Part shown: positions 1 to 64,000 of the stretch, one piece after another
Layout of the letters: every line of letters begins with the position of its first letter
Numbering within the stretch: the stretch's first letter is position 1
DNA from: Escherichia phage Bp7
Strand: one strand, 5' to 3'
DNA length: 64,000 nt
Sequence record: NC_019500.1
Position numbers and translations under genes: made by a program
Notes under the pieces: generated by a model
What the model was told of the DNA's origin: nothing
The model's database searches: none
Seen by the model: only the letters and a program-made list of their open reading frames with translations

Positions 1-507
1 CCTAACTATGTTTGTGACTGGACGTCGTTGCGGGAAGACTTGGCTAAACATGGCATCCGTAATAGCACATTATCAGCACTTATGCCGTGTGAATCAAGCA
101 GCCAGGTTTCCAACTCTACAAACGGTATCGAACCTCCACGTGGTCCGGTAAGTATTAAAGAATCTAAAGAAGGTAACTTCCGTCAGGTAGTTCCTAATGT
201 AGAACATAACCAAGGACTCTACGATTACGCTTGGAGCCTCGCTAAGAAAGGTAATAAACCTTATCTTACCCAAGTGGCAATAGCGTTGAAATGGGTGTGT
301 CAATCGGCATCAGCTAATACATATTATGACCCACAGATTTTTCCAAAAGGAAAAGTTCCGATGTCGGTAATGCTTGATGACCTGCTGTATTTCTGGTACT
401 ACGGTGGTAAGAACCTTTACTATCATAATACCCGTGATGGCTCTGGTACTGATGACTATGAAATCGAAACTCCTAAAGCCGATGATTGTGCAGCTTGTAA
501 GCTTTAA
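1..507 (+). CDS. nrdA: Ribonucleotide reductase large subunit NrdA, C-terminal part (gene continues upstream of window)
   Basis: Frame-1 ORF open from window edge; C-terminus ...DDYEIETPKADDCAACKL resembles class Ia NrdA C-terminal Cys pair; synteny immediately upstream of nrdB. Confidence 0.8.
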   Translation, partial: PNYVCDWTSLREDLAKHGIRNSTLSALMPCESSSQVSNSTNGIEPPRGPVSIKESKEGNFRQVVPNVEHNQGLYDYAWSLAKKGNKPYLTQVAIALKWVCQSASANTYYDPQIFPKGKVPMSVMLDDLLYFWYYGGKNLYYHNTRDGSGTDDYEIETPKADDCAACKL

Positions 508-561
508 TAAAATCCGATTATAATTGACTCACGGATGAGTCACTAACAAAATGAGAATAAT

Positions 562-1236
562 ATGTCTACAGTTTTTAATACTACCCCAGTTGATGTTTTA
601 GTCGAGCCGATGTTCTTTGGTTCAGGATTAGGTATCGCCCGTTATGATATCCAACGTCATAAAGTGTTCGAAGAGCTTTGTGAAAAGCAACTATCATTTT
701 TCTGGCGTCCAGAGGAAGTTAACTTGATGATGGACTCTGCGCAGTTAATAAGCTTCCAGAGTTCCAACAAAATATATTTACCAATAACTTGAAATATCAG
801 TCGCTTTTGGACAGTATTCAGGGCCGGGCTCCTTCTGCTGCACTCCAAGCCTTGATTTCTGACCCTAGCCTTGATACATGGGTGGCAACATGGACCTTTA
901 GTGAAACTATTCACTCGCGTTCGTATACCCATATCATGCGTAACCTCTATACAGACCCATCTAAGGTATTTGATGAAATTCTGTTAGATGACGCTATCAT
1001 GAAGCGCGCTGAATCCATTGGTCGTTATTATGATGACGTTATTGAGAAAACTAGATATTGGCAGAATGCTAAAGCTGATATTGAGTACCAAAAAGAAATT
1101 AACGCAGACGAAGATGATATTGAAGATGCCATAGAGCATGAGATGTATTGGAAACGTGAACTGATGCGTTCTCTTTATCTCTGTTTGCATGTTATCAATG
1201 CCTTAGAAGCTATTCGTTTTTATGTATCTTTTGCGT
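562..1236 (+). CDS. nrdB: Ribonucleotide reductase small subunit NrdB, exon 1 (apparent 1-nt frameshift near 745)
   Basis: [12 protein letters not shown]...EEVNLMMD in frame 1 then continues in frame 3 (...[21 protein letters not shown]...[12 protein letters not shown]); matches T4/E. coli NrdB; exon ends at T1236. Confidence 0.8.
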
Positions 1237-1310
1237 AAAATGCGCCTTTAAACGGTAACGTTTATCGAAAACTCCTTTAATTGCTGGAAAGTCCTTTATA
1301 GGAAAACTAG

Positions 1311-1337
1311 CAGCCAAGGTTTTGCTTGCACCTTTAA
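1311..1337 (+). promoter_or_regulatory. Putative middle promoter (MotA box TTTGCTTGCA, 11 nt, TATAAT) inside intron upstream of endonuclease ORF
   Basis: Sequence motif match to T4 middle promoter consensus. Confidence 0.45.
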
Positions 1338-1381
1338 TTAGTATAATATAAATATGATTATACTTTTAAGAGGATGCACAA

Positions 1382-2188
1382 TTGAACTATAGAAAAATTT
1401 GGATAGATGCTAACGGACCTATACCTAAAGATTCTGATGGAAGAACATACGAAATCCATCATAAAGACGGTAACCGTGAAAATAATGATTTAGATAATTT
1501 GATGTGCCTTTCTATACAGGAACATTATGATATACATTTAGCTCAAAAAGATTACCAGGCTTGTCATGCTATAAAGCTTAGAATGAAATATTCTCCTGAA
1601 GAAATTTCTGAATTAGCTTCTAAAGCCGCAAAATCTAGAGAAATCCAGATTTTTAATATCCCTGAAGTACGAGCTAAAAATATTGCCTCTATTAAATCTA
1701 AGATAGAAAATGGTACATTTCATCTTTTAGACGGTGAAATACAGCGTAAATCTAATTTAAATAGAGTTGCATTAGGTATACATAATTTCTCTAGAGGAGC
1801 CCATGCAAAAGTTAAAGAACGCAATATTGCAGCTATAAAAGAAGGTACTCATGTATTTTGCGGTGGTAAAATGCAGTCAGAAACTCAATCAAAACGGGTA
1901 AATGACGGTTCACATCATTTCTTGTCAGAAGACCATAAGAAAAGAACATCAGCAAAAACATTAGAAATGGTTAAGAACGGGACCCATCCTGCACAAAAAG
2001 AAATCACATGTGATTTCTGCGGTCACATTGGTAAAGGTCCTGGATTTTATCTAAAACATAATGACAGATGTAAATTAAATCCAAATAGAATTCAATTGAA
2101 TTGTCCATATTGTGATAAGAAAGATTTATCACCATCAACATATAAACGATGGCACGGCGACAATTGCAAAGCAAGGTTCAACGACTAG
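1382..2188 (+). CDS. Intron-encoded HNH homing endonuclease (I-TevIII-like), TTG start
   Basis: 268 aa; EIHHKDGNRENNDLDNLMCLSIQEHYDIH HNH motif; C-terminal Cys/His zinc-finger-like pairs; RBS aagagga upstream of TTG. Confidence 0.75.
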   Translation: MNYRKIWIDANGPIPKDSDGRTYEIHHKDGNRENNDLDNLMCLSIQEHYDIHLAQKDYQACHAIKLRMKYSPEEISELASKAAKSREIQIFNIPEVRAKNIASIKSKIENGTFHLLDGEIQRKSNLNRVALGIHNFSRGAHAKVKERNIAAIKEGTHVFCGGKMQSETQSKRVNDGSHHFLSEDHKKRTSAKTLEMVKNGTHPAQKEITCDFCGHIGKGPGFYLKHNDRCKLNPNRIQLNCPYCDKKDLSPSTYKRWHGDNCKARFND

Positions 2189-2324
2189 TCTTCGGACGTA
2201 GGGTCAAGCGACTCGAAATGGGGAGAATCCCTCTGGGATTGTGATATAGTCTGGTCTGCATAGTAATATGTAGCAGTTCATAAGAGAACGGGTTGAGAAT
2301 TAGCGAGCTCAATCGAACATAACG

Positions 2325-2827
2325 GTACCTTTAACTTCCATAAGAACATGGAAATCATGGAAGGTAATGCTAAGATTATGAAGTTCATTGCACGTGATGA
2401 ACAGCTCCACCTTAAAGGCACCCAGTACATTATTCGTCAGCTCCAACTTGGTACTGATGGCGACGAATGGGTTAAAATTGCTCAAGAGTGCGAACAAGAA
2501 GCAGTTGATATTTTCATGGAAGTTAACCGTCAAGAAAAAGAATGGGCCGCTCACCTGTTCAAAGATGGTACTTGCCCTGGATTAAATACTCAGAACATGG
2601 GTGCTTTTGTCGATTACCTGACAGTTTCTCGTATGAAGCAATGTGGCTTACCGTGTCCTATTACTGATGCTCCTACTCGCCATCCTTATCCTTGGATTCG
2701 CGAATACCTGAACTCTGATGCTGTACAGGCTGCTCCTCAGGAAGTGGAAATCAGTTCTTACCTTGTAGCACAAATTGATAACGATGTTGATGAAAAAGTA
2801 ATGGCATCGTACAAGAAATATTTTTAA
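2325..2827 (+). CDS. nrdB: Ribonucleotide reductase small subunit NrdB, exon 2
   Basis: TFNFHKNMEIMEGNAKIMKFIARDEQLHLKGTQ... to C-terminus; matches NrdB iron-ligand region. Confidence 0.8.
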
Positions 2828-2854
2828 GGAATGGGGCTTCGGCCCCTTATTGCT

Positions 2855-3268
2855 ATGAAAGAAATCGCAGACGAATTTAGCTTTATCAAGTACGTCACCC
2901 TAGAACTCCAAGATGACGCCACCATAGCTCCACTCACAGTACCAAATAAACAAAATGTCATATATGCTATAGCGGTTGATGATATACTAGTCTACGTTGG
3001 GAAGACTAAAAATCTTCGTAAGCGCATCAACTACTACCGAACCGCTATTAATCGTAAGGACCAAACGTCGGATTCGACTAAGTCCATTCTGATTCATGAA
3101 GCATTAATGGCTGGTAAAAAGGTAGAGTTCTATGCACGGCAGTGCTTTAATCTGTCGATGACTAACGAACTTGGAACTATGTCAGTTGAGACCATGTCTC
3201 TTGAAGAGCCAATGTTCATAAAGAAATTTAATCCACCTTGGAATACCCAACACCGATTAAAAGGATAA
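2855..3268 (+). CDS. denA: Endonuclease II DenA (GIY-YIG family)
   Basis: MKEIADEFSFIKY...YAIAVDDILVYVGKTKNLRKRINYYRTAINRKD; strong similarity to T4 DenA; start taken at internal ATG matching T4 N-terminus. Confidence 0.85.
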   Translation: MKEIADEFSFIKYVTLELQDDATIAPLTVPNKQNVIYAIAVDDILVYVGKTKNLRKRINYYRTAINRKDQTSDSTKSILIHEALMAGKKVEFYARQCFNLSMTNELGTMSVETMSLEEPMFIKKFNPPWNTQHRLKG

Positions 3269-3272
3269 AGCA

Positions 3273-4421
3273 ATGATTGAATTATATGATAACTTGATGG
3301 CCCTGGTTAAAAACTCGACTAAATCTAAGTTCTTCTTTAAAGACTTTCAGAGTGCGCTAGGAGTCAACTATCGCATCTTTAGTTATAACTATGCCTCGTA
3401 CAGTGATTGGTTGGAAGACGGCGCGCTAGAGGGCCGAGGCATTATGTTTGAAATGGACGAGAACGGTCCAGTACGTATTGCTGCTCGTCCTATGCAAAAG
3501 TTCTTTAACCTTGACGAAAACCCTCTGACCATCGGTCTAGATTTGTCACCAGAAAATATTGACCTCGTAATGGCTAAGGAAGATGGTTCTCTGATTTCTA
3601 CATTCATGGACCGACAGTATCTTTCTGTTAAATCTAAAGGCTCTATCCATTCATCAATGGTGCATGATTCTTTACGGTTCCTTCGTCTCCCTGAGAACGA
3701 GGCTTTTGCCGCACGTCTAGAAGAAATCACCAAAGCTGGGTATACCTGCAACCTTGAATATGTAGCACCTACCAACCGTATCGTTCTGGCTTACCAAGAA
3801 ACAAACCTCATCCTGTTGAACGTTCGTAATAATGAAACAGGTGAATATATTCCGTATGCTGAATTGTTTAAAGATGGTGCCCTGCGTAAGCATTTGGTTG
3901 AAAGCTATGACCTCGCTGAAGGTGATTTCGTAGAAAACATCCGTAAACAAGAAGGTATTGAAGGTTTCATCTTTGTACTGAAAGATGGTACGTTCTTTAA
4001 ACTCAAAACCGCCTGGTACAGTGCACTGCACCATACCAAAGATTCCATTAACAATAACGAACGTTTGTTTGAAGTTGTAGTGGCTGGTGGAACTGATGAC
4101 CTTCGTGGATTGTTCAGTACAGATTCGTTTGCTATCGAGAAAATCGATGCCTTTGAACGTATCCATTTAGATTACTTAGAACAATCATTAGCCTTGTTAG
4201 AAGCAGCGTACTCCCAACTTAAGGGTCGCGACCGTAAGGACTACGCCGTTACTGGTCAACTAATCCTTAAGGACTTTCCAGGGTTGTTCTCTATTCTTAT
4301 GCAGGCGTACGTAGGCGGCATTAATTATGATACGGTCATGGACCAGATTAACTCTGTGTTCTTGAAAAACCATAAAGCCCAAATCCCTGAAAAATATTTG
4401 AAAGAAATTGTGGTAGAGTAG
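3273..4421 (+). CDS. rnlA: RNA ligase 1 (gene 63, tail fiber attachment catalyst)
   Basis: 382 aa; YRIFSYNYASYSDWL...ALEGRGIMFEMD...KEDGSL motifs matching T4 RnlA. Confidence 0.85.
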   Translation: MIELYDNLMALVKNSTKSKFFFKDFQSALGVNYRIFSYNYASYSDWLEDGALEGRGIMFEMDENGPVRIAARPMQKFFNLDENPLTIGLDLSPENIDLVMAKEDGSLISTFMDRQYLSVKSKGSIHSSMVHDSLRFLRLPENEAFAARLEEITKAGYTCNLEYVAPTNRIVLAYQETNLILLNVRNNETGEYIPYAELFKDGALRKHLVESYDLAEGDFVENIRKQEGIEGFIFVLKDGTFFKLKTAWYSALHHTKDSINNNERLFEVVVAGGTDDLRGLFSTDSFAIEKIDAFERIHLDYLEQSLALLEAAYSQLKGRDRKDYAVTGQLILKDFPGLFSILMQAYVGGINYDTVMDQINSVFLKNHKAQIPEKYLKEIVVE

Positions 4422-4449
4422 TTTACATCTCCTCATGATGTGTTAGTAT
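4421..4449 (+). promoter_or_regulatory. Putative early promoter (GTTTACA -35, 17-nt spacer, TAGTAT -10)
   Basis: Motif match; upstream of alc-like ORF. Confidence 0.45.
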
Positions 4450-4479
4450 AGACTTACCAACTAATGAGGAGAAAACAAA

Positions 4480-4980
4480 ATGAATATGCAAATGATTACT
4501 AACGAAATGGTTGTTAAGGCTTTTGGTGACTCTACCGACGGTATCCAAGTTTTTAAAGGTTCTCGTGCAGTAGGTTACCTGACCGATCTTCGTGTTACTT
4601 TAGCTAAAAATGCTAAAAAGAAAATCAAGCAAAAAGAATACTCTACCCGTTACGCTGAAGAAAAGCGTGAAGCCATGCCCGAAGCTGTTAACTCTATGGT
4701 TGAGTTTCTCCGAAACAACCTTTCCAAGTATGATGCTGAGGTGTTCATTAATATTAGCCAACCTAATGTTAAAATCTCAGGCATCACTTTCTATTTGATT
4801 TGTGACCCATTAAGCGACAAGTTTAATCGCCTTGGCATTTCAAGTCCTTACCATACCGCTGAAGAATTGTGTTTTATGTTCGAAACGTACAAAATTCAGT
4901 GCGAAAATCCTAAAACGGTTCTTATTAATTCCCTGTCACGTGATGACATCATCGAGATTATTACCAAATGTCTAAATTAA
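4480..4980 (+). CDS. alc: Alc-like protein (inhibitor of host transcription on cytosine DNA), tentative
   Basis: 166 aa ORF at the position alc occupies in T4 (between 63 and pseT region); size matches T4 Alc (167 aa); identity by synteny and size only. Confidence 0.5.
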   Translation: MNMQMITNEMVVKAFGDSTDGIQVFKGSRAVGYLTDLRVTLAKNAKKKIKQKEYSTRYAEEKREAMPEAVNSMVEFLRNNLSKYDAEVFINISQPNVKISGITFYLICDPLSDKFNRLGISSPYHTAEELCFMFETYKIQCENPKTVLINSLSRDDIIEIITKCLN

Positions 4981-5321
4981 GTATTTACCTTTTAGCTGGA
5001 GCCATTGCAGTAGGTGCTTACGGTTTTATTTCGTATCAATCAAGTCGTATTGATACCCTTACCGAAGAACTGAAAACAACCCAGCAAACAGCTAAACAGA
5101 ACGCTGAAGCTGTAGAGGACCTTCGCGGTCAATACTCTGATATCGAATTCCGTACTACTGAAATGAATGCCCGAATGGATAAAATTAAGGTAGAAAATGA
5201 AAAGCTCCGTAAAGATTCGAAGAAGGCGCACGTGGTGGCAAGTAAGCCAGGACTGGTCGAAAAACAAATCAACAAGTCCTTCGATTCCTTTACAGAAGAC
5301 TTCAGGAGCATTACAGAATGA
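4968..5321 (+). CDS. i-spanin (Rz-like; T4 pseT.3 equivalent)
   Basis: 117 aa; N-terminal TM segment (LSIYLLAGAIAVGAYGFISY) followed by charged coiled-coil; overlaps next ORF. Confidence 0.7.
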   Translation: MSKLSIYLLAGAIAVGAYGFISYQSSRIDTLTEELKTTQQTAKQNAEAVEDLRGQYSDIEFRTTEMNARMDKIKVENEKLRKDSKKAHVVASKPGLVEKQINKSFDSFTEDFRSITE

Positions 5322-5608
5322 TTAAATTATCTGTGGTAGTATTATCTATTGGCTTGTTAGTTGGATGTGCCCAGGATATCCCTGTAGTGCCTAAGCAACA
5401 GCTGCATCCTTCATGGCCACAACCTATTGCCGAACATAATGTTAAATGGCAGGTTAAGGTAATCGATGGTAAAGCTTGGGTTGGAATGCCTTTCGAAGAC
5501 TCCCAAGAACATCGTATTTGGTTGAATGACGTAAAAAGATATGTACAAGACCAGAAATCTATGTTATGTTATTATCGTTCTGGACTAAAAGAGGAGAAGT
5601 GCAAATGA
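5318..5608 (+). CDS. o-spanin lipoprotein (Rz1-like; T4 pseT.2 equivalent)
   Basis: 96 aa; signal peptide with lipobox LLVGC; Pro-rich mature region; adjacent to i-spanin. Confidence 0.7.
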   Translation: MIKLSVVVLSIGLLVGCAQDIPVVPKQQLHPSWPQPIAEHNVKWQVKVIDGKAWVGMPFEDSQEHRIWLNDVKRYVQDQKSMLCYYRSGLKEEKCK

Positions 5609-5711
5609 TTGAGTCTTGTATCGATGGGTCGGATATCATTCTATTTGGCTTTACATGCTTTTGTTTTGGAATCGTGCTTAGCATGTGTATGCATGGTCTT
5701 TTTGGAAAGTA

Positions 5712-5741
5712 GTTTACAAACTCTTGGGAGCAGAGTATAAT
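5712..5741 (+). promoter_or_regulatory. Putative early promoter (GTTTAC, 18 nt, TATAAT), -10 inside hairpin GGAGCA/TGCTCC
   Basis: Motif match. Confidence 0.55.
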
Positions 5742-5775
5742 GCTCCTACGGATTATAAAAATTGAGGAAATTATT

Positions 5776-6075
5776 ATGAAAGAATTATTAGAGAATTACA
5801 TCAAGTGTTCAGACAATTACGTGGATTTATGTTATGGATTGAAAATATCTGAACATGATGAAGATGCGGCGCATCTGGCATTAGATACCGCAGGTAAAGC
5901 CTTGCGTAAAGCAGCTAAAGCCCAGGGCGTTGATATGGCTGAACTAAAGAAACATTTAATTATGTTTATCTCTGCTAACGTCTCTAGCCGGTCGGGTAAC
6001 AAAGCTGTCGCAAAATCAGGTGAAGAACGCACTGAACTACGCATTCAGCTCCTCAAAACCTCTGTTGGGAATTAA
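5776..6075 (+). CDS. Hypothetical protein (pseT.1 position)
   Basis: ORF with RBS gaggaaa 7 nt upstream of ATG 5776; immediately precedes pseT. Confidence 0.55.
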   Translation: MKELLENYIKCSDNYVDLCYGLKISEHDEDAAHLALDTAGKALRKAAKAQGVDMAELKKHLIMFISANVSSRSGNKAVAKSGEERTELRIQLLKTSVGN

Positions 6076-6983
<908 letters not shown>

Positions 6984-6984
<1 letters not shown>

Positions 6985-7181
6985 TGAATAATATCGAAAA
7001 GATTTTTCGTACAATCGAAGAAATTGAAAAACGTAAATGCTTTTTCTTCGGCGTATGGCCTTTAACTGATGGACGTATTGGCCTGGATGTGATGGACTAT
7101 AAAGATGAAGACAAGGTCGATGGTGGTATTTTTAAATCCGCTCCTGAACTCCTTGCCTTCTTGGAAGAACATTATGTATAA
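6984..7181 (+). CDS. Hypothetical protein
   Basis: 65 aa ORF, start overlaps pseT stop (translational coupling). Confidence 0.45.
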
Positions 7182-7389
7182 CAAACACCATGAAGTTGAA
7201 GAAGAAGCTTATAAAGAGCTTCAGAAATTGGTAGGTCAGAATATGTCTCCTACCCTCATTAACTCACTAGCGGCCCTTCGTAATGACCTCAATGAACGTT
7301 ACAAAGGCGAGTACTATGTTGAGTTCGTTCCTCTGACTGAAGTCGTTGACCGGTTTATTGTTAACGTGAAGGTCCATACAGTACACTGA
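7177..7389 (+). CDS. Hypothetical protein
   Basis: ORF in cd.x-type small-gene block; internal ATG with RBS chosen. Confidence 0.4.
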   Translation, partial: YNKHHEVEEEAYKELQKLVGQNMSPTLINSLAALRNDLNERYKGEYYVEFVPLTEVVDRFIVNVKVHTVH

Positions 7390-7396
7390 GGTAATT

Positions 7397-7675
7397 ATGT
7401 TCCCTACTTATTCTGAAATTGTTAAAGTAGTTTTTAGTCAGATTGTATCTGATTATCTATACGAAACCGTCGACACGTCGACTGAACTAAAAGTGCACGG
7501 TCGTTTGTCTGCTATTCTGGAAATCATGTTCCCGGATGCAGTTGATGCAATCACTGTTCAACTCACGCCTGGTGCAGCATTTGCAATTGTTCCATTTAAA
7601 ATTGATAACCACATTTTGGCTATTTCATGCAAAATGGACTTCCAGAAACAAACGGTAGTTGTCGAAGCAATTTAA
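7397..7675 (+). CDS. Hypothetical protein
   Basis: 92 aa ORF. Confidence 0.45.
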   Translation: MFPTYSEIVKVVFSQIVSDYLYETVDTSTELKVHGRLSAILEIMFPDAVDAITVQLTPGAAFAIVPFKIDNHILAISCKMDFQKQTVVVEAI

Positions 7676-7676
7676 G

Positions 7677-7706
7677 TGTTTACACTATGGTAGGACTGTG
7701 GTATAG
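7677..7706 (+). promoter_or_regulatory. Putative early promoter (GTTTAC, 18 nt, TATAGT), -10 in loop of hairpin GGTAGGACT/AGTCCTACC
   Basis: Motif match. Confidence 0.5.
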
Positions 7707-7737
7707 TAGTCCTACCGAAACAAATGAGGAAATCGAA

Positions 7738-8292
7738 ATGAGCCAGTTCTTTGAAGAGCGTAAGTTTTATAAGTTCGTTGGTGAATACACTAAAAACAAA
7801 TTCACTAATAACGGTGCTTATGGCCTCAATACAGCTTTTGCCAAGTATGTAGGTATGAACCCGTTTGAAGTTGAAATTGATTACCATAACGGGAAGCCAC
7901 GTGTAAGCCGAATTCGTGTATACGATGAGTTGATGTTTGTTGACCTGAGCAAAATCACAGGTAATCCCGATGATGCAACTAGTGTTCTTTTTAATTCAGT
8001 AGGCGCCTTTGCCCATGAATTCGAATACTTTATTGAAGTAGTACGTCCACTGGCTACTACGAGTATTGCTGTAAAGCCGGAACCTAAGCCAGTAAAAGCT
8101 ACAGCCGATTGGAAAGTGCTTATTGTTAAAAATGGTAAGATTGAAGTTCATTCTCGCCATAACACAAAGGAACAAGCCGATCGTCAGGCTGAAGAGCTTT
8201 TGACTAAGTCGTTCCAACAAGTGTGTTATATTGTTAAAGGCGACATTACCCAAGCTACCACTACCAAACAACTTAAGTTGGAGAGCATCTAA
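7738..8292 (+). CDS. Hypothetical protein
   Basis: 184 aa from ATG with RBS gaggaaa; ORF track start 7627 lies inside promoter. Confidence 0.5.
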   Translation: MSQFFEERKFYKFVGEYTKNKFTNNGAYGLNTAFAKYVGMNPFEVEIDYHNGKPRVSRIRVYDELMFVDLSKITGNPDDATSVLFNSVGAFAHEFEYFIEVVRPLATTSIAVKPEPKPVKATADWKVLIVKNGKIEVHSRHNTKEQADRQAEELLTKSFQQVCYIVKGDITQATTTKQLKLESI

Positions 8293-8525
8293 TGCTGAGC
8301 GAACAACCTATTACTGTAGAGCAGTTCCAAGTTAAAGTTAAAGAATTTGCTCAGGCCCTGATTAATAAGGTTTCTGTACGTTTTCCTGACGCAACTCTGC
8401 GAGTAATTCAGGAATCACCACGTGCGGTATTGGTTATCGTTAATCCTAAAAATGGCGGCCAGATTACCCAGTTGAAACTTGGTTCTGATGGTCTGGTCGA
8501 AGCGCAGCGAGTGTTCATAGAATGA
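8292..8525 (+). CDS. Hypothetical protein
   Basis: 77 aa ORF, coupled to neighbours. Confidence 0.45.
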   Translation: MLSEQPITVEQFQVKVKEFAQALINKVSVRFPDATLRVIQESPRAVLVIVNPKNGGQITQLKLGSDGLVEAQRVFIE

Positions 8526-9067
8526 AAGCAAGCACATACCTTCAGATTGCATATCTGATTTCTCAGGAATCAAAATGTTGTTCATGGAAAGTGGGCGCGG
8601 TTATTGAAAAGAATGGCCGCATTATTTCTACAGGGTATAACGGTTCACCATCCGGTGGTGTTAACTGTTGTGACCACGCTGTGGAACAAGACTGGACCCG
8701 TGTTGTGTATGACCCAGCGCGGATGTCGCACAAATCCGTTCTTCTTAAAGAACACCGTATGGCTCATGCAGCATGGTCATCCAAAAATGAAATCCATGCT
8801 GAACTGAATGCCATTTTGTTTGCAGCTCGTACCGGAAGTTCTATTGACGGCGCTACGATGTACGTGACGTTATCTCCATGTGCAGATTGTGCTAAGTCTA
8901 TTGCGCAGTCTGGAATTAAAACATTGGTTTATGCTGAGCTATATGACCGAAATCCTGAAGGATGGGACGATATCCTCCGTGAATCAGGCATAGAAGTTAT
9001 CCAGTATAATCGTACAGGTCTCCGTTCTCTGAACTGGGAATCAATTCAAAACTATTGTGGTGAATAA
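8522..9067 (+). CDS. cd: dCMP deaminase
   Basis: HAELNAILFAARTG and SPCADCAKSI zinc-ligand motifs of cytidine/dCMP deaminase; N- and C-termini match T4 Cd. Confidence 0.9.
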   Translation: MKASTYLQIAYLISQESKCCSWKVGAVIEKNGRIISTGYNGSPSGGVNCCDHAVEQDWTRVVYDPARMSHKSVLLKEHRMAHAAWSSKNEIHAELNAILFAARTGSSIDGATMYVTLSPCADCAKSIAQSGIKTLVYAELYDRNPEGWDDILRESGIEVIQYNRTGLRSLNWESIQNYCGE

Positions 9068-9339
9068 TGAAATTTCGTCTAGTTAAATTTTCAGGTCTGA
9101 ACTCAAAAGGTGAAAGCTTAGTAGCCTATTCAGTAGAATATAAAAAGTACTTTTTCTCTCGATGGAAATCGTACTATAAATCTGATTGGGTTTATGCCAA
9201 CATGAATTACAAAACAGTACCTATTCTTGATAATTGCCATAGCCTATTAAGAGCTCTAAAAGAGCGTAACGCAACCACTATCAAAACTATCTGGAATAAT
9301 TATGATTTTAACCGAACAAGAAACAATTCGTCTCCGTGA
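9067..9339 (+). CDS. Hypothetical protein
   Basis: 90 aa ORF. Confidence 0.45.
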   Translation: MKFRLVKFSGLNSKGESLVAYSVEYKKYFFSRWKSYYKSDWVYANMNYKTVPILDNCHSLLRALKERNATTIKTIWNNYDFNRTRNNSSP

Positions 9340-9601
9340 AAAAGTCAAGACTATTTTGTCTGTGGGTACTCACGAAGTCCTGTTTGAAAAGGCCGACGGT
9401 AGTGCACGTCGTATGACTTGTACACGTGACTTAGACCTGCTTCCATATAAAGAAGTCCAGGCCCCTGGGCCTGAAGCCAATAAAGAACCTGTTAATTATA
9501 TCAGAGTATTTGATACCAAGGTTAATGAATGGCGTTCATTCCGTTTCGATAAGCTGATTTCCGTTAATGGGCTTCAGACTGAAACTCTGCTTGTCATGTA
9601 A
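9302..9601 (+). CDS. Hypothetical protein
   Basis: 99 aa ORF. Confidence 0.45.
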   Translation: MILTEQETIRLREKVKTILSVGTHEVLFEKADGSARRMTCTRDLDLLPYKEVQAPGPEANKEPVNYIRVFDTKVNEWRSFRFDKLISVNGLQTETLLVM

Positions 9602-9628
9602 TATGCTTTAAGAATAGCGTGTTATTAT
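9602..9628 (+). promoter_or_regulatory. Putative middle promoter (MotA box TATGCTTTA, 12 nt, TATTAT) upstream of gene 31
   Basis: Motif match. Confidence 0.5.
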
Positions 9629-9659
9629 TAATCTATCAACAAAACAATATGGATTAAAT

Positions 9660-9983
9660 ATGGAACTTCCTATTAAAGCGGTCGGAGAATATGTTATTCT
9701 CGTTTCCGAACCAAAACAAGCTGGTGATGAAGAAACTACTGCATCTGGTATCGTTATTGGCAAACTTCATCAAGGTGAAATCCCTGAACTTTGTGAAATT
9801 TATTCTGTAGGACCTGATGTCCCTGAAGATTTTTGTGAAGTAGGCGATTTGACTCCACTTCCTGTTGGTAAGATTGCTAACGTGCCTCATCCTTTGGTTG
9901 CATTGGGTATTAAACAACCTAAAGAAATTAAACAAAAATTCGTTACCTGTCACTATAAAGCTATTCCTTGTCTTTATAAGTGA
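9660..9983 (+). CDS. 31: Co-chaperonin gp31 (GroES-like, capsid folding)
   Basis: 107 aa; size, position next to rIII and cd; GroES-like fold assigned by T4 synteny. Confidence 0.75.
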
Positions 9984-9991
9984 TATAAATA
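9984..9991 (+). promoter_or_regulatory. Possible late promoter TATAAATA
   Basis: Exact TATAAATA upstream of rIII. Confidence 0.3.
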
Positions 9992-10129
9992 ATAATATGG
10001 ATTGGCTGCCGGACTAGTTAGTTAACCGGAGAATCCTAAGCGGTGGACTACAACTGAGAGACTTGCCGAAAGGAAGTGAAATTCAGAAGAACGTGTCCAC
10101 CAATCTTTATCTCGAATTGAGAAACTAAA

Positions 10130-10378
10130 ATGAACAAACAATTGAATCACGCTCTTGAACTGCAACGCAACGCTTGGAACAACGGTCACGAAAACTACGG
10201 CGCATCTATTGATGTTGAAGCCGAAGCACTGGAAATCCTGCGTTATTTCAAACATCTGAATCCTGCTCAGGCTACTCTGGCTGCTGAACTGGAAGCTAAA
10301 GATGAACTGAAATTTGCTAAGCCTTTGGCTTCAGCAGCTCGTAAAGCAGTACGTCATTTTATTATTACCCTGAAGTAA
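10130..10378 (+). CDS. rIII: Lysis inhibition accessory protein rIII
   Basis: 82 aa; MNKQLNHALELQRNAWNNGHENYGASIDVEAEALEILRYF matches T4 rIII. Confidence 0.85.
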   Translation: MNKQLNHALELQRNAWNNGHENYGASIDVEAEALEILRYFKHLNPAQATLAAELEAKDELKFAKPLASAARKAVRHFIITLK

Positions 10379-10410
10379 ATTAAATCGAGGAGCCGTCGAA
10401 CTGTTTGATT

Positions 10411-10437
10411 AATGATTTGCGAATCATTATAGTTTTA
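10411..10437 (+). terminator. Hairpin AATGATT-tgcg-AATCATT followed by U-rich stretch
   Basis: Inverted repeat seen directly. Confidence 0.35.
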
Positions 10438-10641
10438 AGACCCCAACAGTTTTACGGTGTACCTCTTGAATGTATTTTGTACTATCACGCGTCAGAAAAA
10501 GGTTATCTGTCTAAGCCGTGGTCGGTATGATGACGAGGTTTATGGTTATCCTGTCGTTAAATATCCGAAACCTATGTTCCCCTTGAGGGCTTGCGCAGGC
10601 AACGCCAATAAGTCCTGCATCCTAATTTAAGAGATTTAAAA

Positions 10642-10803
10642 ATGGCTAAGAAAGAAGTTAAAGTAGTTGACGGTACCTCTAAACGCGCTGGTTACAAGCG
10701 TGCGTCCAACAAGCGTATCAATCAGGTAGTTGATAAGCTTCAAGCTCGTGCTCGTGCAGTATTGCGTGCAGATGCTGCTTGCTTTGGTAAGCCTCAGGCA
10801 TAA
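10642..10803 (+). CDS. Small basic hypothetical protein (53 aa)
   Basis: MAKKEVKVVDGTSKRAGYKRASNKRINQVVDKLQARARAVLRADAACFGKPQA; RBS aagag 8 nt upstream; followed by strong terminator. Confidence 0.45.
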   Translation: MAKKEVKVVDGTSKRAGYKRASNKRINQVVDKLQARARAVLRADAACFGKPQA

Positions 10804-10808
10804 GTTAT

Positions 10809-10837
10809 GGGACTCTTCGGAGTCCCATTTTTGTTTC
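10809..10837 (+). terminator. Rho-independent terminator GGGACTCTTCGGAGTCCC + T-tract
   Basis: Perfect hairpin plus T run. Confidence 0.6.
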
Positions 10838-10854
10838 TAAATCTTTAAAAAAGG

Positions 10855-10883
10855 GTGTACATCTCCGGTAGGCATGATACTAT
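10855..10883 (+). promoter_or_regulatory. Putative early promoter (GTGTAC, 17 nt, TACTAT)
   Basis: Motif match. Confidence 0.45.
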
Positions 10884-10927
10884 AGACATGTACCAAATAA
10901 TACGAAAACAAACTGGAGAATAAAATG
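10881..10927 (+). repeat. 47-nt promoter/leader cassette, copy 1 (TATAGACaTGTACCAAATAATACGAAAACAAACTGGAGAATAAAATG)
   Basis: 46/47 identity with 11287..11333. Confidence 0.9.
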
Positions 10928-11257
10928 AAAACTGTAAATCTGAATGCATCTGTTAAAGCTAAATGTTTCAACGGTGAATATCAAGAAACCATGTGGGTCC
11001 TGACTGCAGTTGAAGGTGATATCATCGAAGTTGAAACAACTGAAGGTATGGGTACTGATTTTACATTCACCATCGAGCTTCACAACTTCTTTACAGGTTG
11101 GATTTATGAACTGAAAACTGTAATTACTGGTCGTATTGAAGAAAACAAAAATGGTGAATTCTATTATGTTAATGCCCGTACACGTGCTGAACGTCTGATT
11201 GCTCAGATGAAAAAAGTTGGTAAACTTGATATGAAAAATTGGAATGTTGTGAAATAA
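10925..11257 (+). CDS. Hypothetical protein
   Basis: 110 aa ORF preceded by conserved leader and RBS ggaga. Confidence 0.55.
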   Translation: MKTVNLNASVKAKCFNGEYQETMWVLTAVEGDIIEVETTEGMGTDFTFTIELHNFFTGWIYELKTVITGRIEENKNGEFYYVNARTRAERLIAQMKKVGKLDMKNWNVVK

Positions 11258-11260
11258 ATG

Positions 11261-11289
11261 TTTTACTTTGGTACAGGTTGTGTTATTAT
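11261..11289 (+). promoter_or_regulatory. Putative early promoter (TTTTAC, 17 nt, TATTAT) inside hairpin GGTACAGG/CCTGTACC
   Basis: Motif match. Confidence 0.45.
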
Positions 11290-11333
11290 AGACCTGTACC
11301 AAATAATACGAAAACAAACTGGAGAATAAAATG
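11287..11333 (+). repeat. 47-nt promoter/leader cassette, copy 2
   Basis: 46/47 identity with 10881..10927. Confidence 0.9.
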
Positions 11334-11696
11334 AACTACATCAACTTCGAACGTAAATATGTTTCTAACGGTATCGCTGGTTCTTCTGAAGTTATTTGCC
11401 TGTGGAAACACAACAACGGCGCGGTGTGCGAAATCGAACAGTGCATGACTCCTAACTACGTTTATATGCGCTTTGAAAATGGTATTACGGTTTCAATCAC
11501 AATGGAAGGTTCTACTTTTAAAATCGCTTTAGATGATGATTTCCGTCAACGTGATTTAGGTACCCATCCTTGCTGGAACGGTTCTAATCGTAAGCTTCTG
11601 GTTAAAACCTGGATTCGTCACATCCTGAGCAACCGAGCTAAACCTGAACACCTGGAAGCAATCTTTGATGTAGTTCTGAATGAATTCGATATCTAA
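11331..11696 (+). CDS. Hypothetical protein
   Basis: 121 aa ORF preceded by same leader. Confidence 0.55.
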   Translation: MNYINFERKYVSNGIAGSSEVICLWKHNNGAVCEIEQCMTPNYVYMRFENGITVSITMEGSTFKIALDDDFRQRDLGTHPCWNGSNRKLLVKTWIRHILSNRAKPEHLEAIFDVVLNEFDI

Positions 11697-11739
11697 TCTT
11701 AAAAATGGAGGCTTCGGCCTCCTTTGAGGAAAATATTAT

Positions 11740-12025
11740 GTTTATGACCACTTATTTTGATACTCGTAAAAATTTCTGTGAAGTTGTTTTCTCTAAAGCA
11801 GGTAAAGATGTTCCTGCCGACAAACAACCTACTCGTGAATCTATTAAGGCTTATGCCGATGTTGTATGCCCGGTAGAATTCCGTACTGTTAATGGTCGTG
11901 ATACCCTAGCAATCACTAAGCTAAACCATGATATCAATATCGACCCAAGTGTCGCCCGTGAAGTCAATACCTCTGACATCTATGGTGGTAATGTTAAATC
12001 ACATGGCTTTCAGATGAGGTTCTAA
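11740..12025 (+). CDS. Hypothetical protein
   Basis: ORF with RBS gagga upstream of ATG 11740. Confidence 0.45.
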
Positions 12026-12219
12026 TGCAACTATTCTTATCACAAACTGTTCAGCTAAAAGGTGTAGGTATTCCTGGAATGATTTCAAAGGTTCTACCTG
12101 CTTTTAAATTAGGTAATGTTACTATTAAAGAAGCCTACACCGTCCTATGGGTCGATGGAACTGAAGATGTTCGCATGGGTGGTGAACTGTCTGTAATCAA
12201 ATGTTTAAAGCGAGGATAA
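12025..12219 (+). CDS. Hypothetical protein
   Basis: 64 aa ORF, start overlaps upstream stop. Confidence 0.4.
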   Translation: MQLFLSQTVQLKGVGIPGMISKVLPAFKLGNVTIKEAYTVLWVDGTEDVRMGGELSVIKCLKRG

Positions 12220-12220
12220 T

Positions 12221-12436
12221 ATGGTTAAGAAATTGATTCAGAAATTATTAGGTACGGAAATGGTCGAAGTGACTTATCGTGTGACTGATGTTTCTCCTCA
12301 TACGGCAGACCATTTAGAACCTTATATCATGACAATTAAAATGGCCAAATATGACGGTGGTTTATCCATTGAAGACCGTCTGCCAGGTTACGGGCATTGG
12401 GCTGATGTCGAAATTATAAGTGTCAAAGATGTCTGA
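12221..12436 (+). CDS. Hypothetical protein
   Basis: 71 aa ORF. Confidence 0.4.
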   Translation: MVKKLIQKLLGTEMVEVTYRVTDVSPHTADHLEPYIMTIKMAKYDGGLSIEDRLPGYGHWADVEIISVKDV

Positions 12437-12887
12437 GTTAGAAATCAGAAGTAATTTTCCGTGGCCATCGTGTGCATTAAGTAACTTTGCTAAATGGCCT
12501 TTCGTTATGGATGGTATCCAATTTGGAGGGCTCGAAGGATTCCTCCAAGGGTGTAAGGTGAGAAATCATGAACAACAAAAACGTATATTTGGGATGTCCG
12601 GTCTGGCCGCACAACAAACTGGAAGAGCTTATGCAAGAGCTGCGGACCGTGGGACGCTTTTCTGGCTTGGAATTCCCTTTTCAAGATACTCTACATCATG
12701 GAAAGAGTTGTATACAAATGCATATTTTGAAGCAGCGCTCCAAAACAAAGGATTCCGCGACGCATTACAAGCTACAAAGGGCAAAGTTTTAAAGCATTCG
12801 ATGGCGAGCCACCTTACAGAATGTGATACAATACTAACTGAAAAAGAGTTTATCGACATCCTAAACAAATTGAGAGATTTATTATGA
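12420..12887 (+). CDS. NADAR/YbiA-like (DUF1768) domain protein, tentative
   Basis: 155 aa; pattern ...LSNF...F..DG..F...EGFLQ..K... resembles YbiA/NADAR family; assignment from motif memory only. Confidence 0.45.
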   Translation: MSKMSELEIRSNFPWPSCALSNFAKWPFVMDGIQFGGLEGFLQGCKVRNHEQQKRIFGMSGLAAQQTGRAYARAADRGTLFWLGIPFSRYSTSWKELYTNAYFEAALQNKGFRDALQATKGKVLKHSMASHLTECDTILTEKEFIDILNKLRDLL

Positions 12888-13522
12888 AACCAGTTATCTT
12901 AACAGATATCGATGGAGTATGTTTAAGTTGGCAGTCCGGCTTGCCTTATTTCGCACAGAAATATAATTTGCCTTTAGAACATATTTTGAATATGATTCAG
13001 GACGAACGTTTCTTATCTCCTGGTGAGCTGTTTAATTGTGATAATGAATTAGGCGCTCGTTTAATCGAGAAGTACAATCAGTCAGATTTTATTCGTTATC
13101 TGTCTCCTTACATGGACGCATTAAAACATATCAACAAGCTCAAAAAAGACTTCGATTTTGTAGCCGTGACTGCGCTAGGCGACTCAATTGATGCACTGCT
13201 GAATAGACAATTCAATTTGAATGCTTTGTTCCCTGGCGCATTCAAGGAGATTCTGATGTGTGGTCATTCAGAATCAAAAGAAGACCTCTTCATAAGAGCT
13301 AAAAATACGTACGGTAAACGTATTAAGTTTTATGTTGATGATTTGGCTCACCACTGTGATGCTGCATCTAATGTTCTCATGGATATCCAAGTTTATTGGT
13401 TAGCTCGTGGTGAACGTGACTTTAAACCTAATTTAGCCGTAAAGGTTAATTCATGGGACGATATCGCAGCAATCGAATCCCTTCGTAATAATGCCGCAGT
13501 TGAATGGATTGCTCGAGGTTAA
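12884..13522 (+). CDS. HAD-superfamily phosphatase-like protein, tentative
   Basis: 212 aa; N-terminal ILTDIDGV (HAD motif I DxDG) and downstream acidic YVDD; tentative. Confidence 0.45.
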   Translation: MKPVILTDIDGVCLSWQSGLPYFAQKYNLPLEHILNMIQDERFLSPGELFNCDNELGARLIEKYNQSDFIRYLSPYMDALKHINKLKKDFDFVAVTALGDSIDALLNRQFNLNALFPGAFKEILMCGHSESKEDLFIRAKNTYGKRIKFYVDDLAHHCDAASNVLMDIQVYWLARGERDFKPNLAVKVNSWDDIAAIESLRNNAAVEWIARG

Positions 13523-13523
13523 T

Positions 13524-13802
13524 ATGTTTGTAGTTCATACAATTTCAGACTATGGTCCTACCACTACAATGGATTATGGTCATGTAAACCAGTTTATTCG
13601 TCATGTGAATCATGATTACTCATTTGATGTAAATCCGGCTAAAGACCATCCTGTTTGGCGCGAATGCGTCGAACAGGGATTCATTTATGTCCACTTTATG
13701 TCCAAGTTCAAATCTGATGGGCGAATGAGATTTGTGTTCTCTTATCATAAGCGATTAGACTTGCTTTTGGCTGATGTGGCTTATAATAGAATCCATGACT
13801 AA
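13524..13802 (+). CDS. Hypothetical protein
   Basis: ORF from internal ATG following HAD-like gene stop. Confidence 0.4.
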   Translation: MFVVHTISDYGPTTTMDYGHVNQFIRHVNHDYSFDVNPAKDHPVWRECVEQGFIYVHFMSKFKSDGRMRFVFSYHKRLDLLLADVAYNRIHD

Positions 13803-13812
13803 TGAGGTGATT

Positions 13813-15336
13813 ATGATTTTAGATATTTTAAACGAAATTGCTGCTATTGATTCTACTAAAGCTAAAGAAGCCATTATTGCTCGTGAAAAGGACAATGAGC
13901 TTCTGAAACGTGTTTATCGTATGGCTTATACCCGTCGTCTGAACTACGGTATTAAAAAGTGGCCAGAACCTGGATTTACATCTCAATCCTTTGGTATGAT
14001 TACTCTTGAAGACCTTCTTGATTTCGCTGAATTCACATTAGCCACACGTAAGATTACGGGTAATGCGGCTATTGAAGAACTGGCTCAAATCATTGCTGAT
14101 GCTAAGGCCCCGGATGCCGAGGTATTACGTCGTGTAATGATGCGCGACCTTGAATGTGGTGCATCGATTTCTATTGCTAACAAGGTTTGGAAAGGTTTAA
14201 TCCCTGAACAACCGCAGATGTTGGCGAGTTCTTATGATGAAGCTTTGATTAAGAAAAATATTAAATGGCCAGCGTTTGCTCAATTAAAAGCTGATGGCGC
14301 TCGTTGTTTTGCTGAAGTTCGTAACGATGGTGTGACATTCCTTACTCGTGGTGGTAATGAATATCAAGGGCTTAATCTTTTGGCGGCTGAATTAATGGCC
14401 ATGACCGAAGAAGCTCGCCAGCGCCATCCTAATGGTGTTATGATTGACGGTGAATTAGTTTACCATACTCCTAAGGTAGAACCTAAAGCATCTAATGATT
14501 TGTTTAGTATGTTTGATGAGGAACTTCCTGAATTAAGTAAGGCTAAGGAATTCCAAACTGTCGCCGATCGTTCTACGTCAAATGGATTGGCTAATAAGGC
14601 TCTTCAAGGAACTATTACTCCAGCCGAAGCAGCCGGTATGGTATTACAGGCGTGGGATTATGTCCCATTGGATGTCGTATATTCCGAAGGTAAAATTAAA
14701 GGCGATAAGTATGATGTACGCTTTACAGCCTTAGAACTTATGGTTGCTCATAATGTCGTATTGCATGGTGCAACGCGTGTTGAAGCTATCGAAAACCAGT
14801 GGGTTAATAATCTTGAAGAAGCTAAAGTTGTTTATAAGAAATATGTCGACCAGGGCCTGGAAGGCATTATCCTTAAGAACATGGACTCCTACTGGGAAAA
14901 CCGCCGTTCTAAGAATCTTATCAAGTTCAAAGAAGTAATCGATATTGCTTTAGAAGTGGTAGGTTATTATGAACACTCGAAGGACCCTAACAAACTTGGT
15001 GGTGTCGAGTTGGTATCGCGTTGTCGTCGAATTACAAGTGACTGCGGTTCAGGCTTTAAAGATACCACCCATAAGAAAGATAAATCAGGTAAAAAGGTAT
15101 TAATTCCATTGGAAGACCGTCCTGATTTAGACCGTGAACTTCTTATGAAACAAGCTCGTGAAGGTAAGTTGATTGGACGTATTGCTGACTGTGAATGTAA
15201 TGGTTGGGTTCATTCTAAAGGACGTACTGATACTGTAGGTATTTTCCTTCCAATCATTAAAGGTTGGCGTTTCGATAAAACAGAAGCTGATACATTTGAA
15301 GATGTATTCGGTGATTGGTCTCAAACTGGTCTATAA
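13813..15336 (+). CDS. 30: ATP-dependent DNA ligase gp30
   Basis: MILDILNEIAAIDSTKAKEAIIAREKDNELLKRVY...; adenylation KADGAR motif; C-terminus FEDVFGDW; matches T4 ligase. Confidence 0.9.
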   Translation: MILDILNEIAAIDSTKAKEAIIAREKDNELLKRVYRMAYTRRLNYGIKKWPEPGFTSQSFGMITLEDLLDFAEFTLATRKITGNAAIEELAQIIADAKAPDAEVLRRVMMRDLECGASISIANKVWKGLIPEQPQMLASSYDEALIKKNIKWPAFAQLKADGARCFAEVRNDGVTFLTRGGNEYQGLNLLAAELMAMTEEARQRHPNGVMIDGELVYHTPKVEPKASNDLFSMFDEELPELSKAKEFQTVADRSTSNGLANKALQGTITPAEAAGMVLQAWDYVPLDVVYSEGKIKGDKYDVRFTALELMVAHNVVLHGATRVEAIENQWVNNLEEAKVVYKKYVDQGLEGIILKNMDSYWENRRSKNLIKFKEVIDIALEVVGYYEHSKDPNKLGGVELVSRCRRITSDCGSGFKDTTHKKDKSGKKVLIPLEDRPDLDRELLMKQAREGKLIGRIADCECNGWVHSKGRTDTVGIFLPIIKGWRFDKTEADTFEDVFGDWSQTGL

Positions 15337-15337
15337 T

Positions 15338-15520
15338 ATGAAAGCTTATTTAGAAACCGTGGTTATTGGATATAAAGAAGGTGGGGATGTCTCCACTGCA
15401 GTGTCCCAAATTGTCCTTGAATTTGAAAATGAAATCGCGTTCGCTGATTTTAAAGATAATTTCGACCGCTATGAAAAGGGTCCTAAATTTGAAGTGTACC
15501 GTACGCTGTTAGTACTTTAA
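15338..15520 (+). CDS. Hypothetical small protein
   Basis: 60 aa ORF after ligase. Confidence 0.35.
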   Translation: MKAYLETVVIGYKEGGDVSTAVSQIVLEFENEIAFADFKDNFDRYEKGPKFEVYRTLLVL

Positions 15521-15523
15521 TAA

Positions 15524-15541
15524 AGGCCTTCGGGCCTTTTC
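15524..15541 (+). terminator. Rho-independent terminator AGGCCTTCGGGCCT + TTTT
   Basis: Hairpin plus T run. Confidence 0.6.
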
Positions 15542-15574
15542 TGGCATAAATAAGGTTATTAAAGAGGAATTATT

Positions 15575-17659
15575 ATGACCGAACAATTAAATGAAGTGTT
15601 TGAGTCCGAAGGCACACTGCCTACAGTAAACTTGAACCCAAAACTTAAAGTACCCCAGATTTGGAAGATTGGTGACGCAGAATCCCAATTAGTGGCGCGT
15701 ATGGTATCCTACGCTTCTGAAGGTGATGCTATTAAACAGGTTAAGATGGGTGATAAATATGCCCACGTTATCCTTATGAGCCTTTCAGCTAAAGGTTCGC
15801 CTGCCGAACTTAAAGGTGGCCTAGGCCCTACTCCCGTAGATGCGATTAATACTATTTTTGATGTGGTTTATGACCAAGTTAAAAAGCTTCGTATGGATGC
15901 CGTGATGTTCCGTTTCCCTACTAAGAAAATGAAAGGTCAAGGCCCTATCGTTCAACGGATTATCCAACGTTTGGTAGCACAGAAAACAGGTGGACGTTTT
16001 AAAGTAGTTCCGGCTATGTACCAATTTACCGGTAAACATACTTATATCCTAGTAGTTCGTAAACAGGCTGATATCGAAGATATCAAAGGTATGCCAGGAA
16101 TTAATGCCGAATTATACACTAAGGTAGATTCTGATGTCGGTGAAGTTTATATTTCTAAAAAAGAAGGCGTGCAGGTTACTAAAGAAACTGCTATTGCCGG
16201 CAGTATTGCTAAAGTTGAAGAACGTCGCACTGATAAAATGGTTATAACCAAGACTAAGATTTCTCGTCGTGCCATTGCAGCAAGTCAATCGTTAGAATCT
16301 TATCGTAATGAAAGTGAACTGTTTAAGAAATATGAAGCAAATGCCGTAGATTTTAATAAACCTGCAACAGCTCCATTAATCCCTGAGGCCCAGGAAATGG
16401 TTACTAATAACAATTCTCCCGCGGCTAAAAATAAGGTTGCTAATATAGTAGCTGAAGGTACTGCTGAAGAATTGCATTATGATTATAAAATGTTTCCTCT
16501 TCACGGTATAGGTGAAATCCAAGAGAAAATTAAAGATAAAATTCTTGCGGCCATCAAAAACGAACCTTTGACATCTGTTAAAGCTCTAGAAAAATATGCC
16601 TCTGCTATTAATACCGTTTTCGAAGAATACAAAGGTGAATGGCTGGCCCGGCATAACAAAACTCGTAAAGGCCAACCTGACGACCTCTGGAATGAATTGA
16701 CCGATGCGAAGTGGAAAGCCGCCAAGACCAAGTTCATTAAAAAACGTGTATATAGTTTTGCCGGTGTAGGTGGCGGTATTATGGTCGATATTACTATTGC
16801 TCGTGAGGGCTCTAAATATACCCCATCACAAAAGCGCGGCATCAGAGAATATTGTGGCTCAGGATATACAGACATAAATAATCTTCTTTTAGGACGCTAT
16901 AACCCTCAGAACTATGAGGTTATGGGCGAAAAAGATATCGAATCTGCAGTTAATAATTTGGATTCTGCTTTTGAAAATGGCGACCGTATACCAGAAGGCA
17001 TCACAGTTTATCGTGCACAGAGTATGACTGCTCCTATATACGAAGCACTAGTTAAAAATAAAGTGTTCTATTTCAGAAATTTTGTATCCACTTCATTGAC
17101 TCCTATCATTTTTGGACGTTTTGGTGTTACACACGCCGGTATCGGTCTTTTAGAACCGGAAGTTCGCGATGAATTGACAGTCGATAAAAATGAAGAAGGA
17201 ATAACTATTAATCCTAATGAAATAAGAGCATATAAAGAAAATCCTGATTATGTTAAAGTTCAAATAGGATGGGCTATTGATGGGGCTCATAAAGTTAATG
17301 TCGTATATCCAGGAAATCTCGGAATAGAAACTGAAGCCGAAGTTATTCTACCGCGTGGATTAATGGTCAAAGTTAATAAAATAACAGATGCTTCTAATAA
17401 TGATGGAACAACATCTAGTAATACAAAACTCATCCAAGCTGAAGTTATGACAACAGATGAGCTTCAAGAATCTGTGGTATATGATGGTGACGTACTAATG
17501 GAAACCGGCGAGTTGGTCGTATATAAAGATGACTTCGATACTTCCGAAAGCCCTGTATCTTTTGATTCATTTGTTAAATCTACACGGTTTGATGTATTGC
17601 CTCTTTTGGCTTCATGCATAGACCTCTATGACATCCCAGAAAAATTCATCCAAGGGTAA
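15575..17659 (+). CDS. alt: ADP-ribosyltransferase Alt (copy 1)
   Basis: 694 aa; C-terminal ART domain (RGIREYCGSGYTDINNLL..., YRAQ..., FVSTS); size and position match T4 Alt. Confidence 0.85.
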   Translation: MTEQLNEVFESEGTLPTVNLNPKLKVPQIWKIGDAESQLVARMVSYASEGDAIKQVKMGDKYAHVILMSLSAKGSPAELKGGLGPTPVDAINTIFDVVYDQVKKLRMDAVMFRFPTKKMKGQGPIVQRIIQRLVAQKTGGRFKVVPAMYQFTGKHTYILVVRKQADIEDIKGMPGINAELYTKVDSDVGEVYISKKEGVQVTKETAIAGSIAKVEERRTDKMVITKTKISRRAIAASQSLESYRNESELFKKYEANAVDFNKPATAPLIPEAQEMVTNNNSPAAKNKVANIVAEGTAEELHYDYKMFPLHGIGEIQEKIKDKILAAIKNEPLTSVKALEKYASAINTVFEEYKGEWLARHNKTRKGQPDDLWNELTDAKWKAAKTKFIKKRVYSFAGVGGGIMVDITIAREGSKYTPSQKRGIREYCGSGYTDINNLLLGRYNPQNYEVMGEKDIESAVNNLDSAFENGDRIPEGITVYRAQSMTAPIYEALVKNKVFYFRNFVSTSLTPIIFGRFGVTHAGIGLLEPEVRDELTVDKNEEGITINPNEIRAYKENPDYVKVQIGWAIDGAHKVNVVYPGNLGIETEAEVILPRGLMVKVNKITDASNNDGTTSSNTKLIQAEVMTTDELQESVVYDGDVLMETGELVVYKDDFDTSESPVSFDSFVKSTRFDVLPLLASCIDLYDIPEKFIQG

Positions 17660-19714
17660 ATGATGGAAAATTTAAACGAAGTTTTTGATAGCGATTCCGC
17701 TAAAAACTATCCAGTAATAAATCTTAAACCAGGTTCCGGTATCCCACAGATTTTCTCTATTAAAGCACCGGGTAATGATAACCTGGTTGCTCGTATGGTA
17801 TCTTATGCGTCTCAAGGAGACGCTATTAAAATGGTTAAGCCGGGCGACAAATATGTCCACGTTATTCTAATGAGTTTGTCAAGCAAGGGTGCTCCGGCTG
17901 AACTCAAAGGTGGTCTTGGTTCTGACCCACTCGGTACGCTGAATACCATTTTTGATACTGTATACGAACAAGTAAACAAACTTAAAATGGATGCGGTTTT
18001 ATTCCGTTTCCCTACCAAGAAAATGAAAGGTAAGGGCCCTACTGTTCAGCGTGTATTAGCTCGTTTGGCTATGGCTCGTACTGGTGGTAAGTTTAAAGTT
18101 GTTGATGCCATGTACCAATTCACTGGAAAACATACCTATGTTCTTTTAGTACGTCGTGGCACTAATATTGAAGATATCAAGGGTATGCCTGAAATTGATG
18201 CCGAACTTTATACTAAGGTTGAGTCCAAAGTTGGCGAAGTTTATGTTTCTAAGGAAACCGGCCAGTCCGTAAGTAAGGCCGAAGCTGTCTCGGCAAGTAT
18301 AGCTAAGGTTGAAGAGAAACGTACTGATAAGGCCGTCATTACCAAGACTAAGATTTCTCGTCGTGCTATTGCTATGTCGCAATCCTTAGAATCGTCACGA
18401 TTTGAAACTCCTATGTTTAAGAAATTTGATTCTAATGCTGCTGAATTGAATAAACCGGCTACGGCTCCTTTAATGTCAGAAGCAAATGAAATAAAGGTTA
18501 TTTCTAATTCTTTCTTGGCTTTAGAAAATACCATTAGTGCTAATACTGGTGGTATGTCGTTTAAAGACAACCTTCTTATTCCAGAAGATAAAATGGAAGA
18601 AATTAATACCGACATAAAAATGAGAGCTTTTGAGAAATTACATGGATTAAATGTGACTTCAGTAAAAGCCCTAGAAAATTATGCTTCAGTGGTTGATGAC
18701 GTCATCGAAGAATATAAAGGTCCTTGGCTTCAAAAGCTAATGGCTCAACATTCACACCTAGGTTATCACGAAGCAGTCGAGTTGGCTGAAAATTCTTGGA
18801 ATGCTATAAAGACCAAAATTATTCAACGTGAGCTGCGTGTTTACGCTCTTACCGCCGGTTGGCAATTGCATTCTATTATAGAAAATAAAGACGCGTCTCG
18901 TTATACTCCTGCCCAGAAACGTGGTATTCGTGAATATGTTGGCTCCGGTTACGAAGATATGAATAATGTTCTTTTAGGTCTCCATGACCCGAATGTAAGA
19001 AGCAGTATTCTGACTAATGAAGACATAGAAAAAGCTATCAATAACTTAGATTCTGCTTTTGAAAATGGCGAACGTCTACCACCAGGTATTACTCTTTATC
19101 GTTCCCAACGAATGATTCCTGATATTTACTTGGCTATGATTAGCAATAAAGTATTCTATTTCAGAAACTTTGTTTCAACTGCGATATATCCGAATATTTT
19201 TGGTACATGGATGACTGATTCTGGTGTTGGTCTTTTGCCTGACGAAAAACGTCGTGATGTTGCATTAGACAAATCGGATGAAGGTTTAGTATATTCGAAT
19301 AAAGATACTTTAGTAGGTATTGGTTGGGCCTTTACCGGTACAGATAAGGTAAATGTCGTTTTACCTGGTGGAGACTTGGCTCCTTCTAACGAAATGGAAG
19401 TAATTCTTCCTAGGGGTTTGATGGTCAAAATCAATAAAATTACAGATGCTTCATACAATAACGGAACTACTCGTTCTAACAATAAGTTCGTTCAAGCCGA
19501 AGTAATGACTGCAGACGAACTTAATGAAGCCGTGGTGTACGATGGTGATGCTCTGATGGAAACAGGCGAACTAGTTGTCTATAAAGAGGGTAATGAGCTT
19601 TCTTTTGATTCTTTTGTTTCTAATGAGAAGAAAAAGAAATCAGACAGAGGTCTTGGCTTGTTAGCTTCTTGTATAGATATCGACGCTCTCCAGTATAAAT
19701 TTGTACAAGGGTAG
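17660..19714 (+). CDS. ADP-ribosyltransferase Alt paralog (copy 2)
   Basis: 684 aa; collinear similarity to copy 1 along full length (e.g. RMVSYAS.GDAIK, RGIREYVGSGYEDMNNVLLG). Confidence 0.85.
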   Translation: MMENLNEVFDSDSAKNYPVINLKPGSGIPQIFSIKAPGNDNLVARMVSYASQGDAIKMVKPGDKYVHVILMSLSSKGAPAELKGGLGSDPLGTLNTIFDTVYEQVNKLKMDAVLFRFPTKKMKGKGPTVQRVLARLAMARTGGKFKVVDAMYQFTGKHTYVLLVRRGTNIEDIKGMPEIDAELYTKVESKVGEVYVSKETGQSVSKAEAVSASIAKVEEKRTDKAVITKTKISRRAIAMSQSLESSRFETPMFKKFDSNAAELNKPATAPLMSEANEIKVISNSFLALENTISANTGGMSFKDNLLIPEDKMEEINTDIKMRAFEKLHGLNVTSVKALENYASVVDDVIEEYKGPWLQKLMAQHSHLGYHEAVELAENSWNAIKTKIIQRELRVYALTAGWQLHSIIENKDASRYTPAQKRGIREYVGSGYEDMNNVLLGLHDPNVRSSILTNEDIEKAINNLDSAFENGERLPPGITLYRSQRMIPDIYLAMISNKVFYFRNFVSTAIYPNIFGTWMTDSGVGLLPDEKRRDVALDKSDEGLVYSNKDTLVGIGWAFTGTDKVNVVLPGGDLAPSNEMEVILPRGLMVKINKITDASYNNGTTRSNNKFVQAEVMTADELNEAVVYDGDALMETGELVVYKEGNELSFDSFVSNEKKKKSDRGLGLLASCIDIDALQYKFVQG

Positions 19715-19743
19715 TTTACAAACGCCAAGGATGGTGGTACTAT
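19714..19743 (+). promoter_or_regulatory. Putative early promoter (GTTTAC, 18 nt, TACTAT)
   Basis: Motif match. Confidence 0.5.
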
Positions 19744-19771
19744 TACCTTACACAAACATGAGGAGAACATT

Positions 19772-20062
19772 ATGAAATCTGCATTCCGCTTTAACGGTCA
19801 AGAACTGGTAGTTGAAAACGTTATCCCTGCTTCCGAAGAGTTTGACAGTGCAGTTGGTAATGAATTGCGTCGAGTTTTCGGTGAAGATAAGCAATTTGAT
19901 ATCCGTCCTGTTGAGAACTTTTCTCATCCGGAACAAACCGAAAACATTTTTAATGGTGTAGTGACTGGTCAGCTTGAATCTGAAGCTCCTATTTCAGTTA
20001 CGGTGTTTGTTAAAAAGCAACCACTAATGACTGCAGCAGGTTTCATTTCGTTCCGTAAATAA
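19772..20062 (+). CDS. Hypothetical protein
   Basis: 96 aa ORF with RBS gaggag; followed by terminator. Confidence 0.55.
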   Translation: MKSAFRFNGQELVVENVIPASEEFDSAVGNELRRVFGEDKQFDIRPVENFSHPEQTENIFNGVVTGQLESEAPISVTVFVKKQPLMTAAGFISFRK

Positions 20063-20070
20063 ACCCCTAA

Positions 20071-20096
20071 AGGAGAGCGTACGCTCTCCTTTTTTG
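20071..20096. terminator. Bidirectional rho-independent terminator AGGAGAGCGTACGCTCTCCT + T6
   Basis: 20-nt perfect palindrome with flanking T/A runs between convergent genes. Confidence 0.65.
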
Positions 20097-20108
20097 TTAT
20101 AGCAACCT

Positions 20109-21050
20109 CTATATTCCATTATTAATAGCACGCCCGCCGAATGTATTAACTAATCCTGTTAATCCACTAGAAGCTCCTGAAAGTCTACTTAATTTGGCCA
20201 CTGAAGAACTCAGGGAATTGCTCTCACTTATACCCGCCACGCCTTTAAGGACTTTATCTTCCAGCCATTCGTAAGCAGCCTGTTTACCGACTGCGCCTGT
20301 CTGTACACTTCTATAAGCAAATGTAACATCAAACGAAGCAATTTGGTTATCGCCGTCGTAAGATAATTCCGGGGAAGATACGCTCACAGGAACGCAACCA
20401 TTAAGCATTACTACCGTATGTGGTAATCCATTACGGGAATGAAGGTTGACTTGAATGTCAGCTTCAACATCCTCCGGTAATGCTCTTAATTGTGTAATAG
20501 GGTCTTGAACACTATTGACCCAATCATTAAAAGCACGGTAGTTAGCAGCTTCAGAATCCATACGGAAGCTTAATACTAATGGAGAATATTCTCTTCCGGT
20601 AATTTTGATGTTAGGTGAGTTGTGGTTCAAATCCATTTCATAGTTCAAAGTATTATCCGGGATTTTAACGGCGTGGACTAAAAGACCTGCCGTAGGATAG
20701 GCCATATTGAAAAAATCCATCAGATATGTACCTACTTCAAACTCCCCTAGTAAGCTCTGCACAACCCTGGATGACATAGCTCCAATCAAATATTTACTTA
20801 TGCCTGACTTACGAATCAACTTCTGAGTGCCCGCTGTCACTAATGTCGTAACACCTTGGGTCAACTCTCCTTGTGTAATACCAAACAAATCGCTATTCAA
20901 TGGGATATTGTTAAATAAAGCTCCACCGAACTGGTCGAGGAGCGTCTGAGATTTAGAAGAAGGAACTGTGGCAAATACCACACTAAACAGGTTATTCCTT
21001 TGTAGGTCAATATTAATTGCCTGATTCTGAAATTCTTGTAAAGTATACAT
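20109..21050 (-). CDS. 54: Baseplate tail tube initiator gp54
   Basis: 313 aa; order 48-54 and size match T4. Confidence 0.8.
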   Translation of the reverse strand: MYTLQEFQNQAINIDLQRNNLFSVVFATVPSSKSQTLLDQFGGALFNNIPLNSDLFGITQGELTQGVTTLVTAGTQKLIRKSGISKYLIGAMSSRVVQSLLGEFEVGTYLMDFFNMAYPTAGLLVHAVKIPDNTLNYEMDLNHNSPNIKITGREYSPLVLSFRMDSEAANYRAFNDWVNSVQDPITQLRALPEDVEADIQVNLHSRNGLPHTVVMLNGCVPVSVSSPELSYDGDNQIASFDVTFAYRSVQTGAVGKQAAYEWLEDKVLKGVAGISESNSLSSSVAKLSRLSGASSGLTGLVNTFGGRAINNGI

Positions 21051-22138
21051 TAGAATCCTTCCGTATAAAGTGAGCCACGGTTCAGAGTAATAATTTCACG
21101 GAAAGTAACTTCTAAACTAAACGTAGATGGTAAGTTAGGAGCAATAGCCAATCCGTTAAAATGGCCGTCCGGAGTTTTATCAAAACGGATACTCTGGATT
21201 TGGCATGGGCCAAAAATATCTTCACGACCATCATATGAACTGCTATCACCAAAGTTTCGGATATACCAAATGGTTGGGTTACTTACCACAATAACATTAG
21301 AAAGGAAGCTTGTAATACTTTCCCCTAATAGCTTACCATCAAACTTGTCAATAGCTTCTTTTTTAAATGTAGAACGATACCAAGTATCAATCTTCTCTTT
21401 TAATTCACCTGCGAAAGCCGAATTACCCGTTTCGCCGTAAGAATAATAGTTGAAGATTTCGTATATTTTAATAATCTGGATAAGGTCTTGGGCATTTCGT
21501 GGAGTCATTTCCCAAGTGAATACCTTAGTACGGTTATCCGGACCGGCGTACATACTACGAGCTGTAGTGTATATCTGTTCGCCTGAATCAGCCATTACGC
21601 CGTTAGTCACAGATTCTAATGCACCAAATACCGCGGTACTAGCAACGTTACTTAAAATACCTGTAGCAGTACCACCGCCTTTAGTAATTAAGGACTCACC
21701 AACATCATTAAATTTGTGTGATACGGAATCCACATCAGATTTAGAACGAGGTAAAAGGATATTAGCTAAGGCTTGGGTATCAAATTTAACGCCCTTAGTA
21801 TTTCCACCAAATAAGTTTTTAACAGCACTATATGTTCCACTATTGCCTGTTAATTTGCTGGCTGCACTTGAGAACTTTTTAGTCATTTGACTCGAACGGT
21901 CGTTACGCAAATCCGGAGATACACGAGAACTAAAATTATATGCGGTAAAAAGCAATCCATTTTTATAGAGGTCGTTTAATACCATATCGGTTGAGGTATC
22001 ATTACCTGAAGCACGCTCAGCTGGATACTGAGCGGTTACCGTGGTTTTTATTGCTGGTGTTTTAGATTGACCTGCGGAGGTCTTTGAACCTCCTTTAAAC
22101 AAGGAGGCTACATCAAAGTCAAGTTCTTTTACTTTCAT
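21050..22138 (-). CDS. 48: Baseplate tail tube cap gp48
   Basis: 362 aa; synteny and size. Confidence 0.8.
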   Translation of the reverse strand: MKVKELDFDVASLFKGGSKTSAGQSKTPAIKTTVTAQYPAERASGNDTSTDMVLNDLYKNGLLFTAYNFSSRVSPDLRNDRSSQMTKKFSSAASKLTGNSGTYSAVKNLFGGNTKGVKFDTQALANILLPRSKSDVDSVSHKFNDVGESLITKGGGTATGILSNVASTAVFGALESVTNGVMADSGEQIYTTARSMYAGPDNRTKVFTWEMTPRNAQDLIQIIKIYEIFNYYSYGETGNSAFAGELKEKIDTWYRSTFKKEAIDKFDGKLLGESITSFLSNVIVVSNPTIWYIRNFGDSSSYDGREDIFGPCQIQSIRFDKTPDGHFNGLAIAPNLPSTFSLEVTFREIITLNRGSLYTEGF

Positions 22139-22146
22139 TATTAATC

Positions 22147-23883
22147 CTAATTAACTTTAGTAGCTTGACGCATACCAGGGGCCGGAGTAGAGGACTGTGG
22201 AGGTAAATTATAGCTTGTCTTACTCGTTTTCTTGATATTCGTTTGCTGATTTATTTGAGTTGGAGCTTGCTGACTATATTTAGCATTTTCCTTTGCTCTC
22301 ATTTGCTCATCAACCTTTTTAACCTGGGTATTTTCAGGAGATTCCGCTACAGAAGCAGGTTTAGGCTTTTCAGCTTCATTAAATTTCTCTAAAGATTTAT
22401 TCATCTTATCAAGTAATTGCTGGATATTAAGGTCCTTCGGTGCTCCGCCTTTAGCCATAATAGGGTCGGCCAATTGTTTCTCGATATCAGCTTTAAATGC
22501 TTTGGCATTTTCGATATCTTTAGAATCAGGCTTCATTATATTATCGGCAGTTTGAGTCAAACGAATAATATCAGCCTGGGCTTTATCACGTTTCTTGAAA
22601 TACTCTAAACGTTCTTCTTCAGGGAGGTCACGGAAGCTTGTGTCAATTCCACCTGCGCGTAATTGGTCAGCTTGTTCTTTAGTAAGATTACCGTATTTCT
22701 CTGCCTGGTTTATAAGCTCAGGTTTATCCTTATACTTCTTATTCATTTTCTCGGCTGTTTCTAAAGCCTCAGCAGAACGTCTATCATGGTACTTGGCTAC
22801 TTTAGTTTGGTCTTCGACATCCAAAGTGGCTCCGGTATTTTGTTGATACGACATTAAAGCAGAAGCCTCTACGTTTTCAGCCAACTCACCCATACCAGGT
22901 ATTTTGCTTAAAATAGCAGAAATCAACTTAGAAATACCGAGCATTAAAAGCTGGGCCATATTTTTAGTAAGATTAACCATACCACGAATAATGGCTTCAG
23001 CCAGACCTAACCAGTTCCCTTCACTAAACATAGCTTCGGCATTCTTGGCCCATGTCATTAATCCTTCAAGTAACGGGCCCCACTCTTTAAACTTATCATT
23101 AAATTCTTTCCACCCTGACTCAAATTGGTCCATGAAATATTGGAAGTACACACGAATGGCATCTATACCAAATATTAAAAGGACTAAACCTGCGGCGAGT
23201 TTAGCAGCTTCAGCGGCAGCGGTAATGGTATACTTAAAAAGCATGCCTGAAATTCTATCAGCGACGCCTATAGAAGCTTTAAATCCCTTTTCAGTTATTT
23301 TAGTAAGGGCTTCAATTTTATCAGAAAGAGAAGTCTTATCACCTTCTTTACCTTCATCTGAATTTTTAGGAGGCTCGGGCATAAATTCAGCGTCAGGTTT
23401 ATTATCTTCAGGCGGAAGAATATCTTCAACAACAGCAGGAACTTTAGGAGTTTCGGCCTTAGGTTCTTCTGGAATAGAGTCTTCAATAACCTTTAATGAA
23501 CTCCCTTCCGGTGGAATAGAAATACCAGAAAATTTAGCCTCTAACATATTAGAAAGCTTATTAATCTTTTCGTTTAGTGCATCCGAAAGAGCTTTAGATT
23601 GTTGAGTTTGTTCTGATATAGCTTCAGCCGTTAATTCTGTCCCAGCAACAACATCTTGGACGCTTTTATCTACTCGGTCTACAGAACTAATAATCTGATT
23701 GGACTTTGTCTCAACCACTTCAGAGAGCAATTCAGACGCCGCCTGGGAATCGGATAAAACATCTGATATATTTCCTAATTCGTCGTTCTGAGTTTGGGCT
23801 AGCGCCTCAGCACGACGCTGAGGAGCCATTTCTTCAATCAGTTTATTGCGACGAAAACTATTCTGATTAGATTCGTTCTTCAT
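22147..23883 (-). CDS. 29: Baseplate hub/tail length determinant gp29
   Basis: 578 aa; coiled-coil rich; synteny. Confidence 0.8.
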   Translation of the reverse strand: MKNESNQNSFRRNKLIEEMAPQRRAEALAQTQNDELGNISDVLSDSQAASELLSEVVETKSNQIISSVDRVDKSVQDVVAGTELTAEAISEQTQQSKALSDALNEKINKLSNMLEAKFSGISIPPEGSSLKVIEDSIPEEPKAETPKVPAVVEDILPPEDNKPDAEFMPEPPKNSDEGKEGDKTSLSDKIEALTKITEKGFKASIGVADRISGMLFKYTITAAAEAAKLAAGLVLLIFGIDAIRVYFQYFMDQFESGWKEFNDKFKEWGPLLEGLMTWAKNAEAMFSEGNWLGLAEAIIRGMVNLTKNMAQLLMLGISKLISAILSKIPGMGELAENVEASALMSYQQNTGATLDVEDQTKVAKYHDRRSAEALETAEKMNKKYKDKPELINQAEKYGNLTKEQADQLRAGGIDTSFRDLPEEERLEYFKKRDKAQADIIRLTQTADNIMKPDSKDIENAKAFKADIEKQLADPIMAKGGAPKDLNIQQLLDKMNKSLEKFNEAEKPKPASVAESPENTQVKKVDEQMRAKENAKYSQQAPTQINQQTNIKKTSKTSYNLPPQSSTPAPGMRQATKVN

Positions 23884-24394
23884 TTAAGATATCCATGATT
23901 TTAAGCAATCCTTTGATAGGACCATTAGGACCAGGGATAGCTATAGTAGAAGTTATATCGTCGGCCCATGTAGCAACAAAGGCAGGCATATCCAGAAAAT
24001 CTGGTACATCATCACCAAGGTAAAGGGACTGTAATACACTATCAACAGGTCCAAATGTTTGAAATGGTTCATGTGATTTAAATTTAAATGTTTTACCTTG
24101 GAATTGGAATTCAAGTCGTTGGCAGATATAAAGGTCATTTAAGTTATAAGTAAACCCGTCTTTGGTTACTTTACTTTTTAATCTTCCGTTGAATTCTAAA
24201 AGGTGAAGAGCGGCAAAATCGGTCTCTGCCGCGGATAAATCTTTATAAATGGAATTCATTAATATGTGAAGAGCCTTGTAAGGGTCTTTTTCATCTTTAA
24301 CCAATTTCTGGTGTTTAAGACCCAATTTAGGAATAGAAATCTCTTTATCACCCAGCGTTATTTTCTTGATCGGGAGTATCAGTTTTAAGTTCAT
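23867..24394 (-). CDS. 28: Baseplate hub distal subunit gp28
   Basis: about 175 aa from internal ATG; synteny between 27 and 29. Confidence 0.65.
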
Positions 24395-25517
24395 TTTTAA
24401 CCTTCGGTGGTTCTTCAATCTTAATAGGCTTACCATTAGTAAACATATAAAGGTTTGTAATTGATGTATTGTTACTCACTTCATGAATAACTTCGTCTAC
24501 ATAAAAATCGTATTGGAATTGGTTTTTAGGGTCATAGAAATTAATCTTATCGCCTGGAGTTAGTTCAAAGTTACCGTATACCTTACAATGCGCGTAGCCG
24601 TCGTATTGGGCCATAGTAACTAATCTATCGGCTTCTTCAAATCCGTTTCGGTAGGTATAATCAGAATATCCACCAGAGCGAGAAACCAATATACTGTTTT
24701 GCCCATCGCCAAAAGTAATTCGTGTGGCGTTTTTGTCTAAGAAAGAGTGGGCGTATATAGTAGCGTTTTCATATGGCTTTCTGGAATGCTGGTTGGCTTT
24801 AGTTAACCATTCAAAATCAAATGCGATAGGAGTATCCATATCTTGAACGTATTGGCCTATTAAACGCGGCTCACCCACCACAAAATTAATTGGCTCTTGA
24901 TTAACCATAAATTCATAGTCCATAATAGAAATACCATCTATATCTTCCCAGACAAATACAAATTTATCAGATTCAACGGCCATACCTACTTCTCGTACAA
25001 ATTCCATATAACGGTCCATTGAATCGCACCAAGGGACATTAGGAACATAAACGTTTATCCCGTTCAATGGAGGTGCAAGAAGTGGACGGTCTTGGTAAAT
25101 AACACCAATCATTTCTGTTAATGTTTCTTGAACACTAGGGAAGAACATACGCCCGAATTTAAGATTTTCTAAAAAGTGGATTGGGGCGAGTTGTATTGTT
25201 ATGATATTGTCGCCCTTCGAATCCACTCCTACAGCAAAGTGTTTGCTTCCATAAATTCTTGACTGGGTACGCTCGGAGTTAGCGTTCTTAACAGAAATTT
25301 GGATAATCTGCTCACCGTCCATTTTAGTATGAAGGTTCTTTGCATCATAAAACTGGAGCAGCCCTTCATTACTACCGTAAAGCCCATCTCGCATTGTTAG
25401 AGTAGTAAATGTTGCGCCTAGTTCAACAAAACGATGCTCTAACCAGGCGTCATAATCTTCGTAAAGGCGTATACTGATATTAGGAAAGCCTTCACGTTGC
25501 ATAGTTTTTGAACTCAT
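24348..25517 (-). CDS. 27: Baseplate hub subunit gp27
   Basis: 389 aa; synteny and size (T4 391 aa). Confidence 0.8.
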
Positions 25518-26266
25518 TTCTTAAGGTCCTTTTCAACCAAAGACAAAGCAATACCGCGTTCGATTGGAATCATCTGCATAATGCTTTCTAATGAATAATT
25601 GTTCTTTACCAATAAATGGTTTATTTGGTAAAATAAAAATATCTCATCCGGATTGACTATAAGCTTAAACACCTCTAAAATATCGGTATACGTAATTGTT
25701 CTACGATTACAGCACCCATATTTGAGTTCGAAATGAATAGGGCTAGTTTGTTTAACTATATCCTCTAAAGTGGATAAGTCAATAGCATCTATTACGGCTA
25801 ATTGGTCCTCTTCTGAAAGGTCTGACCAATTATATTTTCCGTTTTCATCTTCTACGGTTTGGAGGGTGTTCAAAATCAATTCAGATTTATCGTGATATTC
25901 TATTTCCGGAAATTTGAATGTTAGCTTCAAGCCTGCCACTTCAATTGTAGGGTTATCTAACTTGGCCTGTTTCAAATTGAATAAGACTTGTCTATCCTTT
26001 TCACACTTACTGCAAGTGTATCGGATAGGAATTTTTGTCTTGCCGAGTGATGACGTGTAAAGTTCAATGAACATATACGGGCGCCATGACATAGGATATT
26101 CACCGAAGTATTCTTCCAGTAACTCATCTAAAATTTGTTTTTGCTCTTCAGGCGATTTATTATTCATGTCATTTCGAATCAAAATAAAATCACGATAATC
26201 AGCTACTGTAAAAGGTTTAAATCGGTGGACTCCATCAGGCATTTCACAACGTACTATATTAGCCAT
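25514..26266 (-). CDS. 51: Baseplate hub assembly catalyst gp51
   Basis: about 250 aa from ATG with RBS aagagga; divergent from gene 26 as in T4. Confidence 0.7.
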
Positions 26267-26286
26267 AGGGTGTCCTCTTATTGATG

Positions 26287-26294
26287 TATTTATA
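26287..26294 (-). promoter_or_regulatory. Late promoter TATAAATA (minus strand) for gene 51
   Basis: Exact T4 late promoter octamer on minus strand. Confidence 0.5.
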
Positions 26295-26298
26295 AATA
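26291..26298 (+). promoter_or_regulatory. Late promoter TATAAATA (plus strand) for genes 26-25
   Basis: Exact octamer, overlapping the divergent one. Confidence 0.5.
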
Positions 26299-26316
26299 AG
26301 CTTAAAGGAGAAGACA

Positions 26317-26940
26317 ATGAATTATACTTTTGACGTAAAAATTAAAAACAAAACCATAAAATGCAGAGCATTTACCCTCAGAGAGTATAAGGACTTGCTC
26401 CAAGCTAAATTAGAAGGCAGAATAGAGTCCTTTATCAATGAACTCATTTCGAATTGCACAGATGCTCGTGATTTAAACAAGCAAGAATCTGAGCTCCTGG
26501 TGATAAACCTGTGGGCCCATTCATTAGCTGAAGTGAATATAGAACGTGAGTGGAGTTGTAGTTGTGGTCGCTCACAGGTTGTCCCTATGACACTAACTCG
26601 AGCAACATTGGGTAAAGAGCCGGATGTTATTAAAGACTTTGGCAACTTTAAAATTGTTTTCAGATATCCTAAACTCTTTGAAGATAAAAATAGAGCTATG
26701 ATGGTCGCCGGGTGTATCGATTATATTTTAACTTCTGCAGGCGAAAAGCTTTTTCTTTCCGATTTAAGCGATGCGGAACTTGATGACCTTTATTCTGTGA
26801 TAACAGAAAAAGATATAAAAGAAGTTTATGATGCACTAGTCGCCCCTAAGCCTATTTTGGCTATACCTATTTCTTGTGAATGTGGTGAACACACCGTCCA
26901 CGTTATTGAGGGACTTAAAGAGTTCTTTAAGGTGATGTAA
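26317..26940 (+). CDS. 26: Baseplate hub subunit gp26
   Basis: 207 aa (T4 208 aa); divergent from 51. Confidence 0.7.
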   Translation: MNYTFDVKIKNKTIKCRAFTLREYKDLLQAKLEGRIESFINELISNCTDARDLNKQESELLVINLWAHSLAEVNIEREWSCSCGRSQVVPMTLTRATLGKEPDVIKDFGNFKIVFRYPKLFEDKNRAMMVAGCIDYILTSAGEKLFLSDLSDAELDDLYSVITEKDIKEVYDALVAPKPILAIPISCECGEHTVHVIEGLKEFFKVM

Positions 26941-27329
26941 TGAATATCAATAAAATGTATTCAGATTTAGACCCTGAAATGAGGACGTCTTGGAATAGAG
27001 ACGTCGCTAAAGCTACAGGTGCTCGCGCAGTAAAAAATAGTTTGTTAGGCATTATTACTACTCGCAAAGGTTCACGCCCTTTTATGCCAGAATTCGGTTG
27101 TGATATCAGTAACCAACTGTTTGAGAATATTACTCCACTAATCACGGATACCATTAAGCGTAATATAGTTTCCGCTGTGCGGAACTTCGAACCCAGAATT
27201 TCTACCCTGGCTGTAGGTGTGACACCTGTGTACGATGATAACTCGATTATAGTGACGGTTCAGTTTAGTATAGTTGATGACCCTGATACATTAGAGCAAA
27301 TTAGAATCCAACTCTCACAGAGTGGTTAA
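26940..27329 (+). CDS. 25: Baseplate wedge subunit gp25
   Basis: 129 aa; gpW/gp25-like; synteny 26-25-uvsY. Confidence 0.8.
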   Translation: MNINKMYSDLDPEMRTSWNRDVAKATGARAVKNSLLGIITTRKGSRPFMPEFGCDISNQLFENITPLITDTIKRNIVSAVRNFEPRISTLAVGVTPVYDDNSIIVTVQFSIVDDPDTLEQIRIQLSQSG

Positions 27330-27387
27330 TTGCTGTTCAATTGAATAGTGTATAATGGTCCTATGGTTATTACACAGGAAACATGCG

Positions 27388-27822
27388 ATGAGTAAAGAGA
27401 TTGAATATAAATTAGAGTCGTTTCAAGATGCTTTGGATGAAGATTTAAAGATTGATGGGACTCGTTTACAGTACGAAGTACAGAACAACGTTTTGCTGCA
27501 CAGCAAATGGCTAAGGCTGTATACGAATTGTAAGAAAGAAATAATGAGATTAGAAATCCAGAAAAAGACCTCACTTAAGAAGCGATTAGATTTCTACACG
27601 GGCCGTGGAGAGCCTGGTGATGAGGTTTGTATGGACCAATATGAGAAGTCTGAATTAAAGACCGTTATGGCTGCGGATTCTAGTGTAATTAAAATCGACA
27701 CATCAATTCAGTATTGGGCTTTATTACAAGACTTTTGTAGTTCAGCACTTGATGCTATTAAGGCGCGTGGTTTTAACCTTAAGACCATGCATGAGATGAG
27801 ACAATTTGAGGCAGGTAAATAA
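27388..27822 (+). CDS. uvsY: Recombination mediator UvsY
   Basis: DGTRLQYEVQNNVLLHSKWLRLY...DTSIQYWALLQDFCSSALDAIKARGF matches T4 UvsY. Confidence 0.85.
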   Translation: MSKEIEYKLESFQDALDEDLKIDGTRLQYEVQNNVLLHSKWLRLYTNCKKEIMRLEIQKKTSLKKRLDFYTGRGEPGDEVCMDQYEKSELKTVMAADSSVIKIDTSIQYWALLQDFCSSALDAIKARGFNLKTMHEMRQFEAGK

Positions 27823-27949
27823 TGAGACGTACTAAAAATACCAAACCCATTAAAGTAGATGCCGATAAAATGAAACTTCTTCAAGAATTCATTAATGCCG
27901 CTTTATCAAGTAATAAATAGATATGTAAGTTAAACTAAGGAGACAATCA

Positions 27950-28116
27950 TGTCAGATAAGATTTGCGTTGTCTGTAAAACTCCAATCGATGCTGCATTGG
28001 TTGTTGAAACAGAAAAAGGTCCGGTTCATCCGGGTTCATGTTATAATTACGTTCAAAGCCTGCCTGTTACGGAAAACACTGAAGAACAGCTGAACGAAAC
28101 CCAATTACTACTTTAG
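27950..28116 (+). CDS. Small Cys-containing protein (uvsY.-2-like), tentative
   Basis: 55 aa; CVVCKTPID...HPGSC. Confidence 0.4.
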
Positions 28117-28145
28117 TCTAGTGAGTCTAGCCCTTTAGGGTTACC

Positions 28146-28175
28146 GGCCCTTCCGAAAGGTTGGGCCTTTTTTGT
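28146..28175 (+). terminator. Hairpin GGCCC...GGGCC + T6
   Basis: Stem-loop followed by TTTTTT between convergent uvsY region and uvsW.1. Confidence 0.4.
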
Positions 28176-28403
28176 TTAGAAATCTTCCTCTTCCTCGTCG
28201 TCCATCGACTCCAATTCAGCTCTCTTACCAGCCAATGCATCACGCACGCTAATATCATCCGAATCACGAAGTTCGGCTTCCTTACTACGAGTTTTGTAAT
28301 ACTTTTCCAATTCCTTCAGACCATCCATAGTCTGACAAGAACCAATTTTAGCCATGAAGCTTTCAATAGATGCTTCCTGAATAACTTCTTTAAAGGTTTT
28401 CAT
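28176..28403 (-). CDS. uvsW.1: UvsW.1
   Basis: 75 aa acidic C-terminus, located downstream of uvsW as in T4. Confidence 0.6.
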   Translation of the reverse strand: MKTFKEVIQEASIESFMAKIGSCQTMDGLKELEKYYKTRSKEAELRDSDDISVRDALAGKRAELESMDDEEEEDF

Positions 28404-29182
28404 AATATTTCCTCGAAAAATTTGGTAACCATTTTACCGTAATGCACATTAGGATAACCGGCTTTAATGGCTTCTTTTGTAAATTTACCAACTTTAAGCT
28501 TTCCTGTATTTATCCAAAGCTCTTTAAGCTCATCATACATTAACCAGTGTGGATATTTCTTAGCCAAAGTAGCTTGCCAATTTTTAGAATGGTCCTCAGA
28601 CCTAAACGATTTCTTTACACCTTTATTGGCTTTGCCAGCTTTTGAACACGTTTCATAATCTCCGGCTTTAATAGGTGTAAATCCTTTCATTGCTTTAGAC
28701 CTTTTGGCTATGGTCTCTTTGGATTGCTTGGAGCCTTTATTTTTGGTCCAAGCCTTTTCTAAAGCTTTTAATTTGGCTTCTGTTAATCCAACTTTAGCCA
28801 TAGCTTTTCGGTGTATTTCTCTTCGTTCATCAGTCCATTCATAAGAACCGTTTGTATTACCAATCATGGCTTCGCTTATTAATCTAGAAGCATTTTCTTT
28901 TAAAATGGAAATAGACCTAGAGCTTATCTCATTTAATCTTTTGCCACATGTCATACCAAATGCGGCACGCCATAATTTTCCACCTTGAGCTTTAGCCAAG
29001 ATTATATGGCCCAAAATATGTTCCCTAATAGTCAATGCAACTAAATTGTTAGGGTCATCGGAACCACCTATCGACTTAGGAATAATATGATGAATTTCGA
29101 TTTTACAGGGCGCAGTAGCTTTGGTCCATCCTCTGGACCTAGCATTCTCTATTAAATCATCGTAAATTTTCTGATAATTCAA
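28400..29182 (-). CDS. HNH homing endonuclease (free-standing, between uvsW and uvsW.1)
   Basis: 260 aa; HHIIPKSIGGSDDPNNLVALTIREH HNH motif; overlapping start/stop with neighbours. Confidence 0.75.
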   Translation of the reverse strand: MNYQKIYDDLIENARSRGWTKATAPCKIEIHHIIPKSIGGSDDPNNLVALTIREHILGHIILAKAQGGKLWRAAFGMTCGKRLNEISSRSISILKENASRLISEAMIGNTNGSYEWTDERREIHRKAMAKVGLTEAKLKALEKAWTKNKGSKQSKETIAKRSKAMKGFTPIKAGDYETCSKAGKANKGVKKSFRSEDHSKNWQATLAKKYPHWLMYDELKELWINTGKLKVGKFTKEAIKAGYPNVHYGKMVTKFFEEIL

Positions 29183-30682
29183 AGCTGCACCTCTTTCATA
29201 ACATAATTAAATTTCTCGTCGGCGTATCGTTGTATACGTTCCAATCCATGTTTCAGGCAATAATTTAAATGAACATATTTCTTTTTAGAATCTTTAGATT
29301 TAGGGCGGACTCCCATATCATCCACGAGGTCCCAGACTTGGGCCACTTGTTTGCTATCGTGCTTACGTAGAACACGCCCAATTGTTTGCAGAACAATGAT
29401 TTTAGATTTTACGCCGTGAGCAAATACAACGTGGTGAAGGTTCTTAACGGAAATACCAGTAGAGAACACACCATAACTTGCCACAACAATAATACCCTTA
29501 CCATTTTCCGCCATTACTTTCAGAGCATTACGCGTTTCGGTATTAACTTCACCTGATACGTAATAAACTTCTTTATGTTGCTCTTTAACCATTTCAAAAA
29601 GAGTTTTACCGTGTTCGATGTTTTTAAACATCAGGAATACGTTCTCTTCTTTCTTAGCGAGTTTAACAGCTAAATTAGCAACCCATTTATTACGACGAGT
29701 AGCCTTAGTAATGACCTTGATTTCTGATTGGTAATCTTTACCTTTCATCTTAACAGTGAATTCGTCTGGGTATCGAAGGAAAATACTGTTGATTTTAAGG
29801 TCGGTAACCTGTCCTTCTTCCATTAACTGGGAAGTGGATACCGGCTTAAACACATCACCAAACAAACCCATATATTGCATTAAATTAGCTTTACCATCTT
29901 TTAAAGAACCAGACAAACCGAATTTAAACATACAGTTGGTTAGGCCTTCGATGATAGTAGAAATAGATTTACCTGTAGCCAAATGGCATTCGTCGTTCAT
30001 AAACATACCGAACTGAGCAAACCATTCTTTAGGTTGCTTGATAGCAGTTTGATAAGTTGAAACGTAAATCATTGCATCAGAATCACGAGCAGTACCTGAA
30101 CGAATACCAAGCATTGCTGCTTTAGGGAACAATCGATAATCGATGAAGTCATTAATCATCTGGTCGACAAGTGCAGTAGTAGGAACCAGAATAAGGATTT
30201 TACCTTCATAGTTCTCAACGTAATATCGACTCAGGAGCGCCTGGATTAATGATTTACCTGCGGATGTAGGTAAATTCAGAATTGCACGACGTTTTGTCAG
30301 GCCGTTGTATACGGCTTCATTCTGATACCAATGAGGCTCAATCTTGGTAGACCCTGAATAAATTTCTTGAGAAGCTACCCATGAATCAAAATCTTCACGA
30401 GAAATATCTTCCTGTTCAAGAATACGCGGGTCAATCCACAGAGAATATTCAAATTGTTCAGCGAACTTTTTAATTTGAGGGACAAGTCCATAAGGGCAAG
30501 TTTACGGCAGTTACGTAATCTAGAAGAAGAAGACTTCCATCCCATTGCCCATAACGAAATTTAGGGTTGAATTTATATCCATCGGCTTCAAAGCTAAAAT
30601 AGTCTCTGAGTTCGTAGAATGTGGATTCATCACACTCAATACGAACATGACTAAAATTATCGAAATGTACTTGAATTTGCAT
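29179..30682 (-). CDS. uvsW: DNA/RNA helicase UvsW (apparent 1-nt frameshift near 30490)
   Basis: N-terminus MQIQVHFDNFSHVRIECDESTFYELRDYFSFEADGYKFNPKFRYGQWDG; after frame change continues ...PYGLVPQIKKF...LPTSAGKS...DECH...QTIGRVLR; matches T4 UvsW in two frames. Confidence 0.8.
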
Positions 30683-30696
30683 AAGTAATTCTCAGT

Positions 30697-30704
30697 TATA
30701 AATA
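30697..30704 (+). promoter_or_regulatory. Late promoter TATAAATA for inh-hoc
   Basis: Exact octamer 33 nt upstream of inh ATG. Confidence 0.5.
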
Positions 30705-30710
30705 TAGTTA

Positions 30711-30718
30711 TATTTATA
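30711..30718 (-). promoter_or_regulatory. Late promoter TATAAATA (minus strand) for uvsW
   Basis: Exact octamer on minus strand upstream of uvsW start. Confidence 0.5.
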
Positions 30719-30737
30719 CACCAACAAGAGACTAATT

Positions 30738-31409
30738 ATGGATACTCAATATATTGAAGAGCTTCGTGCACTCGAAGATAAAAAAGAAGCTAAAGCTAAG
30801 TTAATCGAATACGGCGAACAGTTCGGTTTAAAACTTAAGAAAACCCGTTCGTTTGATAATTTGATTATCGATATCTCTGAAGGCCTTAAAGCCCTGGCTG
30901 ATGAACCACTTCCAGAAACCGAAGGGTTGTCTATTTCTGATTTGATTGATGCTGATAACGAACTCACCGGTGGTAATGACTTTATCGAAGGTGTAGAACC
31001 AGCTAAAGAAGAAGCCACCCTGTTGTTCGATGCTCCTGAGGCTGTAGTCGAAGTCATTGAGGTAGCCGAACTTCCTAAGGTCGAGATTATTGAAGAAGAT
31101 GTCCCATTTGACGAAGAGAAATTCAAAGAGGCTGTAGCCAAGGTTGTTGAATTGGAAAAACCTGTATTCTCTTTACCTGAAAACTTCAGCCCTAATCTTT
31201 TGCTTATCGGTAAGAACCCTGGCTATTGCACCGTTCCTTGGTGGATTTACCAATGGATTTCTGAGACCCCGGATTGGAAAGAACGTCCAACTGCTTTCCA
31301 ACATCCTTCTGCCCACCAAACATTATTTAGTCTGATTTATTACATTAATCGTAATGGTTCAGTATTAGTACGTGAAACTCGTAACTCATCTTTTGTCACT
31401 TTAAAATAA
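30738..31409 (+). CDS. inh: Inhibitor of prohead protease Inh
   Basis: 223 aa; position between uvsW and hoc; size matches T4 Inh. Confidence 0.7.
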   Translation: MDTQYIEELRALEDKKEAKAKLIEYGEQFGLKLKKTRSFDNLIIDISEGLKALADEPLPETEGLSISDLIDADNELTGGNDFIEGVEPAKEEATLLFDAPEAVVEVIEVAELPKVEIIEEDVPFDEEKFKEAVAKVVELEKPVFSLPENFSPNLLLIGKNPGYCTVPWWIYQWISETPDWKERPTAFQHPSAHQTLFSLIYYINRNGSVLVRETRNSSFVTLK

Positions 31410-31418
31410 GGGTTTATT

Positions 31419-32267
31419 ATGGCTTATACCGTAGATATGGCTCCTTTGGCGGCTACGGCCGTTATTGGAGCAACAACCAATTTCACTGCGACCGGTTCCG
31501 GTGCTGCAGCTGAAGGTACCGAATCATTTGTCTGGACCGTTGATGGCGTTCCTCAATCTTCTGTGACTGCTGCAATGGATTATGTTGCTGTTGGCCCGGC
31601 AGGCAGCAAGACTATTAAAGTTGTTGCAACAACTACACCGGCGGACGGCGAACCAGAAACAGCTGAAGCCGAAACAACTTTAACTATCCAGAATAAAACC
31701 ATTTCCGGTGTTTCTGTGACATTAACCCCAGCTTCGATTAATGTTCCGGAAGGCACTCCAGCTTCTTTTAAAGCGGATGTGGTCGGCGCTCCTGCTGGTG
31801 CTACTTTTGCCTATTCTTGGAAGAAAGACGGTTCTCCTGTAGTTGGCACCACGGATACTCTAGCAATCGATACAAGCACTGAAGGTTCACAGGTTATTGA
31901 AGTTTCTGTTGTGGTTTCGGCGACTGATTATAACCCGGCGACTGTCACAAAAACCGGTAATGTAACAGTCACGGCTAAAGTCGCACCGGTTCCGGATGGC
32001 GAATTACCTTACGTTCATCCACTCCCTGTTCGTAATTCAGCATATATTTGGGTTGGTTGGTGGGTTATGGATGAAATCCAGAAAATGACTCTTGAAGGCA
32101 AAGACTGGAAAACAGATGACCCGGATAGCCCGTATTATTTGCACCGATATACACTTCAAAAAATGATTACCGACTATCCAGAGGTTGATGTACAAGAATC
32201 TCGTAATGGTCGAATTATTCATCGCACCGCTTTAGAAGCTGGTATTATATACGATTACGTTTACTAA
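31419..32267 (+). CDS. hoc: Outer capsid protein Hoc (shortened)
   Basis: Ig-like repeats and conserved capsid-binding C-terminus ...LPYVHPLPVRNSAYIWVGWWVMDEIQKMT...YYLHRYTLQKM...; 282 aa vs 376 in T4. Confidence 0.85.
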   Translation: MAYTVDMAPLAATAVIGATTNFTATGSGAAAEGTESFVWTVDGVPQSSVTAAMDYVAVGPAGSKTIKVVATTTPADGEPETAEAETTLTIQNKTISGVSVTLTPASINVPEGTPASFKADVVGAPAGATFAYSWKKDGSPVVGTTDTLAIDTSTEGSQVIEVSVVVSATDYNPATVTKTGNVTVTAKVAPVPDGELPYVHPLPVRNSAYIWVGWWVMDEIQKMTLEGKDWKTDDPDSPYYLHRYTLQKMITDYPEVDVQESRNGRIIHRTALEAGIIYDYVY

Positions 32268-32270
32268 TTA

Positions 32271-32291
32271 TGGGCCGCAAGGCCCATTTTG
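32271..32291 (+). terminator. Rho-independent terminator TGGGCCGCAAGGCCCA + TTTT
   Basis: Hairpin plus T run after hoc. Confidence 0.6.
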
Positions 32292-32581
32292 CATTAAAGT
32301 ACAAAATTCCTGTTTACAAGGACTCTAGTCTATGTTAAGATGGGTTTACCAACTCAACGAGAGAATTGTTATGGATAAGGTTAAAGTACATTTTTTACAC
32401 GAATCCGGGTTGAATTTTATAGAAATTGCTAAAAAAATGGGCGGGACCGCTAAGGATATGGCCAAAGCATGGGTTGATGTAGAACAAGCCTAGAGCCAAA
32501 TTTAAAGCGAAAGAAAAGGTTGTTTATCGTAAAAGATTGAACAACAAGGTTCGGCGCAAAGCGCGTTCTGGTTCAAAGTAA

Positions 32582-32609
32582 TATGCTTTAAATTTAGGTG
32601 TGATATAAT
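32582..32609 (+). promoter_or_regulatory. Putative middle promoter (MotA box TATGCTTTA, 13 nt, TATAAT) upstream of rnlB
   Basis: Motif match. Confidence 0.5.
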
Positions 32610-32695
32610 GAGTCTAGGTCCTTCCGTTAAACCATTTGGCTTGGTGACAGAAGACTACTAGCTCTTCTATTTAATTATATTTATTATGGTGATTT

Positions 32696-33703
32696 ATGTT
32701 CAAGAAATATAGCAGTCTCGAAAACCACTACAACAGTAAGTTTATCGAAAAACTCCGTACTAATGGTTTGACTGGTGGTGAATGGGTAGCACGTGAGAAG
32801 ATTCATGGAACCAACTTTAGTTTAATCATAGAACGTGACGCAGTCACATGCGCCAAGCGCACTGGCCCTATCCTCCCTGCTGAAGATTTCTATGGTTATG
32901 AAATTGTACTTAAGAACTACGCTGATTCTATTAAATCAGTTCAACATCTAATTGAATCGATTAATTATCAGTCATACCAGATTTATGGCGAATTCGCTGG
33001 GACAGGTATCCAGAAGAATGTGGACTACGGCGATAAAGACTTTTATGTGTTCGATATCCGAGTTACTAAAGAAGATGGCTCAGAATCTGTTCTAACCGAT
33101 ACATTGATGGAAGCCTTCTGTATTATCCATAAGTTTAAGGTAGCTCCATGTCTGGCCACTGGTAGCTTTGAAGACCTTATTAAACTTCCTAATGATTTTG
33201 ATTCAGTTGTTCCTGATTATAATTTTGCAGTGGATAACGCAGGCTTAACTATTGCAAACTCAACCGATTTTATTCCTAAGGTAGAAGGTAAGGTATTCAC
33301 GGCTGAAGGCTTTGTATTGAAACCTGATGTTCCTACCTGGCTTCCAAACGGAAATCGTGTGGCGATTAAATGTAAGAACTCTAAATTCAGCGAGAAGAAA
33401 AAGTCTGATAAGCCTATTAAAGTTGCAGTGGTTTTATCCCAAGATGATATGGATTTGATGTGGCAATTCACTGATTATGTGACTGTTAACCGCATTAACA
33501 ATGTCATCAGTAAGATTGGCGAAGTATCGCCGAAGGATTTCGGAAAGGTGATGGGCTTGACAGTCCAGGATATCCTTGAAGAAGCCGCCCGTGAAGAATT
33601 GGAATTAACTGATGCGGAAAATCCCGTTGAAGTTAAAAAGCAGCTCGTTGAGTGTGTAAAAGAAACATTAAGACATGTATGGATTGAACTAGTATCCAAA
33701 TAA
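32696..33703 (+). CDS. rnlB: RNA ligase 2
   Basis: [20 protein letters not shown]...[10 protein letters not shown] (KxHG adenylation motif); near-identical to T4 Rnl2. Confidence 0.9.
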
Positions 33704-33710
33704 ACGATAA

Positions 33711-33738
33711 AGGGACCGTAAGGTCCCTTTTATTTTTC
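33711..33738. terminator. Bidirectional terminator AGGGACCGTAAGGTCCCT + T-tract
   Basis: Hairpin between convergent rnlB and gene 24 paralog. Confidence 0.6.
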
Positions 33739-35010
33739 TAAAGGCGGTAATTTTACGCCGAGATAAGAACTCAATTGACTTTGATTAGCCATTTTGTCCA
33801 TATCAGAACCATCAATAATGCGGGCTTCTTTATCGTCCTTAGCGACGGTATAAGGGTTTGCAGTCAATGCATAACGAGCAAGCAATGCTACTGTAGGTTG
33901 TAAGCTTTCCGGGTCAACAATAACCTTAAATTCACCAACTGAAGTATCACCTTCTTCGTCAACCACATTCAAACCTTCCGTATAAGGCGCATAATATAAA
34001 GATGCGACCGTCTGTCCTTCACCCATCTGGGCATTTACACCAACAATAACATAATCACATGGACTATTCATATCAGCATAAAGTGGTAGGCCATTCTTTA
34101 ATATACCATAAGCCAATTCGTCCTGGTCTTCCTTTTTCTCAACCCAACCAGAGGCGGCGAGAATAGCAGCACAACGAGAACTAGCTACTGCATAAGTCCC
34201 GGCAAAAGAAGTCTGTCGTTGGACGGCAGAGTTCATCTCACACATATAATAATATAATGTGCGAGCACGGTCCTGGGCATTATCGTAGCGAGGGTTGGTA
34301 AGGTCTAATACACCCTTTTCAGAAACACCCTGGACTTTAAAACGAGAGCTCACGGTAATTAATGACTGTAATACATCCTTATTAATTTCTTCTGCCATTT
34401 GAATGCCTAGCAGATTTTCAACGAAATTAGGAGCATTAAACCCGTTAGATTCTAGGTCTTGGGCTAATTCGACTGTCAATGAAGTTTTCAGTTTACGTGA
34501 TTTAACTTCAGATTGCCATTTGTCGATGCGGAATCCGGTTTCAGCAATTTCAGGATGGCCTTGTTCAAATTTAGAAGTAATAGCAGCATCCGACACCATA
34601 CGGATATGGCCGGCTGCCACTGCTTCAGAAATAACTTCGCTGAGGTTGGTTTCTGTGGTTCCGGCGAAAGGAGATGCTTCTAGAACTTTAAACACTACGC
34701 TTTCAAACTGGAACATATCACCGACCGCATAAGCTGTAGATGAATCAGTAAATTCTGGAATATTTTCACGTTCCGTCATACCAATCTGGCCCGCAAATGT
34801 TGCTCCACCAAGATAAGTCATTTTGTCGTCAGGGTTCAGTACACGTACCCCATACAGAGCAGCAACCGGTTGATTTGTTTTTTGTTCAGCAACTAGGGCT
34901 TTAAAGATTCGTTTATTAGTTGCTTGGGTGTATGAAAGAAGAGCAGGACGGCCAACCGAGCTGGCAGCCGTCAATGTGGATTCTTTAATTAGGTCTACAA
35001 TCTTAGACAT
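33730..35010 (-). CDS. Capsid vertex protein gp24 paralog (divergent second copy)
   Basis: 426 aa; gp24/gp23-fold conserved blocks (KSRKLKTSLTVELAQDLESNGF, YYAPYTEGL, RYALTANPYTVAKDDKEARIID). Confidence 0.85.
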   Translation of the reverse strand: MSKIVDLIKESTLTAASSVGRPALLSYTQATNKRIFKALVAEQKTNQPVAALYGVRVLNPDDKMTYLGGATFAGQIGMTERENIPEFTDSSTAYAVGDMFQFESVVFKVLEASPFAGTTETNLSEVISEAVAAGHIRMVSDAAITSKFEQGHPEIAETGFRIDKWQSEVKSRKLKTSLTVELAQDLESNGFNAPNFVENLLGIQMAEEINKDVLQSLITVSSRFKVQGVSEKGVLDLTNPRYDNAQDRARTLYYYMCEMNSAVQRQTSFAGTYAVASSRCAAILAASGWVEKKEDQDELAYGILKNGLPLYADMNSPCDYVIVGVNAQMGEGQTVASLYYAPYTEGLNVVDEEGDTSVGEFKVIVDPESLQPTVALLARYALTANPYTVAKDDKEARIIDGSDMDKMANQSQLSSYLGVKLPPLEK

Positions 35011-36293
35011 TAATCAGCCTCGTAAATAATTGCCGGAAGTTTAACGCCAACCAGATAAGACATATTGCTCTGTCCAGCCATTAAATCCATATTGGTTGCA
35101 TCGATAACACGAGCTTCTTTATCGTCTTTAGCCACGGTGTACGGGTTAGCTGATAGTGCATAACGAACCATCAGAGAAATAGAAGGTTGTAATGAATCCG
35201 GGTCAACAATAACCTTATAAGCACCGACGTGTTCTTGGTCATCTAAATCTAAGCCTTCGGTATAGGGAGCGTAGAAAATAGAACCGACAACTTCATTACC
35301 GCCGTAATTCTCTTTAACACCAACGGTAACATAATCTAATGGACTGTTAACGTCACAAAACAGAGGCAGACCATTCAACAAATATCCGTATGCAGTTTCC
35401 GGAAGCCAATTATTATCTTCGGGTTTATGTTTTAACCAGCCAGAACCTGCAAGCATTGCAGCCACACGACTTGAAGCCACAACAAACGTGCCAGAATAAG
35501 AAGTAGTTTTCTGGATTTCAGAATTCATCTCACAAACGAGTTCATAAAGTTTACGTGCAGATTCAGGAGCACTGTCATAAGACAAATCGATGATGCCGTT
35601 ATCAGATACACCAGTAACTTTATAACGTTTGGATACGGTTATTAGAGATTGCAGAACGTCTTTATTAATTTCATCTGCCATTACTGTAGCCAAGAGGTCT
35701 TCTAAGAACGCCGGCGCGTCAAAGCCATTTGATTCCATATCCTGCGCTAATTCTACAGTCAAAGCCGTCTTCAATTTACGGGTCTTAACCGGAGCATTCC
35801 ATTTATTAACCTGGAATACGGCATCAGAGATTTCTACATCACTCGCTTCAAATTTAGTGGTATGGGCAGCATCAGGAACCAGACGACATGTTAATGACAC
35901 TAAACCTTCTTGAAGAGCATCAGCCAATTCTGTGGCGCTAGTGGACGCGAGTGGGCTTGCTTTAAGAGCCTTATAAACCACATTCTGATACTTGAAATAT
36001 TCACCCTGAGCAATCGCCTGGGCCTTATCTGTGAGTTCTGGGATAGTTTCACGGTCTTTAGAACCAACTTCACCACCATAAGAGGCACCTGTCTGGAAAC
36101 TAAATTCATTATCAGGGGTAAGATATTTGACACCATACAGTGCAGCAATAGGCTGGCTAGTACGTTGTTCGGCGATAATATCACGGTAAATCAATTTGGT
36201 TGTAGCACGGGTCAAAGCAACAAGATTAGGGCGACCCAATGAGTTGCTGGAAGTAGTTGTTGACTCGCGCAGTAATTCGTTAATCTTTGCCAT
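35010..36293 (-). CDS. 24: Capsid vertex protein gp24
   Basis: 427 aa; MAKINELLRESTTTSSNSLGRPNLVALTRATTKLIY... matches T4 gp24. Confidence 0.9.
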   Translation of the reverse strand: MAKINELLRESTTTSSNSLGRPNLVALTRATTKLIYRDIIAEQRTSQPIAALYGVKYLTPDNEFSFQTGASYGGEVGSKDRETIPELTDKAQAIAQGEYFKYQNVVYKALKASPLASTSATELADALQEGLVSLTCRLVPDAAHTTKFEASDVEISDAVFQVNKWNAPVKTRKLKTALTVELAQDMESNGFDAPAFLEDLLATVMADEINKDVLQSLITVSKRYKVTGVSDNGIIDLSYDSAPESARKLYELVCEMNSEIQKTTSYSGTFVVASSRVAAMLAGSGWLKHKPEDNNWLPETAYGYLLNGLPLFCDVNSPLDYVTVGVKENYGGNEVVGSIFYAPYTEGLDLDDQEHVGAYKVIVDPDSLQPSISLMVRYALSANPYTVAKDDKEARVIDATNMDLMAGQSNMSYLVGVKLPAIIYEAD

Positions 36294-36321
36294 TGCGCTT
36301 TCCTTATTGAGGGTATATGTT

Positions 36322-36329
36322 TATTTATA
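36322..36329 (-). promoter_or_regulatory. Late promoter TATAAATA (minus) for gene 24
   Basis: Exact octamer about 30 nt upstream of gene 24 start. Confidence 0.55.
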
Positions 36330-36335
36330 AAAGTT

Positions 36336-36365
36336 GTTTACAGCAAGATTCTCACATGTTACTAT
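36336..36365 (+). promoter_or_regulatory. Putative early promoter (GTTTAC, 18 nt, TACTAT)
   Basis: Motif match. Confidence 0.5.
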
Positions 36366-36394
36366 AGACCTATCAAAACATGAGGAGATTAAAA

Positions 36395-36661
36395 ATGAAC
36401 AAGTTAAACTTTATTCGTACTACTCTTTCCGCTCTTGATAAAGACATCAAAGCTCTGGTAGAAAAATTCGGTAACAATCCTAATGGTAATGCAGTGAATG
36501 CCTTAGTTAAGAAATACGAAGCCATGGCTTATGCTACCGACTTCTGGTGGAACGGTGAATACTCTACCCATACCAAAGACAAATCTGGTAACTGGCTGAA
36601 AATCCAAGAAAATCGTATTGACTTCCGTGATATCATCAACCGCCGAGTTAAGATTGCATAA
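36395..36661 (+). CDS. Hypothetical small protein, antisense-oriented between genes 24 and 23
   Basis: 88 aa; RBS gaggag 7 nt upstream; own promoter and terminator. Confidence 0.55.
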   Translation: MNKLNFIRTTLSALDKDIKALVEKFGNNPNGNAVNALVKKYEAMAYATDFWWNGEYSTHTKDKSGNWLKIQENRIDFRDIINRRVKIA

Positions 36662-36676
36662 TACAGAAACAAGAAT

Positions 36677-36700
36677 GGGAGACCGAAGTCTCCCATAATA
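36677..36700. terminator. Hairpin GGGAGACCGAAGTCTCCC between convergent ORF and gene 23
   Basis: Perfect 7-bp stem, tetraloop. Confidence 0.5.
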
Positions 36701-36710
36701 AGGTTATATC

Positions 36711-38270
36711 TTAGATACCTTTAACATATACGCGACGGAAGTAACCATTCAGACCAAGGCTGTTAACGATGTCAGGCATACCATTCTGGATACGTTTGGT
36801 AGGAGCCTGAGCAGCAGGGTCAGCGAACGGGTTGATACCGATACCGTAACGAGTTTTGAAGCCCATTACCGGTTGGAAGTTCTTCGGATCGGAACCACGC
36901 AGCGGGGTCAGTGCAACGTACGGAGCATAGTAGATACCTGCGTCCATTTCGTTAGCGCCTTTATAACCAATGGTGAAGTAATCGGAACGTGCATACTGGT
37001 CGATGTAAACGCGATATTTACCACCAAGAACACCGGCAAATACTGCTTTGGTTGTGTCAACGTTGAAACCTTGACCCAGACCTTGAGCTGCATAACTTAC
37101 AGAAGTATCAACTGCAGCCAGTACGTTAACTACGTTACGGGAAGCGATGATGAAGTTACCAGCACCACGACCGGTCTGACGAGCGATTTCCGCTGCTTCT
37201 TTATCAATCTGGAACAGAAGGGCTTTAAAGCTCTCACCGGCCCAACGAGCACCACGGATATCAATCGGGTCCTGGAAGTCAAACACACCAGCTTTAGCGC
37301 CGACGGTGTTAGTCATACCAGATTTACCAACCTGTGCAGAGTAGTTAATCCAATCGATAACTTCACGGTTGATTTCGAGCATAATTTCGGTAGCAAGGAT
37401 ACCGGACAGTTCAGCATCTGCATCCATACCGTGTACTGCACGAAGGTCCTGTGCCAGTTCGATAGAGTAGCTTGCTTTCAGCTGACGGGATTTAGCTTCG
37501 ATAACTTGTTTGTCGATGCGGAAGCCCATTTCGTTCCACGGGTTATCGGTAGAACCGTTAAAGCCTTCCTGAAGTTCAGCGATAGAAGTAGCCATACCTT
37601 CAGCCAATTCAGCCAACTTACCAGCTTCAATCAAAGCGGTAACAGCAGCATCCAGTTTAGCGGCATCAGTAGCAGCAGCATCAACGGTTACAGCTTCAAC
37701 AGCCTGGAAGTGTGCAGCACCGGTAGCTTCGAAGAAGTGGGAATAAATTTTACCAACTTCCAGAACTTTGCTTGCAGCCAGTGCTTCGAAAGATTTAGCA
37801 GCACCCTGACCAGAGAACATAGCGTCCGGAGAATACATCGGATGGAAAGCTTCTTTAGCGCCAGCAGCGATAGGGTCTTTACCATAAACTGCACGAAGGG
37901 CAAATACCTGGCCGGTAGGGTTATTCAGAGGCTGAACACCACAAATGTCAAAAGCAATCAGATGAGGAATAGCACGACGAACCATACCCATTACTGCCGG
38001 CCCAATCTGAGTTACAGCACCAGAAGTCTGGCCAGCTGCGATATTGGTAGCATCATAACCGTGGTCACCACCGATTTCAGCTTCGGTCAGGAAAGAACCA
38101 AATGCTTCAGAGATTTTTTCGTCACGATATTCCGGAGCAGTCAGGATGTCTTGTTCCTGGTTTTCGAAAATTTTAGCGATGATAGCTTGTTTAGAAGCAC
38201 CAACGATTTCAGGAAGAGCTTCGTTTTCCAGCAGAGCGGACCATTTTTGAACTAATGCATTCTTTTTCAT
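36711..38270 (-). CDS. 23: Major capsid protein gp23
   Basis: 519 aa; long identical stretches to T4 gp23 (GDHGYDATNIAAGQTSGAVTQIGPAVMGMVRRAIP..., C-terminus RVYVKGI). Confidence 0.95.
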   Translation of the reverse strand: MKKNALVQKWSALLENEALPEIVGASKQAIIAKIFENQEQDILTAPEYRDEKISEAFGSFLTEAEIGGDHGYDATNIAAGQTSGAVTQIGPAVMGMVRRAIPHLIAFDICGVQPLNNPTGQVFALRAVYGKDPIAAGAKEAFHPMYSPDAMFSGQGAAKSFEALAASKVLEVGKIYSHFFEATGAAHFQAVEAVTVDAAATDAAKLDAAVTALIEAGKLAELAEGMATSIAELQEGFNGSTDNPWNEMGFRIDKQVIEAKSRQLKASYSIELAQDLRAVHGMDADAELSGILATEIMLEINREVIDWINYSAQVGKSGMTNTVGAKAGVFDFQDPIDIRGARWAGESFKALLFQIDKEAAEIARQTGRGAGNFIIASRNVVNVLAAVDTSVSYAAQGLGQGFNVDTTKAVFAGVLGGKYRVYIDQYARSDYFTIGYKGANEMDAGIYYAPYVALTPLRGSDPKNFQPVMGFKTRYGIGINPFADPAAQAPTKRIQNGMPDIVNSLGLNGYFRRVYVKGI

Positions 38271-38291
38271 GTGTTGTATAACCTTATTAAA

Positions 38292-39107
38292 TTAAGAAAT
38301 TCGTGATGCTGCGATTGCAGACAGGTCCGCGAAGGACAGGGTAGGCTTAGCGCCTTTTTCTTCAACTGCTTCTGAAATGTAATTCAGTGCCGCAGCATCG
38401 TCTACATTTTTATTTATAGCGGCTTCGGTGATTGGGTTTTCAACGTCAGACTGACCTTTAACCATTTCAACAATAGCGCCAATTTTTTTACCGAATGCAT
38501 CGGAATAATCCATGCCTTCTACCAGAGAACTAACTTTTTCTTTTTGAGATTCAGTCAGGTCTTTAGTTGCTTCCGTAACAGCAACTTCACGCTGCACGTA
38601 ATTAATATACGCATCGCGCATACCAACTTCTTCGAACAGACGAGCGGTTTCATCTTTCTGCTCTTGGAGCTCTTCTTCCATTTCAGCAACAACATCTACT
38701 GCTTCTTCTGGAACAACCACATTGTGTTCAACAAACAGTTCTTTCATACCCATCAACATGGATTCGAACAGTTCGGCTTTAATACCTTTATCAACAGCCA
38801 GCTGGTTTTCAGCCATCCATTCTTTAGCAACGTGGTCAAGGAAACGACCGGCAGCTTCTTGGATTTTCTTATCGGCTTTTTCTTCAGCTTCTTCTTTATT
38901 TTTCTCGACTTCTTCTTCCGCTTTTTCAGCGATTTTAGCGATGTGAGATTCAGCCAGTTTCACGGCGTGTTGCTTGACGGTAGCTTCGAATACAGTGCCG
39001 AAAGTTTCTTTTGCTTCCGGAGAAATATTAACTGATTCGAAAATACTATCAAGAGCAACGGAAGCATCAATATTCTGTGCTTCGGCGATCAGTTGTTCTT
39101 TAAGCAT
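38292..39107 (-). CDS. 22: Prohead core scaffold protein gp22
   Basis: 271 aa, acidic coiled-coil; synteny. Confidence 0.85.
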   Translation of the reverse strand: MLKEQLIAEAQNIDASVALDSIFESVNISPEAKETFGTVFEATVKQHAVKLAESHIAKIAEKAEEEVEKNKEEAEEKADKKIQEAAGRFLDHVAKEWMAENQLAVDKGIKAELFESMLMGMKELFVEHNVVVPEEAVDVVAEMEEELQEQKDETARLFEEVGMRDAYINYVQREVAVTEATKDLTESQKEKVSSLVEGMDYSDAFGKKIGAIVEMVKGQSDVENPITEAAINKNVDDAAALNYISEAVEEKGAKPTLSFADLSAIAASRIS

Positions 39108-39134
39108 TTTGTAGTCCTGTTGTTTAGATAATAA

Positions 39135-39142
39135 TATTTATA
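39135..39142 (-). promoter_or_regulatory. Late promoter TATAAATA (minus) for gene 22
   Basis: Exact octamer. Confidence 0.5.
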
Positions 39143-39773
39143 ACGCTTTTTTCATGGCCTCTGCGAGAGCCATAAAGGCGTCATCGGCACTGGTATCGGT
39201 TTCTACCGTTTGTGATTCTGTAATTTGCTTTGGAGTTACATAAGCATCAGGAGCAGATGGTCCCCATACTGCATCAACACCGACGGTTAATTTATAACCT
39301 TCGTTTACACGCTTATATCCTTTGTTGGTTTCGGTTAAAGAACCAAGACCGCGAGAACTAACACCAGGAACCCAGCCAGCTCGGATATTTGCAGCTAGTT
39401 TATCACCCGGGCCATGGTCACCTTCGATGATACGTGCACGTCCATAAACATCATTACCTTTCCACCACATATCTTCAATAATGATAGCAGCTTGCATAGG
39501 GTCGACGTTAGCACGAGGTGGATGGTTTAATTCTCCTAAAGCTTGTTTAGTAGCAACTTGTTCTGCCATGTAATCGGCAACGGCTTTTTCCAAAATAGGT
39601 TTTGGGTAAAGGCGTTTATTACGGTTAACTACCTCTGCTTGCATGAAAATGCCTTCTATATAAAGGCCGGGAGCAAGACCAGAATTTTTTCCATCATGAG
39701 ATTCCAGCATTGGAACCCCATCGATAATTTCACCTGGTTGTCCCCAATGTTCGATGAGCAATTCAGGTTTCAT
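39138..39773 (-). CDS. 21: Prohead core protease gp21
   Basis: 211 aa; synteny and size. Confidence 0.85.
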   Translation of the reverse strand: MKPELLIEHWGQPGEIIDGVPMLESHDGKNSGLAPGLYIEGIFMQAEVVNRNKRLYPKPILEKAVADYMAEQVATKQALGELNHPPRANVDPMQAAIIIEDMWWKGNDVYGRARIIEGDHGPGDKLAANIRAGWVPGVSSRGLGSLTETNKGYKRVNEGYKLTVGVDAVWGPSAPDAYVTPKQITESQTVETDTSADDAFMALAEAMKKAL

Positions 39774-40201
39774 TAGTTAAGTCCAAAAGCTTTACGTTTA
39801 GAACGGGCTTTCTTACGCTTACGTTCGGCACGTACTTGAGTAGACGGATTAGCACGTTTGGTTTTAGATGCTTTACGAGCAATCTGACGGCGTTTTGCTT
39901 TAGATAAACCTGTCGTTTGGAACGCATTACGTTGACGGGTTTTAATATCTTTAGTACGAGTAAGCTCACCTTTAGAGGAAACGTGTTTAACGATAAATTC
40001 GTTAAGAGCCATTGATTCATTTAAAGAACCAAGAGCGATAGCACATTCGATATCGCCTTCAGCAATCATGTTCTCTACAAGATTATTTATATCGCTTTTC
40101 TCGAGCGCTTCAGAAAGAGCAGCAAAACGTCCCTGTGCTTCTGGAATTTTGGCCTCTACGCTTTCTAGAGTTAATTCGTAATCATCAGGGATAAGGAACA
40201 T
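39773..40201 (-). CDS. 68: Prohead core protein gp68
   Basis: 142 aa; synteny. Confidence 0.75.
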
Positions 40202-40446
40202 TATTCGTCGTCCTCGTCATCATCCGCATCGTCAGATTCTTTTTTGTCTTTCTTATCTGCTTTATCGGATTTTTCGTCGTCTTCGTCATCTTCGTCAGCT
40301 TCTTCGCCTTCAATCATAACGGAGCGAGCAATTTCTGCTTTACGGGCTTCAATCAAAGCGGTTACTCGAGATTCGATAAGCGGGGCTGCTGCTTTACGAA
40401 CTGCTACGAGGTCGTTTGATTTAATAGCTTCGATTAAATCTTCCAT
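40201..40446 (-). CDS. 67: Prohead core protein gp67
   Basis: 81 aa with poly-acidic C-terminus; synteny. Confidence 0.75.
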
Positions 40447-42019
40447 TAGAAATCCTCTTCTTCTTCATCTGGGTTTTGGAAACGAGCCTCTTTAGACTCT
40501 TCTTCAATTTGCTTAGCTTCTTGATTAATTTCTTCGTCGGTCATTTGGAGGAAATCTTTCATAGCCGTTTGATGTGAAATGTACTTACCAATAAATGGTT
40601 CAGCCATCGTTAGCATATTGATTCTGCGTTCCATGATTTCAGCATCTTTCATTTCACTGAAATAGCTATCACGGTTAAACGTAACTTTAATATTATTTAT
40701 TTCCTTTTCCCACTCATCTTCTGTAATAATCTTTTTAAGAATGAGGTTTGTTTTTAACGGGTCTAGGAAAATTTCTTCAAATTTGTTTTGTAGTTGACGA
40801 ATCCATTTAGAGAATTTTAATTCGTCACGAGTGATTGCTGTACCGGCATCAAACATAACACCAGAATTAGACTCGCTAGGGATACGTGATTCAGGAACAC
40901 GCAACGCACGGTAAAGTGCTGTGCGGAAATAAAGAACGTCATCCATATCACTCATACCAGTAGCACCTGGCATTGTATCAACTTCTGTTACCGCTTTACC
41001 ATCACGACGTTGCAACCAATAGTCTTCAGTCATGGACATATTGTGTTGTTGGTTTTTAATTTTACCTGTCGAAGCATCATACACCACACGGTTTTTCATC
41101 GTGTTCATGATATGTTGCATTTGTGCTGCAGCCTTACGTGAAGGCATATTACCTGTATCGATATAAAACACACGACGGTCAGGAGCACGTGTAATACGGT
41201 AGATGACCATTGCGTCTTCCATCAATTTAAGCTGGTTTGCAGGCTTAATAGCACGTTGCAAATAGCCAATGATGTTTTTACCACAACAATCTAATAATCC
41301 AGAATGAGCATAAACCACTGCAGCACGAGGAATTTTAACTTTAGTCCCGGCTGAATAAATGCGTCCATCTGCGCAATAGCTTTCATGACCTGTGTCGTAA
41401 ACGAAAAACTCGCGATATCCGTCTACAACTTTAACGCCATCTTCCATACGTGTAACGATTTCACGAATATATTGGACTTGGCGTGGGTCTAAGCGACGAA
41501 GCTCTTGTACGCCATCTTTCATTTTTTTAGGGTTTATAATTTTATGAAAGAAAATTCTTGAGTCTACATACCAGCGTTGGAAATGGTCAGTGCCTTTACG
41601 TTGGAAATTTAAAAGGTTTAAAACTTCACTGAATTCGGCCAAGATTTTATCTTTAATTGCTTGACTAAATTCTGTCCCGTCTAAATTCAATGCAACTACT
41701 TCTTTATCATCTCATAGACAATAGCGTCAGACACAATTTCCTGTACGGCGTTGTCGACTTCATAGTTGTTCATTAAATTACGGTAGGTATCAATAAGTTC
41801 CCTGGTATTTTTAACTTCAGGCTCATTACTACCAAACATCTGTTGCATAAGAGCATTATAAGGAATATTTTGCTCTTGTGTCTCAATTTCGCGAGCGCCA
41901 TCATCAAGCTTAGGTGCGGTGACAGACTCTAAATTGTTATTAATTTGTTGTTTGAATTCTTTTTCGTCTTCATTAGCCCATGGCTTAAGAAAACTTAATA
42001 TTGTATTAAAGTTTGCCAT
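40446..42019 (-). CDS. 20: Portal vertex protein gp20 (apparent 1-nt frameshift near 41711)
   Basis: Two adjacent ORFs (41696..42019 and 40446..41690) together match T4 gp20 end to end; break falls between ...[10 protein letters not shown] and [11 protein letters not shown]. Confidence 0.85.
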
Positions 42020-42067
42020 TAGAGTCTCCGATGAATGGGATAAGGAGCCGAAGCTCCTTGATAATTC

Positions 42068-42075
42068 TATTTATA
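42068..42075 (-). promoter_or_regulatory. Late promoter TATAAATA (minus) for gene 20
   Basis: Exact octamer. Confidence 0.5.
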
Positions 42076-42076
42076 C

Positions 42077-42658
42077 TCATTCATTTTCATGTTTGTGATA
42101 ACGTGTTATAGCCGAACGAGTTGATTCAACACCACAGATAGGGCAAATCATCCTTGGCTGATTAATCTTTTTGCCTTTAGCCGGATGTTCTTTACCAAAC
42201 ATCGGATTACCTTCACCAGACATAGCTTTGGCTTGGTCTGGTCGCTTACGTCCTTTTAGAGCTTTAGAATGTTCAGGCCTCTTTTTACCTAACCTACAAT
42301 CTCTTTGTAGCTGTTTGGCATGTTCACTCATTGGAATCCCTTTACGAGACATTCCAAAGAACCCGTCAGGCTGAGCTAATGACATATTTATATAGTTTTT
42401 AGATTTAACTACATTATACTTTATTTGAAGCTCTTTCTCAGCTATACGAGCTTCTTTATCGGTTTCAAATAAAGATAAAATTCTGGTTTTGAAAAGGTGC
42501 GGATTTTCTTTACGTTCTAGATTCCAAATCTTTTTATATGCTTGGGATAATACAGAACCATTATATCCTTCTTTGAGAATCCTTTCAACGTATGTTGAGC
42601 CAATATAACGACGGGGTAGTTTAGACCCCGTGTATATGGTTAAGTAAGTACAATACAT
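42077..42658 (-). CDS. GIY-YIG homing endonuclease (Seg-like), free-standing between genes 19 and 20
   Basis: 193 aa; N-terminal TYLTIYTGS...RRYIGST GIY-YIG motif; Lys/Arg-rich DNA-binding C-terminus. Confidence 0.7.
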   Translation of the reverse strand: MYCTYLTIYTGSKLPRRYIGSTYVERILKEGYNGSVLSQAYKKIWNLERKENPHLFKTRILSLFETDKEARIAEKELQIKYNVVKSKNYINMSLAQPDGFFGMSRKGIPMSEHAKQLQRDCRLGKKRPEHSKALKGRKRPDQAKAMSGEGNPMFGKEHPAKGKKINQPRMICPICGVESTRSAITRYHKHENE

Positions 42659-42688
42659 TCTAAACTCCTTGACTTCATTGTTTGAATG

Positions 42689-42696
42689 TATTTATA
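42689..42696 (-). promoter_or_regulatory. Late promoter TATAAATA (minus) upstream of GIY-YIG ORF
   Basis: Exact octamer. Confidence 0.45.
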
Positions 42697-42725
42697 CTAT
42701 CATAATTTGCTATAAAAGTAAAAAC

Positions 42726-43217
42726 TTATTCCCACCAGTCAATAGCAAATGTGCTTTCAAATGTTTCTACCTCGTTATTCGAGTCCCAGTCCATCTGGAC
42801 TTCACCAACGTTAGTAGGCCATAAGCCGTAAATTGTAACTTCTTTGGTCACAGTCTTGCCGTCACGATGGAACTGGCGAACTACTGCTTGTTTCTTATAT
42901 TCTGCAGGTGCTGCACCGGTAATTTCATTGGTCATACCGTGACAGAGATTCTGCCAATCGACAATTGCTTGACGGGTGTCATGTGCATCATCGTTATAAA
43001 TGGTAATTGTCCAATCATCAAACGTACGGTCACCAGCTACGTTAATTTTACGGTTCATGTAGCCAACCGGTACTTTTTCTACAATGCCTGCCGGCATAGG
43101 GGCTGCTTTACATTTAAAGCTAAAGTTTTTACCGAGAAATGGAATTTCCACTTCGAAAAGGTTAGGGCGTGCAAAGTCACCTGACTCGAAGGCCCTAGTG
43201 ATATCGGTCAACTCCAT
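42726..43217 (-). CDS. 19: Tail tube protein gp19
   Basis: 163 aa (T4 163 aa); synteny. Confidence 0.85.
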   Translation of the reverse strand: MELTDITRAFESGDFARPNLFEVEIPFLGKNFSFKCKAAPMPAGIVEKVPVGYMNRKINVAGDRTFDDWTITIYNDDAHDTRQAIVDWQNLCHGMTNEITGAAPAEYKKQAVVRQFHRDGKTVTKEVTIYGLWPTNVGEVQMDWDSNNEVETFESTFAIDWWE

Positions 43218-43254
43218 TGGCGACCTCCATCTAAGTTAAATTCTTGATAAGTTT

Positions 43255-43926
43255 TCATGATAGTTTTCCATTTGGTTGTTTTGATTCAATCATATTTATA
43301 AGAGTTTTTAAGCTCATCCCACAGCCATCTGATTTGGAAAGATTTTCTTCCCACGGAATAATTTGCAAGTTACAAATATGGCCTATATGTTCTGCGGGTA
43401 TTTTATTATCATAACCAAATTTCTTAGATATTATATGGTCTAATTGATAAGCACCTTTGACTCCGCACTTGCCTATTTTAGTAAAATTCTTCATTTTACT
43501 TATTTCATTTCTATATTTATACTGATGACGCTTGACATCCATACAATATTTATGATATTTTTTCTTATCAATCCAGTGTTCTTTAGATTTGAGACCTTTA
43601 CCTGTTCTATTTTTGGAAATTTTAGGCCCTTTGGTTTTACGGATTTTTATGCCTTCATCAGAATTCCAATATTCTTTTCTTGTTTCTGAATAGACTTCCC
43701 AGCGATGTTCTTTACAGAACTTAGAATTTGTTTCATTAAGACGTCCTTTTGTTACAGTATAATAAGTGCCACATTTATCACATTTACATGTAACAGCAAT
43801 TTTTCCAGGACAATCTTCTAATTTTATTAAATGAGAGCTTCCACTTTTAACTTGATATCCGAGATTTTTAAAAGCAGAAACATTGCGATTCGTTATAGGT
43901 ATTTCAAATAGAGTATTAGTAATCAT
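43255..43926 (-). CDS. HNH homing endonuclease, free-standing between genes 18 and 19
   Basis: 223 aa; QLDHIISKKFGYDNKIPAEHIGHICNLQIIPWEENLSK HNH motif; Cys-rich N-terminus. Confidence 0.7.
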   Translation of the reverse strand: MITNTLFEIPITNRNVSAFKNLGYQVKSGSSHLIKLEDCPGKIAVTCKCDKCGTYYTVTKGRLNETNSKFCKEHRWEVYSETRKEYWNSDEGIKIRKTKGPKISKNRTGKGLKSKEHWIDKKKYHKYCMDVKRHQYKYRNEISKMKNFTKIGKCGVKGAYQLDHIISKKFGYDNKIPAEHIGHICNLQIIPWEENLSKSDGCGMSLKTLINMIESKQPNGKLS

Positions 43927-43931
43927 ACTTA

Positions 43932-43939
43932 TATTTATA
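43932..43939 (-). promoter_or_regulatory. Late promoter TATAAATA (minus) upstream of HNH ORF/gene 19
   Basis: Exact octamer. Confidence 0.45.
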
Positions 43940-43948
43940 TACCAGAAA

Positions 43949-43977
43949 GTCGCAGGATTGAGCCTGCGACGTTTTTA
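43949..43977. terminator. Hairpin GTCGCAGG...CCTGCGAC + T-tract downstream of gene 18
   Basis: 8-bp perfect stem. Confidence 0.4.
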
Positions 43978-44107
43978 GTTATACAGTTGATAAATCATAT
44001 TCCTAAAGAATAATCAACCCCAGGCGCAATTCTGCGTGATGTACGCTGTAACCAAACTCATGGTATAATGGTTTTAGGTTCTTTATATTACAGCCTGGGA
44101 TAATAGA

Positions 44108-46090
44108 TTATACTAAAGGTCCAATCAATTCATCAAAGTCAGCACCAGTGCTCGTCGCGACGAAATTCAATGTAATATAGTTAATACTGCGAGCAGGTTT
44201 AACATAGATATTAGCAATAAACTCGTTACGGTCGATAACCGCAGGGGTGTTCACTGTAGTATCACAAACCACACGTCCTTCATAAATCCCACCAAGTGCC
44301 TTAATACCATCTAAGTACTGAGAAACTTCCATACGGAAGCTTGAACGAGTGAAGTTGTCGTTCAATTCAAACAGTTTATATTTAGAGGCATCACCGATAT
44401 TTTTCTTAAGCATGTTGAACAGACGGCGAACGTTAATGTGGTCCATCGGAGATGGAACTTTGGTTGCAGTCTTATCACCAAACAATACGAAACCATCGCC
44501 ACCAGCAAAACCAACAACCGGGTTAATAGCTTCTTGGTACATGCGGTCACGTTGAGCTTGGCGCGGTTCAATTGCCAATTTCAGAACGTTAAGAATCTGG
44601 CCACGGTTATAACCTGCCGGAGACATCCAAGGCTGAGAAACATCATCAGTACGTGCACACAAACCAGCCATATCAGCGGCCAGAGGCACCCAACGGTTTA
44701 CGTCATTATATTTGTCATACTGATATTTATAGTTACCATCAATAGCAGCATAAGTGGTGCTAATGTTCATGTTGTTGGCATCGAAAGTACCTGCACCGGT
44801 ACGCCAGTCGATAAGATTATCTACTGCACGAGTCAATGGAACGTTAACCAACAGTCCTTTAGGAGGAGAAATAAATGCCAAGCAATCCTGACGTTCATCA
44901 GCAATACTAACAACGTGTTTCTGGACTGTAGAAGCAACTTCATCACCTTCACCAGCAACAGCACCAGCAATCAAAAGGTTAATATGGAGTGCTTCACGGT
45001 CGGCAAACAAATCCCAACCCTGCATCAAATCACCTGCAGTAACCTGGTCGTTAGCAGATACACCACCCATAAGATTGATGATACCACTAAAACCGGCCGG
45101 CCAGTTCAGAGAGGTAGCGAAGATATAGTTAGAAGTACCTTTAGCGAAATAGTCGTCAAGATAAATGTTATTACCGTAAACGTCTTTTTCACCTTCTTTG
45201 GTAGAAAGTACGACAGATTCTACGATAGCGCCGTCACGACGAACAATAATCGCGTATTGGTCATCTGTTTGTGGGCCGTAATTAAATACCGCCTTGGCAA
45301 TAGAAGCACGAGTACCGCCATTTGGATAAATATCCAACATTTTAGTAGAACCAGCGTCATAAGCCGCTTTAGAAACAATTTCAACTTCCAGAGTACTACC
45401 AATTTCACCAGGATAAAGGGCGACCACACCAGGCATACCAAACTGTTTAAGAGATGCTTGGAATTCCAGGGAAGTAATAACTTCTTCACTGTTCTCTGCT
45501 TCAGTCAACAGAATACCGGAATCGGTTACAATTTTACCGACAGTAATAGTACCAGAAACACCGGAAGAGGCAGAAGTAACTTCAGCAGTCCACGCAGGGC
45601 CTAGGTTCGGATACTGGTTAACAGAACGAGCATAAGAAATAATCTTGCCGGTAGGAATAAACACTGATAGAATTTTACCGTCTGTATCGACCGAAGTTAC
45701 ACGACCTTCAGATTCAACAACAGTCTGGTTATATTTGATATTAATTTTATCACCTACCGCATAGTTAGAACCTGCAGTAGTAATAGTGGTTTGGACGTTA
45801 CCTGCTACCGGAGACGCGTTTTTAGCGAATTCACGGTTAACAACACGAACAGTACGAAGGTCGTTACCATACTGGAGGAAGTTCATACCCGACATGAAGT
45901 AATCAGCAACTTCGTTATTAGGACCTCCAAATAAGTCGACCAGTTCAACTTCATTAGTAATCTGAGTTACCTGGAAAGCAGGGCCCCACTGGAATTTACC
46001 AACCAGCGCTGCACGACCCGTTGCGTTACGAACGACAGTACTCTGTACGGACGTTTCTTTGAGCTCAATGCCCGGTGATAATAAAGACAT
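44108..46090 (-). CDS. 18: Tail sheath protein gp18
   Basis: 660 aa; synteny and size. Confidence 0.9.
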   Translation of the reverse strand: MSLLSPGIELKETSVQSTVVRNATGRAALVGKFQWGPAFQVTQITNEVELVDLFGGPNNEVADYFMSGMNFLQYGNDLRTVRVVNREFAKNASPVAGNVQTTITTAGSNYAVGDKINIKYNQTVVESEGRVTSVDTDGKILSVFIPTGKIISYARSVNQYPNLGPAWTAEVTSASSGVSGTITVGKIVTDSGILLTEAENSEEVITSLEFQASLKQFGMPGVVALYPGEIGSTLEVEIVSKAAYDAGSTKMLDIYPNGGTRASIAKAVFNYGPQTDDQYAIIVRRDGAIVESVVLSTKEGEKDVYGNNIYLDDYFAKGTSNYIFATSLNWPAGFSGIINLMGGVSANDQVTAGDLMQGWDLFADREALHINLLIAGAVAGEGDEVASTVQKHVVSIADERQDCLAFISPPKGLLVNVPLTRAVDNLIDWRTGAGTFDANNMNISTTYAAIDGNYKYQYDKYNDVNRWVPLAADMAGLCARTDDVSQPWMSPAGYNRGQILNVLKLAIEPRQAQRDRMYQEAINPVVGFAGGDGFVLFGDKTATKVPSPMDHINVRRLFNMLKKNIGDASKYKLFELNDNFTRSSFRMEVSQYLDGIKALGGIYEGRVVCDTTVNTPAVIDRNEFIANIYVKPARSINYITLNFVATSTGADFDELIGPLV

Positions 46091-46119
46091 TTTGAATCCT
46101 CTTGGTTATGCTTTATTGT

Positions 46120-48429
<2,310 letters not shown>

Positions 48430-48433
<4 letters not shown>

Positions 48434-49248
48434 GGGTTTCTCCTTGGTGCTGGAGGCGCCGGCTCGACAGGCACTGGAATATCTTGTGAATATGTTTGAA
48501 CGGAACTTCCATCCCATTCTTTTTCTTCTACACCTCTAGGAACCACTTCGCTATCAACCGATTCGAAATTACCTTCAGGAGCGAGTTCCTTTGAGTTGGC
48601 AAAGAAATCAAGATAAATGGTTTTAATTTCGCCTTCCATTTCCTTCACAGGAGGATATAACCAACCATTAACCTCAAACATCATAGACCACTCTAAGCGA
48701 CGTCTAGAAGTGGTATCACCTTCTAATTGTTCATCCATTGCTATAGATTGGAACACAATACGGATATCACGGTCAAATTTAATTTCGTTTGTATAGAGTT
48801 CAGTGATAGTTGTATTGAAGTGAGGTTGGAAATAAGGCATAATCTGTTCTACAATTTGGAACATATCATCTTGGGTTCTAGTGTAAATACCCAGTTCGAA
48901 AATCATTTTAACCGGAGTAGGAGAATATTGGCTGACACGCTTACGTGGGTCGCCATTCTCAAATTGAATTTGTGTTCTGTTTTGAAGGGCTGTTTTATAT
49001 TGTGAGTTGTAAAGCATATCAACCATTTGGAGGTTCATACGCGGAAGAACTGTTTCCACTTTAGCTTTTTGTTCGGCCCGTTCTTTAGCTGTCATATTAG
49101 GATTTGGAATATTCTGTACTGCCGTCCATTTACCCAAATTTGCCATAAATCTTTCTTTAGAAGCATACGTAATAGGAACCTTAATAAATTTAAGTCCTGT
49201 ATCTTCTCTTTGGCGCGCTACTTGGACATGGGAAAATAAATCACCCAT
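48430..49248 (-). CDS. 15: Tail sheath stabilizer/completion protein gp15
   Basis: MGDLFSH...; synteny; N-terminal boundary uncertain (see findings). Confidence 0.8.
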
Positions 49249-49337
49249 CAAAACAATGTAGCGACGCAGCGATGAATTGTACCAGTGGCCAAAAATAAAT
49301 CACCTCTCAAAATGGCGCACCATGCGCCATGTATTAT

Positions 49338-50111
49338 TTAATCATCTAAAAAAGCATCATCAAATGCTGTAGGAGGAGCATCCTCTCCTCGTCCATTAAT
49401 TACAACATAAGGATGTACGAATTCCGCCGCTTCAGCATTAATCTCATTGACCTCTTCATATTGAATGTCGGAGATATCAGCCAATCCGTCGATATTCTTA
49501 ACAGGCATTAAATCAAGCTCACTAAACTCAGGGATATTAATACCTTCATTTCTCTGTAATTCAGGGCGAAGTTCTTCACCATTGTAAATGAACTTGGTAG
49601 CGGTGATGCGCCGCTGGACGTTAGCTCCTACTTGATAGAATGGGTCGTAAGGTTGTACCCAGTTAATTTCGAATAGGCTGTTGTCCATTGGGAAATAAAT
49701 CAAATCACCTGAAACAGGTTCAGTGCCATTGCATTGATGTTTAAAAAGGTTAGGGTTAATTGTGATTGTTACTTCGTCATTAACCATCATACCGAACTTA
49801 CTGAAATAAGTATTGTCACCGGAATAACCTTCAAAGGAATCCAAATAACCTGCAAATTTCCAGGCTTTAGTAAATTTGTTCTGAAGGTCTTCGCCAAATA
49901 GCTGGTCTGGATTAACGTATTCACGTGGTATATAATAAAGCTCAATACCACGCATTTGAATAGACTCAGCAACTAAAGCATCAGCCAATGTTTGGGTATT
50001 CTCATGCTTGTAGAAGTTGACGAACGGATTCATTATTTCAGTTTCGTTCGTGTTAGCATAGCCAGTATTATTTTCCAGCTTGGCAAATAAACTCGAATCG
50101 AAAGTAGCCAT
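49338..50111 (-). CDS. 14: Neck protein gp14
   Basis: 257 aa; synteny. Confidence 0.85.
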
Positions 50112-50113
50112 AA

Positions 50114-51049
50114 TTATCCAATTAAAATAGGTGTTGGTGGGTCGAGTAAATCTAATTCTTCGCGAAGGCGTTCTTTTTCTAAACGAGCTTCTTCAATCAA
50201 TCGAATACCATCTACAGTGGTTCCACCCGCAAGTTGCATGCCTTGGTGTTTGGCCAAAATATTACCATTGACTTCTTTAACCAATGCCGTCGCATAATCT
50301 TTGACCCAACGGTTATTATATGAACCATCTTGCAAACCAAGGTCTTCACCTGCCCTCATACCTGAAATACGACGAGCCGGGTTATCCCAAATAGCTCCGG
50401 GGCTCCATTCATTTTCGTCGCACCCACCAGAGGCATATCCATATCCTGCGGTATTTCCTACCATAGAATCGACCCCATTAAAAGAGCGAGTATAAACTTC
50501 AATTACAATAAAATCGCCTTTAACAAAGTTACCCATTACCTTCAACTGTTCAGTGGCATCGTTATACCAATAATCAGGCAATGGAACCAAAAGGTCCTGC
50601 ATCATAGAACGATATTGCATTAATTGTGTAAAATACCCGAGGTCAGCACCAAAGGCATTAGGCCCAAAGCTGTTACAAGAAGTTCCAAGACCGCCATTAA
50701 TACCAGCTAGGCCTAATACAAAATCAGTAAACCATGGATAAGTCGCTTGGCCATCCATAGATGTTAAAGAACCTACATTAGTTCTTAAAATTTGTGTTAC
50801 TGCAAATATATTACGGCCTTTAAGGTCAAATACGCCGTTACGGAATTTTTCTTCGTCATCATGGCCTATATAAAAAGCCTGATAACCTTTGTTATAGCCG
50901 TTATAATGATACTCACCGTAGAGCTCCAGGGCGCGCTGGATGCAATCGTATACTTGGTCTGTAGTTACTTCAATATTCGTAATCGGTGCACCCAGGCGGC
51001 GCAGGATTGCGTCCTTGAGTTGCTTAGGGTTATATGATTCACTTGCCAT
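50114..51049 (-). CDS. 13: Neck protein gp13
   Basis: 311 aa; synteny. Confidence 0.85.
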
Positions 51050-51070
51050 GGTTTATTCCTCTAATAACCG

Positions 51071-51078
51071 TATTTATA
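51071..51078 (-). promoter_or_regulatory. Late promoter TATAAATA (minus) for gene 13
   Basis: Exact octamer between wac terminator and gene 13. Confidence 0.5.
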
Positions 51079-51080
51079 GC

Positions 51081-51104
51081 AAAAAAGGGCCGAAGCCCTT
51101 TTAT
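51081..51104 (-). terminator. Rho-independent terminator after wac (GGGCTTCGGCCC + T6 on minus strand)
   Basis: Hairpin flanked by A6 on plus strand. Confidence 0.65.
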
Positions 51105-52693
51105 TATGGTGCTGGGTTTAAAGTCACAAAATCTGACAATAGCACCCACGCATTATCAACAAGAACATATGGAAGTCCATCAGCAACTGGAGCCACTGGT
51201 GGACGTTTAGCAAGTTCAGTTTCTAATGCAGTGATTTTATCTTCTGCTGTAGTAACTCTAGAAGTTAAAGCTGCCACATTACCATCGGTAACAACTAAAT
51301 CAGCTTTAACGGTCCCTATTTCAGTAGAAACGTTAGGAACTTCGGTCCACGTAGCATTACGACGAGCATAAAGCTTACCATCGGAAGGGGCATCATTCAA
51401 CTTACCTAACATCCGGGTTTCTAAAGAAGTAACCGCGTTAATAAGACCACGTTCTTCTACAGTAGTACCGTTAGGGTTTGTCCCGTCAACCTTATTGGTG
51501 AGTTTAAGTAAAGTACCCTTAATACCGGATTGGTTATTTCCAATTTCTACTTGAATATCCTGGATAGATGAAGTAGATTGGTTTGCTTGGATAATAACGT
51601 CATTTAAACGCTTATTAATGGTCCCAGCTGCCGGAGATACTTCACTACCTAAACGGCGGTTGATATCAGTAACTTGGAAACGTAAGCCATCACTTGAACT
51701 AACACCCACTATGGTTTTAAGGTCATTTACATCAGTACGAAGACCGCTTAAACGTCCATTAATAGAAGTAGGAGTTGATTCAGAACCTATTTGGGTTTCA
51801 ATTGATGTTACACGAGGTTTTAAATCAACGTTGACTGAATTTTCTAGGGTAAGAGTTTTGCTTTCTAAAGTAGTTACTCGGTCCTTTATAGGCATACCGG
51901 AGAAATCAATATTAGTCTTAATTTCGTCGATAGATGTATTGAAATTAATTGCAGCCGTTTCTAATACAGAAATTCGGGTATAAGCCTGTTGTTTACCTAC
52001 CGTATCGGAATGGGGCCCAAGTTCAGCACGAATTTCATTTAATTTAATACCTAGTTGCCCGACGTCAGAATCTTCATAATTCCTTTCAAGGGTATCAATG
52101 CGAAGACGATGGTCGACCAATTGAGTGGTATTATCAATGATGCGACGTTTCATACCGGTGGCTTCGCTGGTTTCACCAGGAGGCAACGGATTACCATTTA
52201 TATCCTGGTTTTCATAATGACCTATTTCGGTTTTAAGAAGAACAATATTTTCACGTACAGTTAAATACGGGCCGTCTTGTAAAGGGTCGTGGTAGCCAAC
52301 GTCTTCTTTTAGGTGGTCTAAATTTATGGTTAAATTGTTTAGCCCAGTAGTGGTTTCGCCTTCTACTCTCTTAAGCTCTACGATATCAACACGGTTTTTC
52401 TCAATTTGTTGGATGACGGAAATATCCGTAGCCATTTCTAAGGCATCATTGATATTATTAACGTTTTCTACCAGTTCGTTAACTTTATCTGCGGTTTTCA
52501 AATCATTCGCATCAAGAGCTTCAACGTTTTTCTGAACTCCTAAAGCAGCAGCGTTCAAATTACCTTCATTGCCGTATTTTGTTTTTGCTGCAGACATACA
52601 ATCACCCTCGCGTATCCATTGGATACGCTTTTGAGGAGCATCAGGTACGCCGTCAACAAATGGTAACTCACTAAGTTCCAATTTGTTAATCAT
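51104..52693 (-). CDS. wac: Fibritin (whisker) Wac
   Basis: 529 aa; N-terminus ...LSELPFVDGVPDAPQKRIQWI..., long coiled-coil, C-terminal foldon-like ...GLPYVLVDNAWVLLSDF. Confidence 0.85.
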   Translation of the reverse strand: MINKLELSELPFVDGVPDAPQKRIQWIREGDCMSAAKTKYGNEGNLNAAALGVQKNVEALDANDLKTADKVNELVENVNNINDALEMATDISVIQQIEKNRVDIVELKRVEGETTTGLNNLTINLDHLKEDVGYHDPLQDGPYLTVRENIVLLKTEIGHYENQDINGNPLPPGETSEATGMKRRIIDNTTQLVDHRLRIDTLERNYEDSDVGQLGIKLNEIRAELGPHSDTVGKQQAYTRISVLETAAINFNTSIDEIKTNIDFSGMPIKDRVTTLESKTLTLENSVNVDLKPRVTSIETQIGSESTPTSINGRLSGLRTDVNDLKTIVGVSSSDGLRFQVTDINRRLGSEVSPAAGTINKRLNDVIIQANQSTSSIQDIQVEIGNNQSGIKGTLLKLTNKVDGTNPNGTTVEERGLINAVTSLETRMLGKLNDAPSDGKLYARRNATWTEVPNVSTEIGTVKADLVVTDGNVAALTSRVTTAEDKITALETELAKRPPVAPVADGLPYVLVDNAWVLLSDFVTLNPAP

Positions 52694-52702
52694 TTTTTAC
52701 CC

Positions 52703-54229
52703 TTATTCTACTTTAATAATAAAAAGAACGGACATTGTCCATGGACGTGTTTCGTTGGCAATAAGACCTTCACTATTCAATGTGGTATGTCCATCACGGT
52801 TCCAAGGATCGGTGGTCTCAAAACCTTCGTTGGTATAATAACTACGGTTATCCCAGTCAAGGCCTTTACGAGTACCAACATATCCGGAGTTAGCGGTGTT
52901 ACCAAAAGCGCCATAGTTATCATGTTCACCAAAACCACCAGCATGTTTATGATAACGTAATGCTTGGGCTTGAACGGAAGATTGTGGGAACGAACCAACA
53001 CCGTTGCCTAAACGGGCCTTACCTTTACCGTCTTGTCCTCGGTTACCAGCAATATGCGGGTTAACTTCGCCTTCAGAATATCCACCAACCATGTTAGCGC
53101 CACGAGGATATAATCCACGGAAATCTGGAATAGCACCCCACCATCCCCAACGCCCACCAACAGCATTTAAATATGCACCACCAGTGTAAGTCCCACCTAC
53201 ACAAGCACGCCATTTACCAGGTATATTACCTTCATTGCCACCCCACATGCAAATAGTACCCACCGGAACGCTATCTGATAATTGGTCATGGGTAACAACA
53301 TCAACACCATTACGACGTAATGCTCCATTAACGTTTAAAGTACCCCATATTTCGCCGCCTGAAGTAGAAATAACGTTAGCATTATAAGCCAGTGCCGTAT
53401 TACCATCGCCTTGGCCTACAGTAGTAGATAAACGAACCAACCCAATACGTCCAGTATTACCTGTACGAGCTAACAAAGAAGCAGGTGTAACAGCGGCAGT
53501 GTGGTCGGTACCATTAGATACCATATCCCAACCAGCGAGTTTAATAATACCACTTCTGGCTTCGGTGGAAGTTAATGTGGCTAATCCGGCTGGAGAAATA
53601 GCAATACCCACCGAAAGACTTCCATTACCAACCTCGGCATTGGTCGCTAAACGAACTAAACCTTCATTTGTAGTCGTTGCTGTAGAATAAACCGGTAACG
53701 CTGCCGTCGCTGCACCAATTGCCTGAGATACTTTAAGTGGGGTCATTGCTGTGGTATCATCGGTACCAGCTAATGCGGCAGGTGTAGTTGAAATCTTGAT
53801 AACGCCTGTAGCGTTCTCTGTTGATAAACGGTTCTCAAATGTATAATCCATTACCGCTTTCAAAGAGGTTGCTACGATTGCAGCCTGGGGCTCTGTGCCT
53901 GCTATAGCTTCAGCGTTAGTAGCATAACGGGTGATACCTACATAAGTTTCTGTTGCCTGAGTAGGAATATCTAAACGGGCTTTTAAAGTTGCTGGAGTCA
54001 CCGCACTATAAGCATCCAATCCATCCATTACTTCTTGTGTGGTTGCAAGACGAATAATACCTTGGGATGTTTCTGTGGCTGAAGGAACATTACCTGTGAC
54101 GCCGATTAATGAAATAGTGGCCAATGCTTCTTGAACATTAGTAATATCAGGCGGGAAATTCGACCCAGTAGGGTCGAATGATTTGAATTCCGATTTATCA
54201 CTAATGTGTTTTAGTGTGTTTGTTGACAT
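52703..54229 (-). CDS. 12: Short tail fiber protein gp12
   Basis: 508 aa; synteny; repetitive beta-rich sequence. Confidence 0.85.
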   Translation of the reverse strand: MSTNTLKHISDKSEFKSFDPTGSNFPPDITNVQEALATISLIGVTGNVPSATETSQGIIRLATTQEVMDGLDAYSAVTPATLKARLDIPTQATETYVGITRYATNAEAIAGTEPQAAIVATSLKAVMDYTFENRLSTENATGVIKISTTPAALAGTDDTTAMTPLKVSQAIGAATAALPVYSTATTTNEGLVRLATNAEVGNGSLSVGIAISPAGLATLTSTEARSGIIKLAGWDMVSNGTDHTAAVTPASLLARTGNTGRIGLVRLSTTVGQGDGNTALAYNANVISTSGGEIWGTLNVNGALRRNGVDVVTHDQLSDSVPVGTICMWGGNEGNIPGKWRACVGGTYTGGAYLNAVGGRWGWWGAIPDFRGLYPRGANMVGGYSEGEVNPHIAGNRGQDGKGKARLGNGVGSFPQSSVQAQALRYHKHAGGFGEHDNYGAFGNTANSGYVGTRKGLDWDNRSYYTNEGFETTDPWNRDGHTTLNSEGLIANETRPWTMSVLFIIKVE

Positions 54230-54894
54230 TAATATAATCTCTTATAGTAATATAAAGGAATCGTGCCGTTAACTGTACCACCTGCTAACGATTGGGTAGA
54301 GTTACCTAAGTATTCCCACTTACCGTATCCAGCCCTTGGCTGTTGGACTATAGTATGGGAAATTGTACAACCCGATTGTTTATATGGTGAAAAAATATGA
54401 TTCTGATAGTCATTGTATTTAATATTCAAGGTAGATTGGTCTAAGGCATCAATAGCAGTTTCGGCTAAAATATAGCTATTAGCAATAGCGTCTAAAAACA
54501 CATCATTTACTTTAGATGCAACCAATACAGATGAATCGCCAACTAAGACCTCTACAGGAAGTCCGAACACTTTAATAATAACCGGGTCGCCAAGTTCACC
54601 GCCTGAAGAAATAGAACCGGTAAATGTAATTTTATCAGATTGCTGAATAAATCCAGGTGCTCTGTTTTCTGTGGTAATAATAACAGAGTTCACAGGAAGC
54701 TCTGTTCTAAATGCAATATCATCTATTGCACTTTGGACTGTAGGAAAATAAACACCCTTCTGGGTTTGGTTTGCAGAAGGCCCACCGATAGGACGTTGGT
54801 CAGCGACAGCAGTAGGCTTGTCACTAGTGTAAGATAATTCCAAATAATCGGCTAAGCGGGATTTTAACCCGCTTTTCATTTCAGTTAAAGTCAT
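54229..54894 (-). CDS. 11: Baseplate wedge protein gp11
   Basis: 221 aa; synteny. Confidence 0.85.
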   Translation of the reverse strand: MTLTEMKSGLKSRLADYLELSYTSDKPTAVADQRPIGGPSANQTQKGVYFPTVQSAIDDIAFRTELPVNSVIITTENRAPGFIQQSDKITFTGSISSGGELGDPVIIKVFGLPVEVLVGDSSVLVASKVNDVFLDAIANSYILAETAIDALDQSTLNIKYNDYQNHIFSPYKQSGCTISHTIVQQPRAGYGKWEYLGNSTQSLAGGTVNGTIPLYYYKRLY

Positions 54895-56705
54895 TATGCA
54901 ATCCTCATCCAGCGATGAACAGTTAAGTATGGTGGTAGAGTATTAACCGGGATAGGAGTGGTTCCTTGAGCCTTATTAATACTGGCTTTATCTTCACGAT
55001 ATTTTGTATAAGCCGGTCCTTGTGAATCAGGGTCAACTAAACACCCACCTACAAAAATAGGGCCATCGTTATCAGCAATAAGGACTTTATCATCGGTATT
55101 AAGTTCAGGGATATTCTCATATTTCAAATTAGCCACATGAGCGCCACCAGTACCGCCAGCAGTTGACTGTGGAATACCGGCAGAATCCAGATCGTTGTTA
55201 TTTGCATTAAACAAAGAACTAGCGTCAGGAGACCAACCTACCAAGAACACATCAGATAAACGCTTCCATGAACCAAAGCCCATATAAGTTTTAGGGTTAT
55301 TAGGGTTCACCGTATTCTCATAGATGGTTCCTATTGGGTAAACCAAATCAAAAAACGTTGCTGCTGTATCTATTGTAATATTGGACGCGGCGACCTGTTC
55401 AACGTTAGGTGCAAAAGGATTATCTACATCAGTAATACGAACTTGACCTGTTATATCGATAGAAGGCCCTTTGGAAATATAGATGTTGTTGGTATAATCC
55501 AAAATCTCATCAATTTCCATGGTGGTACCGATATCATTATTGTACCAAATTACTGTAAGAATATCACCATGTTCAAAGTTACGTCCAAATTCAATGGATT
55601 CAATCTTGTCTTCAGGAGTCAAATTAAAAATATAGTCTGATTTAGATTGGGTCCATTGACCACCAGCATTAAAACACTCGGTAGCAGTACGACCATCAGC
55701 ACCTTCACAATAAAACGAAGGAAGTCCTGCTGTACCCGCTTGATGAAGTAATGTGCTATTAAGCATGACTTGACAAGCATTTGGGTTGATAGGGCTGTTA
55801 ACAGAAATATTCAAATCTGCGGCTGATATAACATGCGAAGTATTCAAATCTCCGACGAAAGAAGAACCAGGAACAGAAACGTTTTTAGTCAATTCTGAAC
55901 TTTGGATTGTTATATCACGGCGGTTATAAGAACTACGCCATTGAGCAAGTCCGTCATTATATGATTTGATAATAACAGTATCACCTGCTTCACAAGGATA
56001 TTTTAAACGGATGTCCTTACCATTCAAAGCTACCAATTCGCCTGGTTGAGCACCTGGAGAACCGAACTCTGCGGTAGCAGCGTCAAAAATATCATCAATA
56101 CCGTAGAACAAATTGTTACCACGTTGCGAAACGCTTAAACTTGCTACGTTATAAGAAAGCCCTGGGAAAATGTCTAGAAAATCTGTTTGGCCTTCAGTGG
56201 CAATAAACTGCTTAGTTGCTACAGTAGCGAGGTCGTTATTTGGAATACGGTTTACTTGCTTATTTTCAACGTATTCCCATCGTCCTGGGGCACAATAAAC
56301 TAATTCAAGGTCCGAGAAGTTGCGAGCAATTTCTACTTGAGTAGCTGAACCCTTAATGGTATCACCCGTGGCAGGGATTAGGGTTACAGGGTTAGCTTGC
56401 CATGAGGAATACACATCACGTACACGGATAACAAAGTTATATTCTTCAGGAGAGCCTTTAGGAAGCTGAACGTTAATACGCCCACCTTGAGTATTAAGGG
56501 TATAGCTATGACCCATTACAGCGTTCAACAAAGCACCATCTGCAGTAGAATGCTGTTTCCAAGCGCCTGCTGCATGAGGGTTGTTGCCATCACCTAATTG
56601 GTAATAAAGCTCATTGAAGTTGTTATTAATTTTAAGACCACCTGCACGCAGGTAATCACCGGACCCGTCATCAACAGCGGAACCTACTTTTAAGTCTTGT
56701 TTCAT
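54894..56705 (-). CDS. 10: Baseplate wedge protein gp10
   Basis: 603 aa; synteny. Confidence 0.85.
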   Translation of the reverse strand: MKQDLKVGSAVDDGSGDYLRAGGLKINNNFNELYYQLGDGNNPHAAGAWKQHSTADGALLNAVMGHSYTLNTQGGRINVQLPKGSPEEYNFVIRVRDVYSSWQANPVTLIPATGDTIKGSATQVEIARNFSDLELVYCAPGRWEYVENKQVNRIPNNDLATVATKQFIATEGQTDFLDIFPGLSYNVASLSVSQRGNNLFYGIDDIFDAATAEFGSPGAQPGELVALNGKDIRLKYPCEAGDTVIIKSYNDGLAQWRSSYNRRDITIQSSELTKNVSVPGSSFVGDLNTSHVISAADLNISVNSPINPNACQVMLNSTLLHQAGTAGLPSFYCEGADGRTATECFNAGGQWTQSKSDYIFNLTPEDKIESIEFGRNFEHGDILTVIWYNNDIGTTMEIDEILDYTNNIYISKGPSIDITGQVRITDVDNPFAPNVEQVAASNITIDTAATFFDLVYPIGTIYENTVNPNNPKTYMGFGSWKRLSDVFLVGWSPDASSLFNANNNDLDSAGIPQSTAGGTGGAHVANLKYENIPELNTDDKVLIADNDGPIFVGGCLVDPDSQGPAYTKYREDKASINKAQGTTPIPVNTLPPYLTVHRWMRIA

Positions 56706-57565
56706 TATACTGGAACTCCAATAGTTTGGGTTTCTACGACCTTAATTGCAAGCCTCATAGGATTGACAGAAGAAGCGGTCGCGATAATATAGTTTGATGT
56801 ATCAAATTTAAAATCTAGGGAATAAATTTCGTCATCATCTGAAGTTTGCCCACGTTTAATAACAGCGTATTCGGTGGAATAAATCTTTTTAGCTTGGTTG
56901 TCGATAAACACAAGATATTCTGAAGCTTTGTAAATGGTTTCGTTGGCATTCACTGCCGTAACTAAAAGTTTGACCAATGAATACTGGCCGGAATAAACCA
57001 CCGGAATATCACGAGCGACAGAAGATATATTATATGTCTTATTTAATGGAACTCGTTTATCACCAAACATACTTTCAATTGAATAATCCCATACTGCAAT
57101 GCCGTTTGTATCTGATACACACCATAAAAGAACTCGTGTATAAGGTGTTACGATACGCAAAGTCGAAGTTGAATGGCTTGCAAAAGTATCCAATATACGG
57201 ATTTCAAGATAATTAGTGGAAGAAATACTCCCGTTAGAGTTGATAATCTCGATTCCTTCACCGACTGCACCTTTTACAGTGGTTAATACGATAGAACCGG
57301 TAGAAGCATCGATATCCACCAAAGAGCCTAAATCTACTGAGCTTGCTTGGTCCATATCACCAAATTTTTGATAATAACCTGTAGCGTGTAATTTCTGACC
57401 GGTTAATTCACCAGTTAAAGCAGTTTTGCGTTGGTCGCCGAAAGTATTATATATGTTGTTTAAGTCAGTGTTCAGTTTAACACCGCCATCATAAAGAATG
57501 TCGCCGGTGCTGGCATTACCAATTTCACCGACGTCAATTAGTTCTTTACCAGTTTGCTTAATCAT
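56705..57565 (-). CDS. 9: Baseplate wedge protein gp9 (long tail fiber socket)
   Basis: 286 aa; synteny. Confidence 0.85.
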   Translation of the reverse strand: MIKQTGKELIDVGEIGNASTGDILYDGGVKLNTDLNNIYNTFGDQRKTALTGELTGQKLHATGYYQKFGDMDQASSVDLGSLVDIDASTGSIVLTTVKGAVGEGIEIINSNGSISSTNYLEIRILDTFASHSTSTLRIVTPYTRVLLWCVSDTNGIAVWDYSIESMFGDKRVPLNKTYNISSVARDIPVVYSGQYSLVKLLVTAVNANETIYKASEYLVFIDNQAKKIYSTEYAVIKRGQTSDDDEIYSLDFKFDTSNYIIATASSVNPMRLAIKVVETQTIGVPV

Positions 57566-57599
57566 AGGTATGCCTCATTATTGATATACTGTATTTATT

Positions 57600-57626
57600 A
57601 AACCCGAAAGGGCCTTGCGGCCCTTA
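57600..57626 (-). terminator. Hairpin GGGCCTTGCGGCCC downstream of gene 8
   Basis: Stem-loop with flanking T-rich run on minus strand. Confidence 0.45.
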
Positions 57627-58631
57627 TTAGAATTCGAAGATAATGTTAATTTCTTCTGTTTGGTCCATGGAACGAATAACCGGAGGACGGTTTTCCATAT
57701 AAATCATTTCACCTGAATGGCGGGAGAGGTCTATAACATCATAGTACTCTTTTTCGGCTTTAATGATCGGATCGGATGGGTGAGCTTTAGCTTCTAATGG
57801 ATTAGAAATTATCGAAAGCTGTCTAAATCCTTTGTTACCAGGAAGACTAAATTCAGGGAAGTAAACTGAATCTAAGAATGCTTTAAAACGAATGGTATTG
57901 CCTTTAATACGATAAATCAATCCATAATCGTCTTGCTGCCAAGTAAGATTATTCTCGTATCCCCAACGTTCAGGGTCTTCGGCAATTTCTTCTGGCCATG
58001 GTACTACAATATATTCATTAGTGCAACGGTTAATACTTACATCAGGTGGAATCTCATACAAATATTCCCAGAGATACCCATCACCCGTATCAACCATACC
58101 TTCCGTATCACCTTGACCTGCTGGAGCTTTAACCGACTGTACATTTGAGGTCCATTTACCACCAAGTTTAATACACTCAGTTTTATTATCAAGGGACAAA
58201 ATAGAACATGTACCTGATTCTGGGATATCTACACAACGATAAACCATCCACCCGGCACCGACATCAGTACGGTTTTGCGGCTGGCTGTTCGCCACTACAA
58301 TTTCACCAATCTGGAAAGTAAACGGATTAGGATAAGAGGTATCGCCCCAGTCTTTGCGCGGGACAACACAATCCAACATGCTCTTATAAACCTTAACGCA
58401 TCCCATCATGTTTGTCCAGACGTCTTCTACGCCTTCAGAATCATCTACAGGATATGGCGGGGCAAAACCTGGGTCGTTTTCGTTATCTGCCCATGGTCGG
58501 GCCCTTCCGAAAGATACATACATGGTGTTCTGGTCTTCACCATCACCTATTGTTCTGTAAAAGTTGTACATTTTTTCCGTTCTAAATTTTGAAGTAACAA
58601 TAGAACGATAAACTACTGTAGAATTAATCAT
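57627..58631 (-). CDS. 8: Baseplate wedge protein gp8
   Basis: 334 aa (T4 334 aa); synteny. Confidence 0.85.
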   Translation of the reverse strand: MINSTVVYRSIVTSKFRTEKMYNFYRTIGDGEDQNTMYVSFGRARPWADNENDPGFAPPYPVDDSEGVEDVWTNMMGCVKVYKSMLDCVVPRKDWGDTSYPNPFTFQIGEIVVANSQPQNRTDVGAGWMVYRCVDIPESGTCSILSLDNKTECIKLGGKWTSNVQSVKAPAGQGDTEGMVDTGDGYLWEYLYEIPPDVSINRCTNEYIVVPWPEEIAEDPERWGYENNLTWQQDDYGLIYRIKGNTIRFKAFLDSVYFPEFSLPGNKGFRQLSIISNPLEAKAHPSDPIIKAEKEYYDVIDLSRHSGEMIYMENRPPVIRSMDQTEEINIIFEF

Positions 58632-61600
58632 TAATTTTTACCTGAGTTGGAACTTTAGGGTCTCTAGGATTTCCAATATCGTCTTTAAGACGCTTATCAA
58701 CCAGTGCACGCCAATTGGCAAAGGTCGCAGCACTTTGGTCAAACAATGGACTATGCTTTTTAATACGTTCGTGTGGTAATTGACCTTGGAATACAGAGAA
58801 ATCATTTTCCGCATCATAATCTGCAGGGATATCAAACGGTTCTCCTGCTTTAGGTCCAACGTTATAAACCGGAAGTCCTGTTCTAGGGTCTCGTTCTATA
58901 TTACCATCAAAACCTATTACAGCAACTCTATCATACCATTCAGATGGCAAACCTGAGTCCCATTTGTAGTTCTTAAGGATATTAATAATAGTTTCTGTAT
59001 GTTTTAGCGTTAAACCTACGTTAACGAACATAGAAAGCAAAGTTATACCTACAAAGCCGAAACCTACTGGATGAACAAATCTCAAAACATCGTTGCGATA
59101 ACGAGAAGTAGGGAGATTAGACTTAATGGTCATCACATAATAAGAACGGTTACGGTTGATATAGTCGATATTGTTACTCAAAAGCTCTTTACCACGTACG
59201 CCCTGAACAATCATACCCTTGAACGAAGTACGTTCAGATTTAATTTCCTGTCCGACTATAAAACGACCTAAAAGATTATGAATGGTTAAACGCCATTGCA
59301 GTTTACCATCTTTGTAATTTCGTTCTATATAAGTAACATTACTACGACCTGTAGGAGTATAAATCGTTTGGCCTACGATATCTTCACTGATATTATCAGA
59401 TTCTACGATGATATCATATTCGATAGAGTTCTTGGACTCGATATCAATTTCTACATCTTCATTGTAAAGCAATTTAAACAGGAATTTATATGAAGCTTCG
59501 GTACCTTTTGTAGACCAAAAATCGGTTTGGCGCGCCTGGAAAAAACGAACTACTTCGTCGCGTTTTTCTTTCGACAAATAGATATTACGCTTATAGATTT
59601 CCGACCACAAATATTCCCATGAATCTTCTTCACGTGGGTATTGGTTACGAATAAGATTCAACAAATTATTATAGTGTGTACCTGAGCCATCACTAATAAA
59701 TTGGAGATAGTATTCACAGAATTTTTCAAAGTTGCTATCTTGAAGCAAATAACTATCTGGAATCATTTTAACCAGTAAAGGCTGGAGGTCCGGGTCTTGC
59801 TCACCAACTTCCTCTTTAGGTTTCCACGGGATTTCATGTTCTTGGTTTTGCAATTCAGCCGTAAACATAATTTCTTTAGGCTTCCAAATAACACGGACTT
59901 CATCGCGTACACGATAGTCGAATTCAAAATATCCAACCAATTCACCTGTAGATTTGTGAATCATCATTCCAGAAGAATATTTCTTAAAGCCGTTGAACTC
60001 TATATTAGGAGATGTGACTTTACAAAAACCTTTATTCCAAATCTCATGAACAATACGTTCAGGTGAAGAACCACTGTTCAGGTCGATAATTTTCTGGTAT
60101 AAAGCATCGTTATAAACAACCATCGCATGGTCACCAGTGGTAATCCATGAACGGGTTCCATCGCGTCGAGACCAACTAAAGAATGGTTCGGCATAATAAG
60201 CCATACGCCCAGGTTTAAATTCTTTGAAATCGGATTTAGAGTTAGACCTAAAACTCATCATCAAATAATGTTTATCGTGAATCCATTGTTCATCTTTAAC
60301 ATATTTAACGGCGGAGGTGACAATTTCAGGGTATTCCAAAGGAAGCTCAGAATCAACCTCTACTTCATATCTAAAGTTGCTTGAACTGAAAAATAATTCC
60401 TCTCCATCAGTAGACATGCTGGTATATCCATGCTCTATACGACGACGTTCTTCTTCAGTGTTTCCAAATACACGGGTCCATGTATCAGTTGAAGTGTCTA
60501 ACCAATAAACACCTTTGGATTCAGAATCAACCACATTGGATTCGACCGTAGGGTCCATTTTTTCTTCTTTAACTTCACCTGTAATTAAAGCAAATGTATG
60601 GCCTTGGATAGAATCTAATTTATAACAAACTGCTTTAGGGTTCCCTGTGATAGTTGAATATCCGCTTTCAAATATCTTCTCTCCATAAGTCGGAGAACTA
60701 GGGTCGGTGTCTATAGGTGCCTCAGATGTTTTTGCTTTATAAACTCTGTCTCTACCTGCAACATAAATGAAATCATCAGAAGCGCATATAGCTTCAGCAA
60801 TAGTGGAAATAGGCAAAGGAAGTTTTGCATATGACCCAAATATCTCGATTTCAAATGGAAGGTCGATATCACTACCTATTTTAGCAAATGTTATATCTTG
60901 GGAGCTAAAACGGACATCATCAGCAGACCAACGAATATCACTTGATTTACGTCCGTAAAATATTTGGTCATAACCTAGAACATACGTAGTAGTTTCAGTT
61001 TGGTAATGTGCCGTACGTGAAACAGGGTTACCTACTCGGTCATTAAACAAACGGATATAATGCCAGTTCTGCCCTTTATCATTAGAAACCTTAGCAGTAC
61101 TTTGGAACCTTTCTAAAAGGTAAAGTACACCACCAAGTTCCATTAAAATAGAACGTTTAGGGTCTTTACAAACCGCTTGGATGCTTCCTTGGATTTCATG
61201 GAATCGGTCTGCTTTTAAAACATAATTTGATATAGATGACAAATGCGAATACGCTGGCGTAAAGTTAAAATCTTCCGTCATTAAGGAAGCCATAATGGCA
61301 TCGGTATTAAAGTTCACATAATTCTGATTATTTTTTGTGAATTTTTCTTCAATAAATTTATTAGACAAAGTGAATTCACGCATATGCTCAAATGTATATG
61401 CGTTGGTAGAGAAAGTTTCAAATTCTTCAGTGTAAACCCATTCAGACTGCTCAAACCCCTGGGCGGCCACCGCAACTCGCATTTTATAAAATGAATTAGG
61501 AGAAATGAATGCCTCTTCAAACCATTCGTTATTAGGGGTGTAACCTAAATTTCTCCAAAATAATCTATCGTCGGGAATTTCTACACCCGCATCCTTCGTT

Positions 61601-61719
61601 TGGGCCAGTTCTACGAAATAATAGAAGTTGGCGCCTACGTCATCCCAAAGAATGCTCACATGGTTAGCCGAGAGTTTATCAATTCTCAGACTAGTAACAT
61701 AAGGCGCTTGTACAGACAT
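58624..61719 (-). CDS. 7: Baseplate wedge protein gp7
   Basis: 1031 aa (T4 1032 aa); synteny. Confidence 0.85.
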   Translation of the reverse strand: MSVQAPYVTSLRIDKLSANHVSILWDDVGANFYYFVELAQTKDAGVEIPDDRLFWRNLGYTPNNEWFEEAFISPNSFYKMRVAVAAQGFEQSEWVYTEEFETFSTNAYTFEHMREFTLSNKFIEEKFTKNNQNYVNFNTDAIMASLMTEDFNFTPAYSHLSSISNYVLKADRFHEIQGSIQAVCKDPKRSILMELGGVLYLLERFQSTAKVSNDKGQNWHYIRLFNDRVGNPVSRTAHYQTETTTYVLGYDQIFYGRKSSDIRWSADDVRFSSQDITFAKIGSDIDLPFEIEIFGSYAKLPLPISTIAEAICASDDFIYVAGRDRVYKAKTSEAPIDTDPSSPTYGEKIFESGYSTITGNPKAVCYKLDSIQGHTFALITGEVKEEKMDPTVESNVVDSESKGVYWLDTSTDTWTRVFGNTEEERRRIEHGYTSMSTDGEELFFSSSNFRYEVEVDSELPLEYPEIVTSAVKYVKDEQWIHDKHYLMMSFRSNSKSDFKEFKPGRMAYYAEPFFSWSRRDGTRSWITTGDHAMVVYNDALYQKIIDLNSGSSPERIVHEIWNKGFCKVTSPNIEFNGFKKYSSGMMIHKSTGELVGYFEFDYRVRDEVRVIWKPKEIMFTAELQNQEHEIPWKPKEEVGEQDPDLQPLLVKMIPDSYLLQDSNFEKFCEYYLQFISDGSGTHYNNLLNLIRNQYPREEDSWEYLWSEIYKRNIYLSKEKRDEVVRFFQARQTDFWSTKGTEASYKFLFKLLYNEDVEIDIESKNSIEYDIIVESDNISEDIVGQTIYTPTGRSNVTYIERNYKDGKLQWRLTIHNLLGRFIVGQEIKSERTSFKGMIVQGVRGKELLSNNIDYINRNRSYYVMTIKSNLPTSRYRNDVLRFVHPVGFGFVGITLLSMFVNVGLTLKHTETIINILKNYKWDSGLPSEWYDRVAVIGFDGNIERDPRTGLPVYNVGPKAGEPFDIPADYDAENDFSVFQGQLPHERIKKHSPLFDQSAATFANWRALVDKRLKDDIGNPRDPKVPTQVKIND

Positions 61720-61746
61720 TAAATCTCCTTAAACCTCCGAAGAGGT

Positions 61747-63705
61747 TTATATTGTAATTGGTTCCAACTCTATAGTTGTGTACTGAGGACGAAGGTCATC
61801 TTCAAATACGATTAAAGAACCGTCTTTGGTAAAGATGTTGTCTTGGTCTGGCCCTGCATAAAGTTCAATAGACTGGACTTCAAAACGGTCGGAAGTAAGG
61901 CCTATTGCGGCGATATCCCAGAAAATAAAGTCCGAGTAATAATCAATTTCGCCAATAACATAGTAGACCGATTGGTCTGCAGGCGCTGCCATTTTATCGA
62001 AGTCATCTCCGGTGTAAGGTTGGATGTATTGGTTTTCAATTACATCGCCAGGTCGGAAAGGACCTATAACCATTTTACCATCGCCTCGTTCGTCTTTATC
62101 TGTGGCAACAATACGTACGTTGTAAGATTTAACAACATCAGATACGTTTGTTGGGACGAACTCAAATTCACTAGAAGTTACAGAACGGTTGGTGTATTGA
62201 TTATAGTATTTAATACCCGCTTCAGGTGTTTTGAAGAAGTTTAATACCTCGCGAACCATTGTTACCGTAGCCGAAGAGCCAAGGATACTGTGGTCTGCAT
62301 TATCAATATAAGTCAGCATTTTAGACTTGGCAAATCCGTGGTTGAATATTTCAACTTCGTTAATATAATAACGGTCTATTTGGGAAAGGATTTGAGCCGT
62401 TAACCATTGTTCGGATTCCTGTAATTTGTTCAGTGCATATGAAACCTTAATTTTATGCTTCAAGAACAAGTAGTCAGGAGAAATAACCGAAGGGGTAATA
62501 GGTGCCAAGTTAAATTCTGAAAGATAATTTTGGATATCTTCGCGTTGAACCGCAGTCAAATACAATCCTGATTTAGGTTTAATGGTAACAAAGGCATAAC
62601 CTGGTTTATTTGGGTCTGTAAAGGTTTGTACTGCTTGTACAATAGAACCAAATCGCTCCGAAACGAATGTATCATAATCTGTACCGGTTACAGCACGCAT
62701 CTGGGCTTCACGTTTAACTACAGCAAGTTCACGAATACGTTCAATATCTTCAGGGTCACCACCACCGTCAGCACCTACATAATCCGGGTTTTCATCGTAG
62801 TTTTCTGTAATTTTTTCAACCGTAATATATGCCAAAGAATCCGCATAACTAAAGTCCACTGCCCCGTTAGCAACTTCACCATCTGTACGAAGGTATTCTA
62901 TAACAATGGTAGCATCTTTAACAGGTTTTAAACCACCAATATAATTAGCTTCTAATACCCCACCTGCAACTGATTTTTCAGCAACACCTTCACCAAAGAA
63001 GAATTCAGTATTACCATCTACGGTTTCACGCATATAGTAAATTGTTGATGTACTACCAGCATGAACCATGGATTTATTAGTCCAGTTAGTCCATTCTGCG
63101 CCATCGACATAAAGTTTAACTTCCTGTCTATCAATATCCGGGTCACGAATAAGAATAGGAGTTTTAGGGTCATACTTAAGTTCAGTACGGATAATACGAC
63201 CTTGTGCTAAAGATACGATAGGAAGATATTGGTTATTAACATCACGTACGGCAATAACGTTTTCCGTGGTAACAAAAGCATACGGGTCTGCTGAAGTATC
63301 ACGGGCATAGGCCAAGAATTTAGTACCACGTGGGATACGAATATTCTTTTCATTCAGGGCTTGGGTACAGGTCAACATGATACTTGTTTTGGCTGCTGAT
63401 TTAGAACTTGGCAAATAGCCGTTATCCTGTGCAGCCTGGACGACGGAGGAACGCAAGTTAGCAGTACCGATGAAAGATTCATATACCGCGGTATTAGCAA
63501 ACTGCTGCATATACAGGGTGTTGTAAGCTAACATGTCAATCAGGATATTCATTCGCGAACCAACGAAATCGTAATCCTTAAATTCGTCCTGGCTAGAAAG
63601 CCAATCGATAATATTCTTTTTAATCTCTTCAAACGTAGCTCCCACAAATACTTTTGGGATAGCGTTAACGGTTCTTGTTAATTGGTAATTCGTAGGAGTA
63701 GCCAT
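61747..63705 (-). CDS. 6: Baseplate wedge protein gp6
   Basis: 652 aa; synteny. Confidence 0.85.
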   Translation of the reverse strand: MATPTNYQLTRTVNAIPKVFVGATFEEIKKNIIDWLSSQDEFKDYDFVGSRMNILIDMLAYNTLYMQQFANTAVYESFIGTANLRSSVVQAAQDNGYLPSSKSAAKTSIMLTCTQALNEKNIRIPRGTKFLAYARDTSADPYAFVTTENVIAVRDVNNQYLPIVSLAQGRIIRTELKYDPKTPILIRDPDIDRQEVKLYVDGAEWTNWTNKSMVHAGSTSTIYYMRETVDGNTEFFFGEGVAEKSVAGGVLEANYIGGLKPVKDATIVIEYLRTDGEVANGAVDFSYADSLAYITVEKITENYDENPDYVGADGGGDPEDIERIRELAVVKREAQMRAVTGTDYDTFVSERFGSIVQAVQTFTDPNKPGYAFVTIKPKSGLYLTAVQREDIQNYLSEFNLAPITPSVISPDYLFLKHKIKVSYALNKLQESEQWLTAQILSQIDRYYINEVEIFNHGFAKSKMLTYIDNADHSILGSSATVTMVREVLNFFKTPEAGIKYYNQYTNRSVTSSEFEFVPTNVSDVVKSYNVRIVATDKDERGDGKMVIGPFRPGDVIENQYIQPYTGDDFDKMAAPADQSVYYVIGEIDYYSDFIFWDIAAIGLTSDRFEVQSIELYAGPDQDNIFTKDGSLIVFEDDLRPQYTTIELEPITI

Positions 63706-63706
63706 T

Positions 63707-63994
63707 TTAATTCCTAGTAGGAGATTCTAAACAAGGTATGCAAATGGAAAGGGATGGAAATGCAATCGTTAAACCGAATATTCCCAGCATCTTATTAATC
63801 CATTGTACCACCTTACTTAAGGATAATGTTGATATTTGGTTATACATTGATTTGCACAAGTCTTTCATTGACCTGGAACCATCAGTAAATTCGTGATATA
63901 AAGATTTTGCTTTAGTTACTGAGTTCTCGTATATAACCATGATATCATCTACAGTAGCTCCGAGCATACCGAGAAGTTCTTCCATTTGAGCCAC
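63707..63994 (-). CDS. Hypothetical protein upstream of gene 6 (gene 5.4 position); may extend beyond window
   Basis: 95+ aa ORF whose stop abuts gene 6 start; hydrophobic C-terminal segment; no obvious PAAR-type Gly-rich repeats. Confidence 0.4.
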   Translation of the reverse strand: MAQMEELLGMLGATVDDIMVIYENSVTKAKSLYHEFTDGSRSMKDLCKSMYNQISTLSLSKVVQWINKMLGIFGLTIAFPSLSICIPCLESPTRN

Positions 63995-64000
63995 AATAGG

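Follow-up and report, generated by a model that had tools for sequence, protein, structure and literature searches.

The nrdB frameshift of Escherichia phage Bp7: a probable sequence error in a gene carrying an RB3-type group I intron

The nrdB gene of phage RB3 and of the T4 family, split by a self-splicing group I intron that encodes I-TevIII, has in common with the nrdB gene of Escherichia phage Bp7 the gene itself, the site of the intron, directly behind the T in the Cys codon that comes after ...RFYVSFA, and a full-length HNH endonuclease. Bp7 differs from RB3 in that its nrdB lies in a Dhakavirus genome, has an exon 1 that is one base short and contains a unique 18-nt patch in the endonuclease I-TevIII. 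In T4, nrdB is dispensable, as the host NrdAB substitutes for it, and loss of nrd genes is tolerated, with dNDPs supplied by the host enzyme. If the deletion in Bp7 were real, it would cause the same tolerated loss of the small subunit of the phage ribonucleotide reductase (RNR) as in the nrdA and nrdB mutants of T4; the latter are laboratory mutants, whereas the Bp7 allele is known from the deposited sequence alone.

Two further systems are comparable to this locus. Split-CDS artefacts of early phage deposits, a descriptive class and not a curated family, resemble Bp7 in the loss of single bases from homopolymers, in the occurrence of several events, including one in an essential gene, in the naming of the halves after the parent gene and in fragments that are singletons in protein databases. 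Sites of programmed −1 frameshifting, such as those of E. coli dnaX and of the phage tail-chaperone genes G/GT, share with Bp7 nrdB overlapping frames that jointly encode one protein, but the slippery heptamer, the downstream structure and the conservation of such sites are absent from Bp7 nrdB.

The window analyzed here is the whole stretch of 64,000 nucleotides of the record NC_019500.1; GenBank HQ829472 / RefSeq NC_019500 is the genome record of Bp7. In megablast comparisons, the window showed 92–95% identity to the JS98-like Dhakaviruses E33, IME281 and JS98, and none of the records in the phage collection searched was identical to it. The limits of nrdB exon 1 were set by alignment to JS98 and WFL6982 and by the two-piece nrdB of RB3, with the intron in the same place. 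The features of the locus and the other frame breaks of the window are listed in Table 1.

Table 1. Features of the nrdB locus and positions of other record-specific frame breaks in the 64-kb window of phage Bp7
Feature	Position	Strand	Details
nrdA 3' end (RNR large subunit)	28..507	+	ORF list; matches annotated nrdA of JS98, E33 and AnYang
nrdB exon 1	562..1236	+	675 nt here, 676 nt in RB3
Frame-1 ORF, 76 aa	562..792	+	GenBank AEN93893.1
Missing-base site, Phe62 codon	745..746	+	TT here; TTT or TTC in relatives
Exon 1 remainder, open in frame 3	747..1236	+	In GenBank from TTG 789, AEN93894.1, 149 aa
Group I intron, RB3 nrdB type	1237..2324	+	99.1–99.2% identity over 1088 nt
I-TevIII homing endonuclease ORF	1382..2188	+	268 aa (269 in RB3), TTG start; Pfam HNH_3, 48.7 bits
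nrdB exon 2	2325..2827	+	Continues the frame of the exon 1 remainder
Gene 31.2 break	9290 (gene 9067–9339)	+	One T of TT lost, two codons upstream of the stop
uvsW break	30494..30516 (gene 29179–30682)	-	Untidy net +7-nt insertion
Gene 24.3 break	32491..32495 (gene 32332–32578)	+	AAG to TAG and one extra base
Portal gene 20 break	41711 (gene 40446–42019)	-	Loss of 1 nt (coding strand GG to G)

The nrdB gene of Bp7 is a normal T-even gene of the β-subunit of class Ia ribonucleotide reductase with an intron of the RB3 type. Its first exon ends at T1236, the first base of the Cys codon T-GT that the intron splits. The frame-1 ORF, starting from ATG 562, encodes 61 native residues of NrdB (MSTVF...) followed by 15 out-of-frame residues and is terminated by TGA at 790–792, so that the deposited gene, after splicing, has no single continuous reading frame. 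An ORF starting from ATG 2348 in exon 2 is annotated in GenBank as AEN93896.1 (159 aa). Accordingly, nrdB is represented in the GenBank record of Bp7 by three separate CDSs, of 76, 149 and 159 aa, and in this form the frameshift is already visible in the public record.

The site at 745–746 reads CAG-TT-AAT in Bp7 and CAG-TTT/TTC-AAT in 13 distinct related genomes and contigs. In DNA alignments, the Phe62 codon is TTT in JS98, E33, AnYang, RB3 and G2469, and TTC in WFL6982; a single gap, located in this codon, was found in each of the alignments with JS98, WFL6982, RB3, G2469 and E33. The sequence CAGTTAATAAGCTT at 742–755 occurs once in the window, and the deletion-bearing forms of the site, as deposited, are CAGTTAATAAG and CAGTTAAT. 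The length of the spliced nrdB CDS is 1178 nt, compared with 1179 nt in E33, LHE83, AnYang, WFL6982, G2469 and RB3. A compensating indel was considered and rejected, since the spliced CDS is exactly 1 nt short and the frames never rejoin.

The original prediction had placed a switch of NrdB from frame 1 to frame 3 at 740–792, and both its content and its coordinates agree with the frame translations and alignments. It had further proposed the absence of one T from CAGTT(T)AATAAGCTT; addition of one T indeed produces an uninterrupted NrdB of 392 aa, which aligns end-to-end with E. coli R2 (1piy, E = 5e-126). The label 'exon 1' was likewise correct, the gene being split by the RB3-type group I intron.

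The rest of the gene is intact. The repaired spliced product of 392 aa matches the Pfam family Ribonuc_red_sm (PF00268) with 125 bits at a cut-off of 33.6, while the 76-aa ORF as deposited has no Pfam match. All di-iron ligands and the tyrosyl radical residue, D84, E115, H118, Y122, E204, E238 and H241 (E. coli numbering), are conserved; all of them are encoded downstream of the frameshift, and none is present in the 76-aa product. Downstream of the shift, 49.5 synonymous and 5.5 non-synonymous differences from E33 were counted (pN/pS 0.02–0.03), and exon 2 differs from that of E33 by 12 synonymous changes and 1 non-synonymous change. The signs of a decaying pseudogene are absent from nrdB, which carries just one lesion and shows no relaxed constraint. 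If real, the deletion would be very recent.

The deletion was found only in the Bp7 record. The intact version of the site, 44 nt in length, is present in 15 of 15 related loci, belonging to 13 distinct genomes and contigs, compared with 43 nt in Bp7. An indel-tolerant pattern was run over IMG/VR, the JGI metagenomes and the GTDB genomes. It matched the deletion-bearing version nowhere; the intact version was matched 7 times in IMG/VR together with the JGI metagenomes, and not at all in the GTDB genomes. With the repaired exon-1 protein as query, 8000 homologues were retrieved, the best 120 of which were inspected; the motif AQFNKLP, as AQFNKLPQ[YF]QQ, is kept in all 120. A frame structure shared with relatives or inherited from an ancestor was rejected as an explanation, since solely intact versions were found in the metagenome and genome scans and among these 120 best homologues.

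Exact look-ups of protein products gave the same picture. The NrdB products of 76, 149 and 159 aa were found only in the Bp7 record, a single contig of 168,066 bp, as were I-TevIII of 268 aa (AEN93895.1), the portal fragment of 107 aa (AEN93953.1), the UvsW fragment of 70 aa (AEN93939.1) and gp24.3 of 53 aa (AEN93942.1). When the products of 76 aa and 268 aa were looked up by exact sequence, no other contig representing an independent assembly of the Bp7 nrdB allele was found, and the contigs carrying the exact DenA of Bp7 are intronless or too short.

A real deletion could in principle be compatible with full-length NrdB if the protein were produced by programmed −1 frameshifting or other recoding in the overlap at 722–792. 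Frames 1 and 3 overlap there by about 70 nt, a slip at AAC-AAA-A (766–772) would yield NrdB of native length, and recoding is known in T-even phages, in particular the bypassing in gene 60. Against this, no in-frame slippery heptamer X-XXY-YYZ is present in the overlap (codons of 721–792 were read), and the invariant motif FNKLP would not survive a slip at any point downstream of 747. The RNA of the region 748–870 has a folding energy of −21 kcal/mol compared with a mean of −23.05 for shuffled sequences (z = +0.64), with 143 of 200 shuffles folding at least as well. Moreover, the 13 distinct related sequences and the 120 best homologues of 8000 all use a single frame. Recoding at this site is therefore extremely improbable.

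The deletion is located at the 5' edge of a divergent patch at 744–812, which holds 8 of the 13 changes unique to Bp7 in nrdB. Five of these 8 are synonymous and one is non-synonymous, namely 759 C to G, resulting in Q66E, at a position occupied by Q in 120 of the 120 best homologues of 8000. As the changes in the patch are mostly synonymous, they look more like genuine divergence than poor base calling; on the same grounds, locally low-quality sequence around the deletion is not supported. The composition of the patch suggests a recombinant segment from an unsampled nrdB allele or donor.

This mosaic structure is one argument for the alternative that nrdB of the Bp7 stock had very recently acquired a spontaneous null mutation, which might have arisen in the recombination that brought the intron or the adjoining foreign patch. 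Such a phage would produce only the 76-aa fragment without iron ligands or tyrosyl radical, with its dNTP supply provided through host NrdAB. The product ends before D84, E115, H118 and Y122, which would make the allele a clean null; the deletion borders a patch of mostly synonymous Bp7-unique changes, and nrdB has clearly recombined, with bases of the Mosigvirus type around the intron site (CDS 611–695). Since nrdB is non-essential in T4, a real null allele is not forbidden, unlike a break in gene 20. Speaking against a null mutation are the lack of a second lesion and of relaxed constraint downstream (pN/pS 0.03), the intact state of the intron and I-TevIII, and the absence of the deletion from every relative and metagenomic contig examined. 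These data, together with the other breaks of the record described below, make a null mutation unlikely, and an error is the simpler explanation, given an impossible break in gene 20 and several untidy ones.

Frame breaks were surveyed by comparing the proteins of JS98 and E33 with the window in tblastn, and all indels were catalogued. Four more record-specific breaks were found within the 64 kb, in genes 20, uvsW, 24.3 and 31.2. Gene 20 is split into ORFs of 107 aa and about 414 aa. The corresponding region is 301 nt long in Bp7 and 302 nt long in 12 of 12 relatives among the matches listed (46 relatives matched); 30 of the 46 matched relatives are at least 99% identical, and the gap is the sole difference from IME341. 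The insertion in uvsW resembles a garbled near-duplication of CGTAAACTGCC, leaving an N-terminal ORF of 70 aa, with the helicase body in a different frame. Gene 24.3 is truncated at codon 41 of 69, giving the 53-aa product. Gene 31.2 is lengthened to 90 aa and runs over the start of 31.1; this 90-aa product is absent from the protein collection, so the depositors must have annotated 31.2 differently. Three of the five breaks are of one kind, with a short homopolymer reduced by one base (TTT to TT in nrdB, GG to G in gene 20 and TT to T in gene 31.2).

Gene 20, encoding the portal protein, is essential in T4. Bp7 is a propagated, plaque-forming phage, for which studies of host range and receptors have been published (PMC10987938). 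The break in gene 20 therefore cannot be real, and, accordingly, the deposit contains indel errors.

Two other candidates were rejected in the survey. The tetranucleotide CTAG is present in the odd patches at 1788–1806, 30519–30524 and 32490–32495, but engineering or amber mutants were not accepted as its cause, because CTAG is common in the window (83 sites); the CTAG in uvsW is not an in-frame stop. The stop codon of gp54, considered as a further break, proved to be the native one of an intact gene.

Judged from this context, the frameshift in nrdB is most probably a sequencing or assembly error, and as a feature it is best classed as not real. This explanation is favored because it accounts for the uniqueness of the deletion, for the single lesion and for the accompanying errors in the record; the other breaks, including that of an essential gene in a viable phage, and the scrambled 18-nt patch in I-TevIII favor an artefact for nrdB as well and make a real mutation less likely. 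We infer that the nrdB deletion belongs to the same class of errors as the other record-specific breaks. One T would have been lost from the TTT run at 745–746 in base calling or assembly, and in the real phage an exon 1 of 676 nt and exon 2 would be spliced into an mRNA of 1179 nt, encoding NrdB of 392 aa. Counting against an error is the position of the deletion next to the divergent patch, where the local sequence is not obviously of low quality. The original prediction had offered two alternatives, an indel introduced in sequencing or assembly and a genuine mutation that inactivates nrdB, itself dispensable; both stand, with the weight now on the artefact. It had also named alignment to nrdB of close relatives as a check, and by this alignment the frame structure was found in no relative.

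The main significance of the locus lies in annotation quality. In the Bp7 record, NrdB is represented by three proteins, and the portal protein and UvsW are split; the fragments have since entered UniRef and nr, where they form singleton 'families'. The splits of Bp7 are suspect until resequencing, which matters for the use of the record as a Dhakavirus reference and for counts of pseudogenes and frameshifts in T4-like phages. If the deletion were true, a mobile intron with its homing endonuclease would reside in a newly dead dispensable gene, and a freshly intron-invaded nrdB would be dead in a successful broad-host-range phage, a small data point.

The solid biology of this locus is the presence of an RB3-type intron in a Dhakavirus with a short donor-type exon tract, rather than the frameshift. 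The intron has the identity given in Table 1 to the nrdB introns of RB3, G2469, JK45 and many Tequatro- and Mosigviruses, and outside the endonuclease ORF it is 100% identical to that of RB3. Its insertion site is as annotated in RB3, and the sequences on either side agree with the exon junctions of RB3. The Rfam model Intron_gpI was matched with 34 bits (E = 1.3e-6), below the gathering cut-off of 50, and only by the 3' core at 2033–2273; the match is partial and below the cut-off because the large ORF insertion splits the model.

The I-TevIII ORF is that of RB3 with the exception of an 18-nt patch and one further substitution. In the patch, at 1788–1806, TCTCTAGAGGAGCCCATG replaces TTCAACAAGCTGAGCATATTG, with 11 substitutions and a loss of 3 nt, changing QQAEHIA to SRGAHA and including an XbaI site (TCTAGA). 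No template for the patch was found in the 64-kb window, and no match in IMG/VR; the patch may have originated by error or by micro-conversion.

Bp7 is a Dhakavirus with an nrdB intron of the RB3 type; E33, JS98, AnYang, LHE83 and LQ5, the relatives closest to it, are intronless. Bases of the type of the intron donor (Mosigvirus) flank the insertion site at about 1172–1236 and 2325–2344 of the window, corresponding to CDS 611–695. Co-conversion in homing would be expected to leave such flanks.

Other variable features were also found in the window. Three extra ORFs, absent at these places from E33 and JS98, are located on the minus strand at 28400–29182, 42077–42658 and 43255–43926. The first, located immediately downstream of uvsW, encodes an HNH endonuclease (26.7 bits against Pfam HNH). 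Between genes 20 and 19 lies the second, a SegE/GIY-YIG-like ORF with a weak Pfam match, named in the sources as a homing endonuclease. The third, an ORF of 223 aa between genes 19 and 18, has no Pfam match. The breaks in uvsW and gene 20 lie about 1.3 kb and about 0.4 kb, respectively, from two of these insertions. The variable region at 15575–19711 contains two paralogues of alt, encoding ADP-ribosyltransferase, compared with three in E33; one of the copies is 97% identical to the middle copy of E33, and the other is 41–55% identical to any copy of E33 or JS98.

Follow-up and report, generated by a model that had tools for sequence, protein, structure and literature searches.

The nrdB introns of T-even phages have been described as self-splicing (PMC2988022), and the copy in RB3 (Eddy and Gold, 1991, as cited in PMC2988022) is mobilised by I-TevIII, which was found experimentally to be active (Robbins et al., 2007; PMC1865063). 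In I-TevIII the HNH motif occupies the first 50 residues, residues H26, H27, N39, and H48 were shown by mutagenesis to be needed for catalysis, residues 166-269 form the minimal DNA-binding domain, and DNA binding involves two zinc fingers of the form CX2CX12-13HX3C (PMC1865063). The nrdB intron of T4 depends on MobE for its movement (PMC2790892). The td and nrdD introns of T4, which encode I-TevI and I-TevII, likewise belong to the group I introns of phages; in them, as in the nrdB intron, the ORF loops out of a peripheral helix, a late promoter and a ribosome-binding site (RBS) hairpin provide control, the endonuclease cleaves away from the insertion site, and homing is accompanied by co-conversion (PMC2988022). 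I-TevI and I-TevII are, however, GIY-YIG monomers, whereas I-TevIII belongs to the HNH enzymes and works as a dimer (PMC1865063).

Here, I describe an element in nrdB at the left end of a 64-kb stretch of phage DNA (the window hereafter), where nrdA stops at 507 and nrdB starts at 562. It is very probably an RB3-type nrdB group I intron with a full-length HNH homing endonuclease, I-TevIII, that arrived by homing. The element as such is already known in detail from the RB3 and T4 literature, having been described between 1986 and 2007.

The interruption of nrdB and its closest relatives

As translated, the nrdB reading frame ends at a TAA (1236-1238) and picks up again at 2325. The window was aligned with the intronless nrdB genes of five Dhakavirus phages (MX01, IME540, QL01, WG01, and KIT01) and the intron-bearing genes of RB3, PaulHMueller, and T4. 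A single gap of 1088 nt in the five intronless genes matched, exact to the base, the interruption of ~1.09 kb that an earlier note on this DNA had placed at 1237-2324. The gap cannot be shifted and the intron boundary is fixed to the base, because the junction bases differ on both sides (T1236 vs G2324, and A1237 vs G2325). Exon 1 ends in TTTGCG-T, the intron in AACG, and exon 2 begins with GT-ACC-TTT: splicing forms a T/GT codon for Cys and restores SFA-C-TFNFHKNMEIMEGNAK (the SFA-C-TFNFH block), as had been claimed together with the terminal T of the exon and the terminal G of the intron. The exon junction is the same as in RB3 and T4, that is, the canonical nrdB site. All features are collected in the table.

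Table. Features of the nrdB locus, with positions in the window and the evidence for each
Feature	Position	Strand	Evidence
nrdB exon 1	562..1236	+	alignment to 8 nrdB genes
Upstream co-conversion tract (putative), RB3/T4-type bases, mosaic (1190 and 1196 Dhakavirus-type)	1185..1236	+	diagnostic sites
P1: exon GCGU 1233-1236 / internal guide GCGC 1242-1245, 5' splice site at the U1236-G1242 wobble	1233..1245	+	sequence, RNAfold
Group I intron, RB3 nrdB type, phage IA2-like architecture, 1088 nt	1237..2324	+	homologue gap, RB3 alignment, covariance models
P2 hairpin 1249-1254/1259-1264, GUAA tetraloop	1249..1264	+	RNAfold
5' core half: P3 5' strand 1272-1276; P4 1282-1287/1307-1312	1265..1318	+	model R1, pair counts
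5' core half: P5 1292-1295/1300-1303; P6 5' strand 1314-1315	1265..1318	+	model R1, pair counts
P6a 5' strand, pairs with 2166-2172	1319..1325	+	7/7 pairs with compensatory changes across family
Middle-promoter-like: MotA-box-like TTTTGCTTGC 1320-1329, 12-nt spacer, TATAAT 1342-1347	1320..1347	+	sequence reading
Predicted hairpin sequestering Shine-Dalgarno AAGAGGA 1368-1374	1327..1378	+	fold
T4 late-promoter consensus TATAAATA, in RBS-hairpin loop	1347..1354	+	sequence reading
I-TevIII homing endonuclease ORF, TTG start, 268 aa	1382..2188	+	translation, Pfam, RB3 annotation
Unique replaced patch, CTCTAGAGGAGCCCA vs RB3's TCAACAAGCTGAGCATAT, QQAEHI to SRGAH, in frame	1789..1803	+	alignment
3' core half: P6a' 2166-2172; P6' 2175-2176; P7 2181,2183-2187/2247-2252	2166..2273	+	model R2, pair counts, Rfam alignment
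3' core half: P7.1 2188-2190/2195-2197; P7.2 2201-2205/2210-2214	2166..2273	+	model R2, pair counts, Rfam alignment
3' core half: P3' 2221-2225; P8 2226-2231/2235-2240; P9 2256-2262/2267-2273	2166..2273	+	model R2, pair counts, Rfam alignment
P9.1 2276-2279/2286-2289; P9.2 2291-2297/2308-2314; terminal G 2324	2276..2324	+	RNAfold, sequence
nrdB exon 2	2325..2827	+	alignment, reading frame
Downstream co-conversion tract (putative), minimum extent; next site, 2425, Dhakavirus-type	2325..2344	+	diagnostic sites

A megablast search with 1100-2450 matched 742 phage records, 82 of which covered at least 80% of the query, and the ORF segment that T4 is missing was found in 83 phage records. In the records of RB3 and RB5-RB10 the ORF is annotated as I-TevIII within a two-piece nrdB. 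Compared with the RB3 intron, 1077 of 1091 alignment columns were identical (99% identity), and the 14 differences were limited to a SNP at 1448 and the patch at 1789-1803. The two share the insertion site in nrdB, an identical RNA core, the TTG start and the stop of the ORF, the promoters, and the RBS hairpin. They differ in that the window has T1448 where RB3 has G (Y23 vs D23; PaulHMueller shares the state of the window), in the patch, which replaces 18 nt by 15 and shortens the ORF from the 269 aa of RB3 to 268 aa, and in the surroundings, since the host exons are Dhakavirus-type and no mobE adjoins nrdB. The T4 intron (598 nt) has the same site and catalytic core, with seven substitution or indel differences outside a deletion of 488 nt (1446-1933 in the window) that removes the HNH domain; its I-TevIII is annotated as defective, and the earlier note was right to call this ORF truncated. 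Its suggested comparison across related phages placed the intron in RB3/T4-type phages and found it absent from the five Dhakavirus nrdB genes.

The ORF had been described as a 268-aa HNH frame with a TTG start, which agrees with a Pfam HNH_3 match (aa 4-48, E 5.9e-13) and with the RB3 annotation of I-TevIII, which begins at the identical TTG; a GAGG Shine-Dalgarno (1370-1373) lies 8 nt upstream. The encoded protein is ~97% identical to that of RB3 and keeps H26, H27, N39, and H48 as well as both C-terminal zinc fingers (CDFC...H..DRC and CPYC...H..DNC), including the Cys equivalents of RB3 C211, C214, C242, and C245. The ORF is I-TevIII itself: its designation as 'I-TevIII-like' was correct as to kinship but understated. 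The description 'intact' holds for its full length, with two caveats, namely the patch of five residues for six in the ORF and the frameshift of exon 1 as read (see below). The final 23 nt of the ORF double as P6a', P6', J6/7, and P7, and its UAG stop (2186-2188) covers the last bases of P7 and the first of P7.1.

The patch comprises residues 137-141, a stretch that separates the HNH motif from the minimal DNA-binding domain, and was found neither in any of the 83 phage records with the ORF segment nor in IMG/VR. When a template was sought within the window, the best match was 15 of 18 nt in denA (3197-3214); this source was not built on, the chance of one such match being ~0.04. A bolder reading is that the patch is a real variant, possibly a patch repair from denA 3197-3214, rather than a sequencing artefact.

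The middle-promoter-like motif reported in the earlier note was recovered as a MotA-box-like element 12 nt from a TATAAT. The late promoter and the RBS-sequestering hairpin had been overlooked there, as had a deletion at 744/745 in exon 1. The hairpin has a predicted energy of -14.9 kcal/mol (z -3.46), only one of 200 shuffles was equally stable, and the Shine-Dalgarno lies in its 3' arm. With the late promoter placed in its loop, the hairpin would lose its 5' arm in late transcripts. T4 intron endonucleases are driven from middle and late promoters, and the arrangement of late promoter and RBS hairpin has been described for I-TevI and I-TevII as well as I-TevIII (PMC2988022). A sigma-70 promoter scan was uninformative on T4 middle and late promoters.

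The group I core on both sides of the endonuclease ORF

An Rfam scan of the whole window at the gathering threshold gave zero matches. Below it, Intron_gpI (RF00028) matched 2033-2273 with 34 bits (E 1.3e-6; the cut-off of 50 was not reached), and at E<=0.01 Rfam had no other match anywhere in the window. In the alignment, J6/7-P7, P3', P8, J8/7-P7', and P9 were correctly placed, and P1-P5 were forced into the ORF. The nrdB intron of T4, which is biochemically established, scored 35.7 bits and thus also fell below the cut-off despite its shorter ORF. Because a proven intron scores alike, the low score is best read as a core that is present but split by an ORF in P6a that the model cannot bridge.

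As an independent test, IMG/VR was scanned for GGTTCAACGACTAGTC, a 16-nt motif spanning J6/7-P7-P7.1, which yielded at least 120 loci, and 30 different compact introns whose cores are of similar length were taken from these. They were aligned with a composite in which the ORF had been cut out of the window (1268-1334 plus 2162-2285), giving alignment A1 of 31 sequences. A P3-P9 structure was drawn by hand, in which P3 and P7, which form a pseudoknot, each had a bracket type of its own. All 51 proposed P3-P9 pairs form in the window. Across A1, 95.3% of cells were paired, compared with 35-45% when the 3' partners were slid by one to three columns; 33 of the 51 pairs had changed on both sides, the covariation score was 0.42 (0.14 when shuffled), and none of 500 shuffles attained these values. 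Covarying helices were P3, P5, P6a, P7.2, P8, and P9. In contrast, P4, P6, P7, and P7.1 were nearly invariant and uninformative, partly as a result of choosing introns by a shared motif: P7 and P7.1 add no covariation evidence because the 30 introns were picked by the 16-nt motif that the window shares.

The compact introns resemble the window in their P3-P9 architecture, including P7.1 and P7.2, and their J3/4-P4, P4'-P6, J6/7-P7, and J8/7 strands are nearly identical to those of the window. They differ in their host genes, in that P6a mostly carries no ORF while some have ORFs in P8, and in their stem sequences, which is the origin of the covariation signal. Two models were then built from the 30 viral-contig introns with the window excluded, R1 for the 5' half and R2 for the 3' half. 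On the 64-kb window, R1 gave one match at 1265-1318 (+ strand, 57.6 bits, E 1e-12) and R2 one match at 2173-2273 (+ strand, 98.4 bits, E 1.9e-16), in the correct order on either side of the ORF. The covariance-model check that the earlier note had proposed was accordingly sub-threshold with Rfam, and positive with R1, R2, and the P3-P9 structure.

In RNAfold, P1, P2, P9.1, and P9.2 folded in the expected way. P1 comprises 4-5 bp, and both the U-G wobble after the last U of the exon and the terminal G of the intron are present. An earlier, bulged P6a pairing, GCUUGCA/UGCAAAGC, was dropped for GUUUUGC/GCAAAGC (1319-1325/2166-2172), which was chosen because it is continuous and lies at the P6a-homologous position of the 30 comparison introns. 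P6a closes an 840-nt loop (1326-2165), inside which are found the promoters, the hairpin at the RBS, and the larger part of the ORF. Between T4 and the window, P9 shows A-U to G-C and G-U to G-C changes, and in P6a G2171A turns a U-G into a U-A pair. The extra helices between P7 and P3', P7.1 and P7.2, are both present; the intron presumably belongs to subgroup IA2, like the T4 introns.

The group I core is established as far as sequence analysis allows: the half-core models match both sides of the ORF and the helices covary, which upholds the earlier assignment as a group I intron. Guanosine-dependent self-splicing is what I infer from an RNA core identical to that of RB3 and near-identical to that of T4. 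Conversely, nrdB might be split into two separately translated halves by a free-standing HNH gene, mob genes being common beside nrd genes in T-even phages (PMC2988022). This explanation has a negligible probability: independent models and covariation place the two halves of a group I core on either side of the ORF, the frame of exon 2 has neither a start codon nor a ribosome-binding site at the junction, and an intron proven to splice and home shares 99% of the sequence (PMC1865063).

Dhakavirus backbone and the flanks of the intron

Positions 30000-50000 were 97-98% identical to IME540, QL01, and WG01, and positions 1-8000 were 94-96% identical to MX01, IME540, and QL01 at 86% coverage, the remaining 14% being essentially the intron. 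The spliced exons were 94% identical to IME540 and KIT01 and 78.6% identical to RB3. By these identities (94-98% to IME540), the backbone is that of a Dhakavirus. For nrdB with its intron, the top match in the phage collection reached 90.7%, and none of the matches combined this intron with Dhakavirus-type exons; the intron was absent from the sequenced Dhakavirus members in the phage collection searched. The junction of a Dhakavirus exon with the intron was found neither in IMG/VR (82-mer) nor in JGI metagenomes (65-mer), and a literature search returned no paper joining Dhakavirus with a group I intron.

Diagnostic sites were defined as those at which the five Dhakaviruses have one base in common and RB3 and T4 have another (n=136). 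The window was Dhakavirus-type at 126 and Tequatrovirus-type at 8 of these sites, with a pronounced clustering around the insertion: between 1185 and 2344, six of eight sites were Tequatrovirus-type (1185, 1193, 1199, 1205, 1235, and 2344), compared with 2 of 128 elsewhere (Fisher p ~1e-7). The RB3-type flanks measure ~50 nt (at most ~52) upstream and 20-100 nt downstream. Because RB3-type bases are confined to the flanks of the insertion in an otherwise Dhakavirus-type gene, they indicate arrival by homing, that is, a co-conversion footprint left by a Tequatrovirus donor. Such a footprint is what double-strand-break repair would leave following a cut at ~1220-1222 (I-TevIII cleavage positions taken from PMC1865063). 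Cleavage of a Dhakavirus allele by I-TevIII is plausible, because from -36 to +16 a single position distinguishes an IME540-like target from the RB3 site.

Movement in trans by MobE was considered as an alternative route and rejected: mobE-driven homing would convert the 5' part of nrdB (PMC2790892), exon 1 upstream of 1185 is Dhakavirus-type, and mobE is not present between nrdA and nrdB in the window, unlike in T4 and RB3.

The same short flanks could have been produced by an assembly chimera, if the sample mixed a Dhakavirus lacking the intron with a Tequatrovirus carrying it, and the assembler threaded the intron with ~50-nt flanks into the Dhakavirus contig via the exon sequence conserved around the insertion site. 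Their length (<=~52 nt upstream and 20-100 nt downstream) is near assembler word sizes, the window is visibly of draft quality, and the junction is shared with no other record or contig searched. However, the upstream flank is interleaved (Tequatrovirus-type at 1185, 1193, 1199, and 1205, Dhakavirus-type at 1190 and 1196), which resembles patchy heteroduplex repair and not a clean graph switch, and this copy of the intron carries private differences from all database copies. Moreover, homopolymer frameshifts are typical of long-read data, in which reads would presumably cross the whole locus, and short co-conversion tracts are expected from homing (PMC2988022). A chimera is therefore improbable. 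Homing from a Tequatrovirus donor remains the preferred reading, and the window likely documents, for the first time, a natural transfer in which the I-TevIII/nrdB intron passed from Tequatrovirus to Dhakavirus, with the co-conversion tracts still visible.

Sequence quality, mechanism, and meaning

As read, exon 1 is short of one nucleotide at 744/745 (TT, compared with TTT in all eight relatives), a deletion that divides it into ORFs 562..792 and 789..1238 and stops the NrdB frame at codon 77. Full-length NrdB is consequently not expected from splicing of the sequence as read. Putting one T back gives a NrdB of 392 aa that is free of other defects and differs from MX01 NrdB at seven residues. 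The window contains further broken genes: the essential portal gene lies in two ORFs (40446-41690 and 41696-42019), compared with a single 524-aa ORF in IME540, as a result of a 1-nt deletion near 41710 of the same homopolymer kind as in nrdB, and uvsW is likewise broken, with a scrambled patch at 30494-30513. Since portal and uvsW are also broken, the window is a draft-quality sequence in which single-base details are untrustworthy. The nrdB frameshift is most likely a sequence error, because an essential gene such as portal has a like deletion, and the exon 1 frameshift and the ORF patch may both be errors.

Taken at face value, these defects would instead make the locus a genuine intron in a dead gene, either through an nrdB pseudogene or through an I-TevIII inactivated by the patch, at a stage of degeneration as in T4. 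The frame does stop at codon 77 as read, the patch is unique among 83 copies, and T4 provides a natural example of decay in this very endonuclease gene. Decay nevertheless appears unlikely: the portal gene makes sequence errors the more likely cause of the frameshifts, NrdB with the T restored is changed at only 7 of 392 residues relative to MX01, the patch is in frame and touches neither the catalytic motif nor the minimal DNA-binding domain, and the RNA core is identical to that of RB3.

For a functional element that homed into nrdB, structure and identity suggest the following sequence of events. The pre-mRNA would fold into a group I core from P1 to P9.2, including a pseudoknot between P3 and P7 and two additional helices, P7.1 and P7.2, and the intron would excise itself by two-step guanosine-initiated transesterification, the first step taking place after the U1236-G1242 wobble pair and the second after the terminal G2324. 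Joining of the exons would give an nrdB mRNA of 392 codons. Following the published T-even scheme, the Shine-Dalgarno would be locked in the hairpin on the long early or middle nrdB transcript, and the late promoter in the hairpin loop would yield a shorter transcript whose ribosome-binding site is free. Double-strand-break repair would then copy the intron and short flanking exon tracts into the target, and the present copy would itself be such an arrival from a Tequatrovirus donor.

The element itself is textbook material and adds nothing on mechanism; its value is practical and evolutionary. On the practical side, Rfam at its curated threshold and annotation pipelines miss this intron, and even the copy of T4, with the consequence that the usual annotation splits nrdB into two genes and adds a 'hypothetical protein'. 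What is modestly new, as a small addition contingent on a sound assembly, is the Dhakavirus backbone, the co-conversion footprint, and the combination of this intron with Dhakavirus-type exons. If the reading is true, the tract provides a natural length measurement for HNH-driven homing between ~79%-identical exons. If the sequence is sound, it would represent a recent cross-genus spread of a homing intron among T-even-like phages with a clean co-conversion footprint, and such spread supports horizontal movement of introns far faster than the divergence of their host genes.

Reading frames and sequence quality

A 1-nt deletion (CC to C) breaks the essential portal gene (gp20) into two ORFs of 414 and 107 aa, while in the relative IME540 the gene is a single 524-aa ORF, and this broken frame indicates that the window is of draft quality. 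uvsW is likewise broken, into ORFs of 326 and 70 aa, and contains a scrambled patch with 7 bases more than IME540; in look this patch is similar to the one in I-TevIII. In nrdB exon 1, a T run is one nucleotide shorter (TTT to TT) than in all 8 aligned nrdB genes, and NrdB as read stops at codon 77, the frame being taken up again in a second ORF.

Features of the window
Feature	Position	Strand
nrdA-nrdB gap	507-562	
NrdB ORF to stop	562..792	+
T run, nrdB exon 1	744-745	+
NrdB ORF, frame resumed	789..1238	+
PaulHMueller alignment	1061-1160	
I-TevIII patch	1789-1803	+
denA ORF, mechanical start	2831	
UUCG hairpin	2833-2846	
denA start, probable	2855	
denA look-alike	3197-3214	+
uvsW	29179-30682	-
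Scrambled uvsW patch	30494-30513	
Portal gene	40446-42019	-
Portal gene deletion	near 41710	

The I-TevIII patch and denA

The patch TCTCTAGAGGAGCCCATG is unique to this copy of I-TevIII, the intron-borne endonuclease, and has one 15/18 look-alike on the same strand, TCTCTTGAAGAGCCAATG in denA. This match could be due to chance (~0.04 by my own arithmetic), but could also reflect ectopic repair or an artefact. The denA ORF, with its mechanical start, overlaps a hairpin with a UUCG loop, GGGGCTTCGGCCCC, directly 3' of the nrdB stop; comparison with MX01 places the true start probably at a downstream ATG.

Surroundings and mosaicism of nrdB

The gap between nrdA and nrdB contains neither mobE nor nrdB.1, in contrast to T4 and RB3, where the HNH gene mobE lies between the two genes. 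Some intron-bearing Tequatroviruses (PaulHMueller, vB_EcoM_F1) carry a Dhakavirus-like stretch in exon 1, which in PaulHMueller shows 13/69 differences, against 38/69 for RB3. Because of this stretch, nrdB is a two-way mosaic of Dhakavirus and Tequatrovirus. In many GenBank records the locus appears as a pair of separately annotated 'ribonucleotide reductase beta subunit' genes together with a 'hypothetical protein', and the nrdB intron has therefore been missed by automatic annotation.

IMG/VR introns for comparison

The J6/7-P7-P7.1 motif GGTTCAACGACTAGTC is present in at least 120 viral contigs (IMG/VR loci L005-L124), and the loci inspected are mostly compact group I introns with the P3-P9 and P7.1/P7.2 layout of the nrdB intron. 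Several share an identical preceding exon sequence (...AAGAAGATTAACCTAAACTCG|TAA...), and others have ORFs in P8, not P6a. These introns make a useful family for comparison.

Follow-up and report, generated by a model that had tools for sequence, protein, structure and literature searches.

[quoted passage not shown] Antitoxins of type III fold into H-type pseudoknots that bear single-stranded tails; the antitoxin CptI, for example, is 45 nt long and combines a loop L1 of one nucleotide with a long A-rich loop L2, and a single repeat of it gives antitoxicity (PMC5086642, PMC4627078). Phages may carry related RNAs themselves, as in phage PhiTE, whose pseudo-ToxI is arranged as 1.5 repeats (PMC5449768). 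A pseudoknot in a different role is found in the leader of gene 32 of T4, where it constitutes a translational operator 67 nt upstream of the start codon and is followed by an unstructured A+U-rich tract that extends to the ribosome binding site (PMC3014915). At the level of DNA, mobile cassettes consisting of an early promoter and a stem-loop (PeSL) are described for T4-type phages (PMC2839356, PMC4122927).

The locus considered here is the spacer between the genes rIII and 30.9 in the window, that is, in the whole analysed stretch of 64,000 nucleotides from Escherichia phage Bp7, a JS98-like Dhakavirus. The gene rIII (ORF 10130-10378, + strand) is assigned to phrog_1457 (lysis inhibition accessory protein, E = 5.5e-43), and its stop codon TAA (10376-10378, + strand) forms the 5' boundary of 263 untranslated bases. 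According to the ORF list, the spacer contains one 41-aa ORF with a TTG start and one 57-aa ORF with a GTG start and nothing else; neither has a match in Pfam or PHROG. Its most conserved part carries frame-breaking 1-nt indels among close relatives. From these indels, together with the missing family matches, we conclude that the spacer is non-coding, in agreement with an initial annotation that saw no convincing ORF in about 260 nt. The other features described there for positions 10379-10803 are likewise found, including a GC-rich stretch, CCCCTTGAGGGCTTGCGCAGGCAACGCC, at 10579-10606. A search for tRNAs and tmRNAs yields none in the window and none in 11 related loci. The interval between rIII and 30.9 has no terminator; a strong one, also recognized in the initial annotation, is located 3' of 30.9. 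This intrinsic terminator (10807-10838, + strand; stem-loop and T-run at 10807-10828) closes the 31-rIII-30.9 unit and has a stem of 9 bp, of which 5 are G-C, closed by a UUCG loop and followed by a T-run. T4 keeps it, and the annotation of three further phage records lists it as a terminator. The spacer itself matches 774 phage records, and its conservation spans more than ten genera. Although no lytic phages are better studied than T4 and its relatives, the spacer lacks annotation: the T4 reference record has a gap of 244 nt between 30.9 and rIII without any listed feature. In T4 the spacer corresponds to 130541-130784 of AF158101.

Taken alone, the folding energy of the single sequence is unremarkable and no more than expected by chance (295-nt fold against shuffles, z = -0.09 for the + strand and z = -1.5 for the - strand). 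Once relatives are compared, including at least 15 loci from a search for rIII homologues in IMG/VR, conservation and compensatory changes back the predicted helices and point to structure beyond chance. The comparison indicates that the spacer is a chain of separately folding, conserved RNA modules. Module B (10387-10465, + strand) is a long hairpin with four helical segments: GAGG/CCTC (10387-90 / 10462-65), CCGT/ACGG (10393-96 / 10454-57), AACTGTT/AACAGTT (10399-405 / 10445-51), and an apical stem with a UGCG loop (10410-17 / 10422-29). The perfect hairpin AATGATT-tgcg-AATCATT that had first drawn attention (10411-10417 / 10422-10428) extends to 8 bp (10410-10417 / 10422-10429) and thereby represents the tip of this covarying structure of about 80 nt. 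Across 12 distinct sequences of B, its 23 pairs are formed in 98.6% of cases, and compensatory changes affect 5 of them; these values are reached by 0 of 500 shuffles, and controls with slid partners are at most 64% paired. One relative from IMG/VR (L038) keeps the apical stem by changes of U-A to C-G and of A-U to U-G. The G-U pairs of B fit the + strand only.

Module C (10484-10522, + strand) is a two-tier hairpin with an outer stem ATCACG/CGTGGT and an inner stem CAGA/TCTG (10493-96 / 10506-09, + strand). The inner stem covaries, being CAGC/GCTG in three relatives (L053, L023, and L056), and the 3' internal loop holds the sequence UAAGCC. T4 has no module C, and JS98 has an RNA of about 135 nt, denoted X, in its place.

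Module D (10525-10576, + strand) consists of a conserved 5' tail, GUAUGAUG, and a 45-nt H-type pseudoknot (10532-10576). The latter is built from stem S1, GAC[G]AGG/CCTGTC (10532-38 / 10550-55), stem S2, TTATGG/CCTATG (10540-45 / 10571-76), a loop L1 of one or two U, and a long A-rich loop of 15 nt, GUUAAAUAUCCGAAA (10556-70, all + strand). None of the roughly 50 distinct rIII-30.9 spacers, which come from more than ten genera, lacks D. Both stems covary, with double changes at 8 of 12 pairs; the covariation is 0.38 versus 0.19 in shuffles (0 of 500 reach the observed value), and slid partners yield at most 0.19. Within the group of T4 and JS98, S2 is weaker and consists of 2 G-C pairs and, beyond a bulge, another 2-3 pairs.

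The remaining part of the spacer is occupied by a mini-hairpin and a hairpin (10579-10618) that sit directly upstream of the Shine-Dalgarno sequence of 30.9. The first part of the GC-rich segment corresponds to E5', a mini-hairpin CCC(C)-TTGA-GGG (10579-10589, + strand) within the conserved motif GT(T/A)CCCYTNGAGGGCTTG, which is invariant among close relatives and reads CCTC/GAGG (L051) or GCC/GGC (L072, L108) in distant ones. The second part is contained in module hp (10595-10618, + strand), with the stem GCAGG/CCTGC and the loop CAACGCCAAUAAGU. For hp, 97% of cells are paired, with one covarying pair only (A-U, U-A, G-U); the stem in Gelderlandvirus is GAACTGG/CCAGTTC, and a different hairpin occupies the site in other genera.

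The motif UAAG[ACU]C (UAAGHC) occurs three times in the window spacer, compared to an expectation of about 0.2 (P ~0.0016). The copies, at 10436-10441 (UAAGAC), 10512-10517, and 10609-10614 (+ strand), are each located in a hairpin module, within the loop on its 3' side. Across all distinct spacers the motif is found 68 times on the + strand and 7 times on the - strand. Given this strand specificity and the frequent G-U pairs, we assign the structure to the + (mRNA-sense) strand. Tandem Repeats Finder (10300-10900, score of at least 30) detects no repeat, none of the modules is tandemly repeated, and further copies of B, C, or D are absent from the 64-kb window. By eye, C bears a loose likeness to the S1 hairpin of D.

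A covariance-model search, as proposed in the initial annotation, was run with Rfam 15 at permissive E-values and gives no meaningful match in 9500-11500, in 10500-10650, or in 11 related loci. The best match on a short slice ('Proteo-phage-1', minus strand, 13.6 bits, E = 2.9) is noise. As a control, a genuine ToxI array was searched and is missed by Rfam too; the silence of Rfam is therefore uninformative with respect to type III antitoxins. No account of the modules was found in the literature on the transcription of T4 rIII/30.9, on small RNAs of T4, and on pseudo-ToxI of T-even phages. Judged by sequence comparison, D and X (the latter with 18 covarying pairs) are well-supported new RNA motifs absent from Rfam.

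Two specific assignments of D were considered and rejected. D resembles the 5' half of the pistol ribozyme, one of the Rfam families, namely its P1-plus-pseudoknot arrangement and its 'CG-UUAAAUA' linker; in pistol env25, the P1 loop pseudoknots with a downstream strand and this linker follows P1. The likeness did not hold: inspection of 30 variants reveals no conserved P2 or P3, a consistent G-U cleavage site is not found among relatives, and pistol has no Rfam match on a 151-nt slice even at E = 10. A preQ1-like riboswitch likewise has no Rfam support.

Many relatives, including T4, harbor a single ToxI-like unit (module A) at the homologous locus. Module A is identical to ToxI at 30-32 of 36 positions in Klebsiella, Mosigvirus, and Dhakavirus-like phages and at 25 of 36 in T4, compared to 15-20 of 36 for control segments of the window (20 of 36 for D). 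Compensatory changes (UUGC/GCAG to UCGC/GCGG) preserve the stems of its pseudoknot, and it has kept the AAAAU 3' tail. In T4, module A lies at 130749-130779 of AF158101. Module A matches 66 small plasmids, 3-10 times each; on pNMEC-O75B the matches form an array (36 nt x 5.6) directly upstream of a ToxN/AbiQ toxin gene. The ToxI-like unit occurs in 21 viral contigs, one of which, 142,349 bp long, carries 1.5 ToxI-like repeats, the arrangement published for PhiTE. Similar to the pseudo-ToxI of PhiTE, module A is phage-borne and intergenic and consists of one or few units. The window spacer starts with TAAATT|AAATCGAGG exactly where relatives have A, i.e., A is deleted. The window spacer has no similarity to the 36-nt repeat and is no member of the ToxI family: none of the modules B, C, D, and hp resembles ToxI in sequence, and blastn of the spacer against ToxI-array plasmids and E. 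coli genomes gives no match, whereas module A of the relatives does. Since the window lacks a ToxI-like unit, it is linked to type III systems by homology of the locus only.

The composition of the spacer is highly variable. We observe the module orders A-B-D, B-C-D, B-X-D, D-A-X, E5'-X-D-A, and E5'-D-A, and the distance from D to the start codon of 30.9 lies anywhere between about 60 and about 300 nt, depending on the phage. Even the genus Dhakavirus by itself includes phages with and without A, and C and X take each other's place there; the window phage has neither A nor X, and its C stands where JS98 has X. One relative (L081) has a truncated 30.9 and an intact module array. Because modules change order and distance, a single integrated riboregulator is not expected. 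Of the regulatory RNA suggested in the initial annotation, the structured non-coding RNA is borne out, by B and by the universal pseudoknot D; the regulatory role is not, and is partly contradicted by this variability.

The 53-aa ORF downstream of the spacer, for which a check of conservation had been proposed, is the known gene 30.9 (10642-10803, + strand; annotated as gp30.9 in JS98). Its basic, Lys/Arg-rich product matches phrog_1427 (E = 4.3e-27, label 'unknown function') and has no match in Pfam and no homologue in the PDB by sequence. Conservation is confirmed by 95 homologues, which derive from T4-like phages wherever a source is named and are all without an assigned function, and by synteny across T4-like genera: the position between rIII and 30.8 is kept in JS98, T4, at least 10 further genera, and uncultured relatives. 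Aeh1-like phages have an unrelated basic ORF of 142 aa after rIII and lack D. The motif SKRAGYKRxSN is nearly invariant, and an AlphaFold2 model of gp30.9 predicts a disordered basic N-terminus and a single helix at residues 24-48. Nucleic-acid binding, as put forward in the initial annotation, is only suggested by the basic composition and by these predicted features. The ribosome binding site had been rated as good; we rate the Shine-Dalgarno region (AAGAGA, 10629-10634, + strand), with AAGAG/GAGA 7-8 nt before the start codon, as moderate and not strong. The expression of 30.9 was reportedly studied by Driukas and Nivinskas in 2003.

We tentatively favour the reading, with a probability of about 0.4, that the modules are autonomous protein-binding decoy RNAs on the model of type III antitoxins. 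The spacer would form an intercistronic section of the 31-rIII-30.9 mRNAs and would fold into a chain of autonomous modules, namely B, C, D, the GC-rich mini-hairpin, and hp. Each module alone would be a protein-binding RNA, most likely a counter-defence decoy, and the 3'-most hairpin together with the Shine-Dalgarno sequence would set the translation of gp30.9. By supplying decoys throughout infection, the phage could keep a host RNase toxin inhibited after the shut-off of host transcription. Early, middle, and late promoters are reported for rIII (PMC9409239), and would result in a continuous supply of the RNA. The ToxI copy of sister phages at the same locus suggests that the spacer is perhaps a site of RNA counter-defence and not a simple gene switch. 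Within this scheme D is a candidate mimic of the antitoxin of another, putative system. As compared with the published description of CptI, D shares the H-type fold, the 45-nt core, a short L1 (1-2 nt), a long A-rich loop, and single-stranded flanks. It likewise resembles TenpI, which is described as having two stems, two loops, a stretch of A, and non-identical repeats. D thus has the size of type III antitoxins (about 35-45 nt) as well as their pseudoknot type, A-rich loop, and tails; the tandem (near-)identical repeats of such antitoxins are not found, D being a single copy.

Several observations count against decoys. No ToxN/AbiQ, CptN, or TenpN gene adjoins D, whose downstream gene is gp30.9, and D has no demonstrated cognate toxin; a phage mimic would need no linked toxin, and mimicry is compatible with its absence. 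Bacterial counterparts of the modules were sought by blastn and motif scans, both of which would easily miss diverged antitoxins. With blastn at E up to 10, no E. coli genome is matched by B, C, D, or hp, and the search of plasmids returns one match to a Bacillus plasmid (E = 0.2) that is not relevant. A scan for the strict D motif in 185,579 GTDB genomes gives only 19 scattered single, chance-like matches. H-type pseudoknots with A-rich loops are, moreover, frequent in other roles. A further argument comes from Kc304 (Winklervirus chi14), in which both D and an A-like unit occur: ToxIN_Pa and TenpIN_Pl still abort T4-family Serratia phages of this species (PMC5449768). Finally, the presence of D never varies, as one would expect of a housekeeping cis-element more than of an arms-race gene. 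A more far-reaching version, which we consider rather unlikely, views the rIII-30.9 spacer of T-even phages as an RNA-only counter-defence island that shuffles decoys transcribed from one constitutively transcribed operon. There, A would mimic ToxI, D would mimic the antitoxin of a CptIN/TenpIN-like or other RNase-based abortive-infection system, and the UAAGHC hairpins (B, C, and hp) as well as X would be directed at additional host factors. Should the decoy reading hold, phages would possess anti-defence loci that consist of RNA, act on several targets, and escape protein-centred searches entirely, and the ToxI-like unit of T4 itself could be tested directly against ToxIN variants.

The invariable presence of D leads to the main alternative, which we regard as possible, if doubtful: a cis-acting leader of 30.9, in which the structured 5' UTR or intercistronic region sets the translation of gp30.9 and the stability of the mRNA. 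D would then be a protein-bound operator, possibly bound by gp30.9 in analogy to the autoregulation of gene 32, the hairpins would hinder processing or serve as stabilisers, and ribosome access would be gated by the hairpin proximal to the Shine-Dalgarno sequence. D and 30.9 co-occur in every genome examined, and two rearranged relatives (L081 and L085) keep the block of D, E5', hp, and ribosome binding site attached to whatever ORF follows. Like the gene 32 leader, D is an H-type pseudoknot in a T-even 5' leader, at a similar distance from the start codon (about 65 nt in the window versus 67 nt). The downstream protein is plausibly RNA-binding, gp30.9 being small and very basic with SKRAGYKRxSN in a predicted disordered N-terminus, as is typical of RNA-binding tails. 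The two leaders have no sequence similarity, however, and D has neither the fixed distance nor the unstructured A/U-rich tract of a gene 32-type operator: the RNA between D and the ribosome binding site is structured, its length varies as given above, and the order of D and E5' is swapped in some phages, none of which a proximity operator should tolerate. In most genera a CUCC or CCUC located further upstream base-pairs with the Shine-Dalgarno sequence (GGAAGA or GAGG), with both sides changing together (GGAAG/CUCC versus GAGG/CCUC), which speaks for control of translation, but this sequestering hairpin is weak in the window and in T4. The array of L081 is kept as a whole although a functional 30.9 is missing, and neither the ToxI-like unit nor X has an obvious role in the control of 30.9. 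Were D an operator of 30.9, it would provide a second case of translational control by a pseudoknot in T4 and a first handle on a conserved orphan protein.

The tolerance of reordering, which speaks against a cis-acting leader, would also be expected if the modules were phage small RNAs cut from the rIII-30.9 transcript, acting in trans on host or phage mRNAs or titrating Hfq, ProQ, S1, or RNase E, with no toxin-antitoxin link. Such a role is suggested by the autonomous folding of the units and their conserved loop sequences, including the three copies of the strand-specific UAAGHC motif. We nevertheless consider it quite improbable, as no module ends in a terminator-like 3' end and the ToxI-like unit is left unexplained.

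A function at the DNA level is highly improbable. According to this explanation, an early promoter within a stem-loop, i.e., a mobile cassette of the PeSL type, drives 30.9, and the remaining conservation reflects recombination hot spots. Module B contains a sigma-70-like sequence TTGATT-N17-TATAGT (10405-10433, + strand), at best a possible internal promoter. The locus is mosaic, and true repeated promoter-leader cassettes, of the kind described for T4-type phages, are found downstream, before 30.8 and 30.7 (10890-10927 and 11296-11333). As with these cassettes, the spacer is intergenic, associated with stem-loops, and involved in the modular shuffling of a variable region. The hexamers, however, match the consensus at only 9 of 12 positions, and promoter-like sites are no commoner in the region than in shuffles (5 versus 3.9 expected). 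They are not conserved either: the -35 position reads CTGATT in T4, and STML-198, W143, UGJNEcP1, and PM2 lack the part of B that contains the hexamer, STML-198 being without the whole apical part. PeSL cassettes combine a consensus early promoter with a stem-loop in multiple genomic copies, whereas B, C, and D are single within the 64-kb window and evolve by compensatory changes that use G-U pairs, indicating selection at the level of RNA on the + strand.

The notion of a decayed or unannotated coding sequence, or of chance hairpins in an AT-rich genome, can draw on the 41- and 57-aa ORFs, on small CDSs annotated in some GenBank records, and on the fold z of -0.09, and is in practice refuted by the 1-nt indels within the most conserved segment, the missing protein family matches, the covariation of D and B, and the maintenance of the region across more than ten genera. 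We note that a multi-layer hairpin, K, related to the modules of the spacer, is found in the spacer between 31 and rIII.

The phage belongs to the T-even genus Dhakavirus; across 9900-11300 its identity is 99.6% to vB_EcoM_IME281 and 96% to JS98. The local gene order on the + strand is cd, 31.2, 31.1, 31 (9660-9983), rIII (10130-10378), a gap of 263 nt, 30.9 (10642-10803), 30.8 and 30.7. The features described in the initial annotation are all present: a perfect hairpin (10411-10417/10422-10428) and a GC-rich stretch (10579-10606) in the gap, a basic 53-aa ORF (10642-10803, + strand), and a terminator behind it (10807-10828, + strand; 9-bp stem, UUCG loop). Only the ribosome-binding site, described as good, proves to be moderate (AAGAG). 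The ORF is the known gene 30.9, so named in JS98 and T4 annotation. Its product matches phrog_1427 (function unknown, E = 4e-27) and is conserved, as proposed for checking, in 95 homologues, all of them hypothetical and, wherever the source is named, from a T4-like phage; the motif SKRAGYKRxSN is near-invariant. No relative of gp30.9 was found in Pfam or PDB. An AlphaFold2 model (pLDDT 68) places the motif in a disordered basic N-terminus, followed by a single helix (residues 24-48); nucleic-acid binding is plausible.

The 263-nt spacer matches 774 phage records, with an identity of 74-99% across Tequatrovirus, Mosigvirus and Dhakavirus; its 3' part is still recognisable in Gelderlandvirus and Mosugukvirus. 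ORFs of 41 and 57 aa within it matched no protein family, and translation is ruled out because single-nucleotide indels between close relatives fall in its best-conserved segment. Neither a tRNA nor an Rfam family was matched. For type III antitoxins this outcome of the suggested covariance-model search is uninformative, since Rfam also misses a genuine ToxI array used as control. Taken by itself the sequence is ordinary: the predicted folding energy of a 295-nt region equals the shuffle level (z = -0.09), promoter-like matches in the region are at chance level, and the case for function depends wholly on comparison with relatives.

Judged from an alignment of rIII-30.9 gaps (about 50 distinct sequences from more than 10 genera and uncultured relatives), the spacer is an array of discrete modules, all given here on the + strand. 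Four helical segments make up the long hairpin of module B (10387-10465), whose tip is the perfect stem. Among 12 distinct sequences 98.6% of its cells are paired, with compensatory double changes in 5 pairs; none of 500 shuffles is as high, and slid controls reach at most 64% paired. In L038, an IMG/VR relative, the apical stem is kept while U-A is changed to C-G and A-U to U-G. In module C (10484-10522), a hairpin in two tiers, the inner stem covaries (CAGA/TCTG versus CAGC/GCTG). Every gap examined contains module D (10525-10576), an H-type pseudoknot whose core measures 45 nt. It consists of the stems S1 (GAC[G]AGG/CCTGTC) and S2 (TTATGG/CCTATG), a first loop of 1-2 nt, and a conserved A-rich 15-nt loop (GUUAAAUAUCCGAAA) 3' of S1. 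Relatives carry variants of S1 (GTC[G]TAG/CTAGAC, GTGG/CCAC) and of S2 (TTGGTAG/CTACTAA, TTGTGAG/CTCACAA, TTCAAGG/CCTTGGG, TTGAAAG/CTTTCGG). Covariation in both stems scores 0.38 versus 0.19 for shuffles (0/500), with slid partners at or below 0.19; S2 is weaker in the T4/JS98 group, where it forms only with a bulge. The GC-rich stretch comprises the mini-hairpin E5' (10579-10589), within the motif GTWCCCYTNGAGGGCTTG, and 3' of it the hairpin hp (10595-10618). Support is modest here, as close relatives are 97% paired with only one covarying pair; in distant relatives the mini-hairpin becomes CCTC/GAGG or GCC/GGC, and hp is longer or replaced.

The motif UAAG[ACU]C lies in the 3'-side loop of each of B, C and hp. 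These three copies compare with 0.2 expected in the spacer (P about 0.0016), and across all gaps the motif occurs 68 times on the + strand versus 7 times on the - strand. This strand bias, together with G-U pairs, shows selection on the + strand RNA, in the sense of the genes. No terminator was found between rIII and 30.9, and the spacer is therefore expected to be transcribed within 31-rIII-30.9 mRNAs that end at the terminator past 30.9.

The module order varies and involves the elements A, X, K and T of relatives' spacers; among the orders seen are A-B-D-E5' in T4, B-C-D-E5' in the window, B-X-D-E5' in JS98, T-D-A-X-E5'-K in Klebsiella phages, E5'-X-D-A in EcS1, E5'-D-A in Winklervirus and D-E5' alone in W143. 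The distance of module D to the rIII stop ranges from 1 to about 240 nt and that to the 30.9 start from about 60 to 300 nt, and inside Dhakavirus alone A is variably present and C alternates with X. Such shuffling favours independent units over one integrated riboregulator. The initial interpretation holds in part: conserved modules and compensatory changes support a structured non-coding RNA, and the shuffling fits a single integrated riboregulator less well. In L085 (1100-1290), a rearranged relative, the 26 last codons of rIII run into a D-E5'-hp-RBS block, and tRNA genes follow it.

Element X (about 135 nt) occupies the place of the window's module C in JS98 (L001 2093-2228) and in many other genera, as in Klebsiella phage P545 (L027 634-768). 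It has five helices and a loop-loop pseudoknot, 96.8% of cells paired, compensatory changes in 18 of 32 pairs and no Rfam match, and is strongly suspected to represent a structured RNA class that is new. The 31-rIII spacer starts at a late-promoter box, TATAAATA, and bears a multi-layer hairpin (10000-10105, inner hairpin 10042-10101; GGTGGA-CTACAAC-...GAAA...-GAAGAACGTG-TCCACC) with compensatory differences to T4 (GGTAGT/ACTACC, ATCT/AGAT). The hairpin has no Rfam match, and its motif recurs in the rIII-30.9 spacer of Klebsiella phages (L027 795-852), at the position of hp.

Module A, a ToxI-like unit, is absent from the window, having been lost in this phage, and is carried by T4, T2, T6, Mosigvirus and many Klebsiella, Enterobacter, Serratia and Citrobacter T4-like phages. 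In many T-even phages, including T4, T2 and T6, a single unit lies directly 3' of rIII; examples are T4T (L003 875-905), T4 (AF158101 130749-130779, minus strand of the record) and two further loci (L005 572-604, L027 598-630). Small mobilizable plasmids of E. coli, Salmonella, Klebsiella, Yersinia, Pectobacterium and Serratia have 3-10 matches to module A each. Those in pNMEC-O75B are arranged in tandem (36 nt x 5.6, AGGTGATTTGCTACCTTTAAGTGCAGCTAGAAATTC) directly 5' of a gene with the annotation 'type III toxin-antitoxin system ToxN/AbiQ family toxin'; the array is a ToxI antitoxin array. In comparison with a plasmid ToxI array (L088 1228-1427), identity to the 36-nt repeat is 30-32/36 for phage units and 25/36 for T4, versus 15-20/36 for control segments, and the stems of the phage units are preserved through compensatory changes. 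The unit also occurs in 21 IMG/VR contigs, several of them unrelated phages; one contig of 142,349 bp has 1.5 ToxI repeats, the published PhiTE pseudo-ToxI arrangement (PMC5449768). One to two intergenic units are seen in L113, L114, L115, L122, L123, L125, L126 and L130 (IMG/VR viral contigs, unrelated to T4), one of which has two units directly 3' of a consensus promoter. In the accessible literature PhiTE is the only phage known to use a ToxI mimic, the known counter-measure of T4 is the protein TifA, and ToxI-like units of T-even phages are nowhere described.

The structural findings are solid and directly testable in T4; their function is what we infer. We favour, at a probability of roughly 0.4, that the modules are autonomous decoy-type protein-binding RNAs and that the hairpin next to the SD tunes the translation of 30.9. 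An H-type pseudoknot flanked by single-stranded tails is the form of type III antitoxins; in CptI, of which one repeat is enough, it has 45 nt, with 1 nt in the first loop and a second loop that is long and rich in adenine (PMC5086642, PMC4627078). The repeats of TenpI are longer and differ from one another. The decoy function is favoured because D has the same architecture (45-nt H-type core, short first loop, A-rich loop), because D and the bona fide ToxI-like unit occupy one locus in relatives, and because of the timing of rIII, which is reportedly served by early, middle and late promoters (PMC9409239) and would suit an RNA needing to outlast host shut-off. Against it, the window has no ToxI-like unit, its spacer has no tandem repeat, and neither blastn nor a strict motif scan of GTDB genomes gave a bacterial counterpart for B, C, D or hp. 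Moreover, two heterologous type III systems still abort Serratia T4-family phages that share the species (Winklervirus chi14) of Kc304, a phage with D and an A-like unit (PMC5449768). The spacer modules are absent from Rfam, lack annotation in the T4 reference record, and no description of them was found in the accessible literature; the motifs are new, their kind (conserved structured RNA between phage genes) is familiar, and their link to the mimicry of type III antitoxins was not expected.

The invariable presence of D would also fit a housekeeping cis-element, and the main rival, which we rate somewhat less probable than the decoy reading, is that the spacer acts in cis as the leader of 30.9. 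In its favour, D and 30.9 are always found together, the SD of most genera is paired to a CUCC or CCUC upstream of it with both sides covarying, gp30.9 resembles an RNA-binding protein, and T4 has a leader pseudoknot for gene 32 autoregulation (PMC3014915). However, module spacing and order vary, and in L081 (1450-1690), another rearranged relative, the E5'-D-A-hp leader is intact although only about 15 codons of 30.9 are left, joined to a different ORF. Trans-acting sRNAs, a lesser rival, are improbable, and a promoter or PeSL cassette at the DNA level is decidedly more so, given weak, non-conserved hexamers and covariation of RNA type. Coding sequence or chance hairpins are rejected, with hardly any probability left, on the single-nucleotide indels and the covariation.

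We note annotation problems in public records (L003 1072-1290, L021 916-1134, L024 979-1197, H34, H56, H110, H112): 30.9 is extended upstream in some to a 72-aa ORF overlapping conserved hairpins, small CDSs are called within the spacer in others, and several label gp30.9 '1,4-alpha-glucan branching enzyme'. In a 233-kb Aeh1-like phage (L086 1150-2020) the gene after a distant rIII homologue (40% identity) is, in place of 30.9, an unrelated, highly basic 142-aa ORF, and the 157-nt gap between the two has no module D. Downstream in the window, 30.8 and 30.7 are preceded by an identical 38-nt leader, GTACCAAATAATACGAAAACAAACTGGAGAATAAAATG (10890-10927 and 11296-11333), each with a promoter-like stem-loop upstream. 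The pair resembles the repeated regulatory cassettes of PeSL type that have been described for T4-type phages.

Follow-up and report, generated by a model that had tools for sequence, protein, structure and literature searches.

Gene 30.8 of Escherichia phage Bp7 lies between the two copies of a direct repeat of 47-55 nt, each of which stands downstream of its own putative T4-type early promoter. From sequence comparisons, we consider it very probable that the 30.8 cassette was replaced, from its -10 hexamer to its start codon, by the counterpart of the neighbouring gene 30.7, through homologous recombination in the Dhakavirus lineage. The locus is a clear example of the known recombination between adjacent promoter cassettes, not a new system. 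The 47-nt duplication itself is specific to Dhakavirus and, as far as could be found, has apparently not been described in the literature.

The whole 64-kb stretch of DNA analysed here (the window) belongs, as judged from sequence identity, to a JS98-like Dhakavirus, a T4-type coliphage. The 1.2 kb around the repeat is 99.5% identical to vB_EcoM_IME281 and QL01 and 98% identical to JS98, all coliphages of the genus Dhakavirus (Tevenvirinae). The gene order given by the JS98 annotation is cd, 31.2, 31.1, 31, rIII, 30.9, 30.8, 30.7, 30.6 ... 30 (ligase), and the repeat-bearing locus is part of the variable region that extends from rIII to the ligase gene. Gene 30.9 is located at 10642-10803, gene 30.8 (allele A, plus strand, 110 aa; PF06019, phrog_1507) at 10925-11257, gene 30.7 (plus strand, 121 aa; PF06919, phrog_1582) at 11331-11696 and the ligase gene at 13774-15336. 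An earlier note on this DNA had described the ORFs 10925-11257 and 11331-11696 as encoding dissimilar proteins, and this is correct: gp30.8 and gp30.7 are unrelated, with a BLASTP E value of 25 and assignment to separate Pfam and PHROG families. Two small overlapping or antisense ORFs, 11239-11334 on the plus strand and 10880-11317 on the minus strand, were set aside as spurious. On the 3' side of gene 30.9 there is an intrinsic terminator (10807-10838, plus strand), composed of a GGGACUC-UUCG-GAGUCCC hairpin (10807-10828) and a following U-run. It was reported by the terminator scan, folds as RNA with -15.7 kcal/mol (z -4.3), and its orthologue is annotated as a stem_loop in the TuIa record AJ621579. 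This terminator probably shields the 30.8 cassette from upstream transcription.

The two 47-nt copies, at 10881-10927 and 11287-11333, are identical at 46 of 47 positions, as the earlier note had observed, and the sole difference is A10888 versus C11294. Ungapped extension gives a repeat of 55 nt (10875-10929 and 11281-11335, plus strand) with 52/55 identical positions. In this longer version, copy 1 includes the TGn/-10 element and a transcription start predicted near 10890, followed by a leader about 35 nt long, the Shine-Dalgarno (SD) sequence and the ATG with two further bases; copy 2 represents the leader native to 30.7, and its start is predicted near 11296. The leader, ribosome-binding site (RBS) and start codon earlier ascribed to each copy are indeed there, but the 'TATAGA' at the beginning of the 47-mer is not the -10 hexamer. 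The 47-mer starts at the fourth base of that hexamer and contains only its last three bases; the whole TGn/-10 is included in the 55-nt version. The -35 boxes and spacers are outside the repeat and differ between the two copies. As read from the sequence, it is the leader/RBS half that is duplicated rather than the promoter with its stem-loop. Both copies have GGAG-N6-ATG in common, and RNA folding predicts that both RNAs are unstructured (0 kcal/mol) from the predicted starts to beyond the AUG.

There is no third copy of the 47-nt repeat within the window, and complete Dhakavirus genomes have exactly two places each for the 47-nt leader. When the 47-mer was searched for in the genome and in related phages, as previously suggested, the near-identical repeat was found to be unique to the 30.8/30.7 pair and to form part of a looser cassette family that extends through the genome. 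All early-promoter regions have a general likeness to one another, and nothing else speaks for a coincidental resemblance of two AT-rich intergenic regions or for an error of assembly. The 47-mer has no match in 100 dinucleotide shuffles, and 43 independently sequenced genomes show the same arrangement, which leaves this explanation with practically no probability.

The early promoters of T4 are composed of UP, -35, TGn and -10 elements, with a GTTTAC-like -35, a TAnnAT -10, an upstream A/T tract and an additional consensus after the -10 (PMC2988021). Both copies conform to this description. The predicted promoter PE30.8 (10855-10883, plus strand) has the -35 hexamer GTGTAC (10855-10860), the 17-nt spacer atctccggtaggcatga, and TGn (TG at 10875-10876) followed by the -10 hexamer TACTAT (10878-10883); the A/T-rich tract tctaaatctttaaaaaa is located upstream at 10836-10852. 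The predicted promoter PE30.7 (11261-11289, plus strand) has TTTTAC (11261-11266), a 17-nt spacer, TGn (TG at 11281-11282) and TATTAT (11284-11289), and its A/T-rich tract gtgaaataaatg is at 11249-11260. A pattern of the T4 type (GTTTAC with at most one mismatch, N16-18, TAnnAT, TGn obligatory) occurs eight times in the window, against 0.96 expected. All eight of these TG-extended sites are upstream of ORFs, and six of them are on the plus strand immediately before an SD sequence and ATG. A generic sigma-70 scan (TTGACA/TATAAT) gave no enrichment in the region (14 versus 14.7 expected) and missed PE30.8. PE30.7 is conserved in T4, Mosigvirus and Gaprivervirus, and the spacer and -10 of PE30.8 match the generic Dhakavirus early cassette. 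In the TuIa record AJ621579, deposited by the laboratory that mapped the transcripts of the 30.9-30.5 cluster, the orthologous GTTTAC and TACTAT are given as promoter signals (with the two promoter labels swapped) and GGAG as the RBS; the T4 GenBank records contain no promoter features. The pattern scan and the orthologous TuIa annotation support the earlier proposal that early-type promoters precede both copies. For the genes ahead of ligase gene 30, the early promoters and the processing by RegB were reportedly studied in T4, TuIa and other phages by Truncaite et al. 2006 (Virology 344:378).

A stem-loop is predicted around the -10 of PE30.7 (11267-11303, plus strand). Its arms, TTTGGTACAGGT (11267-11278) and ACCTGTACCAAA (11292-11303), form a perfect 12-bp inverted repeat with a 13-nt loop (-20.2 kcal/mol, z -5.7). 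Since the 5' arm is upstream of the predicted start, the hairpin is possible only on read-through RNA or single-stranded DNA. The sequence directly 3' of the stem is AAAUAAUACG, and the absence of a U-run there indicates that the hairpin is not a canonical terminator; the terminator scan left 11267-11303 unreported, although it did report 10807-10828. Copy 1 contains a corresponding 3' arm, ACATGTACCAAA (10886-10897, plus strand), which is 92% complementary to 11267-11278. The local hairpin of copy 1 is no better than those of shuffled sequences (z -0.8), and the proper 5' partner of its arm is present only upstream of 30.7. Copy 1 thus holds a 3' arm without a partner of its own and is therefore marked as derived from the 30.7 cassette. 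We also considered the A/C difference between the copies as a compensatory change creating a copy 1 hairpin; this was rejected in view of the copy 1 fold and of the occurrence of both A and C with either 30.8 allele.

The 30.9-30.5 cluster of T4 is like that of Dhakavirus in its genes, promoter hexamers and GGAG SD, whereas the 30.8 and 30.7 leaders, near-identical in Dhakavirus, are different sequences in T4. The near-identity is specific to Dhakavirus, because the 30.8 leaders of other genera differ: in T4 and Gaprivervirus the sequence is a different one, and in Mosigvirus it is only partly similar. Between the -10 and the ATG, the 30.8 and 30.7 regions of the same genome are 96-98% identical in Dhakavirus, compared with 67-88% elsewhere. 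Comparison with Gaprivervirus gives 90% identity between the 30.7 leaders of the two genera. The 30.8 leader of Dhakavirus matches the Gaprivervirus 30.7 leader at 86% and its own Gaprivervirus counterpart at only 66%. Among 25 early cassettes (from the window and from 52-72 kb of JS98), the 30.8/30.7 pair is an outlier at 0.945, with the next best pair at 0.76 and a median of 0.37. The promoter half of copy 1 (atctccggtaggcatgaTACTATagac) is of the generic Dhakavirus cassette type (atctccNgtaggcatgaTACTAT). In intact generic cassettes, the arm CTCCTGTAG in the spacer is paired with the arm CTACAGGAG in the leader; copy 1 continues instead with a 30.7-type leader and the orphan arm. Copy 1, composed of a generic promoter and a 30.7-type leader, is therefore a chimera, and the direction of copying was most likely from 30.7 to 30.8.

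The earlier note had suggested recent shuffling, but the duplication is not recent in this genome, as all 43 Dhakavirus-like records carry it. The Mosigvirus 30.8 leader begins with GACTTGTACCA, like a 30.7 leader, so that an older duplication, later re-homogenised in Dhakavirus, is possible. There is no sign of ongoing homogenisation, since the copies gain substitutions independently: a G>T change is found in copy 1 only (QL01/IME281) and an SD variant in copy 2 only (VR5/PSD9). In IME341, both copies have C at the A/C position. Concerted evolution of the leaders in every genus was also considered and rejected, the orthologous leaders of Citrobacter phage Ursula and Karamvirus being 89-94% identical, compared with 88% (Ursula) and 74% (Karamvirus) for the paralogous pair. 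The recombination that we propose would have occurred between short conserved blocks common to all such cassettes. It may have proceeded either by gene conversion or by loss and re-integration of the 30.8 module, both routes being compatible with the data.

The sequence GGAGAATAAAA, which comprises the SD and an exact 11-nt RegB/S1 consensus, is found at 10915-10925 for 30.8 and at 11321-11331 for 30.7 (both plus strand). These two sites, one in each repeat copy, are its only matches in the window. The T4 consensus for efficient RegB/S1 cleavage is GGAGAAUAAAA / GGAGRAYARAA (Durand et al. 2006, PMC1702504), in which GGA is invariant, G is preferred at position 4 and the following A-rich 7-mer is devoid of C, in a single-stranded context (PMC1702504). 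The T4 30.7 mRNA is a known RegB target, cut at the GGAG in its SD region, and serves as a standard substrate (PMC9409239). Both sites of the window agree with the consensus and are predicted to be single-stranded (0 kcal/mol), and each is the SD itself, 6 nt before the ATG. As putative targets, they are like the published RegB/S1 sites in the exact 11-nt match, the predicted single-strandedness of the RNA and the overlap with an early-gene SD. The gene regB is annotated in JS98 (98% identical in the region) and lies outside the window. The last 15 nt of the leader, GGAGAATAAAATGAA, are invariant, before 30.8 as well as before 30.7, in T4, Mosigvirus, Gaprivervirus and Dhakavirus, and this block is nearly identical in more distant genera. 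Even the SD variant of VR5/PSD9, GGATAATAAAA, is still of the GGAU plus strict A-rich type, cleavable by RegB according to the published rules. The identical translational control put forward earlier is thus plausible for the GGAGAATAAAATGAA/SD part, with its identical initiation region and exact RegB/S1 consensus, and corresponds to biology that is already known.

These observations bear on whether the identity of the leaders was kept by selection on a cis-acting element, either a site for a translational regulator or a functional leader RNA, rather than produced by recent copying. Among Dhakaviruses that diverge by up to about 7% in the flanks, the two copies show just 0-2 differences in 47 positions, and the invariance of GGAGAATAAAATGAA for both genes in four T-even-like genera, and nearly so beyond them, would also be expected under selection. 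However, the universally conserved part of the leader is fully explained by the SD and the RegB/S1 consensus, and the 20-25 nt between the start and the SD vary freely between genera for each gene; in T4 and Gaprivervirus they also differ between 30.8 and 30.7. The leader is moreover predicted to be unstructured and matches no Rfam family: a scan of 10300-12100 returned only a chance mir-12 match (19.9 bits versus a threshold of 55, E 0.77). Selection is for these reasons a very unlikely source of the identity, and we retain replacement by the 30.7 cassette. The perfect RegB/S1 site appears as the part of the cassette that never changes, and it ties gene shuffling to a shared shut-off signal.

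Exchange of genes at these cassettes is visible in related phages, and the locus is a demonstrable hotspot for it. On either side of 30.8, IME341 and the window are 96-100% identical; the 30.8 gene of IME341 (allele B) shares only 43-51% identity with that of the window and 90-95% with that of Gaprivervirus. The identity switches inside ACTGGAGAATAAAATGAAAA on the left and inside GTTTACTTTGGTACAGGTT on the right. Allele B is also present in IME08, C6, dhaeg, CLB_P2, PSD9 and others, and allele A is found in 31 of the 43 Dhakavirus-like records; both alleles belong to PF06019. TuIa and Mosigvirus AV109 are without 30.8: the 30.9 terminator and the PE30.8 promoter/leader continue directly into the ORF of 30.7, and the junction falls within GGAGAATAAAATGAA. 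Mosigvirus JM10, also without 30.8, follows Mosigvirus at 96-100% identity as far as the promoter spacer; beyond it, starting with the -10, about 200 bp are 96-98% identical to the window, with a leader identical to copy 2. By these identities, JM10 contains an inter-genus patch that starts at the -10. In Jiaodavirus PKO111, which has no 30.8 either, a generic promoter is joined to a GACCTGTACCA leader and the orphan arm is kept. In Kagamiyamavirus, Marfavirus, Karamvirus, Gelderlandvirus and Ursula, 30.8 and 30.7 are separated by an inserted ORF of about 160 aa.

Losses of 30.8 were searched for with a chimeric query, which exposed the deletions in Mosigvirus and TuIa. Despite the flanking repeats, none of the 43 Dhakavirus-like records has lost the gene (all matched the query in two pieces), and the predicted 406-bp deletion junction has no exact match in IMG/VR. 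The reciprocal (circle or tandem) junction is absent from the Dhakavirus-like records, which are assemblies that could not show circles. Modular shuffling, as suggested in the earlier note, is thus seen in relatives as replacement, deletion and inter-genus patches with junctions in the cassettes, but the duplication is not recent in this genome. Mobility of the cassettes themselves, as mini-circles or by transposition, found no support among the Dhakaviruses in the form of a deletion junction or, within what assemblies can reveal, a circle junction.

The repeats could nevertheless be the ends of a mobile unit: a PeSL mini-circle, composed of 30.8 and one cassette, would have entered a genome without 30.8 through one crossover, thereby duplicating the cassette, and would still excise and integrate. 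Mini-circles between neighbouring PeSLs have been demonstrated in RB49 and phi1 (PMC2839356). The 30.8-less genomes with a single hybrid cassette (TuIa, AV109, JM10 and PKO111) and the presence of two different 30.8 alleles between identical cassettes are also consistent with such a unit. On the other hand, the presence of 30.8 looks ancestral, because T4, Gaprivervirus, Mosigvirus and distant genera all have the gene, each time behind a promoter of its own, and no excision or circle junction is present in IMG/VR or in the 43 Dhakavirus records, whose assemblies could not show circles. We therefore regard a mobile unit as unlikely, although it keeps a real share of the probability, and favour replacement within the Dhakavirus lineage. 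The two explanations differ only in the recombination route.

The hairpin of PE30.7 is conserved in T4, Mosigvirus and Gaprivervirus. Kagamiyamavirus and Kanagawavirus have an equivalent hairpin in the same place, with arms GCUGAUUGAGUGU/ACACUCAAUCAGC; equivalent hairpins are also found in Marfavirus, with arms UUGGUGUAGGAGUAU/GUACUCUUACACCAA, and in Ursula, Karamvirus and Gelderlandvirus, with arms CUCCGUUGUAU/AUACAACGGAG and the SD included. The z values of the hairpins in these distant genera range from -5.5 to -6.8, and those across six lineages, with four different arm sequences, from -3.7 to -6.8. In an alignment of seven hairpin sequences, 90.5% of the cells are paired, three pairs are changed on both sides and two are changed to G-U; slid alignments used as controls pair 27-46%, and three of 500 shuffles reach the observed values. 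All three double-sided changes stem from one sequence. This comparison indicates that the hairpin is kept as a structure, not as a sequence.

On the basis of the sequence and of the orthologous annotation, the host sigma-70 RNA polymerase would start at both promoters just after infection. Both transcripts would begin with an identical leader, A-rich, unstructured and about 35 nt long, that contains GGAG-N6-AUG, and equal and efficient initiation is predicted. Because GGAGAAUAAAA is the optimal RegB/S1 site, both messages would presumably be inactivated together at the early-to-middle switch, as has been shown for the 30.7 message of T4. The -10 hairpin of PE30.7 would form only on read-through RNA from PE30.8 and is probably an attenuator or a 3'-end structure. 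In the DNA itself, crossovers that replace, delete or import genes may fall in the conserved blocks; the candidate blocks are the -35 with the hairpin arm, TGnTAnTATAGAC and GGAGAATAAAATGAA. For the exchange of alleles A and B, the proposed junction blocks are GGAGAATAAAATGAAAA and GTTTACTTTGGTACAGGTT. We infer these functional steps from the sequence together with T4 and TuIa.

A broader interpretation, which we consider quite unlikely, would make the promoter-embedded hairpin a general 'promoter-of-origin' device, the repeats and RBS blocks sites of inter-genus crossover, and the identical leaders a selected co-regulation module. If this were true, read-through RNA would fold and be attenuated, hidden from ribosomes or RegB, or protected at its end, and RNA initiated within the cassette itself would remain open. 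Whole early genes would then move between genera through preferred crossovers in the inverted repeats and RBS blocks, and the leaders of Dhakavirus gp30.8 and gp30.7 would be a co-regulation module, not a neutral recombination scar.

The simpler explanation by cassette replacement already has some general implications. Such phages swap, lose and gain genes by known cassette recombination, and the 30.8/30.7 repeat would be its footprint. This one locus offers an unusually clean natural series for the PeSL idea, with the intact arrangement, a chimeric cassette, the replacement of one allele by another, deletions of at least two independent types and a patch exchanged between genera. The junctions are all readable to within 15-20 bases and are inside defined regulatory blocks. 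For annotation, repeats of this kind in T4-like genomes are better described as promoter/leader cassettes than as novel elements.

Hairpins with a 5' arm upstream of an internal promoter are known for the T4 genes e, soc, 49 and I-TevI (review, PMC3014915). The PE30.7 hairpin is like them in being possible only on read-through RNA, the transcripts from the embedded promoter being without the 5' arm. In contrast, the T4 hairpins hide the SD or AUG, whereas that of PE30.7 stops about 18 nt before the SD, and the embedded promoters are late or middle in T4 and early here. Hairpins that include the SD, as in the T4 type, are found in some related cassettes (Ursula, Karamvirus and generic JS98).

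PeSLs, to which the earlier note had compared the duplicated segments, are small cassettes of the T4-like phages RB49/phi1, PST/T4 and nt-1/KVP40 (Arbiol et al. 2010, PMC2839356; Comeau et al. 2014, PMC4122927). Their early promoter is strong, sigma-70-like and preceded by an A/T-rich tract, a stem-loop spans the -35 and -10 or lies between them, and an SD and ATG stand at the end; they are found in hyperplastic regions before ORFans and are associated with indels and replacements (PMC2839356, PMC4122927). The PeSL promoter of the T4/PST type is TTTACW..TAYWAT with a spacing of about 17 nt (PMC2839356, PMC4122927). The predicted promoters of both copies, GTGTAC-N17-TACTAT and TTTTAC-N17-TATTAT, each with TGn, correspond to this type, and both copies have the A/T-rich tract upstream of the -35 and the 3' SD and start codon. 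Like PeSLs, they form part of a repeated family, the TG-extended cassettes of the window and of 52-72 kb of JS98 sharing spacer, -10 and initial-transcript sequence. The intergenic setting, the stem-loop overlapping the -10, the hyperplastic region and the small genes of unknown function are also PeSL-like, as are the gene replacements and deletions between relatives with junctions in the cassette (alleles A and B, the 30.8-less genomes and the JM10 patch).

There are also differences. The near-identical part here is the transcribed leader/RBS, not the promoter plus stem-loop as in PeSLs, and the stem of PE30.7 is without G-run or C-run and without a U-tract. A stem-loop is present in only one of the copies, copy 2 (12 bp, -20.2 kcal/mol, z -5.7), compared with z -0.8 for copy 1. 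The likeness to PeSLs thus stands for copy 2, for the dispersed cassette family and for the junctions; it does not extend to copy 1, which has no significant stem-loop, or to the duplication as such, which is the leader/RBS half. With these corrections, the interpretation in the earlier note is largely borne out. Copy 2 has every PeSL feature that can be read from sequence, and on this evidence the 30.7 copy alone is a complete PeSL-type cassette.

Gene 30.8 is absent from four natural genomes, those of phages TuIa, AV109, JM10 and PKO111. In all four, the leader and the 30.7 ORF are joined to a promoter half of the 30.8 type. The regions containing the junctions lie at 1–162 in TuIa (AJ621579), 1450–1595 in AV109 (sequence L029), 1450–1750 in JM10 (L028) and 600–703 in PKO111 (L030), and the fusion points are of two types, one at the SD/ATG block and the other at the -10. 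Within JM10, a Mosigvirus genome, a stretch of about 200 bp is Dhakavirus-like.

Gene 30.7 of PSD9 holds a divergent patch (1230–1400 in sequence L024), with 68–80% identity as against 98–100% in the flanks. PSD9 and VR5 also have in common a variant SD region, CCAAAGGATAATAAAATG, restricted to the 30.7 leader (about 1475–1500 in the VR5 sequence, L018). These variants are further small-scale mosaicism at the 30.8/30.7 locus.

The GenBank record of TuIa has the labels minus_10_signal and minus_35_signal interchanged: the -35 is GTTTACTCT at 78–86 and the -10 is TACTAT at 101–106. A second inverted label order is found in the same record at 1164–1170 and 1189–1194.

There is a further promoter-like element, GTGTAC-N17-TACTAT lacking TGn, on the plus strand of the window at 10457–10485, about 160 nt 5' of gene 30.9. 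It has GGTGTAC.TCT in common with the -35 region of PE30.8, the predicted early promoter of gene 30.8, and may be a promoter of 30.9. Between 30.7 and 30.6, a GGAGGC-UUCG-GCCUCC hairpin (11707–11722, plus strand) corresponds to a stem_loop in the TuIa annotation; its GGAG should be resistant to the phage nuclease RegB because it is base-paired. The start of 30.6 is 11705 by ORF listing, which we place inside this hairpin, versus 11738 by the equivalent JS98 annotation.

Generic early cassettes of Dhakavirus have a promoter spacer, CTCCTGTAG, with complementarity to an SD-containing leader segment, CTACAGGAG. Such cassettes occur on the minus strand of the JS98 52–72 kb region (scan positions 12877 and 15185) and in the window at 4421, 19714 and 36336, and the spacer–SD folds have z values of -4.4 to -4.6. 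According to this folding model, the SD would be masked only on read-through RNA, and transcripts from the cassette's own promoter would be unaffected.

Tandem paralogues also occur in the window. Two Alt-like ADP-ribosyltransferases (PF03496; 694 and 684 aa), about 74% identical in DNA, lie immediately 3' of the ligase gene on the plus strand (15575–17659 and 17660–19714). Two capsid proteins of the gp23/gp24 family (PF07068; 426 and 427 aa) are encoded on the minus strand (33730–35010 and 35010–36293); this pair, about 70% identical in DNA across 195 nt, presumably arose by duplication of the vertex protein gene 24.

In distant T4-like genera (L019–L023), an additional ORF (about 160 aa) with a UUCG hairpin in front of it separates the homologues of 30.8 and 30.7. 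The ORF is assigned to phrog_34397 in Ursula and to phrog_18504 in the Karamvirus phage; in Gelderlandvirus STML-198, it appears to be present and 30.8 absent.

Follow-up and report, generated by a model that had tools for sequence, protein, structure and literature searches.

Two overlapping genes in the early region of a T4-like coliphage, one resembling the NADAR family and the other the HAD phosphatases, lie upstream of DNA ligase and of two genes for ADP-ribosyltransferases, and their arrangement raises the question of whether they work together as a functional unit or are neighbours through shared ancestry of the gene order. The window (the whole 64,000-nucleotide stretch of DNA that was analysed) shows 98% identity to Dhakavirus IME281. 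Both ORFs prove to be real genes, orthologous to T4 30.3 (adfN) and 30.2. The gene order is the standard T-even one, 30.4–30.3–30.2–30.1–30 (ligase)–alt (Table 1). A preliminary description, made from the sequence, had assigned the two genes to the NADAR and HAD families and had joined them with the ligase and alt genes in a possible ADP-ribosylation/de-ADP-ribosylation module. The observation is confirmed and the family calls were right, the finding being largely known already; the ligase and the two ADP-ribosyltransferase genes were likewise found downstream (PF01068, and PF03496 twice). The module is another matter. Most probably, AdfN and an NT5C-like HAD phosphatase are the products of two independent early genes, and their adjacency to each other and to alt reflects an inherited order and not a functional cassette.

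Table 1. Positions of adfN, gene 30.2 and their neighbours in the window.
Feature	Position	Strand	Evidence
adfN, orthologue of T4 gene 30.3; 152-aa NADAR-superfamily protein, phage gp30.3 subfamily	12429..12887	+	PF08010; T4 identity; predicted fold
Catalytic helix segment E36...K43 (GAA 12534-12536, AAG 12555-12557)	12534..12557	+	Family and YbiA alignments
His123 codon	12795..12797	+	Invariant in family alignment; directly after strand 120-122 of model
C-terminal helix, residues 138-152, intact	12840..12884	+	DNA alignment; helix 138-151 in model
ATGA start/stop overlap of adfN and gene 30.2	12884..12887	+	Identical 4-nt overlap in T4
Orthologue of gene 30.2; NT5C-like HAD-superfamily phosphatase of 212 aa, C1 helical cap	12884..13522	+	phrog_420; motifs; model
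HAD motif I, DIDGV, residues 8-12 (D8-I-D10-G-V)	12905..12919	+	End of strand 4-7 in model
HAD motif II, Thr96	13169..13171	+	Near-invariant; end of strand 91-96 in model
HAD motif III, Lys132	13277..13279	+	Invariant in close and remote alignments; N-terminus of helix 133-146
HAD motif IV, Asp152-Asp153	13337..13342	+	End of strand 147-152 in model
Gene 30.1 orthologue (DUF3045)	13524..13802	+	PF11243, E=5.9e-16, match from residue 12 of longer ORF
ATP-dependent DNA ligase (gene 30)	13813..15336	+	PF01068, E=4.2e-23; phrog_114
Two tandem alt paralogues, Alt-type ADP-ribosyltransferases	15575-17659, 17660-19714	+	PF03496, E=4.7e-35 and 5.4e-26; phrog_802

The first gene had been described as an ORF running from 12420 to 12887. 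The frame and strand hold, and its start has been moved: the ATG at 12429 is probably the correct one, judging from the comparison with T4, and the in-frame GTG at 12420 is a less likely alternative, set aside on the grounds that the 152-aa product of the ATG is colinear with T4 gp30.3. Starting at this ATG, the gene overlaps the stop of the upstream gene 30.4 by 8 nt (ATGTCTGA), as many as in T4. At its other end, the ATGA overlap with gene 30.2 would permit translational coupling, here and in T4. A consensus scan of the window returned 14 promoter-like sites against 16.7 in the shuffled expectation, with no excess; the promoter and terminator scan was uninformative, so operon boundaries could not be drawn from it.

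The adfN product is confirmed as a NADAR-superfamily protein of the phage gp30.3 (AdfN) subfamily by the agreement of the subfamily profile, the conserved catalytic residues and the predicted fold. It matches the Pfam model PF08010 (Phage_30_3, Bacteriophage protein GP30.3) with 215 bits (E=3.9e-64; cutoff 36), and is 86% identical to T4 gp30.3 over the full length of 152 residues, without gaps. The 21 substitutions that separate the two proteins leave the known catalytic positions unaffected. The general NADAR model PF08719, through which the preliminary description had expected the family to be recognised, is not reached by the window protein in the Pfam search and is reached by only 6 of 40 gp30.3 family members.

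All 40 sequences of the family alignment share Glu36 and Lys43; both residues are found in T4 as E36 and K43 (the equivalent catalytic pair being E43/K50 in Pn), and their segment aligns with the SEHYFQAQK segment of YbiA. The residue of the last strand separates the NADAR subfamilies, with His in phage gp30.3 proteins, Glu in YbiA-type proteins and Asp in the DarT1-linked (BC4488) NADARs (PMC11125620, PMC11543638); the window protein has His123 at this place.

The AF2 model of the protein (pLDDT 94.9) agrees with this assignment. In a Foldseek search against the PDB, three solved NADARs, YbiA (2b3w), G. lovleyi NADAR (8bat) and PnNADAR (8bau), were matched with a probability of 1.00 and all other entries with 0.06 or less. 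The best structural match was YbiA (E=3.2e-05, TM 0.68), which was also the sole match, a marginal one (E=1.2), in a direct PDB sequence search. The same three structural neighbours are reported for T4 AdfN (PMC11825919), with which the window gene shares its position, the overlaps with 30.4 and 30.2, the E36/K43/H123 residues, the C-terminal helix and the predicted fold. E. coli YbiA differs in its last-strand Glu and in its role, that of an N-glycosidase of riboflavin intermediates linked to swarming. The DarG1 proteins (BC4488 subfamily; G. lovleyi 8bat, E. coli C7; PMC11543638) share the fold (Foldseek probability 1.00) and the Glu/Lys pair, and the hydrolysis of guanine-ADPr is also performed by the T4 orthologue. 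However, their third catalytic residue is Asp instead of His, and they are associated with DarT1, whereas the window gene is an orphan.

The biological role of this protein family has been established in T4, where gp30.3 was named AdfN, the anti-DarT factor NADAR (Johannesman et al., Nat Commun 2025; PMC11825919). The deletion of adfN makes T4 and T2 sensitive to DarTG1, and AdfN expression rescues RB69 from this system (PMC11825919). The purified protein, alone in vitro, strips ADP-ribose from DarT1-modified DNA, full activity is lost in the E36A and K43A mutants, and truncation of the C-terminal helix lowers it (PMC11825919). T4 gp30.3 is specific for guanine-ADPr and inactive on thymidine-ADPr (PMC11125620), and hydrolysis of guanine-ADP-ribose in DNA has been seen with the NADARs tested (PMC11543638, PMC11125620). 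Furthermore, a T4 transposon screen found adfN to be conditionally essential on DarTG1 (bioRxiv 10.1101/2025.11.20.689424). The suggestion that this locus might counter a host DarT-like defence has thus been demonstrated experimentally for the T4 orthologue (PMC11825919; PMC11125620).

By analogy with the 86%-identical T4 protein, window adfN would encode a guanine-ADP-ribose DNA glycohydrolase and would protect the phage against DarTG1. When a DarTG1-carrying E. coli host is infected, DarT1 ADP-ribosylates guanines of the phage DNA and blocks its replication. AdfN would then cut the N-glycosidic guanine–ADP-ribose bond, freeing the ADP-ribose and restoring the base, with Glu36, Lys43 and the subfamily-specific His123 as the residues expected to take part in hydrolysis. 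The window protein itself has the fold, these residues and an intact C-terminal helix. This last point separates it from RB69, where a three-way DNA alignment reveals an extra T at column 411, present neither in the window nor in T4, and this 1-nt insertion leads to the loss of the C-terminal helix. No darT lies beside adfN, its neighbours being 30.4 and 30.2, and neither its product nor that of 30.2 is matched by the PADLOC models, so adfN is an antitoxin-like orphan, in line with the published account of AdfN.

In an alternative built on the alt genes downstream, the NADAR protein would reverse or tune the phage's own Alt/Mod ADP-ribosylation, writer and eraser forming a self-contained module. 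The genes do share one early block, with the two alt genes about 2.7 kb away. However, Alt modifies protein arginine. The NADARs that have been tested, T4 gp30.3 included, act on guanine-ADPr in DNA and not on thymidine-ADPr (PMC11125620, PMC11543638). Moreover, adfN is essential only in the presence of DarTG1 and dispensable on hosts devoid of it, and numerous loci have a gp30.3-type NADAR but lack an alt gene in the vicinity. A link between adfN and alt of the kind first suggested is therefore extremely improbable.

The second gene, 30.2, encodes a protein that matches phrog_420 with E=1.5e-70. The preliminary description had recognised a HAD-type phosphatase in it from the DIDGV motif, and this is borne out by the fold and by all four catalytic motifs, although none of the Pfam HAD gathering scores is reached by the window protein (the NT5C model, PF06941, scores 13.4 bits against 24.8). 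An NCBIfam scan was equally without a match, for this protein and for T4 gp30.2. In the family alignments, D8, D10, G11, K132, D152 and D153 are invariant and T96 near-invariant; the conservation of D8 and D10 extends to both close and remote relatives, whereas D152 and D153 are invariant in the close family and D153 near-invariant in the remote one. R108 and N111 are invariant residues specific to the gp30.2 family. The structural model (pLDDT 94.4) has a Rossmannoid HAD core, the motifs in their canonical places and, covering the active site, a C1 cap made of four helices. The lowest-rmsd Foldseek matches are 5'(3')-deoxyribonucleotidases.

The sequence relationship with these enzymes is visible through intermediate relatives and profiles. 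The 82 remote relatives, all of which reach the gp30.2 profile with E<=1e-17, match NT5C more often than any other Pfam family (38 of them, best E=4.2e-10), which indicates a nucleotidase-like phosphatase. The extended family profile retrieves the deoxyribonucleotidase-like 3bwv over its full length (4e-07), followed by nucleotide phosphatases, and a direct PDB search gives 2jao marginally (E=0.25, or 0.042 with the close-family profile). This supports a sister relationship to NT5C, as distinct from membership or a given substrate. The solved NT5C members (cdN, 2jao/2i7d; S. epidermidis 3bwv) share the HAD core, the C1 cap and a DxDGV motif I with the window protein at 15-18% identity. T4 gp30.2 is far closer: it is 72% identical overall, has a highly conserved HAD core (residues 1-195) and also lies between 30.3 and 30.1. 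It differs in length (278 aa versus 212), with an aromatic/proline-rich C-terminal tail of ~66 aa that is absent from the window protein.

The second Asp of motif I is characteristic of phosphotransferases rather than dehalogenases. The gene 30.2 product would accordingly be a Mg2+-dependent HAD phosphomonoesterase, with Asp8 as the predicted nucleophile, Asp10 as the acid/base, Thr96 and Lys132 binding the phosphate and Asp152/Asp153 the Mg2+. A small substrate is suggested by the C1 cap with its four helices, and a nucleoside monophosphate, such as the NT5C branch uses, is the likeliest candidate. The fold and motifs are seen in the protein itself; this substrate is predicted, as is a part played, beside ligase, in DNA or nucleotide metabolism. 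In the literature searched, no experimental function was found for gp30.2, gene 30.2 or the Tevenvirinae HAD nucleotidase homologues.

Gene order was surveyed at 80 IMG/VR loci and in bacterial and metagenomic contigs, a gp30.2-type HAD being sought within 5 kb. None was found at about 50 gp30.3-type NADAR loci outside the T-even order, nor was there any HAD among the 39 representatives of NADAR neighbours. Outside the T-even-like phages, NADAR contexts are hyper-variable, with 112 neighbour proteins falling into 79 clusters. By contrast, the gp30.2-type HAD lies directly upstream of ligase at each locus in which it turned up, in all the Straboviridae lineages examined, and stays there even when the NADAR gene is displaced or absent. 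Jiaodavirus, Aeromonas and KVP40-like phages have the HAD gene beside ligase and the NADAR gene in another place. The adjacency of NADAR and HAD is kept in Tevenvirinae and in Acinetobacter phage KARL-1. As the HAD thus tracks ligase and not NADAR, and no gp30.2-type HAD was found beside the NADAR at the surveyed loci outside the T-even order, the single module of the preliminary description is rejected as the main explanation.

These data also bear on whether AdfN and gp30.2 constitute a two-enzyme counter-defence pair, in which the HAD would be the T-even-specific factor needed by AdfN or would process the ADP-ribose or nucleotide by-product. Full function of T4 AdfN is confined to T-even infection: the protein works with RB69, which encodes 30.2, and fails in uninfected cells, where it does not replace DarG1, and with T5 or Bas25 (PMC11825919, PMC11125620). 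The ATGA overlap here and in T4, the adjacency retained in Tevenvirinae and in KARL-1, and a single independent pairing at another genome position in the KVP40-like Vibrio phage R11Z, where a relocated gp30.3-type NADAR is directly followed by a different, canonical NT5C gene, would fit such a partnership; the R11Z pairing is retained as a lead. However, AdfN alone is sufficient to remove ADP-ribose from DNA in vitro (PMC11825919), and the transposon screen on DarTG1 names adfN, whereas its text says nothing about 30.2 (bioRxiv 10.1101/2025.11.20.689424). Together with the NADAR loci devoid of a HAD and the lineages in which the HAD remains with ligase, this makes the partnership very unlikely.

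The constant position beside ligase invites a different proposal for gp30.2, that of a nucleic-acid end-healing 3'-phosphatase readying nicks for the adjacent DNA ligase, instead of a small-molecule nucleotidase. In phT4A the HAD gene even overlaps the ligase gene by 20 nt, and one remote relative weakly matches the PNKP phosphatase-domain model. Nevertheless, a HAD cap favours small substrates and PNKP-type phosphatases are capless, whereas the gp30.2 model carries four cap helices above its active site; by sequence, gp30.2 is nearest to NT5C and to nucleotide phosphatases; and PseT already provides T4-like phages with a 3'-phosphatase. An end-healing function is therefore unlikely. A combined proposal, in which 30.3, 30.2 and 30 form a DNA-damage-reversal cassette where AdfN de-ADP-ribosylates guanine, gp30.2 supplies the T-even-specific activity that AdfN would require in vivo or clears a by-product derived from a nucleotide or from ADP-ribose, and ligase seals the DNA, is most unlikely; in its favour are the HAD–ligase linkage conserved throughout Straboviridae and a further, independent pairing of NADAR and NT5C in KVP40-like Vibrio phages.

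Neither gene makes a point that would surprise a specialist. The gp30.2 protein is a near-core Straboviridae phosphatase, encoded 5' of DNA ligase wherever it occurs among the loci examined. AdfN offers a clear example of an orphan, antitoxin-like enzyme with which a lytic phage undoes a host modification of its DNA, and the intact adfN allele predicts that the window phage, unlike RB69, resists DarTG1. Recognising the gene is also of practical use because it lacks an annotation in the closest public genome, the RefSeq record of IME281; the idea that it might be missing there was discarded, the ORF being intact and merely unannotated.

The region under study belongs to a T4-like coliphage. Bases 11300-15400 match 611 phage records and share 98.1% identity with Enterobacteria phage vB_EcoM_IME281, a Dhakavirus of the Tevenvirinae (Straboviridae). 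The two ORFs that the preliminary description called NADAR-like and HAD-phosphatase-like were borne out, and they lie within the classical T-even early-gene order, which runs on the + strand from 11331 through 30.7, 30.6, 30.5, 30.4, the NADAR ORF (adfN, the orthologue of T4 gene 30.3), the HAD ORF (the orthologue of T4 gene 30.2), 30.1, ligase, an Alt.1-like ORF and two alt genes. A strong hairpin directly after a 30.9-like ORF ending at 10803 likely marks a transcript boundary upstream of the 30.8-30.2 block. Both alt paralogues are full-length (694 and 684 aa) and carry ADPrib_exo_Tox domains, whereas the T4 region compared has a single alt at the corresponding position.

Features of the early-gene region, in window coordinates
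Feature	Position	Strand	Remarks
Terminator-like hairpin	10807-10828	+	9-bp stem, 5 G-C pairs, then T run
adfN (NADAR ORF)	12429-12887	+	most likely start
30.3' counterpart	12568-12792	+	74-codon ATG ORF inside adfN, other frame
gp30.2 (HAD ORF)	12884-13522	+	
30.1 orthologue	13524-13802	+	DUF3045
DNA ligase	13813-15336	+	
Small ORF between ligase and alt (Alt.1 position)	15296-15520	+	Pfam PF24647 'Phage blade protein', E=9e-29
First tandem alt gene	15575-17659	+	
Second tandem alt gene	17660-19714	+	

The adfN product matches Pfam PF08010 (Bacteriophage protein GP30.3; E=3.9e-64) and aligns gap-free with T4 gp30.3 at 86% identity, while E36, K43 and H123 are invariant in its alignment with 39 diverse relatives. 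Its AlphaFold2 model (pLDDT 94.9) has exactly three significant PDB matches, namely E. coli YbiA (2b3w), the Geobacter lovleyi DarT1-associated NADAR (8bat) and a Phytophthora NADAR with bound ADP-ribose (8bau), each with a probability of 1.00, all others reaching 0.06 at most. YbiA was also the sole match in a PDB sequence search, aligned over the E...K catalytic segment. The general NADAR model PF08719 was also reached by 6 of the 40 family members. Together, these data confirm the NADAR assignment, which had been proposed from motifs.

The suggestion that this gene might counter DarT-like defence was correct and had already been published for the T4 orthologue, named AdfN by Johannesman et al. 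(PMC11825919). T4 gp30.3 hydrolyses guanine-ADP-ribose in vitro and leaves thymidine-ADP-ribose intact (PMC11125620). Without adfN, T4 and T2 form no plaques on cells carrying DarTG1, a toxin-antitoxin defence whose DarT1 ADP-ribosylates guanines in phage DNA (PMC11825919), and a T4 transposon screen independently identified adfN as conditionally essential on DarTG1 (10.1101/2025.11.20.689424). RB69 is naturally DarTG1-sensitive owing to a T insertion at position 411 that removes the last AdfN helix; it is rescued by AdfN expression, more weakly with E36A or K43A (PMC11825919). A DNA comparison found the extra T in RB69 alone, and the window allele, which like T4 lacks it, is therefore of the intact type. 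At the last-strand position where phage NADARs carry His (H123), YbiA-type proteins have Glu and DarT1-linked NADARs Asp (PMC11125620, PMC11543638).

The adfN start is most likely ATG 12429, which matches T4 in its 8-nt overlap with 30.4 (ATGTCTGA) and yields a 152-aa product colinear with T4 gp30.3; the same features disfavour GTG 12420. An internal ORF in another frame corresponds to the annotated T4 gene 30.3'. It is still open in the window, and its 61% identity to T4, versus 86% for the main frame, indicates that it evolves faster than adfN. In the IME281 RefSeq (NC_055740.1), no CDS is annotated over adfN (about 43523-43990), where an intact ORF almost identical to that of the window is present, and the 'gp30.x' notes on adjoining CDSs are displaced by one gene. 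Public adfN calls are shortened or frameshifted in several relatives (P0124-P0126, P0133, P0135, P0136, P0139). P0136 is broken at its C-terminal end, and the vB_Eco_NR1 product begins in the 30.3' frame before joining that of adfN. Such calls may be natural null alleles like that of RB69, or sequencing or annotation errors.

The HAD assignment of gp30.2 also proved correct. D8, D10, G11, K132, D152 and D153 are invariant in 39 relatives and T96 nearly so, constituting HAD motifs I-IV, and the AF2 model (pLDDT 94.4) places every motif canonically, with a four-helix cap inserted behind motif I. Profile support came only from relatives: no Pfam HAD model reached threshold for gp30.2 itself (NT5C, 13.4 bits vs 24.8), which matches phrog_420 (unknown function; E=1.5e-70), but among 82 remote relatives NT5C matched 38 (best 4.2e-10), Hydrolase 15 and HAD_2 13. 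A profile search of 1.84 billion representatives yielded 1268 relatives. The profile including remote ones matched 3bwv, a deoxyribonucleotidase-like protein of S. epidermidis, over its full length (E=4e-07), with pyrimidine and XMP nucleotidases next. On this evidence gp30.2 is judged to be an intact HAD-type phosphatase, and its DxD motif I speaks against a dehalogenase. It is closest to the NT5C nucleotidase branch, as a probable sister rather than an established member, and a nucleotidase role is putative; some homologues bear the GenBank/JGI names "putative phosphatase", "5' nucleotidase" or "5'(3')-deoxyribonucleotidase", and a literature search on gp30.2 or a T-even HAD nucleotidase found no functional paper. 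Window gp30.2 is 72% identical to that of T4 and has 212 rather than 278 aa, the ~66 absent C-terminal residues forming a Pro/Tyr/Asn-rich tail (window 13470-13522 vs T4 locus 3475-3700). Database homologues occur in short (~200-220 aa) and long (~260-310 aa) forms.

The observation thus stands, as do both family assignments and the proposed role against DarT, but a NADAR-HAD module is not supported. In the phage database both genes occur in near-identical genome sets (1508 and 1436 records, with equal genus distribution), a pattern expected of any two near-core genes of the Straboviridae. Of 80 IMG/VR loci carrying a gp30.3-type NADAR, those of T-even-like phages keep the order NADAR, HAD, (30.1), ligase, alt; in other T4-like lineages two to three genes separate NADAR and HAD, and at about 50 loci no gp30.2-type HAD lies within 5 kb. 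The immediate neighbours at these HAD-less loci (112 proteins, 79 clusters) included no HAD among 39 representatives, and NADARs of a Rhizobium phage, a Bacteroides genome and jumbo-phage-like metagenomic contigs likewise lack a HAD neighbour. Ligase, by contrast, directly follows the gp30.2-type HAD wherever it was found (T-evens, Acinetobacter KARL-1, Jiaodavirus, Slopekvirus, Aeromonas avDM6 and KVP40-like phi-Grn1), including loci without a nearby NADAR. The NADAR-HAD adjacency in the window is thus a gene order specific to the lineage, and the constant companion of the HAD gene is ligase. Across the Straboviridae subgroups examined, HAD-ligase linkage is more conserved than NADAR-HAD linkage; in Slopekvirus phT4A the two genes overlap by 20 nt. 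One gene is orthologous to that of a characterised protein, and the other encodes a conserved uncharacterised phosphatase.

The proposed ADP-ribosylation/de-ADP-ribosylation link to the alt genes is equally unsupported. Alt modifies protein arginine. The NADARs tested have guanine-ADP-ribose in DNA as their substrate (PMC11543638, PMC11125620), and adfN is needed solely where DarTG1 is present (PMC11825919; 10.1101/2025.11.20.689424). A 2022 survey had already described T4-like NADARs as early genes that are expressed together with the ARTs (PMC9503650).

It is very improbable that a nucleotidase assists the NADAR, and the text of the DarTG1 screen, which names adfN alone, speaks against it (10.1101/2025.11.20.689424). 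Such help would fit the ATGA overlap of the adfN stop with the HAD start, common to the window and T4, and the full effectiveness of T4 AdfN in T-even infections only (PMC11825919). It would also fit Vibrio phage R11Z (vB_ValM_R11Z, KVP40-like; locus L011, 4007-4958), where the NADAR has moved upstream of the gp46/47 exonuclease genes and again directly precedes, with a 23-nt overlap, an NT5C 5'(3')-deoxyribonucleotidase gene (PF06941, 47 bits) that is canonical and different from gp30.2; in its sister phage phi-Grn1 the gp30.2-type HAD remains at ligase. In jumbo-phage-like metagenomic contigs (L006-L009, 17-308 kb), Thg1-like (tRNA-His guanylyltransferase family) and NUDIX genes lie a few genes from gp30.3-type NADARs, surroundings that hint at an RNA-repair or nucleotide-processing neighbourhood.
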